A stretch of 20,528 bases of DNA from a virus. Lineage: Duplodnaviria > Heunggongvirae > Uroviricota > Caudoviricetes. This document shows positions 1-20,528 of the stretch, piece after piece. Positions within the stretch are counted from its first letter, which is position 1. Every line of letters begins with the position of its first letter. Both the position numbers and the translations under genes were made by a program. The stretch lies in IMG/VR virus record IMGVR_UViG_2778261537_000015, positions 1-20,528 of that record; one strand, 5' to 3'. The notes below the pieces were generated by a model. It was not told where the DNA came from. It did no database searches and saw only the letters and a program-made list of their open reading frames with translations.

Positions 1-1248
1 ATGGCACTGAATATTCCATTCAGAAATGCGTACTATCGTTTTGCATCCAGTTACTCATTTCTCTTTTTTATTTCCTGGTCGCTGTGGTGGTCGTTATACG
101 CTATTTGGCTGAAAGGACATCTAGGGTTGACAGGGACGGAATTAGGTACACTTTATTCGGTCAACCAGTTTACCAGCATTCTATTTATGATGTTCTACGG
201 CATCGTTCAGGATAAACTCGGTCTGAAGAAACCGCTCATCTGGTGTATGAGTTTCATCCTGGTCTTGACCGGACCGTTTATGATTTACGTTTATGAACCG
301 TTACTGCAAAGCAATTTTTCTGTAGGTCTAATTCTGGGGGCGCTCTTTTTTGGCCTGGGGTATCTGGCGGGATGCGGTTTGCTTGACAGCTTCACCGAAA
401 AAATGGCGCGAAATTTTCATTTCGAATATGGAACAGCGCGCGCCTGGGGATCTTTTGGCTATGCTATTGGCGCGTTCTTTGCCGGCATATTTTTTAGTAT
501 CAGTCCCCATATCAACTTCTGGTTGGTCTCGCTATTTGGCGCTGTATTTATGATGATCAACATGTGTTTTAAAGATAAGGATCACCAGTGCGTAGCGGCG
601 GATGCGGGAGGGGTAAAAAAAGAGGATTTTATCGCAGTTTTCAAGGATCGAAACTTCTGGGTTTTCGTCATATTTATTGTGGGGACGTGGTCTTTCTATA
701 ACATTTTTGATCAACAACTTTTTCCTGTCTTTTATGCAGGTTTATTCGAATCACACGATGTAGGAACGCGCCTGTATGGTTATCTCAACTCATTCCAGGT
801 GGTACTCGAAGCGCTATGCATGGCGATTATTCCTTTCTTTGTGAATCGGGTAGGGCCAAAAAATGCATTACTTATCGGTGTTGTGATTATGGCGTTGCGT
901 ATCCTTTCCTGCGCGCTGTTCGTTAACCCCTGGATTATTTCATTAGTGAAGCTGTTACATGCTATTGAGGTTCCACTTTGTGTCATATCCGTCTTCAAAT
1001 ACAGCGAGGCAAATTTTGATAAGCGCCTGTCGTCGACGATCTTTCTGATTGGTTTTCAAATTGCCAGTTCGCTTGGGATTGTGCTGCTTTCAACGCCGAC
1101 TGGGATACTCTTTGACCACGCAGGCTACCAGACAGTTTTCTTCGCAATTTCGGGTATTGTCTGCCTGATGTTGCTATTTGGCATTTTCTTCTTGAGTAAA
1201 AAACGCGAGCAAATAGTTATGGAAACGCCTGTACCTTCAGCAATATAG
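1..1248 (+). CDS. cscB: Sucrose:H+ symporter CscB (MFS, LacY-type oligosaccharide:H+ symporter), full length 415 aa
   Basis: Protein MALNIPFRNAYYRFASSYSFLFF... matches my memory of E. coli CscB essentially end to end. It shows a multi-TM MFS pattern with the loop motif GIVQDKLGLKK. ATG at nt 1, TAG at 1246-1248. Confidence 0.9.
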   Translation: MALNIPFRNAYYRFASSYSFLFFISWSLWWSLYAIWLKGHLGLTGTELGTLYSVNQFTSILFMMFYGIVQDKLGLKKPLIWCMSFILVLTGPFMIYVYEPLLQSNFSVGLILGALFFGLGYLAGCGLLDSFTEKMARNFHFEYGTARAWGSFGYAIGAFFAGIFFSISPHINFWLVSLFGAVFMMINMCFKDKDHQCVAADAGGVKKEDFIAVFKDRNFWVFVIFIVGTWSFYNIFDQQLFPVFYAGLFESHDVGTRLYGYLNSFQVVLEALCMAIIPFFVNRVGPKNALLIGVVIMALRILSCALFVNPWIISLVKLLHAIEVPLCVISVFKYSEANFDKRLSSTIFLIGFQIASSLGIVLLSTPTGILFDHAGYQTVFFAISGIVCLMLLFGIFFLSKKREQIVMETPVPSAI

Positions 1249-1256
1249 ACGTAAAC

Positions 1257-1300
1257 TTTTCCGGTTGTTGTCGATATCTCCCTATCCCTCAACCGGAAAA
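1257..1300 (+). terminator. Inverted repeat just downstream of cscB (possible terminator hairpin)
   Basis: TTTTCCGGTTG (1257-1267) pairs with CAACCGGAAAA (1290-1300), an 11-bp stem starting 9 nt after the cscB stop. The loop is long (22 nt) and no clean T-run follows. Confidence 0.3.
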
Positions 1301-1688
1301 TAATAATACTAAAGTGCTTAGCCCTGCTAATAATCACCTAATCCAAACGCCTCATTCATGTTCTGGTACAGTCGCTCAAATGTACTTCAGATGCGCGGTT
1401 CGCTGATTTCCAGGACATTGTCGTCATTCAGCGACCTGTCCCGTGTATCACGGTCCTGCGAATTCATCAAGGAATGCATTGCGGAGTGAAGTATCGAGTC
1501 ACGCCATATTTCGCTATCAGGATTCTGTGTGATGGTTACATCGCCCGGCCCAGGGCTGTTTAGTCATCAGCGCTTTCTGACAGTGCTGAGATTTCAACCT
1601 GTTGCAGTAAAAATGAGTAGATATAAGGCAAGTGTGCTGCCAAACCTATCTTTTACGGGGTGAAGGTAGATTTCGTTTGAAGGGTATC

Positions 1689-1703
1689 TGGTGTCCCCTG
1701 CAG
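1689..1703. repeat. att core copy distal to the tRNA (TGGTGTCCCCTGCAG)
   Basis: 15/15 identity with 19446-19460, the 3' end of argW. The flanks diverge immediately on the left and after the core on the right (ACATC versus GAATC). Confidence 0.85.
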
Positions 1704-1761
1704 ACATCTACTTGAGGCGGCAGGGGATTGATTGGAATGGTATTTTTTGGATGTGAAAAAT

Positions 1762-1782
1762 ATTTTACCCGCTATTTTACCC
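1762..1782. promoter_or_regulatory. Two direct ATTTTACCC repeats (candidate integrase arm-type or RDF sites) in the torI-proximal arm
   Basis: ATTTTACCC occurs at 1762-1770 and 1774-1782. The same 9-mer family is clustered four times at 19285-19329 in the other arm. Confidence 0.5.
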
Positions 1783-1977
1783 ATTGGCGCGGCTTAAGAG
1801 CTTATTTTTGAATTCACAATGGTCACGATATAACCATCTTGCTCGCCCGTGGATAACTTTGGCTTTAGGCAGGTCTCCGGACTTAATCCGGTCATAGATG
1901 AAGGTTTTACCGAAGCCAGTATCGGCCATGATGAATTTCAAATCAACCAGTGAATCAGGTTGTAGTTCGTGTTGCAT
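1777..1977 (-). CDS. torI: Excisionase / recombination directionality factor TorI (AlpA/Xis-type winged helix), 66 aa
   Basis: Protein MQHELQPDSLVDLKFIMADTGFGKTFIYDRIKSGDLPKAKVIHGRARWLYRDHCEFKNKLLSRANG matches my memory of K-12 TorI. It lies at the opposite end of the element from the integrase, as in KplE1. Confidence 0.85.
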   Translation of the reverse strand: MQHELQPDSLVDLKFIMADTGFGKTFIYDRIKSGDLPKAKVIHGRARWLYRDHCEFKNKLLSRANG

Positions 1978-1996
1978 GAGTGCTATCTCCGAATAG

Positions 1997-2012
1997 GGAA
2001 TCGAACCTGCAA
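1997..2012. repeat. Second tRNA-derived fragment (GGAATCGAACCTGCAA)
   Basis: 16/16 identity with argW positions 19460-19475, the T-arm segment that continues directly from the att core. It lies in the torI upstream region. Confidence 0.5.
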
Positions 2013-2034
2013 ATCAGGCAATAAAAAACCGCCA

Positions 2035-2202
2035 TCAGGCGTTTTTGTGTTCTTTCAGTTCTTCAATTCGAATATTGGTTACGTCTGCATGTGCTATCTG
2101 CGCCCATATCATCCAGTGGTTATAGCAGTCGTTGATGTCCTCTGCTTCGATAACTCTGTTGAATGGTTCTCCATTCCATTCACCTGTGACTCGGAAGTGC
2201 AT
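2035..2202 (-). CDS. Hypothetical small phage protein, 55 aa (below the ORF-track cutoff)
   Basis: Manual translation gives MHFRVTGEWNGEPFNRVIEAEDINDCYNHWMIWAQIAHADVTNIRIEELKEHKNA. ATG at 2202-2200 with GGAG 9 nt upstream. The stop TGA (2037-2035) sits in the loop of a short hairpin followed by a T-run. No family recognised. Confidence 0.5.
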   Translation of the reverse strand: MHFRVTGEWNGEPFNRVIEAEDINDCYNHWMIWAQIAHADVTNIRIEELKEHKNA

Positions 2203-2212
2203 TTATCATCTC

Positions 2213-2240
2213 CATAAAACAAAACTCGCCGTAGCGAGTT
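2213..2240 (-). terminator. Rho-independent terminator candidate (minus strand)
   Basis: AACTCGC (2223-2229) pairs with GCGAGTT (2234-2240), a 7-bp stem with a 4-nt loop. On the minus strand it is followed by TTTTGTTTT (complement of 2213-2222). Confidence 0.5.
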
Positions 2241-2242
2241 CA

Positions 2243-2273
2243 GATAAAAGAAATCCCCGCGAGTGCGAGGATT
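2243..2273 (-). terminator. Rho-independent terminator candidate after the ASCH gene (minus strand)
   Basis: An imperfect hairpin AATCCCCGCGAGTGCGAGGATT spans 2252-2273, starting 2 nt after the ASCH stop. On the minus strand it is followed by TCTTTTAT. Confidence 0.45.
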
Positions 2274-2274
2274 G

Positions 2275-2559
2275 TTATTCATTGCCGATATTTACCTTTA
2301 TCGCGAACACCTTTACCGGTTTATCGCCGAAGTGCAGATGTGTGATTGTCTTGATTTCATATCCGTCATACGGAACATCAATTCTGCGGCTGGAGTCGTC
2401 GCGCTTCGGATATCCCTTTGTGATAATCAGGCGGTCATACTCCCGGAACATAATTCGCTTATTCCAATAGTCATTACACAGGCGATACTCTTCCGTTTTC
2501 TCCCCGCGAATCATGGCATCGAAGTATTCACCTTTGACAGCAAGTTGCAGGTTAGCCAC
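2275..2559 (-). CDS. ASCH-domain-like small phage protein, 94 aa
   Basis: The N-terminal pattern LAVKGEYFDAMIRGEKTEEYRL is typical of ASCH/PUA-like beta-barrel proteins. It overlaps the upstream gene by 8 nt, suggesting operon coupling. Confidence 0.6.
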   Translation of the reverse strand: MANLQLAVKGEYFDAMIRGEKTEEYRLCNDYWNKRIMFREYDRLIITKGYPKRDDSSRRIDVPYDGYEIKTITHLHFGDKPVKVFAIKVNIGNE

Positions 2560-2836
2560 GACCTTCCTCCTTTGGCTTGTGAATTTGTATCGTCATGCCG
2601 CTTTGAGTGGTGACTACAACGACAGAACCAGGCTGAAGACTGTTAAGATTGAATGCTTCGTAAAACGAATCCAATGCCAGTGCTTTTTTATTCTTTCGGT
2701 TCAACCAACGCCATCCCCTGCTACAGGCTACACTGACAATCCACTGTCCACTCCTGTAAGCCATATAAAACCAGATGAGCAAAACCTGAAGGAAGGCCAT
2801 CCAGTCAATAATTGTATATTTTGCGAGGGAGTCCAT
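2552..2836 (-). CDS. Hypothetical small membrane protein, 94 aa
   Basis: One clear hydrophobic helix (IIDWMAFLQVLLIWFYMAY). The start overlaps the stop of the upstream gene by 1 nt (shared position 2836). No family recognised. Confidence 0.55.
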   Translation of the reverse strand: MDSLAKYTIIDWMAFLQVLLIWFYMAYRSGQWIVSVACSRGWRWLNRKNKKALALDSFYEAFNLNSLQPGSVVVVTTQSGMTIQIHKPKEEGRG

Positions 2837-3555
2837 TACTTCACCTCCTGCGGCGGTTCTGGTAGCGGCATCCAGTGAGTTGCCTGCTCAATACCATTAC
2901 CCGGCTTAATCGTTGCTTCTCCTCGCCGGAATGTGCTTCCTGTATAGCGTGCGGAGCATATTAGCGGTTCAACCAGAGAGCTATCGAAATTCACCGAAAT
3001 AAGCACGTTCTGGTTCTTTTCAGGCATCCGCTCACTACAGCTTATCCAACCATCCGGAGTTGCCGGAGAGTTGCACGATGGCTCGTTCAACTTGCAAGTT
3101 TGGCTTACAGGTTCGGCTTCCAGTTCTGCTATGCGCTTTTCTGAGGCTTCAAGTAACGCCTGCTTATCGCGTAGCGCTTCTTCCAGTTCAGCAACATGGC
3201 ATTCACTATCAATAAGGTTGTTCTCTGCTGCTTCCAGCTCAACACGCAGCTTCCCTACCGTTAGTGCAATATCCTCGTTCTCCTGGTCGCGGCGTTTGAT
3301 GTATTGCTGGTTTCTTTCCCGTTCATCCAGCAGCGCCTGCACTACTTCAGGGTTGAAAGCTGCGATATAACGAGCGTTGTTCTCTGCATTTTTCTGTCCA
3401 TCAAAGCCGGTCCATTTGATAACGTCTTCACATCGTTTATCACCGGGCGTATGCACCGCATACGTACCAGTACCCGGCGAAATAAATGCGACCCATTCGC
3501 TTTGTGTTGCCTGTTTTGCTATCTCACGCAGTGCCTGATAGTCAATCTTGCTCAC
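2836..3555 (-). CDS. Ead/Ea22-like protein fused to a DUF551-like C-terminal domain, 239 aa
   Basis: The N-terminus MSKIDYQALREIAKQATQSEW plus a central coiled coil (LRVELEAAENN...AELEEAL...RIAELEAE) resembles lambdoid Ead/Ea22 proteins. The C-terminal motif THWMPLPEPP is typical of DUF551. GTG start with AAAGGAGG upstream. Confidence 0.65.
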   Translation of the reverse strand: MSKIDYQALREIAKQATQSEWVAFISPGTGTYAVHTPGDKRCEDVIKWTGFDGQKNAENNARYIAAFNPEVVQALLDERERNQQYIKRRDQENEDIALTVGKLRVELEAAENNLIDSECHVAELEEALRDKQALLEASEKRIAELEAEPVSQTCKLNEPSCNSPATPDGWISCSERMPEKNQNVLISVNFDSSLVEPLICSARYTGSTFRRGEATIKPGNGIEQATHWMPLPEPPQEVK

Positions 3556-3734
3556 TGGTTGCCTCCTTTGCGAAGCTCTGCGGCGAACTCGTTAAGTGAT
3601 ATGTAGCAATATCCAAATGTTAACGAACCGCTCGACTGCATAACGGGGAGCAATGGCTTGTTGTTGAGCCAATAGAGTTGTGGCCTGACTGGTGCCGGCT
3701 GATTGCTGTATTGCAGGTAAGCCCATGAATGATT
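3552..3734 (-). pseudogene. 5'-truncated remnant of a leftward early gene
   Basis: A minus-strand frame is open from 3734 to a TGA at 3554-3552 that overlaps the GTG start of the next gene. The C-terminus reads ...ISLNEFAAELRKGGNQ. The only ATG would give 28 aa with no SD, and the upstream half does not look coding. Confidence 0.45.
3624..3728 (+). pseudogene. 5'-truncated remnant of a rightward late (head-tail joining region) gene
   Basis: A plus-strand frame is open only from 3624 (after TAA 3621-3623). It ends ...GEQWLVVEPIELWPDWCRLIAVLQVSP with a TGA at 3726-3728 overlapping the ATG (3725) of the first tail gene (ATGA coupling). It has no start codon of its own. Confidence 0.45.
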
Positions 3735-4240
3735 TCACTGTCGATAATATTATCGATGTACTTGCTGGCTACATAGAACCTATCGCTGGTAAATGCCTGC
3801 AGGCTCAGGCTAACCGTGTACCAATGCCCAAAGATCAGTTCTGTATCCTGACCCCTTTGCGATTCACCAGACTATCCACGACGAGAGAGCTTAAGCAAGA
3901 TACCGGCTCTCCGGACACAAGCACCATGGGATATACGGAAGTTCGCCAGGCTGATATTCAGGTAGATATCTATGGTCAGGGGGCAGGGGATAGAGCTATT
4001 GCACTGGAAACAACATTCACCAGTGGATATGGCTACGACATCATCAAGGCTATTGATGCACGGCTTGCGCCGCTTTACTCATCTCCTGCCATTCAGGCGC
4101 CGATGATCAACGCCGAGAGTCAGTGGCAGGAGCGTTACACGTTAACTCTTTCCCTGCAAGCACACATCACCGTGTCGTTCCAGCAGGACTATTTCGACAA
4201 AGCAGAAATTTCAACTGAACAGGTGGATAACCGCCCATGA
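3725..4240 (+). CDS. Tail terminator / tail completion (neck-proximal) protein-like, 171 aa
   Basis: This is the first gene of the tail block and lies directly upstream of the sheath gene, overlapping it by 4 nt. ATG 3725 is preferred over the GTG at 3692 because of the ATGA coupling with the upstream remnant. The family call rests on position and size only. Confidence 0.55.
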   Translation: MNDFTVDNIIDVLAGYIEPIAGKCLQAQANRVPMPKDQFCILTPLRFTRLSTTRELKQDTGSPDTSTMGYTEVRQADIQVDIYGQGAGDRAIALETTFTSGYGYDIIKAIDARLAPLYSSPAIQAPMINAESQWQERYTLTLSLQAHITVSFQQDYFDKAEISTEQVDNRP

Positions 4241-5727
4241 GCACAATCCCTTTATCTGTAGATTTTAATATCACGCCCAATGTCGTTACGCCTGCCGGTT
4301 CTGCGGTTGATGCTAACGGCCTGATGTTGACCGATAACGAGCTTATCCCGGTTGGCGCGGTACAATCTTATTACTCCTCATCTGATGTATCAGCTTTGAT
4401 GGGGAGTGAATCGAAAGAATTCCTCGCAGCACAACAGTATTTTAACGGATACGAAAATTCATCAGTTATTCCTGGTGAACTACTGATGTATCGTATTGTT
4501 ACTTCACCAGTGGCTGGGCATCTTCTGTCCGGCAACCTGAAAGGTGTTACCCTAGCAACACTGAAAGCTATTCCAGCAGGAACAATCACCCTTTCCATTG
4601 ACGGTGAGTCGACTACCAGCACATCAATTGATTTGTCCACAGCCACAAGTTTTAGTGATATTGCGTCCAAGTTGCAGGTTGGAATTGGTGAAAGCAAGGT
4701 GGTGGTTGAATGGTTGCCAATCGCTAACCGATTCATCATTCGCTCTGCCACTACTGGCGCAGAGAGTGAAGTGTCTTATGCCTCTGCTGGCGCTCTGGCT
4801 GCCGGGTTATTACTGACGCAGGATTCCGCAGCGATTGTATCACCGGGTTCTGATGCGGTAACGCTGACAGATACGATGAATAACATCATCAACGGCAACC
4901 AGAACTGGATCCTGTTTAACTCGCTGGTCGAACTGACCGATGACCAGAAAACAGAATTGTGCGCATGGGCAAGCAGCAGTAAAAACCGGTTTGGATATGT
5001 TGTTCACGACACCACTTCAGCAGGAACGGTAGCCAATAATGCCAATTGCTTTGTGCAGAAAGTGGTTGTGGCAAATGGCTACGAGAACATTTTTCCGGTG
5101 TACGGAACATACCTGTATAGCGTTACAGCACTGGCATATGCTGCATCCGTGGATTTTGCACGCACCAATGGGCGTATCTCGTTCAAGTTCCGTGGATTTT
5201 CAGGGTTAGCACCCAACGTAAGCGATCTGGCGACCGCTAAGGCACTGAAGTCAAACGGTTACAACTTCTACGGCTCATACAGCCTGAACAAAACAATGGC
5301 GCAGTACGCATCTGATGGTGCCATTACTGGCAAGTTTGTATGGCTGGACAGTTTTATTAATCAGGTATGGATTAATGCCAATCTGGTTAGTGCTTTTGCC
5401 AACCTGTTCACCAATAACCAGTCTTACCCGTTCAATGAGACAGGATACGGCGCAGTTTCTGCTGCTGTTATTGATGTTTCTGAACAGGCTCTCAATTTCG
5501 GGGCTATTCAGCGTGGCGTGAAACTTGATAATGCGCAAACCAGAATTGTGAATAACACAGTTGGAAAAGATATCTCATCGACGCTGTATTCACAGGGCTG
5601 GTTCCTGTACATCCCGACACAGTCAGGCTCTGCACGCATTGAGCGAGATCTGAAAGGTGTCATTTTTTATTATGTCGATGGGCAACTTATTCAGTCCATC
5701 ACGATGTCCTCAACCGCGATTTTATAA
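4237..5727 (+). CDS. Contractile tail sheath protein (DUF3383-type), 496 aa
   Basis: The N-terminus MSTIPLSVDFNITPNVVTPAGSA...LTDNELIPVGAVQSY...AAQQYFNGYENSSVIPGELL fits the DUF3383 sheath-like family as I recall it. Size and position (before the tube gene) agree. Confidence 0.75.
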   Translation: MSTIPLSVDFNITPNVVTPAGSAVDANGLMLTDNELIPVGAVQSYYSSSDVSALMGSESKEFLAAQQYFNGYENSSVIPGELLMYRIVTSPVAGHLLSGNLKGVTLATLKAIPAGTITLSIDGESTTSTSIDLSTATSFSDIASKLQVGIGESKVVVEWLPIANRFIIRSATTGAESEVSYASAGALAAGLLLTQDSAAIVSPGSDAVTLTDTMNNIINGNQNWILFNSLVELTDDQKTELCAWASSSKNRFGYVVHDTTSAGTVANNANCFVQKVVVANGYENIFPVYGTYLYSVTALAYAASVDFARTNGRISFKFRGFSGLAPNVSDLATAKALKSNGYNFYGSYSLNKTMAQYASDGAITGKFVWLDSFINQVWINANLVSAFANLFTNNQSYPFNETGYGAVSAAVIDVSEQALNFGAIQRGVKLDNAQTRIVNNTVGKDISSTLYSQGWFLYIPTQSGSARIERDLKGVIFYYVDGQLIQSITMSSTAIL

Positions 5728-5738
5728 GGGAATAAATC

Positions 5739-6173
5739 ATGCCTATCGATATTACCTCGGCAAACAGTAAGCTGCGAATCGTCGTACCCGCTTACTACCC
5801 TGGCGGTTTTGATGTTGACGACTACGCAGCTGATAACATGTTTGAAACTGGTGCGTTACAGAACAAAGAAGACATGATGTCAGCGGACGGTAAATACCAT
5901 GCTGGTTTTATCTTTAACCCGACAGAGTTCACCATCAACCTGATGCCCACATCCAATGCTGGCTCGCTGATTGATGACTGGTATGCAGCGGAGAGAACCG
6001 CAATTTCAGCGTTTCAGTGTAATGCGGTGCTTACAGTTCCGGCTCTCGGCGCGAAATGGAATTTTGTGAACGGGGTTCTTTATACATGGACTCCAACCCC
6101 TCCGGGTCGGCGCGTACTGCAACCACGCCCGGCAGTATTTCACTTTGAGTCTGTAACACGGAGCACTATCTGA
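5739..6173 (+). CDS. Tail tube protein (DUF3277-type), 144 aa
   Basis: It lies immediately after the sheath gene, has the expected size, and has AAGGGA 7 nt upstream of the ATG. The call is mainly by synteny. Confidence 0.65.
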   Translation: MPIDITSANSKLRIVVPAYYPGGFDVDDYAADNMFETGALQNKEDMMSADGKYHAGFIFNPTEFTINLMPTSNAGSLIDDWYAAERTAISAFQCNAVLTVPALGAKWNFVNGVLYTWTPTPPGRRVLQPRPAVFHFESVTRSTI

Positions 6174-6580
6174 TGGCACGTAAAGAAATCCCCTTTATCG
6201 TGGAAGACGATAATCGCGACAATGGGAAAGAGTTCATTATCACAGAGATGTCGGCATGGGATGCCGACGAACTGGCACAGGATTTATTCCGCTCCATGGG
6301 GGAATCGGGATTCTCTGGTATTCCTGCTGATGTGATTGCCATGGGGTGTGCTGGCCTTGCCACCCTTGGTCTGAATGTTCTTTCTGCCGCATCGCCGGAA
6401 GTCGCCAGAAAACTTCGTGATCGCCTGATGTCAACTGTGCAAATTGTGATTACACACGAAGGCAGCAGACAGGTGCGAACCGTGAAGCCTGTCGACTTTG
6501 AAGAGCTATCAACCATTCGTCAGGTAATGGATAAGGTATTTAAAGTCAATTTTGATTTTTTAACGATCGCCGGAGAGTGA
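6173..6580 (+). CDS. Tail assembly chaperone, short form, 135 aa
   Basis: An acidic small protein between the tube and tape measure genes. Its start overlaps the tube stop (TGATG). A -1-frame ORF follows, as in G/GT chaperone pairs. Confidence 0.7.
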   Translation: MARKEIPFIVEDDNRDNGKEFIITEMSAWDADELAQDLFRSMGESGFSGIPADVIAMGCAGLATLGLNVLSAASPEVARKLRDRLMSTVQIVITHEGSRQVRTVKPVDFEELSTIRQVMDKVFKVNFDFLTIAGE

Positions 6581-6795
6581 AGTACCCGTTCATGGAGGAG
6601 GAGACTCTTCCGGCAAAACTCGTTAGCCCCGTAAACGTCACACCATCAATGAACGCCATTATCTGTTCAGGAAAAGCCACTTATACCGATTTGCAGGAAA
6701 GGTTATCTGTTCGTGATATGTATAACCTTCTGGAAATTATCTCGGTGGAATCATTTAACAAGCGGGTCTGGAATAAACATCAGGAGCAGCGATGA
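6173..6795 (+). CDS. Tail assembly chaperone, predicted -1 frameshifted long form (G-T-like)
   Basis: The slippery heptamer T_TTT_TTA lies in the zero frame at 6556-6562. The -1 frame is open from there to the TGA at 6793-6795, which overlaps the tape measure ATG. Confidence 0.5.
6556..6562 (+). other. Candidate programmed -1 ribosomal frameshift site (T TTT TTA)
   Basis: Codons 128-130 of the chaperone are GAT TTT TTA, which gives X_XXY_YYZ in frame 19 nt before the zero-frame stop. Confidence 0.5.
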
Positions 6796-12952: not shown

Positions 12953-13826
12953 AAATCACAGTCTTCGGTTTGACTTCACGAATGAATCATCAGCATTTGA
13001 TAAAAATGGAAACAATAAAATCTCCATCAGAAATGTTAAGTCAACAGTATCCCTGAATTTTGTTACCGGTCGGGGAGGTGCTCAGGCTGATATATCTCTT
13101 TACGGGTTAGGAATTGAAAGACTTGCTGATATATCAGGGAAGGCTGATGGTATTGTTGGGGAAGGTCAGAAGTTAAATGTTGAGGTATTTGCTGATGATT
13201 CTCTTGTTTTCTCCGGCACGATGCTTTCATCAATAGCAAACATGAATTCTGCTCCTGAAAGCAGTCTGATGATAACAGCCTCTTCTAATGTTGATTTACA
13301 GAACATGCCAGCAAGCCCGTTTACAGCACAGGGTGCGCAAAGTGTTGAAGATGTCATCTCATCCATTTGTGCAAGTGCAGGTTATGAAGCTGCGTTTAAT
13401 AATGTAAAAGGGATGACAACATCAGGAAGTCCGCATTTTGAAGGAAGTGTTTTTGAGCAACTTTATAGGGTTTGTTCAGATTATGGACTGGCGATGTCAG
13501 CTACGCCACCTGCAAAAGTAGAGTTCTGGCCTTCAGAAAAAAACAGAGACGATGTAATTCCGTTTATATCCAGAGAATACGGACTTGTTGGATATCCTGT
13601 ATTTTCAAATGGGGGACTGATGTTTCAGACGCAATATTCATCTCTCCTTTGCATTGGAAGATATGTGGATATCAAAACAGAACTACCACATGCAAGCGGA
13701 AGGTATAAGTTAACCTCCGTTCGGCATGAATTATCATCATGGATGCCAAATGGTTCATGGCACTCAATATGTATTGCCGCCAGAACAGCGGAACAAAGAG
13801 CAGAGGCGCAACAGAATAATGGATAA
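12945..13826 (+). CDS. Baseplate hub protein (gpD / Mu gp44 / XkdQ-like), about 293 aa; start uncertain
   Basis: Called by position before the spike gene and by size. TTG 12945 has GAGGAA 6 nt upstream and overlaps the preceding stop by 8 nt. The alternative ATG 12870 would overlap the previous ORF by 83 nt. The ORF-track start 12837 is unlikely. Confidence 0.55.
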   Translation: MYKNHSLRFDFTNESSAFDKNGNNKISIRNVKSTVSLNFVTGRGGAQADISLYGLGIERLADISGKADGIVGEGQKLNVEVFADDSLVFSGTMLSSIANMNSAPESSLMITASSNVDLQNMPASPFTAQGAQSVEDVISSICASAGYEAAFNNVKGMTTSGSPHFEGSVFEQLYRVCSDYGLAMSATPPAKVEFWPSEKNRDDVIPFISREYGLVGYPVFSNGGLMFQTQYSSLLCIGRYVDIKTELPHASGRYKLTSVRHELSSWMPNGSWHSICIAARTAEQRAEAQQNNG

Positions 13827-14511
13827 GCAACTATTTACTCCAACGCCTGCTCAGGTAAGTGAGGCTCAATCTCAGGAATATATTTTTGAGATGCTGATGT
13901 CTGGATATTTCTTCATTGAGTTAGCGAAAGTTCAGGAAGTCAGAGGGGAAGCACCAGATTTAGTTGTTGATGTTCTTCCTTTACTAACCAGAACAGACCG
14001 TACAGGAAAAATGATTTCCAACTCGGTTTTATATGATCTTCCCGTATGGAGGTTGCAGAGAGGAAACAGTGCTGTAATTATGGACCCTGTGGCAGGTGAT
14101 ATTGGTCTGATTGCGATATGCGACAAAGACATATCACTGGTAAGAAAAAATCGTAAAGAATCAGTACCTGGAAGCAAAAGACGACACAGTAAATCGGATG
14201 CGATTTATCTTGGTGGGGTATTAAACATTTCACCTACTCAATTCATTGAATTCGCTGACGGTGCAATAAACATAACCACGCCTAACCCACTAAATATTAA
14301 ATGTTCATCGTTAAATATTGATGCTCCTGATGGAGTCAACATGAATACTCCTTTACTTAAAGTTAGCGGTGATATTCAGGATAACGCAAGTTCACAGTCA
14401 TCTACTGTTAAAAATTTAAGGGACAACTATAACAATCACAAACATTCTGTTTCAGGTGTACAAAGTGGTGGGGCAACAATAAATTCCAATGCAACGGATA
14501 AACCGACATGA
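13819..14511 (+). CDS. Baseplate central spike (gpV / gp138-type membrane-puncturing spike), 230 aa
   Basis: ATG 13819 overlaps the hub stop by 8 nt. The N-terminal region looks OB-fold-like, and the C-terminal part is a repetitive beta-helix-like segment (INITTPNPLNIKCSSLNIDAPDGVNMNTPLLKVSG). It ends with an HxH apex motif, NNHKHS (His codons at 14437-14439 and 14443-14445). Confidence 0.7.
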   Translation: MDKQLFTPTPAQVSEAQSQEYIFEMLMSGYFFIELAKVQEVRGEAPDLVVDVLPLLTRTDRTGKMISNSVLYDLPVWRLQRGNSAVIMDPVAGDIGLIAICDKDISLVRKNRKESVPGSKRRHSKSDAIYLGGVLNISPTQFIEFADGAINITTPNPLNIKCSSLNIDAPDGVNMNTPLLKVSGDIQDNASSQSSTVKNLRDNYNNHKHSVSGVQSGGATINSNATDKPT

Positions 14512-14867
14512 CATACAGAACTATGCAACTGGACACTTCTACGTGGGACTTGACGCTTGACGGAAATGGCAATCTGGCGATCGCAGAAGAATCATATTCT
14601 GTTGCTCAGGATGTCGCCAGTGCGTGCCTGGTGTTTTCTGGAGAGTGTTATTACGACAATACGCTTGGGATTCCATGGAAGGCAGAAGTTCTTGGCAGGC
14701 GACCATCTCCTGGTTTTATTGCTCAGAAAATGCAGGCTGAAGCACTAAAATTACCCGTCGTTGAGGATGCTCTGGCATCAGTTTTCTTTGACAAGAATAC
14801 ACGTACAACTCGCGGCACAATCCGCGTTACTGATATCAATGGTAATATTGCACAGGCTACCTTATGA
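14508..14867 (+). CDS. Baseplate wedge initiator (gpW/gp25 or XkdS-like), 119 aa
   Basis: The pattern TWDLTLDGNGNLAIAEESYSVAQDVASACLVFSGECYYDNTLGIPW is typical of the small protein preceding gpJ-like genes. It is ATGA-coupled on both sides. Confidence 0.6.
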   Translation: MTYRTMQLDTSTWDLTLDGNGNLAIAEESYSVAQDVASACLVFSGECYYDNTLGIPWKAEVLGRRPSPGFIAQKMQAEALKLPVVEDALASVFFDKNTRTTRGTIRVTDINGNIAQATL

Positions 14868-16093
14868 CGATATTAAATACGGCTGTTCCTGATGTAACCA
14901 TCACTGAAAACGGTCTTTCAGTTCCCGACATAGCGGATGTGCTGGCGGGAAGACTTACAGACATGTCAACGGTTCTTGGCGGTGGCGCAAGTCAGTCACT
15001 GAGTTCACCGCAAGGTCAGATCGCACAGTCTGACACTGAAATTATTGCTCAGGTATACGACAAGCTTCTTTGTTTGTTTAATCAAATAAACCCTGACTTC
15101 TCAACAGGTAGATTCCAGGACGGGATTGGCCGGATTTACTTTATGGAACGGAACGCTGCTCAGGGGACAGTTGTTACGGCAACATGCATTGGTCAGGTTG
15201 GAACAACAATACCAGCAGGGAGTACCGCTGTGGATACGAGCGGGTATATATATCAGTCAATTGACAATGCCGTAATACCCTCATCAGGCTCTGTTGATGT
15301 GCAGTTTGTCAACACAACAACCGGGCCAATTCCGTGTGCATCCGGTTCACTGAACCAGATTTATCGAGCCGTTTCCGGGTGGGATGCTGTAAATAATATT
15401 AGCCCTGGAGTCGTTGGTGTTGATGTTGAATCACGTATCGCCTTTGAAACTCGCCGGAGACAATCAGTTGCCAGAAACAGTCGAAATCAGGACGCATCTA
15501 CATTAGCAGCGTTACTTGCGACTGATGGTGTGCTTGATGCTTACGTATGGTCAAACAGAACTGCAGAAACAGTAAATAAAGGAACAACGAATTTCCCGAT
15601 TCTTGCGCATTCTGTTTATATTTGTGTTTATGGCGGGGCTGATACGGATGTTGCTGAGTCAATATTCAATACTTATAACCCCGGTGCCAATATGAATGGT
15701 GATACAACGTTCACTGTTTACGATAACGTTAATTACATGCCGCCATATCCATCTTACGTTATGCAATGGCAAAAGGCATCACCTACGCGGGTTTACTTTA
15801 AGGTAAATATCGATGCCTCACTAAATCCACCAAGTGATATAACTAAGCAAGTAAAGAAAATGGTTGCTACTGTATTCAATGGAGGGTATGAGGGTATTGG
15901 GAAGGCGCGAATTGGTTCTACGATAAATGCTGGTAAATACTATGCCCCTGTTATTTCAATATCTCCTGATACAGTTGGCATTTTGTCTCTTGAAATTTCT
16001 CTCGATGGTTCACTATACGGACCTGCTGTGACTATGGGCATAGACCAGGTTCCAACCATTCAGGAATCAGATATTACTGTTACATTGTCGTAG
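14864..16093 (+). CDS. Baseplate J / gp47-like wedge protein, 409 aa
   Basis: Size, position, and the N-terminal pattern (LPDIADVLAGRLTDM..., SSPQGQIAQSDTEIIAQVYDKL) fit Baseplate_J family members. Confidence 0.7.
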   Translation: MTILNTAVPDVTITENGLSVPDIADVLAGRLTDMSTVLGGGASQSLSSPQGQIAQSDTEIIAQVYDKLLCLFNQINPDFSTGRFQDGIGRIYFMERNAAQGTVVTATCIGQVGTTIPAGSTAVDTSGYIYQSIDNAVIPSSGSVDVQFVNTTTGPIPCASGSLNQIYRAVSGWDAVNNISPGVVGVDVESRIAFETRRRQSVARNSRNQDASTLAALLATDGVLDAYVWSNRTAETVNKGTTNFPILAHSVYICVYGGADTDVAESIFNTYNPGANMNGDTTFTVYDNVNYMPPYPSYVMQWQKASPTRVYFKVNIDASLNPPSDITKQVKKMVATVFNGGYEGIGKARIGSTINAGKYYAPVISISPDTVGILSLEISLDGSLYGPAVTMGIDQVPTIQESDITVTLS

Positions 16094-16103
16094 GGGGAGC
16101 GGT

Positions 16104-16742
16104 ATGTGGGAAGACACAATTCTTACCCAGTACTCTGCAAGCAAAAAATTACTATCCATCATTGATACCTTTAATCAGGCAATTAGCCTTGATGATTTCA
16201 CTGATGAGTTTATTAAAAAAATATGGGATTTGACCACCTGTGAGACATTCGGGTTGGACATGTGGGGTAAAATAGTTGGAATAAGCCGTTATATTAATAC
16301 TCCAATAGAAGCCAGTTCTTTCGGATTCAATGAAGCAGATGGCAAAGATCCAGATTACCCAACTCCTTTCAACGATTCACCTTTTTTTGGTGGTGTACAG
16401 GAGACAACGAATGTCAGGTTGAGTGATGATGCTTACAGAACTCTCATATTTTGCAAAGCATTCACAAATATAAGTATTGCCACGATCCCTGAAATAAACA
16501 GATTTCTAAAAATATTGTTTTATCAAAGAGGGAGAGCATATTGCGTAAATTATCGAGATATGACAATAGGAATAACGTTTGAATTTGAGCTTGCGACATA
16601 CGAAGAATCGATTCTCACGAATTATGAGGTGATGCCCGTCCCGAGTGGTGTTCTGGTAAATATACGTAAAATCATTTCCCCTTATTTTGGTTTTTCATCT
16701 GATGCCTATCCGTTTAATGATGGCACATTTTATAGGAATTAA
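16104..16742 (+). CDS. Baseplate wedge / fibre-attachment protein (DUF2612, gpI-like), 212 aa
   Basis: It lies between the J-like and tail fibre genes, with GGGGGAG upstream. The N-terminus ILTQYSASKKLLSIIDTFNQAISLDDF...IWDLTTCETFGLDMWGKIVGISR fits DUF2612 as I recall it. Confidence 0.6.
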   Translation: MWEDTILTQYSASKKLLSIIDTFNQAISLDDFTDEFIKKIWDLTTCETFGLDMWGKIVGISRYINTPIEASSFGFNEADGKDPDYPTPFNDSPFFGGVQETTNVRLSDDAYRTLIFCKAFTNISIATIPEINRFLKILFYQRGRAYCVNYRDMTIGITFEFELATYEESILTNYEVMPVPSGVLVNIRKIISPYFGFSSDAYPFNDGTFYRN

Positions 16743-16744
16743 GC

Positions 16745-17608
16745 ATGAATCGTTCTGACTCACCTAAAAAACAACCTAAGCCATTTGGAGTTAATGGACA
16801 GAGAGGGGTAATATTGCCAACCACCCCTGCAGGTGATAACTCAGCATCGTATGAACAGGGGTTTCCTCCAATAACAATGATCCTGAAATCTGCTGGCGGT
16901 TTGCCGCCAAAAGGCCAGGATATGAACCAAATTTTATACGAACTTTCGGCTCTTGGTAGATGGTCGAGCACAGGGGCGCTGAATACTTTTGATTCTGAAT
17001 TTGCTTCGGAGATTTCTGGATATCCGTCAGGGGCGATGCTCATCTCGGACGATGGGGAAAGAATATTCATTAACACAACAGAAGGAAATCTATCTGATCC
17101 AAACAGCAATGGTGCCGGGTGGAAAGATGTTCTTTCATACCTTGGTTTGGGAGAAACGATAAATAAAGCCTCCGGAGCTATGCAGAAATCGGCTAATGGA
17201 GCTGATATTTCTGATGTATCAGCCTTCCGAAATGCGCTCCAGTTAGGGACCGCTGCAACACGAGATGTTGGTGCCGGGTTAATTAATGGCATTCCGGACA
17301 TGTCCTCATTCCGTGGTTCATTAGCCGGAACTGGTTACATTAAAATCCCCATTATCGGTGCCGGAGGCGGTGCGCAAACCATTGTCATTCAGTGGGGAGT
17401 GCATTCAACTCCCCCTGGCAGTAATGCTGCCTACAATCTGGCTGTAGCATTTCCTAACTCGATACTCTGGGCTACCGGGGGACGCGGTGCCCCTGGGTCA
17501 AATGCATCGATGAATGTCGGTCCAGAAGGGACTCAACAAATTAGAATTCAGAACTATGCACCCAGCGGCCCTAATGAAAACTGCTTCTGGATTGCGATTG
17601 GTTATTGA
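16745..17608 (+). CDS. Tail fibre protein, 287 aa
   Basis: The conserved fibre N-terminus ASYEQGFPPITMILKSAGGLPPKGQDMNQILYELS is present. The C-terminal receptor-binding-like domain ends IQWG...AFPNS...FWIAIGY (gp53-like C-terminal pattern). A Tfa chaperone gene follows. Confidence 0.8.
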   Translation: MNRSDSPKKQPKPFGVNGQRGVILPTTPAGDNSASYEQGFPPITMILKSAGGLPPKGQDMNQILYELSALGRWSSTGALNTFDSEFASEISGYPSGAMLISDDGERIFINTTEGNLSDPNSNGAGWKDVLSYLGLGETINKASGAMQKSANGADISDVSAFRNALQLGTAATRDVGAGLINGIPDMSSFRGSLAGTGYIKIPIIGAGGGAQTIVIQWGVHSTPPGSNAAYNLAVAFPNSILWATGGRGAPGSNASMNVGPEGTQQIRIQNYAPSGPNENCFWIAIGY

Positions 17609-17619
17609 GGGGGATAAAG

Positions 17620-18039
17620 ATGAAAAATGTTTATAAGTTTCATGATGGCTTATTTTACCCACCGGACCTGAATTATGAGTCTATTCCAGATAGTGCGATA
17701 GAAGTATCGAGCGAGGAGTATATAAAAGCCATGAGCCGCGCACCTGGAAGCACTTTTACGGTCAATGATGCTGGTGTTGTCACTATTATCCCGGCACCAG
17801 AGCCTACGCAGGAGCAACGTATCGCTCAGGCTGAGGTGCATAAACAATTCTTGCTGGATGAAGCTACGCAAAGGATTACTATCTGGCAAACCAAGCTTCT
17901 CATGGGGCGTAAGTTAACGGATGATGAATCAGCCAGCCTTAATGCCTGGATGGACTATATTGACGAAGTAGCGAAGACTAAAGCCGTCACTGCACCCGAT
18001 ATCGTCTGGCCTACGCCTCCGGGGGAGCAGGCCAATTGA
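17620..18039 (+). CDS. Tail fibre assembly chaperone (Tfa family), 139 aa
   Basis: ATG 17620 with GAGGGGGA upstream. The pattern EQRIAQAEVHKQFLLDEATQRITIWQTKLLMGRKLTDDESASLNAWMDYIDEV is the classic Tfa C-terminal half. Confidence 0.8.
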   Translation: MKNVYKFHDGLFYPPDLNYESIPDSAIEVSSEEYIKAMSRAPGSTFTVNDAGVVTIIPAPEPTQEQRIAQAEVHKQFLLDEATQRITIWQTKLLMGRKLTDDESASLNAWMDYIDEVAKTKAVTAPDIVWPTPPGEQAN

Positions 18040-18126
18040 TATCCGGCGCACAGGACAAAACTGATACACACAAAGCTTTGCACTGGATTGCAAGGCTTTG
18101 TGCTATTCGATAGTTGTTAAGGTGGA

Positions 18127-19284
18127 TCACTCCACCTTTTCATCAAGCCAATCCGCCCACCACTGCATCATTTCTCTGCGCTTATCTAGATACTGAGCAT
18201 GGTTGTAAATCCCACGCACAGATCCGCCGTTGGCATGTGCCAGTTGCACTTCAATGGCGTCGGCAGGCCATTCGTGCTCGTTCATAATCGTGCTGAATTC
18301 ATGCCTGAATCCGTGACCGCTTTCCAGCCCCTCATAGCCGATTTGTTTGATCACAAGTAGCACCGCGTTCTCGCAGATTGGTTTCTTCTTATCGTTGCGC
18401 CCGGCAAAAACAAATTCTGATACTGGTTTAGTGATGGAGCTTAGCGTAGTGAGAAGTTCAACCACCTGGTCTGACATCGGGACCACATGAATTTTGCGTC
18501 CCTTCATCACACTGGCGTCGATGGTGATAATCCTGTTTTCAAAATCGACGTTCTTCCATAGCATGGAGCGAAGCTCTTTCGTTCTTAGGGCTGTGTAGCG
18601 TAAAACTTTGGTCGCAATGAGCGATACGATACTTCCTGAAAATGTTGCCAGTGCTTTGTTGAATGCAGGGATCTGGTCTGCTGGAAGAAACGGGAAGTTC
18701 TTCTTGCGGTATCCTTTCATGGCGTCTGCAAGGTCAGGTGCCGGGTTATATTTAGCCCTGCCGGTGACAATAGCGTAACGGAAAACCTCGCCGCATCTTC
18801 TGCGGGCTTTGTTGGCTCGCTCCATTGCACCGCGGTCTTCAAATCTGCGGATTACTTCCTGCAGTTGCATCGGCTCAATATCCTGAATTTCAAGGCTGCC
18901 GATGATAGGTAAAATGTCTTCATCAAACATTTTTGCAAGTTCATTTGCATAGCCTACTGACCAGACTTGCTTCTTGTGCTCGTACCATTCCTTGTAAATC
19001 GCACTAAAGGAATTGTTGTTAGACGAAGCCTTTTTCGCCTTTACCGGATCGATGCCAACCGAGATGTCTTTCCTCGCAGTCCATGCTTTATCCCTTGCCT
19101 CCTGCAAAGTCATAAGCGGATATTTTCCGACGGTCAGGATTTTCTCCTTACCGCCAATCTTGTAGCGAAGCTGCCATACCTTTTTCCCTGACACAGGGAC
19201 ATAAAGGTACAGGCCATTACCATCGAGAAGGCGGTATGGTTTTTCTTTCGGCTTTGCTGCTTCAATCTGCTTAACGGTGAGCAT
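18127..19284 (-). CDS. intS: Tyrosine recombinase / prophage integrase IntS, 385 aa
   Basis: From MLTVKQIEAAKPKEKPYRLLDGNGLYLYVPVSGKKVWQLRYK to ...HGFRHEFSTIMNE...LAHANGGSVRGIYNHAQYL it matches my memory of K-12 IntS. The catalytic R..HxxR..Y pattern is present, and it is adjacent to argW. ATG 19284 is preferred over the upstream ATG 19320, which gives a 12-codon extension. Confidence 0.9.
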   Translation of the reverse strand: MLTVKQIEAAKPKEKPYRLLDGNGLYLYVPVSGKKVWQLRYKIGGKEKILTVGKYPLMTLQEARDKAWTARKDISVGIDPVKAKKASSNNNSFSAIYKEWYEHKKQVWSVGYANELAKMFDEDILPIIGSLEIQDIEPMQLQEVIRRFEDRGAMERANKARRRCGEVFRYAIVTGRAKYNPAPDLADAMKGYRKKNFPFLPADQIPAFNKALATFSGSIVSLIATKVLRYTALRTKELRSMLWKNVDFENRIITIDASVMKGRKIHVVPMSDQVVELLTTLSSITKPVSEFVFAGRNDKKKPICENAVLLVIKQIGYEGLESGHGFRHEFSTIMNEHEWPADAIEVQLAHANGGSVRGIYNHAQYLDKRREMMQWWADWLDEKVE

Positions 19285-19329
19285 GGGTAAAAATCCGATG
19301 GGTAAAATTATTTTACCCACTTTTTACCC
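19285..19329. promoter_or_regulatory. Cluster of four (A/T)TTTTACCC repeats at the intS 5' end (candidate arm-type or RDF sites and intS operator)
   Basis: GGGTAAAAA at 19285-19293, GGGTAAAAT at 19300-19308, ATTTTACCC at 19310-19318, and TTTTTACCC at 19321-19329. Positions 19300-19318 form a perfect 9+1+9 palindrome. The first copy abuts the intS ATG. Confidence 0.55.
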
Positions 19330-19445
19330 GTCATGGAGTGCGGCTGTCAACGATCTGACGCGAACCATTACGAACTGTGAATCTACGGAAGGCTTGATAT
19401 TCAGGGGATTTTGCGGACTGCTACGGATGGGAGCGAACTGATAAA

Positions 19446-19460
19446 TGGTGTCCCCTGCAG
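19446..19460. repeat. att core copy within argW (TGGTGTCCCCTGCAG)
   Basis: Identical to 1689-1703. It corresponds to the acceptor 3' strand plus CCA of the tRNA. Confidence 0.85.
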
Positions 19461-19520
19461 GAATCGAACCTGCAATTAGCCCTTAGGAGGGGCTCGTTAT
19501 ATCCATTTAACTAAGAGGAC
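19446..19520 (-). tRNA. argW: tRNA-Arg (anticodon CCU), 75 nt
   Basis: The reverse complement is GTCCTCTTAGTTAAATGGATATAACGAGCCCCTCCTAAGGGCTAATTGCAGGTTCGATTCCTGCAGGGGACACCA. It folds as a cloverleaf with acceptor GTCCTCT/AGGGGAC, anticodon loop CTCCTAA, T-arm TGCAGG-TTCGATT-CCTGCA, and an encoded CCA. Confidence 0.95.
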
Positions 19521-19595
19521 AATGCGGCATGAGTATACCCGCTAATGGACTGCGGGGTAAGTACGCTGCCGCTCGATTGCTTAAACCCTCGCCAT

Positions 19596-20528: not shown

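What the first reader, a model, noticed from the sequence alone, without database searches (positions are those of the whole stretch)
1689..19460. KplE1/CPS-53-type recombination module at argW carrying a cargo unlike the K-12 copy
Seen: the 15-bp direct repeat TGGTGTCCCCTGCAG lies at 1689-1703 and at 19446-19460, and the right copy is the 3' end (including CCA) of tRNA-Arg(CCU). An IntS-like integrase abuts the tRNA, and the 66-aa TorI excisionase sits just inside the opposite repeat. cscB and yfdC lie outside. Established: KplE1/CPS-53 of K-12 integrates at argW and has this unusual split layout, with int and RDF at opposite ends. From memory, the K-12 copy carries gtr-like yfdGHI, tfaS and yfdK-yfdT. 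This copy instead carries a full contractile-tail module and a P22 immI-like cassette. The same int/RDF/att module is therefore associated with very different cargo, and may represent a less decayed ancestor of KplE1.
Basis: partly seen in the sequence, partly recalled or inferred. Interest (0 to 1): 0.5.

Follow-up and report, generated by a model that had tools for sequence, protein, structure and literature searches.

The report
Deleted prophage remnant at argW
This is a 17.8-kb leftover of a lambda-like phage with a contractile tail, sitting in the E. coli argW tRNA gene and bounded by the already well-studied IntS/TorI (KplE1-type) integration machinery; it is an ordinary decayed prophage and not an ancestor of the K-12 copy.

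Summary
The 15-mer TGGTGTCCCCTGCAG occurs only at 1689-1703 and 19446-19460. The right copy is the 3' end of tRNA-Arg(CCU). IntS is 380/385 identical to K-12 IntS, and TorI is 66/66 identical.

The predicted empty site, with one 15-mer, is found as a single piece at 100% identity in E. coli genomes. It is covered at 80% or more in 1414 of 5426 genomes. The predicted attP aligns as one piece (96-98%) with Sf6 and HK620 virion DNA.

The cargo is the left and right ends of a roughly 46-kb lambdoid-early, contractile-tail-late prophage. A full-length relative (46,485 bp) sits at the same cscB-argW site in strain TW10590. In the window, a clean internal deletion with its junction at 3641/3642 removed immunity, replication, nin, Q, lysis, packaging and head genes. 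In relatives that interval is about 29 kb. All tail genes are intact, and the immI-like island is a feature of the whole family.

This junction is found in none of the 5426 complete genomes. A 36-mer spanning it is also absent from the two contig collections scanned.

That the IntS/TorI module travels with different cargo is published (Panis and Ansaldi). The "ancestor of KplE1" idea fails. The interiors share no DNA, and KplE1's fibre fragment matches a different tail type.

Verdict: a new member of a known kind, of low interest.

The parts
1689..1703 (.). Core repeat on the torI side (attR in K-12 nomenclature), the left boundary of the element
   Evidence: Exact 15-mer. K-12 homology ends at its outer edge. 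The empty-site reconstruction is found at 100% identity.
1704..2027 (-). torI-side half of the conserved recombination module, comprising the att arm and torI (1777-1977, 66 aa)
   Evidence: 96.5% nt identity to K-12 over 1689-2027. TorI is 66/66 identical. This half is contiguous with the int side in Sf6 and HK620 attP.
2035..3555 (-). Four lambdoid early-left ('ea') accessory genes: 55 aa (phrog_676), 94 aa (phrog_625, annotated ASCH in relatives), DUF4752 (2552-2836), and Ead/Ea22+DUF551 (2836-3555)
   Evidence: Pfam and PHROGs. 94-95% nt identity to the torI-proximal genes of other argW prophages.
3556..3642 (-). Truncated 3' end of the next early-left gene (an ead/Ea22-like neighbour), ending at the deletion junction
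   Evidence: 99% identity over window 3545-3642 to intact prophages, where this sequence continues into a full gene.
3641..3728 (+). Truncated 3' end (about 28 codons) of the neck gene that precedes the tail terminator. The deletion junction is at 3641/3642, with at most 2 bp of overlap between the two parental homologies.
   Evidence: Homology to full-length prophages begins at 3641, inside the gene at L001:15711-16088. No genome among 5426 carries this junction. The junction 36-mer is absent from the metagenome and GTDB contig collections.
3725..8567 (+). Tail shaft genes: neck/tail terminator, DUF3383 sheath (4237-5727), tube (5739-6173), tail assembly chaperone (6173-6580, followed by a 72-aa ORF of unknown function at 6577-6795), and tape measure with lytic transglycosylase (6792-8567)
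   Evidence: Pfam and PHROGs. All are full length and 98.5-100% aa identical to those of full-length prophages. The nearest isolated phages are Edwardsiella GF-2 and Edno5, with 73-75% aa identity in the sheath.
8576..11759 (.). Accessory, immI-like island inside the tail operon: a 152-aa signal-peptide protein (-), a P63C-domain protein (+), an Mnt-like Arc-fold repressor (10227-10571, -), an Arc-like repressor (10655-10828, +) and an Ant antirepressor (about 10818-11759, +)
   Evidence: Pfam Arc 1.8e-20, P22_AR_N 3.8e-40, P63C 7.8e-14. Arc-like PHROG. Divergent promoter-like sites in the mnt-arc spacer and terminator-like hairpins after P63C and ant. The same island position is seen in L001, L002, L007 and L009.
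11838..18039 (+). Baseplate and fibre genes: Dit-like hub, Pam3-gp18-like plug, baseplate hub, gpV-like spike, wedge subunit, Baseplate J, DUF2612, tail fibre (16745-17608) and fibre assembly protein (17605-18039)
   Evidence: Pfam and PHROGs. Proteins from the Dit-like hub to Baseplate J are full length and 97-100% identical to relatives; DUF2612 is full length at 87%. This module is present in only 21 of 5426 genomes. From 17139 onward the sequence is 98-99.7% identical to a prophage with a different tail type in strain R18.
18054..19445 (-). int-side half of the recombination module, comprising intS (18127-19284, 385 aa) and the att arm that carries the intS promoter and the IntS and TorI binding sites (19285-19445)
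   Evidence: 97.1% nt identity to K-12 from 18054 onward. IntS is 380/385 identical. The five TorI pentamers (GTTCG, GATCG, GTCCG) and the TAAA arm motifs described in PMC2951348 fall in invariant alignment columns.
19446..19520 (-). argW tRNA-Arg(CCU). Its last 15 nt (19446-19460) are the int-side core repeat (attL in K-12 nomenclature).
   Evidence: ARAGORN and Rfam at 63.4 bits.

Best explanation
The interval 1689-19460 (17,772 bp) is a cryptic prophage remnant. A temperate phage integrated into the 3' end of argW, next to the csc sucrose genes. It had lambdoid early genes, a PB1/E217-class (DUF3383 sheath) contractile tail, and the KplE1-type int-attP-xis module. IntS recombined the 15-nt core shared by attP and the tRNA end. 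Because attP lies between intS and torI, integration placed the two genes at opposite ends of the prophage.

Later a single illegitimate deletion removed the interval from an early-left gene to the neck gene in front of the tail terminator. In relatives that interval is about 29 kb. Its junction is at 3641/3642, where the two parental homologies overlap by at most 2 bp. The deletion took out the CI/Cro immunity region, replication, nin, Q, lysis, terminase, portal and head genes.

What remains is the two att sites, intS, torI, four small early-left genes and an intact tail operon with its embedded mnt/arc/ant island. The tail operon has lost its late promoter and antiterminator.

Shown here: the boundaries, the orthology, the empty site, the attP continuity, the deletion and the integrity of the remaining ORFs. 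Inferred: like K-12 KplE1, the element should still excise if TorI is supplied, because it has intact IntS, identical TorI and conserved binding sites. Also inferred: it cannot replicate, lyse the cell or form virions, and its tail genes are probably silent or at best weakly transcribed.
For: The core repeat is non-random and the tRNA is confirmed. IntS is 99% and TorI 100% identical to K-12. The module boundaries are 1689-2027 and 18054-19460. K-12 homology stops at the 15-mer. The reconstructed attB is found at 100% identity and 100% coverage in one piece, and is covered at 80% or more in 1414 of 5426 genomes. The reconstructed attB-complement, attP, aligns in one piece at 96.4-97.6% identity to Sf6, HK620, IME10, HK633, N7 and others, and HK620 annotates attP at that position. 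A full-length 46,485-bp relative sits at the same cscB/argW site in TW10590, with an identical late-gene order including the immI island. Other full-length relatives were found at other sites. Left-parent homology runs to 3642 and right-parent homology starts at 3641. In L007 the two breakpoints lie about 28.9 kb apart and enclose the immunity, replication, nin, Q, lysis, terminase and head genes. No head, lysis, replication or repressor domains were found in the window. No promoter-like site lies upstream of the tail terminator on the + strand. Literature: KplE1 excises in vivo with IntS and TorI, and the module is conserved in other phages (PMC2951348, PMC3509656).
Against: No experiment was possible, so excision competence and silence of the tail genes are inferences. 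All 15 tail-module genes, from tail terminator to fibre-assembly protein, are intact. That could reflect selection rather than a recent deletion. The exact parent is not in the collections: the left and right parts match different relatives best, as expected for mosaic lambdoids. The size of the deletion is therefore estimated from relatives (about 26-29 kb).
Confidence: 0.9

Rival explanations
1. The element is a domesticated, tail-only element, a tailocin-like particle gene cluster. Selection keeps the complete contractile-tail operon, and the cluster remains mobile through IntS/TorI.
For: Every gene from the tail terminator to the fibre-assembly protein is full length. From the terminator to Baseplate J they are 97-100% identical to those of intact prophages. 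The deletion removed the head genes very precisely up to the tail terminator. Promoter-like sites in the immI island could drive ant and the downstream baseplate genes.
Against: There is no lysis cassette, no regulator (Q or CI) and no promoter-like site ahead of the operon. Terminator-like hairpins follow P63C and ant. The junction is unique among 5426 genomes and absent from the other collections, so there is no sign of spread or independent recurrence. The other family members examined are full-length prophages. A recent deletion explains the intact ORFs equally well.
Confidence: 0.05
2. One reading: this is a less decayed version, or ancestor, of the K-12 KplE1/CPS-53 prophage.
For: The attachment site and the int/RDF/att module are the same at 96-100% identity. 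The element is larger than KplE1 (17.8 kb against 10.2 kb). Both have a fibre-assembly gene near int, with weak similarity of 35-48% aa. A relative at attλ carries gtrAB about 81% identical to yfdGH beside its fibre genes.
Against: blastn and tblastx find nothing shared between the two interiors apart from that weak fibre-assembly match. The 5' part of KplE1 yfdL is 94.7% identical to the fibre N-terminus of the Mu-type-tail, HK97-head prophage at argW in R18. That is a different tail type from the DUF3383 tail here. The module is known to be exchanged among unrelated phages (PMC2951348).
Confidence: 0.03
3. The 3641/3642 junction is an assembly artefact, and the real locus holds a full-length prophage.
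For: No other genome or contig collection contains the junction.
Against: At most 2 bp of sequence are shared at the junction, so there is no repeat that would mislead an assembler. Analogous internal-deletion remnants exist at the same site in finished genomes, namely Survcare253 and K-12 itself.
Confidence: 0.02

Closest known systems
KplE1 / CPS-53 cryptic prophage of E. coli K-12 (IntS/TorI module; Panis, Mejean and Ansaldi 2007; PMC2951348)
   Same: Same attB (3' end of argW) and the same core sequence. IntS is 380/385 and TorI 66/66 identical. The att arms are 96-97% identical, with the TorI pentamers and IntS arm motifs conserved. int and RDF lie at opposite ends. Both are repressor-less remnants made by internal deletion.
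   Different: The interior cargo is non-homologous. K-12 carries gtrABS-like yfdGHI, fibre fragments and yfdM-T. Here there are ea-type early genes plus a complete DUF3383-type tail operon with an immI island. The outer flank is csc rather than dsdC, which makes the repeat 15 nt instead of 16.
P22-like podoviruses Sf6, HK620, CUS-3, IME10, HK633 and Kapi1 (same int-attP-xis module)
   Same: The reconstructed attP with the int and torI ends aligns in one piece at 96-98% nt identity. The torI-proximal ea genes are related. The mnt/arc/ant immI logic inside the late operon resembles P22.
   Different: Those phages have short P22-type tails and P22-type heads. This element has a contractile tail and no head genes at all.
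Full-length lambdoid-early, DUF3383-myovirus-late prophages of E. coli (TW10590 at argW; WS4437A-1, IGC_RcoliRes_1.1 and FDAARGOS_1288 elsewhere). Nearest isolated phages: Edwardsiella GF-2 and Edno5.
   Same: The late-gene order is the same from the tail terminator to the fibre, with 87-100% aa identity, including the accessory/immI island between the tape measure and the baseplate. TW10590 uses the same IntS/TorI module at the same cscB-argW site.
   Different: Those prophages are about 46 kb, with immunity, replication, nin, Q, lysis, terminase and head genes. The window lacks that whole interval, which is about 29 kb in relatives. The fibre C-terminus, the fibre-assembly protein and the ant allele also differ.
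R-type tailocins (for example R-pyocins)
   Same: A contractile-tail gene set without head or packaging genes.
   Different: Tailocin loci carry their own regulators and a lysis cassette and are fixed in lineages. This locus has neither, has truncated genes at the junction, and is a singleton.

Membership tests
KplE1/CPS-53-type (IntS/TorI) recombination module | Integration into the 3' end of argW, with duplication of the core CTGCAGGGGACACCA(T) | tested here: met
   An exact 15-nt duplication, one copy being the tRNA 3' end. The empty site with a single copy is found at 100% identity.
KplE1/CPS-53-type (IntS/TorI) recombination module | IntS-orthologous heterobivalent tyrosine integrase | tested here: met
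   380/385 identity to K-12 IntS. Arm-binding, central and catalytic Pfam domains are all present. All five substitutions lie N-terminal to the catalytic domain.
KplE1/CPS-53-type (IntS/TorI) recombination module | TorI-orthologous recombination directionality factor | tested here: met
   66/66 identity.
KplE1/CPS-53-type (IntS/TorI) recombination module | int-attP-xis order, so that int and RDF end up at opposite prophage ends and the intS promoter overlaps attL | tested here: met
   The layout is seen directly in the window. The reconstructed attP is colinear with Sf6 and HK620. The attL and promoter region is 97% identical to K-12.
KplE1/CPS-53-type (IntS/TorI) recombination module | Conserved TorI sites (GTTCG, GATCG, GTCCG) and IntS arm-type sites (TAAA-containing) in the att arms | tested here: met
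   All five attL pentamers and the GGGTAAAA-type repeats lie in invariant or motif-preserving columns of the K-12 alignment. The sites are as described in PMC2951348.
KplE1/CPS-53-type (IntS/TorI) recombination module | TorI-dependent excision in vivo | not testable with these tools
   This requires PCR for attB and attP junctions with and without TorI overexpression.
KplE1 prophage lineage (same ancestral phage as the K-12 copy) | Homologous interior genes | tested here: not met
   There are no blastn hits between the interiors, and tblastx finds only a weak fibre-assembly match. KplE1 yfdL matches the R18-type fibre instead.
P22-type immI region | A divergent mnt repressor gene, then arc and ant in one operon, embedded in the late operon | tested here: met
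   An Arc-fold 114-aa protein on the minus strand, then a 57-aa Arc-like protein and a P22_AR_N antirepressor on the plus strand, between the tape measure and the baseplate. Divergent promoter-like sites lie in the 83-bp spacer.
P22-type immI region | sar antisense RNA | tested here: not met
   At gathering threshold, Rfam finds only the tRNA in the window.
Functional (inducible, virion-forming) temperate phage | Immunity repressor, replication, lysis, terminase, portal and capsid genes | tested here: not met
   None were found by Pfam or PHROGs in any ORF of the element. They are present in full-length relatives between the two breakpoints.
R-type tailocin locus | Dedicated regulator(s) and a holin/endolysin cassette flanking a head-less tail cluster | tested here: not met
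   There is no holin, endolysin or regulator other than mnt and arc. No promoter-like site precedes the operon.

The most novel reading that the evidence does not exclude
The remnant is not just debris. It is an excisable, tail-only cassette whose complete contractile-tail operon is retained by selection. The tail could act as a tailocin, or as a tail donor to co-resident head-only or defective prophages. In addition, the surviving mnt/arc/ant switch could let a cryptic element induce other resident lambdoid prophages in trans.
Probability: 0.04. Interest if true: 0.55.

Novelty: new member of a known kind. Interest (0 to 1): 0.15.

Why it matters
The finding adds one more, well-delimited example to a known picture. 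The IntS/TorI/att module of KplE1 is a portable cassette. Among the loci examined here it is joined to at least three unrelated virion types: P22-like podoviruses, DUF3383-type myoviruses, and Mu-type-tail/HK97-head myoviruses. Prophages at argW also repeatedly decay by large internal deletions that spare both ends, as seen in this window, in Survcare253 and in K-12. The element could serve as a natural substrate for studying TorI-dependent excision without phage induction, as KplE1 does. It does not open a new question.

Tried and rejected
(1) I searched for the same deletion elsewhere. No genome among 5426 covers window 1704-4300 at 80% or more. The junction 36-mer has no exact match in the metagenome contigs or the GTDB representative contigs.

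(2) I looked for a named isolated phage with this tail. No phage record matches the tail module closely; the only DNA-level match is a 69.6% match to Vibrio phage IKEMa6-1. At protein level the best are Edwardsiella GF-2 and Edno5 at 73-75% in the sheath.

(3) I tested the KplE1-ancestor idea by blastn and tblastx of the window against K-12, and of KplE1 against all fetched prophages. It is rejected.

(4) I searched Rfam for a sar-like RNA or other RNAs. Only the tRNA was found.

(5) The promoter scan gave no more sites than shuffled sequence, so I use it only for position: none lies before the tail operon, and a divergent pair lies in the mnt-arc spacer.

(6) I considered a tandem double lysogen recombined into one element. 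I did not pursue it, because both breakpoints lie inside genes and the homologies overlap by at most 2 bp, which fits a simple illegitimate deletion.

(7) Two Python calls failed because locus files had not yet synced. I redid the work with DNA alignment.

Full report
**Observation**

The 15-mer TGGTGTCCCCTGCAG occurs exactly twice in the window, at 1689-1703 and 19446-19460, even with two mismatches allowed. Shuffled sequence gives 0.03 matches on average, and none of 100 shuffles gave two. ARAGORN and Rfam place tRNA-Arg(CCT) at 19446-19520 on the minus strand, so the right copy is the tRNA 3' end including CCA.

The ORF next to the tRNA (18127-19320, minus strand) has the arm-binding, central and catalytic integrase domains. 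It is 380/385 identical to K-12 IntS, and the alignment puts the real start at the ATG at 19284. The 66-aa ORF at 1777-1977 is 66/66 identical to K-12 TorI. A complete LacY-family permease, annotated cscB in matching genomes, lies outside one repeat and yfdC outside the other.

**Are the repeats the true boundaries?**

Three independent tests say they are.

- Aligned to K-12, the torI-side homology runs through the 15-mer and stops at its outer edge. The int-side arm is about 97% identical through the intS promoter region.
- I built the predicted empty site from window 1289-1703 joined to 19461-19860. It is found as a single piece at 100% identity and 100% coverage in many E. coli genomes, and 1414 of 5426 genomes cover at least 80% of it.
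- I built the predicted circular junction from 19146-19460 joined to 1704-2003. It aligns as one piece at 96.4-97.6% identity with the virion DNA of Sf6, HK620 (which annotates attP there), IME10, HK633, N7, HF4s and others.

The split layout, with int and RDF at opposite ends, is therefore the direct result of an int-attP-xis arrangement, as described for KplE1 (PMC2951348). The five TorI pentamers and the TAAA-containing IntS arm motifs defined in that paper lie in conserved columns.

**What the cargo is**

Reading inward from torI, there are four small minus-strand genes typical of lambdoid early-left 'ea' regions: phrog_676, phrog_625 (ASCH-like), DUF4752, and Ead/Ea22+DUF551.

The plus strand then carries, in order:
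- a tail terminator, a DUF3383 sheath, an E217-gp32-like tube, a tail assembly chaperone and a tape measure with a transglycosylase;
- an accessory island with a signal-peptide protein, a P63C protein, a divergent Mnt-like Arc-fold repressor, an Arc-like repressor and a P22_AR_N antirepressor;
- a baseplate (Dit-like hub, Pam3-gp18-like plug, hub, gpV-like spike, wedge, Baseplate J, DUF2612), a fibre and a fibre-assembly protein.

No repressor of the CI type and no replication, Q, lysis, terminase, portal or capsid gene is present.

**Origin by internal deletion**

Full-length relatives exist. Strain TW10590 carries a 46,485-bp prophage between the same 15-mers at the same cscB-argW-yfdC site. 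It has torI, early-left genes, cI/cro/cII, replication, nin, Q, lysis, terminase, head and neck genes, the same tail operon with the same island position, then intS. The same late region occurs with other integration modules or sites in WS4437A-1, IGC_RcoliRes_1.1 and FDAARGOS_1288.

All relatives begin to match the window at 3641. That position lies inside the last 28 or so codons of the neck gene that precedes the tail terminator. The sequence to the left matches the 3' end of an ead/Ea22-neighbouring early gene up to 3642. The junction is therefore a clean fusion of two gene fragments, with the two parental homologies overlapping by at most 2 bp.

In IGC_RcoliRes_1.1 the two parental points lie about 28.9 kb apart and enclose exactly the missing functions. 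From the tail terminator to the DUF2612 protein, every remaining tail protein is full length. Those from the terminator to Baseplate J are 97-100% identical to relatives, and DUF2612 is 87% identical. The fibre and the fibre-assembly protein are mosaic alleles.

The junction is found in none of the 5426 complete genomes. A 36-mer spanning it is absent from the metagenome contigs and the GTDB representative contigs. The simplest reading is a recent, lineage-specific deletion.

**Mechanism**

Shown here: the boundaries, the module orthology, the empty site and the deletion. Inferred from established KplE1 biology (PMC2951348, PMC3509656): IntS, TorI and host factors should still be able to excise the element between the two cores, because nothing in the module is damaged. 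The product would be a non-replicating circle that is lost.

The tail operon has lost the PR'/Q late transcription system, and no promoter-like site precedes it. The mnt-arc spacer contains divergent promoter-like sites. Terminator-like hairpins follow P63C and ant. At most the ant-proximal genes might therefore be transcribed.

**Comparison with what is known**

The module is a full member of the KplE1/CPS-53 type on every sequence-testable criterion. That this module is shared among phages with otherwise different genomes is published for Sf6, HK620, CUS-3 and the APEC-O1 and UTI89 prophages, and the later paper speaks of 'numerous (pro)phages'.

What this window and its relatives add is modest. 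The module also accompanies myoviral late regions, namely the DUF3383 type here and a Mu-type-tail, HK97-head type in strain R18. All isolated phages in the phage collection that carry the close (95% or higher) module are podoviruses. Two Klebsiella phage records carry a module about 79% identical, and one of them, RCIP0114, also has a DUF3383 sheath. The DUF3383 baseplate module is rare in E. coli, present in 21 of 5426 genomes. Its nearest isolated relatives are the Edwardsiella phages GF-2 and Edno5.

**The 'ancestor of KplE1' suggestion**

It is not supported. The window and KplE1 share only 1689-2027 and 18054-19460, plus the host flank. The interiors give no blastn hit, and tblastx finds only a weak fibre-assembly match. 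KplE1's fibre fragment yfdL is 94.7% identical over 244 nt to the N-terminal part of the R18-type fibre, which belongs to the other tail type. KplE1 and this element are better seen as independent decay products of different phages that used the same integration cassette.

**Verdict**

This is a real, precisely delimited and correctly observed feature. It is an ordinary cryptic prophage remnant built on a known recombination module. I rate it a new member of a known kind, with low interest (0.15). The only reading with some novelty is selective retention of a mobile, tail-only cassette or a trans-acting antirepressor. It has no positive support beyond ORF integrity, and I give it about 4%.

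Noticed in passing
L001:33545-33810 (E. coli WS4437A-1, NZ_CP035822.1): A prophage of the same myovirus family has a 98%-identical IntS but sits next to purK, with no argW nearby. Its junction reads TGGTGTCC|AATGCATGATGCG, against TGGTGTCC|CCTGCAGGAATCG in the window. This suggests integration at a secondary site, with the crossover inside the core.
   Followed up: partly
L004:3000-7500 (E. coli Survcare253, NZ_CP076305.1): A second, independent internal-deletion remnant lies at the same cscB-argW site. It is a P22-like prophage in which early-left genes (anti-RecBCD, an exonuclease fragment) are fused directly to a truncated tail-needle gene. Both the torI and intS ends are spared, the same pattern as here and in K-12.
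   Followed up: partly
window 17139-18200; L006:15001-16062 (E. coli R18): The fibre C-terminal (gp53-like) domain, the fibre-assembly gene and intS form one block that is 99.7% identical between this DUF3383-type tail and an unrelated Mu-type-tail, HK97-head prophage at argW. The receptor-binding end and the integration module therefore appear to move together across tail types.
   Followed up: partly
L005:6681-6924 (K-12 yfdL/yfdM boundary): The 5' part of KplE1's yfdL pseudogene, together with 61 nt upstream of it, is 94.7% identical to codons of about 21-100 of the R18-type fibre gene. This implies that the KplE1 deletion fused a nin-region methyltransferase fragment (yfdM) to the 5' end of a fibre gene.
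   Followed up: partly
window 8576-10211: Two accessory genes lie between the tape measure and the mnt-like gene, in the slot where, from memory, P22 carries sieA. One is a 152-aa protein with an N-terminal signal peptide and no family match. The other is a 343-aa P63C-domain protein. The content of this slot varies among relatives.
   Followed up: partly
L009:20095-24587 (E. coli FDAARGOS_1288): A family member at the bioA/ybhB (attλ) site carries fibre, fibre-assembly gene, an inverted fibre-assembly fragment, then gtrC-like, gtrB and gtrA at its end. The gtrAB genes are about 81% identical to K-12 yfdG and yfdH. An O-antigen-modification slot next to the att site recurs across these prophages: an acyltransferase in TW10590 and a GDSL esterase in WS4437A-1.
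   Followed up: no
phage records OR532908.1 and MN013086.1: Klebsiella phages RCIP0114 and vB_Kpn_Chronis carry an int-attP-xis segment 78-80% identical to the reconstructed attP region. RCIP0114 also has a DUF3383 sheath (37% aa identity). A diverged version of the module is therefore associated with this tail class outside E. coli.
   Followed up: no

What the first reader, a model, noticed from the sequence alone, without database searches (positions are those of the whole stretch)
3725..18039. Complete, uninterrupted contractile-tail module with no head, packaging or lysis genes: remnant, tail reservoir, or tailocin-like unit?
Seen: there are 14 plus-strand ORFs. In order they are the terminator-like protein, sheath, tube, chaperone with a -1 frameshift extension, tape measure, five baseplate proteins including a hub and an HxH spike, a J-like protein, a DUF2612-like protein, the fibre, and Tfa. 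All appear intact, and every junction is an overlap or a gap of at most 11 nt. No capsid, portal, terminase, holin or endolysin gene exists anywhere in the element. Inference: the parsimonious reading is a recent deletion remnant (see the scar at about 3600-3650). However, the intactness of about 11 kb of structural genes in a cryptic element is notable. It is compatible with selection for a tail-only function, such as an R-type tailocin precursor. Other options are a donor of tails or fibres for recombination with incoming phages, or a supplier of tails to capsid-only satellites. Against an autonomous tailocin: no lysis cassette, no regulator and no promoter are evident, and a strong terminator splits the module.
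Basis: inference. Interest (0 to 1): 0.55.

Follow-up and report, generated by a model that had tools for sequence, protein, structure and literature searches.

The report
Tail-only leftover of a deleted prophage
This is an ordinary defective prophage at the E. coli argW tRNA gene: one roughly 25 kb deletion removed its control, replication, lysis and head genes. The tail genes are intact because the deletion looks recent, and nothing indicates the cell uses them.

Summary
The window is E. coli draft GCA_002511735.1. It holds a 17.8 kb defective prophage between cscB and argW, bounded by the KplE1/CPS-53 att core. IntS (98.7% aa identical to K-12) and TorI (100%) sit at opposite ends.

All 14 tail genes are present, full length and ungapped against relatives. 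They are E217/GF-2-type: neck terminator, DUF3383 sheath, tube, chaperone with a TTTTTTA -1 slip site, tape measure, five baseplate proteins, J, DUF2612, fibre and Tfa.

The module is not uninterrupted. A 3.27 kb moron cassette lies between the tape measure and the baseplate genes. It carries a secreted protein, a P63C protein, a P22 immI-like Mnt/Arc/Ant set with promoter-like sites, and two strong terminators.

The scar is exact, at 3641/3642, with 2 nt of microhomology joining two truncated gene 3' ends. Intact relatives carry about 25 kb there, including Q, the lysis genes and the head genes.

No junction was found in 5,426 complete E. coli genomes, in species representatives or in JGI metagenomes. 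An intact-necked relative differs by 4 of 4,238 nt. Capsid and sheath genes co-occur 27:27 in complete genomes.

Verdict: a recent, private deletion remnant. There is no support for a tailocin or a selected tail reservoir.

The parts
1688..1703 (.). attR core, 15 of 16 nt of the KplE1 core ATGGTGTCCCCTGCAG. This is the left end of the element.
   Evidence: A direct repeat with 19446-19465. The sequence was read. The 16 nt core is quoted in PMC2951348.
1777..1977 (-). torI-type excisionase (recombination directionality factor), 66 aa.
   Evidence: 100% aa identical to K-12 TorI. Relatives annotate it as TorI.
2035..3555 (-). Four early-left 'ea' genes of P22/HK620 type: a 55 aa ORF, a 94 aa ORF, DUF4752, and Ea22/DUF551 (2836-3555).
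   Evidence: Pfam marks on the called genes.
3552..3642 (-). 3' fragment (last ~29 codons) of a YfdS-family gene. It marks the left edge of the deletion.
   Evidence: It aligns to the YfdS family gene of strain ECL27977 up to position 3642 and diverges after that.
3641..3642 (.). Deletion junction. The dinucleotide TA is shared by both parental sequences (2 nt microhomology).
   Evidence: Three-way alignment of the window, L025 (left parent type) and L009 (right parent type). All matches in complete genomes break at 3641/3642.
3641..3728 (+). 3' fragment (last ~28 codons) of the neck gene that precedes the terminator gene in intact relatives (123-125 aa; weak E217_gp28 mark in four of the ten relatives). 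It marks the right edge of the deletion.
3725..8567 (+). Tail block A: neck/tail terminator (3725-4240), sheath (4237-5727), tube (5739-6173), chaperone G (6173-6580) with its -1 frameshift extension to 6795 (slippery site 6556-6562), and tape measure with a C-terminal transglycosylase-like region (6792-8567).
   Evidence: Pfam, PHROG and PDB matches. Frameshift site. Full-length, ungapped, 99.6-100% nt identity to the best relative for each gene.
8568..11837 (.). Moron cassette inside the tail operon. It holds a signal-peptide protein (8576-9034, -), a P63C protein (9243-10211, +), a bidirectional terminator (10216-10239), an Mnt-like Arc-fold repressor (10227-10547, -), divergent promoter-like sites (10581-10656), Arc (10655-10828, +), an antirepressor (10818-11759, +) and a terminator (11799-11818).
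   Evidence: The cargo varies between relatives, but a terminator hairpin (one of two hairpin sequences) just upstream of the Dit-like gene start is present in all 21.
11838..18039 (+). Tail block B: Dit-like, plug, hub, spike, gp25/W-like, J, DUF2612 wedge, fibre and Tfa.
   Evidence: Full-length and ungapped against relatives. The fibre is 100% nt identical in four other contigs.
18127..19284 (-). intS integrase, 385 aa.
   Evidence: 98.7% aa identical to K-12 IntS.
19444..19520 (-). attL core (19444-19459) overlapping the 3' end of argW tRNA-Arg(CCU) (19446-19520). This is the right end of the element.

Best explanation
The element is a defective prophage of the KplE1/CPS-53 kind at argW. 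Its parent was a ~44 kb temperate phage with a lambdoid early region (cI/cro, replication, nin, Q, lambda-type lysis) and an E217/GF-2-type myovirus head and tail. It integrated with IntS, with TorI at the far end.

One illegitimate-recombination deletion of about 24-25 kb joined the 3' end of a YfdS-like early-left gene to the 3' end of a neck gene, across a TA microhomology. That removed immunity, replication, Q, the late promoter region, lysis, packaging, head and most neck genes.

What is left is what lay next to the two att ends: the recombination module, a few ea genes, and the distal 14 kb of the late operon.

The tail genes are intact because too little time has passed for them to decay. 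They are most probably not transcribed as an operon. Their only known promoter region and its antiterminator are gone, no promoter-like site lies upstream of block A, and block B sits behind a strong terminator.

Shown: the architecture, the junction, gene integrity, rarity, and near-identity to intact relatives. Inferred: transcriptional silence, recency in absolute time, and absence of function.
For: - Same locus, att core and recombination proteins as K-12 KplE1.
- Intact relatives, including strain TW10590 at the very same csc-argW locus, have the full set between the two edges: early-left, cI/cro, replication, nin, Q, holin/endolysin/Rz, terminase, portal, capsid and neck genes.
- The junction lies inside two genes, both reduced to 3' stubs, with 2 nt of microhomology and parental orientation kept.
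- No junction-spanning match in 5,426 complete E. coli genomes, in 185,579 species-representative genomes or in JGI metagenome contigs.
- The junction is seen only in the source assembly and in SRR3987536, which is 100% identical over 12,180 nt.
- L009 keeps the neck genes and differs by 4 of 4,238 nt.
- There are only 29 window-private substitutions in 11,109 coding nt, 20 synonymous and 9 non-synonymous. There are no indels or stops.
- In complete genomes, capsid occurs at 27 places in 20 genomes, sheath at 27 places in 20 genomes, and baseplate at 28 places in 21 genomes.
- All 10 displayed contexts of the identical tape-measure protein have heads.
- All 7 other-species loci with an upstream flank have heads.
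- Other independent remnants at the same site keep different amounts of the late end: L010 has baseplate and fibre only, L025 is a P22-type remnant, and K-12 CPS-53 has fibre fragments.
- The terminator before block B is native to the whole family, as expected for an operon read by Q-modified polymerase.
Against: - All 14 tail genes, IntS, TorI and the immI-like set are intact. Several 'complete' relatives, by contrast, show IS insertions, frameshifts or truncated fibres. Some retention by selection therefore cannot be formally excluded.
- Transcription was not measured.
- The consensus promoter scan is insensitive: it found 16 sites against 31.8 expected from shuffles.
- No + strand terminator was detected between cscB and the tail genes, so read-through is possible in principle.
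- The rest of the genome could not be examined for a helper phage or for a translocated head module.
Confidence: 0.9

Rival explanations
1. Proto-tailocin. The tail-only element is kept because the cell makes headless contractile particles that kill competitors, with lysis and activation supplied in trans by another resident prophage.
For: A complete assembly set for a contractile tail is present and intact: terminator, sheath, tube, chaperone, tape measure, baseplate, fibre and Tfa. Myovirus tails assemble independently of heads (established knowledge for T4, P2 and Mu). Tail genes are statistically enriched in incomplete prophages (PMC7744054).
Against: - There is no holin, endolysin or spanin, and no SOS-linked regulator.
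- Relatives place Q and the holin far upstream, in the deleted interval. A foreign Q acts only at its own promoter-proximal site, so it could not drive these genes (established lambda biology).
- Strong terminators lie at 10216-10239 and 11799-11818.
- The element is not conserved in any other genome examined.
- No tail-only copy of this tail type was found in 5,426 E. coli genomes or in 7 other species.
- Characterised R-tailocin loci carry their own regulators and lysis cassette (PMC4684702).
Confidence: 0.04
2. Selected recombination reservoir. The remnant is maintained because it donates fibre or baseplate alleles to incoming related phages.
For: The fibre gene is 100% nt identical, and DUF2612 and Tfa are 99.8% identical, in contigs whose upstream tail genes are only 98-99% identical and whose context differs. 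The family is visibly mosaic: J, DUF2612 and the fibre swing between 77% and 100% identity among relatives.
Against: Mosaicism shows that exchange happens in the family. It does not show that this remnant is kept for that purpose. Exchange benefits the phage, not the host. The remnant is private to one lineage. As a passive by-product this is likely. As a selected function there is no support.
Confidence: 0.04
3. Assembly artefact. The junction is a mis-join of two contigs in a draft genome, and the prophage is really complete.
For: The source is a draft assembly with a 49 kb contig.
Against: The junction is reproduced base for base in the separate Logan assembly of SRR3987536. It is a clean 2 nt microhomology join with no repeat that could mislead an assembler. 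It is not known whether the two data sets are independent isolates or the same reads.
Confidence: 0.02

Closest known systems
Cryptic prophage CPS-53 / KplE1 of E. coli K-12 (argW)
   Same: Same chromosomal site and the same 16 nt att core. IntS is 98.7% and TorI 100% aa identical, placed at opposite ends of the element. Both have lost immunity, replication, lysis and head genes. Both keep the att-proximal parts, meaning the early-left genes next to torI and the late-end genes next to intS.
   Different: KplE1 is 10.2 kb. Next to intS it keeps gtrABS and only fragments of fibre genes (tfaS', yfdK, yfdL'), plus replication-gene remnants. The element here is 17.8 kb and keeps a whole myovirus tail operon with an immI-like cassette. 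Tfa versus YfdK is only 35% identical.
Intact lambdoid prophages with E217-type structural genes in E. coli (e.g. strains TW10590, WS4437A-1, SC407)
   Same: The tail genes are 97-100% nt identical, in the same order and of the same lengths. Relatives also carry a moron slot after the tape measure and a terminator hairpin before the Dit-like gene. TW10590 also shares the same csc-argW locus.
   Different: They carry the ~25 kb that is missing here. Fibre, Tfa and moron cargo differ between them.
Edwardsiella phages GF-2 and Edno5 (isolated temperate myoviruses), and more distantly Pseudomonas phage E217/PB1-type tails
   Same: Closest isolated phages by sheath, at 73-75% aa identity. Sheath, spike and J match E217 and related solved structures: 8env, 8eon, 9b42, 9b45 and 4ru3. 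Pfam families E217_Gp32, Pam3_gp18 and DUF3383 also match.
   Different: No isolated phage in the 50,697-record collection matches the tail module at the nucleotide level beyond a 70% stretch in a Vibrio phage. E217 is a virulent Pseudomonas phage with 25-35% identity at best.
R-type tailocins (R-pyocin, carotovoricin, enterocoliticin and others)
   Same: A contractile tail gene set without head or packaging genes.
   Different: Those loci have their own regulator(s) and lysis cassette and are conserved at a fixed locus across strains (PMC4684702; PMC12090994). None of these holds here.
P22 immI region (mnt / arc / ant)
   Same: The gene order is an Arc-fold repressor on one strand, then divergent promoter-like sites, then arc and ant on the other strand, all embedded in the late structural region. 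The comparison with P22 gene order is from established knowledge.
   Different: The Mnt-like protein is 106 aa with a long C-terminal tail. The Ant matches only P22_AR_N. No sar-type RNA family hit was found. Operator function was not tested.

Membership tests
R-type tailocin | Complete contractile-tail gene set with no head or packaging genes | tested here: met
   14 intact tail genes are present. No capsid, portal or terminase gene is in the window.
R-type tailocin | Own lysis cassette (holin, endolysin, usually spanins) for release | tested here: not met
   None is in the element. In relatives the lysis genes lie in the deleted interval. The tape-measure transglycosylase-like region is a virion enzyme, not a lysis gene.
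R-type tailocin | Dedicated regulator or promoter coupling tail expression to stress | tested here: not met
   No promoter-like site lies upstream of 3725. The antiterminator Q gene and everything upstream of the neck gene, where a lambda-type late promoter would lie, are deleted. The only regulators are Mnt/Arc/Ant inside a terminator-bounded moron.
R-type tailocin | Conserved as a chromosomal locus across strains of the species | tested here: not met
   The junction is absent from 5,426 complete E. coli genomes, from species representatives and from JGI metagenomes. Sheath and capsid counts are equal.
R-type tailocin | Produces headless particles with killing activity | not testable with these tools
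   Needs induction, EM and killing assays.
KplE1/CPS-53-type defective prophage at argW | Bounded by the duplicated 16 nt core overlapping the 3' end of argW | tested here: met
   The copy at 19444-19459 is perfect and the copy at 1688-1703 matches 15 of 16.
KplE1/CPS-53-type defective prophage at argW | IntS next to attL, transcribed inward, with the TorI excisionase at the opposite end next to attR | tested here: met
   (98.7% and 100% aa identity). The arrangement is described in PMC2951348.
KplE1/CPS-53-type defective prophage at argW | Lacks immunity, replication, lysis and packaging functions | tested here: met
   compared with the intact relative.
KplE1/CPS-53-type defective prophage at argW | Still excisable by IntS plus TorI | not testable with these tools
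   Both genes and both cores are intact. Excision itself needs an in vivo assay (shown for KplE1, PMC2951348).
E217/GF-2-type myovirus tail | DUF3383 sheath, E217_Gp32 tube, Pam3-type plug, gpV-like spike, J and DUF2612 wedge proteins in conserved order | tested here: met
   Pfam hits, PDB sequence hits to E217 and related phages, and 73-75% sheath identity to GF-2 and Edno5.
Lambda G/GT-type chaperone frameshift | Slippery heptamer in the 0 frame near the end of the chaperone ORF, with an open -1 frame that ends just before or overlapping the tape-measure gene | tested here: met
   T TTT TTA lies at 6556-6562. The -1 frame is open from 6556 to 6795, and the tape measure starts at 6792. Actual frameshifting was not tested.
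P22 immI-type antirepressor module | Mnt-like and Arc repressors flanking divergent promoters, followed by ant | tested here: inconclusive
   Domains and gene order fit. Promoter-like sites lie at 10581-10656 on + and 10634-10605 on -. Operators, an antisense RNA and antirepressor activity were not tested, and there was no Rfam hit.

The most novel reading that the evidence does not exclude
The remnant is an early stage of tail domestication. Low-level or read-through transcription (from cscB, or from the immI promoters past the terminator), together with lysis by a co-resident prophage, releases functional headless E217-type tails. These act as a narrow-spectrum bacteriocin or are picked up by capsid-only satellites. 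If so, E. coli would have a natural 'day-one' tailocin intermediate.
Probability: 0.03. Interest if true: 0.6.

Novelty: new member of a known kind. Interest (0 to 1): 0.12.

Why it matters
The finding matters little by itself. It adds one more defective prophage at a well-known E. coli integration hot spot, and its anatomy is fully explained by one deletion.

It is a clean worked example of a general caution: 11 kb of open reading frames in a cryptic element is not evidence of selection when an intact relative is 99.9% identical.

If the unlikely proto-tailocin reading were true, it would give a rare natural snapshot of the first step of tail domestication.

Tried and rejected
- Sister strains for a dN/dS or decay test. 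Exact-protein look-ups of the Ea22-like, sheath, fibre and tape-measure proteins, and junction searches in three collections, found the junction only in the source assembly and in SRR3987536, which is 100% identical. A post-deletion dN/dS is therefore impossible. I used window-private substitutions as an upper bound instead.
- Nucleotide search of 50,697 phage records. It found no close isolated phage for the tail module. Only the protein-level search was informative.
- PADLOC scan of the moron and ea proteins for defence functions. There were no hits except the excisionase matching a 'mad1' model, which I regard as a generic excisionase-fold match.
- Rfam scan. It found only the tRNA.
- An inversion or translocation instead of a deletion. 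I rejected this because both flanks keep the orientation they have in intact relatives. A head module elsewhere in the genome could not be checked.
- The terminator at 11799-11818 as a sign of decay or insulation specific to the remnant. I rejected this because all 21 relatives have a terminator hairpin at that position.

Full report
**What the window is.** The window is identical to part of contig NMHQ01000035.1 of E. coli draft assembly GCA_002511735.1: there are no mismatches over the 13,555 nt that the fetched locus overlaps. Host genes frame an inserted element.
- On the left are cscB (1-1248) and, beyond the window, cscKAR and dsdXA.
- On the right are argW tRNA-Arg(CCU) (19446-19520, minus strand) and yfdC.
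- The element is bounded by the 16 nt KplE1 core ATGGTGTCCCCTGCAG. The copy at 19444-19459 is perfect and the copy at 1688-1703 matches 15 of 16 (core quoted in PMC2951348).
- IntS (18127-19284, minus) is 98.7% aa identical to K-12 IntS. The 66 aa excisionase at 1777-1977 is 100% identical to K-12 TorI.
- The two genes sit at opposite ends of the element, which is the unusual arrangement described for KplE1, HK620 and Sf6.

The element therefore occupies the same site and uses the same recombination module as the K-12 cryptic prophage CPS-53/KplE1.

**Checking the observation.** The 14 tail genes are real and well supported.
- Pfam hits: neck terminator PF23961, sheath DUF3383 (E 5e-106), tube E217_Gp32, tail assembly chaperone, Dit-like protein, Pam3 plug, gpV-like spike with a weak Apex hit and a C-terminal HKH, Baseplate_J, DUF2612, gp53-like fibre C-terminus and Caudo_TAP.
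- PHROG hits: chaperone, tape measure/lytic tail protein, baseplate hub and wedge.
- Hits to solved structures of Pseudomonas phage E217 and relatives: sheath gp31, spike gp43 and J-like gp44.
- The -1 frameshift claim fits. T TTT TTA at 6556-6562 is in the chaperone's reading frame, exactly where the -1 frame opens, and that frame ends at 6795, overlapping the tape-measure start.

The module is not 'uninterrupted'. Between the tape-measure stop (8567) and the next tail gene (11838) lie 3,270 nt that carry:
- a minus-strand protein with a signal peptide (8576-9034);
- a P63C-domain protein (9243-10211);
- a bidirectional terminator (10216-10239, -19.1 kcal/mol);
- a minus-strand Arc-fold repressor (10227-10547);
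- a small plus-strand Arc protein (10655-10828);
- a P22_AR_N antirepressor (10818-11759);
- a second terminator (11799-11818, -17.7 kcal/mol).

The best sigma-70-like match in the scanned region (1250-19600), 10 of 12 at 10628-10656, and a divergent partner lie between the two Arc-fold genes. This is the gene order of the P22 immI region. So 'every junction <=11 nt' and 'no regulator and no promoter evident' are both wrong.

**What the parent looked like.** Related prophages occur in 20-21 of 5,426 complete E. coli genomes and in many draft assemblies; the identical tape-measure protein is indexed in 170 blocks of the collection.
- Order: torI and ea genes, early-left genes, cI/cro/cII, replication, nin genes, Q, lambda-type holin/endolysin/Rz, terminase, portal, Mu-F-like, scaffold, cement and capsid proteins, neck proteins. 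Then follows the same tail operon as in the window, ending at the integrase.
- Strain TW10590 carries such a prophage at exactly the same csc-argW locus.
- The moron slot after the tape measure varies in cargo: P63C, Mnt/Arc/Ant, an S24 repressor with a Bro-N antirepressor, or a SocA_Panacea pair. A terminator hairpin just upstream of the Dit-like gene start (one of two hairpin sequences) is present in all 21 relatives examined. The 'strong terminator that splits the module' is therefore a native feature of an operon that, in a lambdoid phage, is read by Q-modified polymerase. That last step rests on established lambda biology and the presence of Q genes.
- The closest isolated phages are Edwardsiella phages Edno5 and GF-2, at 73-75% sheath identity. 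No isolated phage matches the tail module closely at the nucleotide level.

**The scar.** Every match to complete genomes breaks at 3641/3642.
- Left of it, the window follows a YfdS-family early-left gene up to 3642. Right of it, from 3641, it follows the small neck gene that precedes the terminator gene. The shared TA is the only homology.
- Both genes are reduced to their last 28-29 codons, and they converge on each other.
- Both flanks keep their parental orientation, so this is a simple deletion.
- Measured on TW10590 it removes about 25 kb, or about 24 kb without that strain's IS3 copy. The remaining element is 17.8 kb.

**Is the intactness notable?** The evidence says no.
1. The junction is private. 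There are no spanning matches in 5,426 complete genomes, in one genome for each of 185,579 species or in JGI metagenome contigs. It appears only in the source assembly and in SRR3987536, which is 100% identical over 12,180 nt and may be the same isolate.
2. A contig from SRR15686322 keeps the neck genes upstream and differs from the window by 4 of 4,238 nt across 3641-7878.
3. Against about 18 relatives, the 11,109 coding nt of the tail carry 29 substitutions private to the window, 20 synonymous and 9 non-synonymous, with no indel or stop. That ratio is the signature of purifying selection in the phage ancestors or of unsampled alleles. It sets an upper bound of 0.26% on post-deletion change.
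4. With E. coli substitution rates of roughly 1e-7 to 1e-6 per site per year (my own knowledge, not computed here), 11 kb would take at least centuries, and perhaps many millennia, to acquire its first ORF-breaking mutation. Intact ORFs are the null expectation for a young remnant.
5. Tail-without-head is not a recurrent state for this module.
   - Capsid and sheath each occur at 27 places in 20 complete genomes, and baseplate genes at 28 places in 21.
   - All ten displayed contexts of the identical tape measure have heads.
   - In seven other species the sheath is always preceded by head genes.
6. Other remnants at the same site keep different amounts of the late end.
   - L010 keeps only the baseplate, the identical fibre and Tfa.
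   - ECL27977 has a P22-type remnant in which an early-left gene is fused to gp16.
   - K-12 CPS-53 keeps only fibre fragments.
   - This spread is what random internal deletions produce when the recombination module at both ends is spared. It agrees with the reported enrichment of tail-fibre and integrase genes in incomplete prophages (PMC7744054).

**Can it work as a tailocin?** Characterised R-tailocin loci carry their own regulators and a lysis cassette (PMC4684702). Neither is present here.
- The antiterminator Q gene and everything upstream of the neck gene, where a lambda-type late promoter would lie, are deleted. A Q protein from another prophage acts only at its own promoter-proximal site (established knowledge).
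- No promoter-like site precedes 3725, and the genes immediately upstream are on the opposite strand.
- Transcripts from the immI-like promoter would meet the terminator at 11799-11818 before the baseplate genes.
- I infer that the tail genes are largely silent. This is an inference, because the promoter scan is crude and read-through from cscB cannot be excluded.

**What may still be active.** The IntS/TorI/att module may still work. KplE1 with the same proteins is excisable, and TorI also inhibits the TorR response regulator (PMC2951348 and PMC3509656). The Mnt/Arc/Ant set is also intact, and its antirepressor could in principle act on repressors of other resident lambdoid prophages. That is an analogy with P22 Ant and was not tested.

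**Comparison and verdict.** The element is a new member of a known kind: a KplE1-like defective prophage at argW, derived from a lambdoid phage with an E217/GF-2-type virion. It meets one tailocin criterion (tail genes without head genes) and fails the three others that could be tested. The suggestion that intactness implies a tail-only function is not supported. Interest is low.

Noticed in passing
window 8568-11837; L001 20936-24966; L017 11785-16452; L006 10928-13129: The slot between the tape-measure and Dit-like genes is a moron hot spot in this prophage family. Cargo varies between relatives: a secreted protein, P63C, Mnt/Arc/Ant, an S24-HTH repressor with a Bro-N antirepressor, a SocA_Panacea pair, or DUF2513. 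A terminator hairpin is kept just before the baseplate genes in all 21 relatives.
   Followed up: partly
L010 1-12540 (SRR15731824 contig 54): A second, independent remnant at argW keeps only the baseplate, fibre and Tfa genes, with a fibre 100% nt identical to the window's. Next to its torI end lie another integrase and AAA_15/RloB genes, possibly a defence island integrated in tandem.
   Followed up: partly
L025 3522-4784 (E. coli ECL27977, same cscB-torI locus): A P22-type prophage remnant at the same locus shows the same style of internal deletion. A truncated anti-RecBCD gene abuts an N-terminally truncated gp16 ejection-protein gene, followed by Arc and a tailspike.
   Followed up: no
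window 1997-2012: An exact 16 nt copy of argW positions 19460-19475 (GGAATCGAACCTGCAA, the bases that follow the att core in the tRNA) lies inside the element, just upstream of torI. The K-12 KplE1 sequence aligns across this stretch (window 1689-2027, 96.5% identity). It may be a trace of a longer ancestral attP-tRNA homology, or part of the attR arm.
   Followed up: no
window 8576-9034 (-): A 152 aa protein with an N-terminal signal peptide and no family hit in Pfam, PHROGs or PADLOC. It is encoded antisense to the tail operon directly after the tape measure and is 99.6-99.8% nt identical in the closest of 12 relatives. It could be a lysogenic-conversion or exclusion moron.
   Followed up: partly
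L003 27306-28534 and 3889-4346; L005 14956-15199; L006 2859-3337 and 18985-19410: Several 'complete' relatives are themselves decaying: an IS3 in DUF2612, a frameshifted Rz-like lysis gene, truncated fibre genes and a frameshifted cement protein. So head-plus-tail prophages of this family are often defective too.
   Followed up: no
window 1-1248 and L002/L007 flanks: The element sits next to the csc sucrose-utilisation cluster (cscB, cscK, cscA, cscR), with only a 72 aa dsdX fragment. This is a different neighbourhood from K-12, where dsdC and dsdX follow attR.
   Followed up: no
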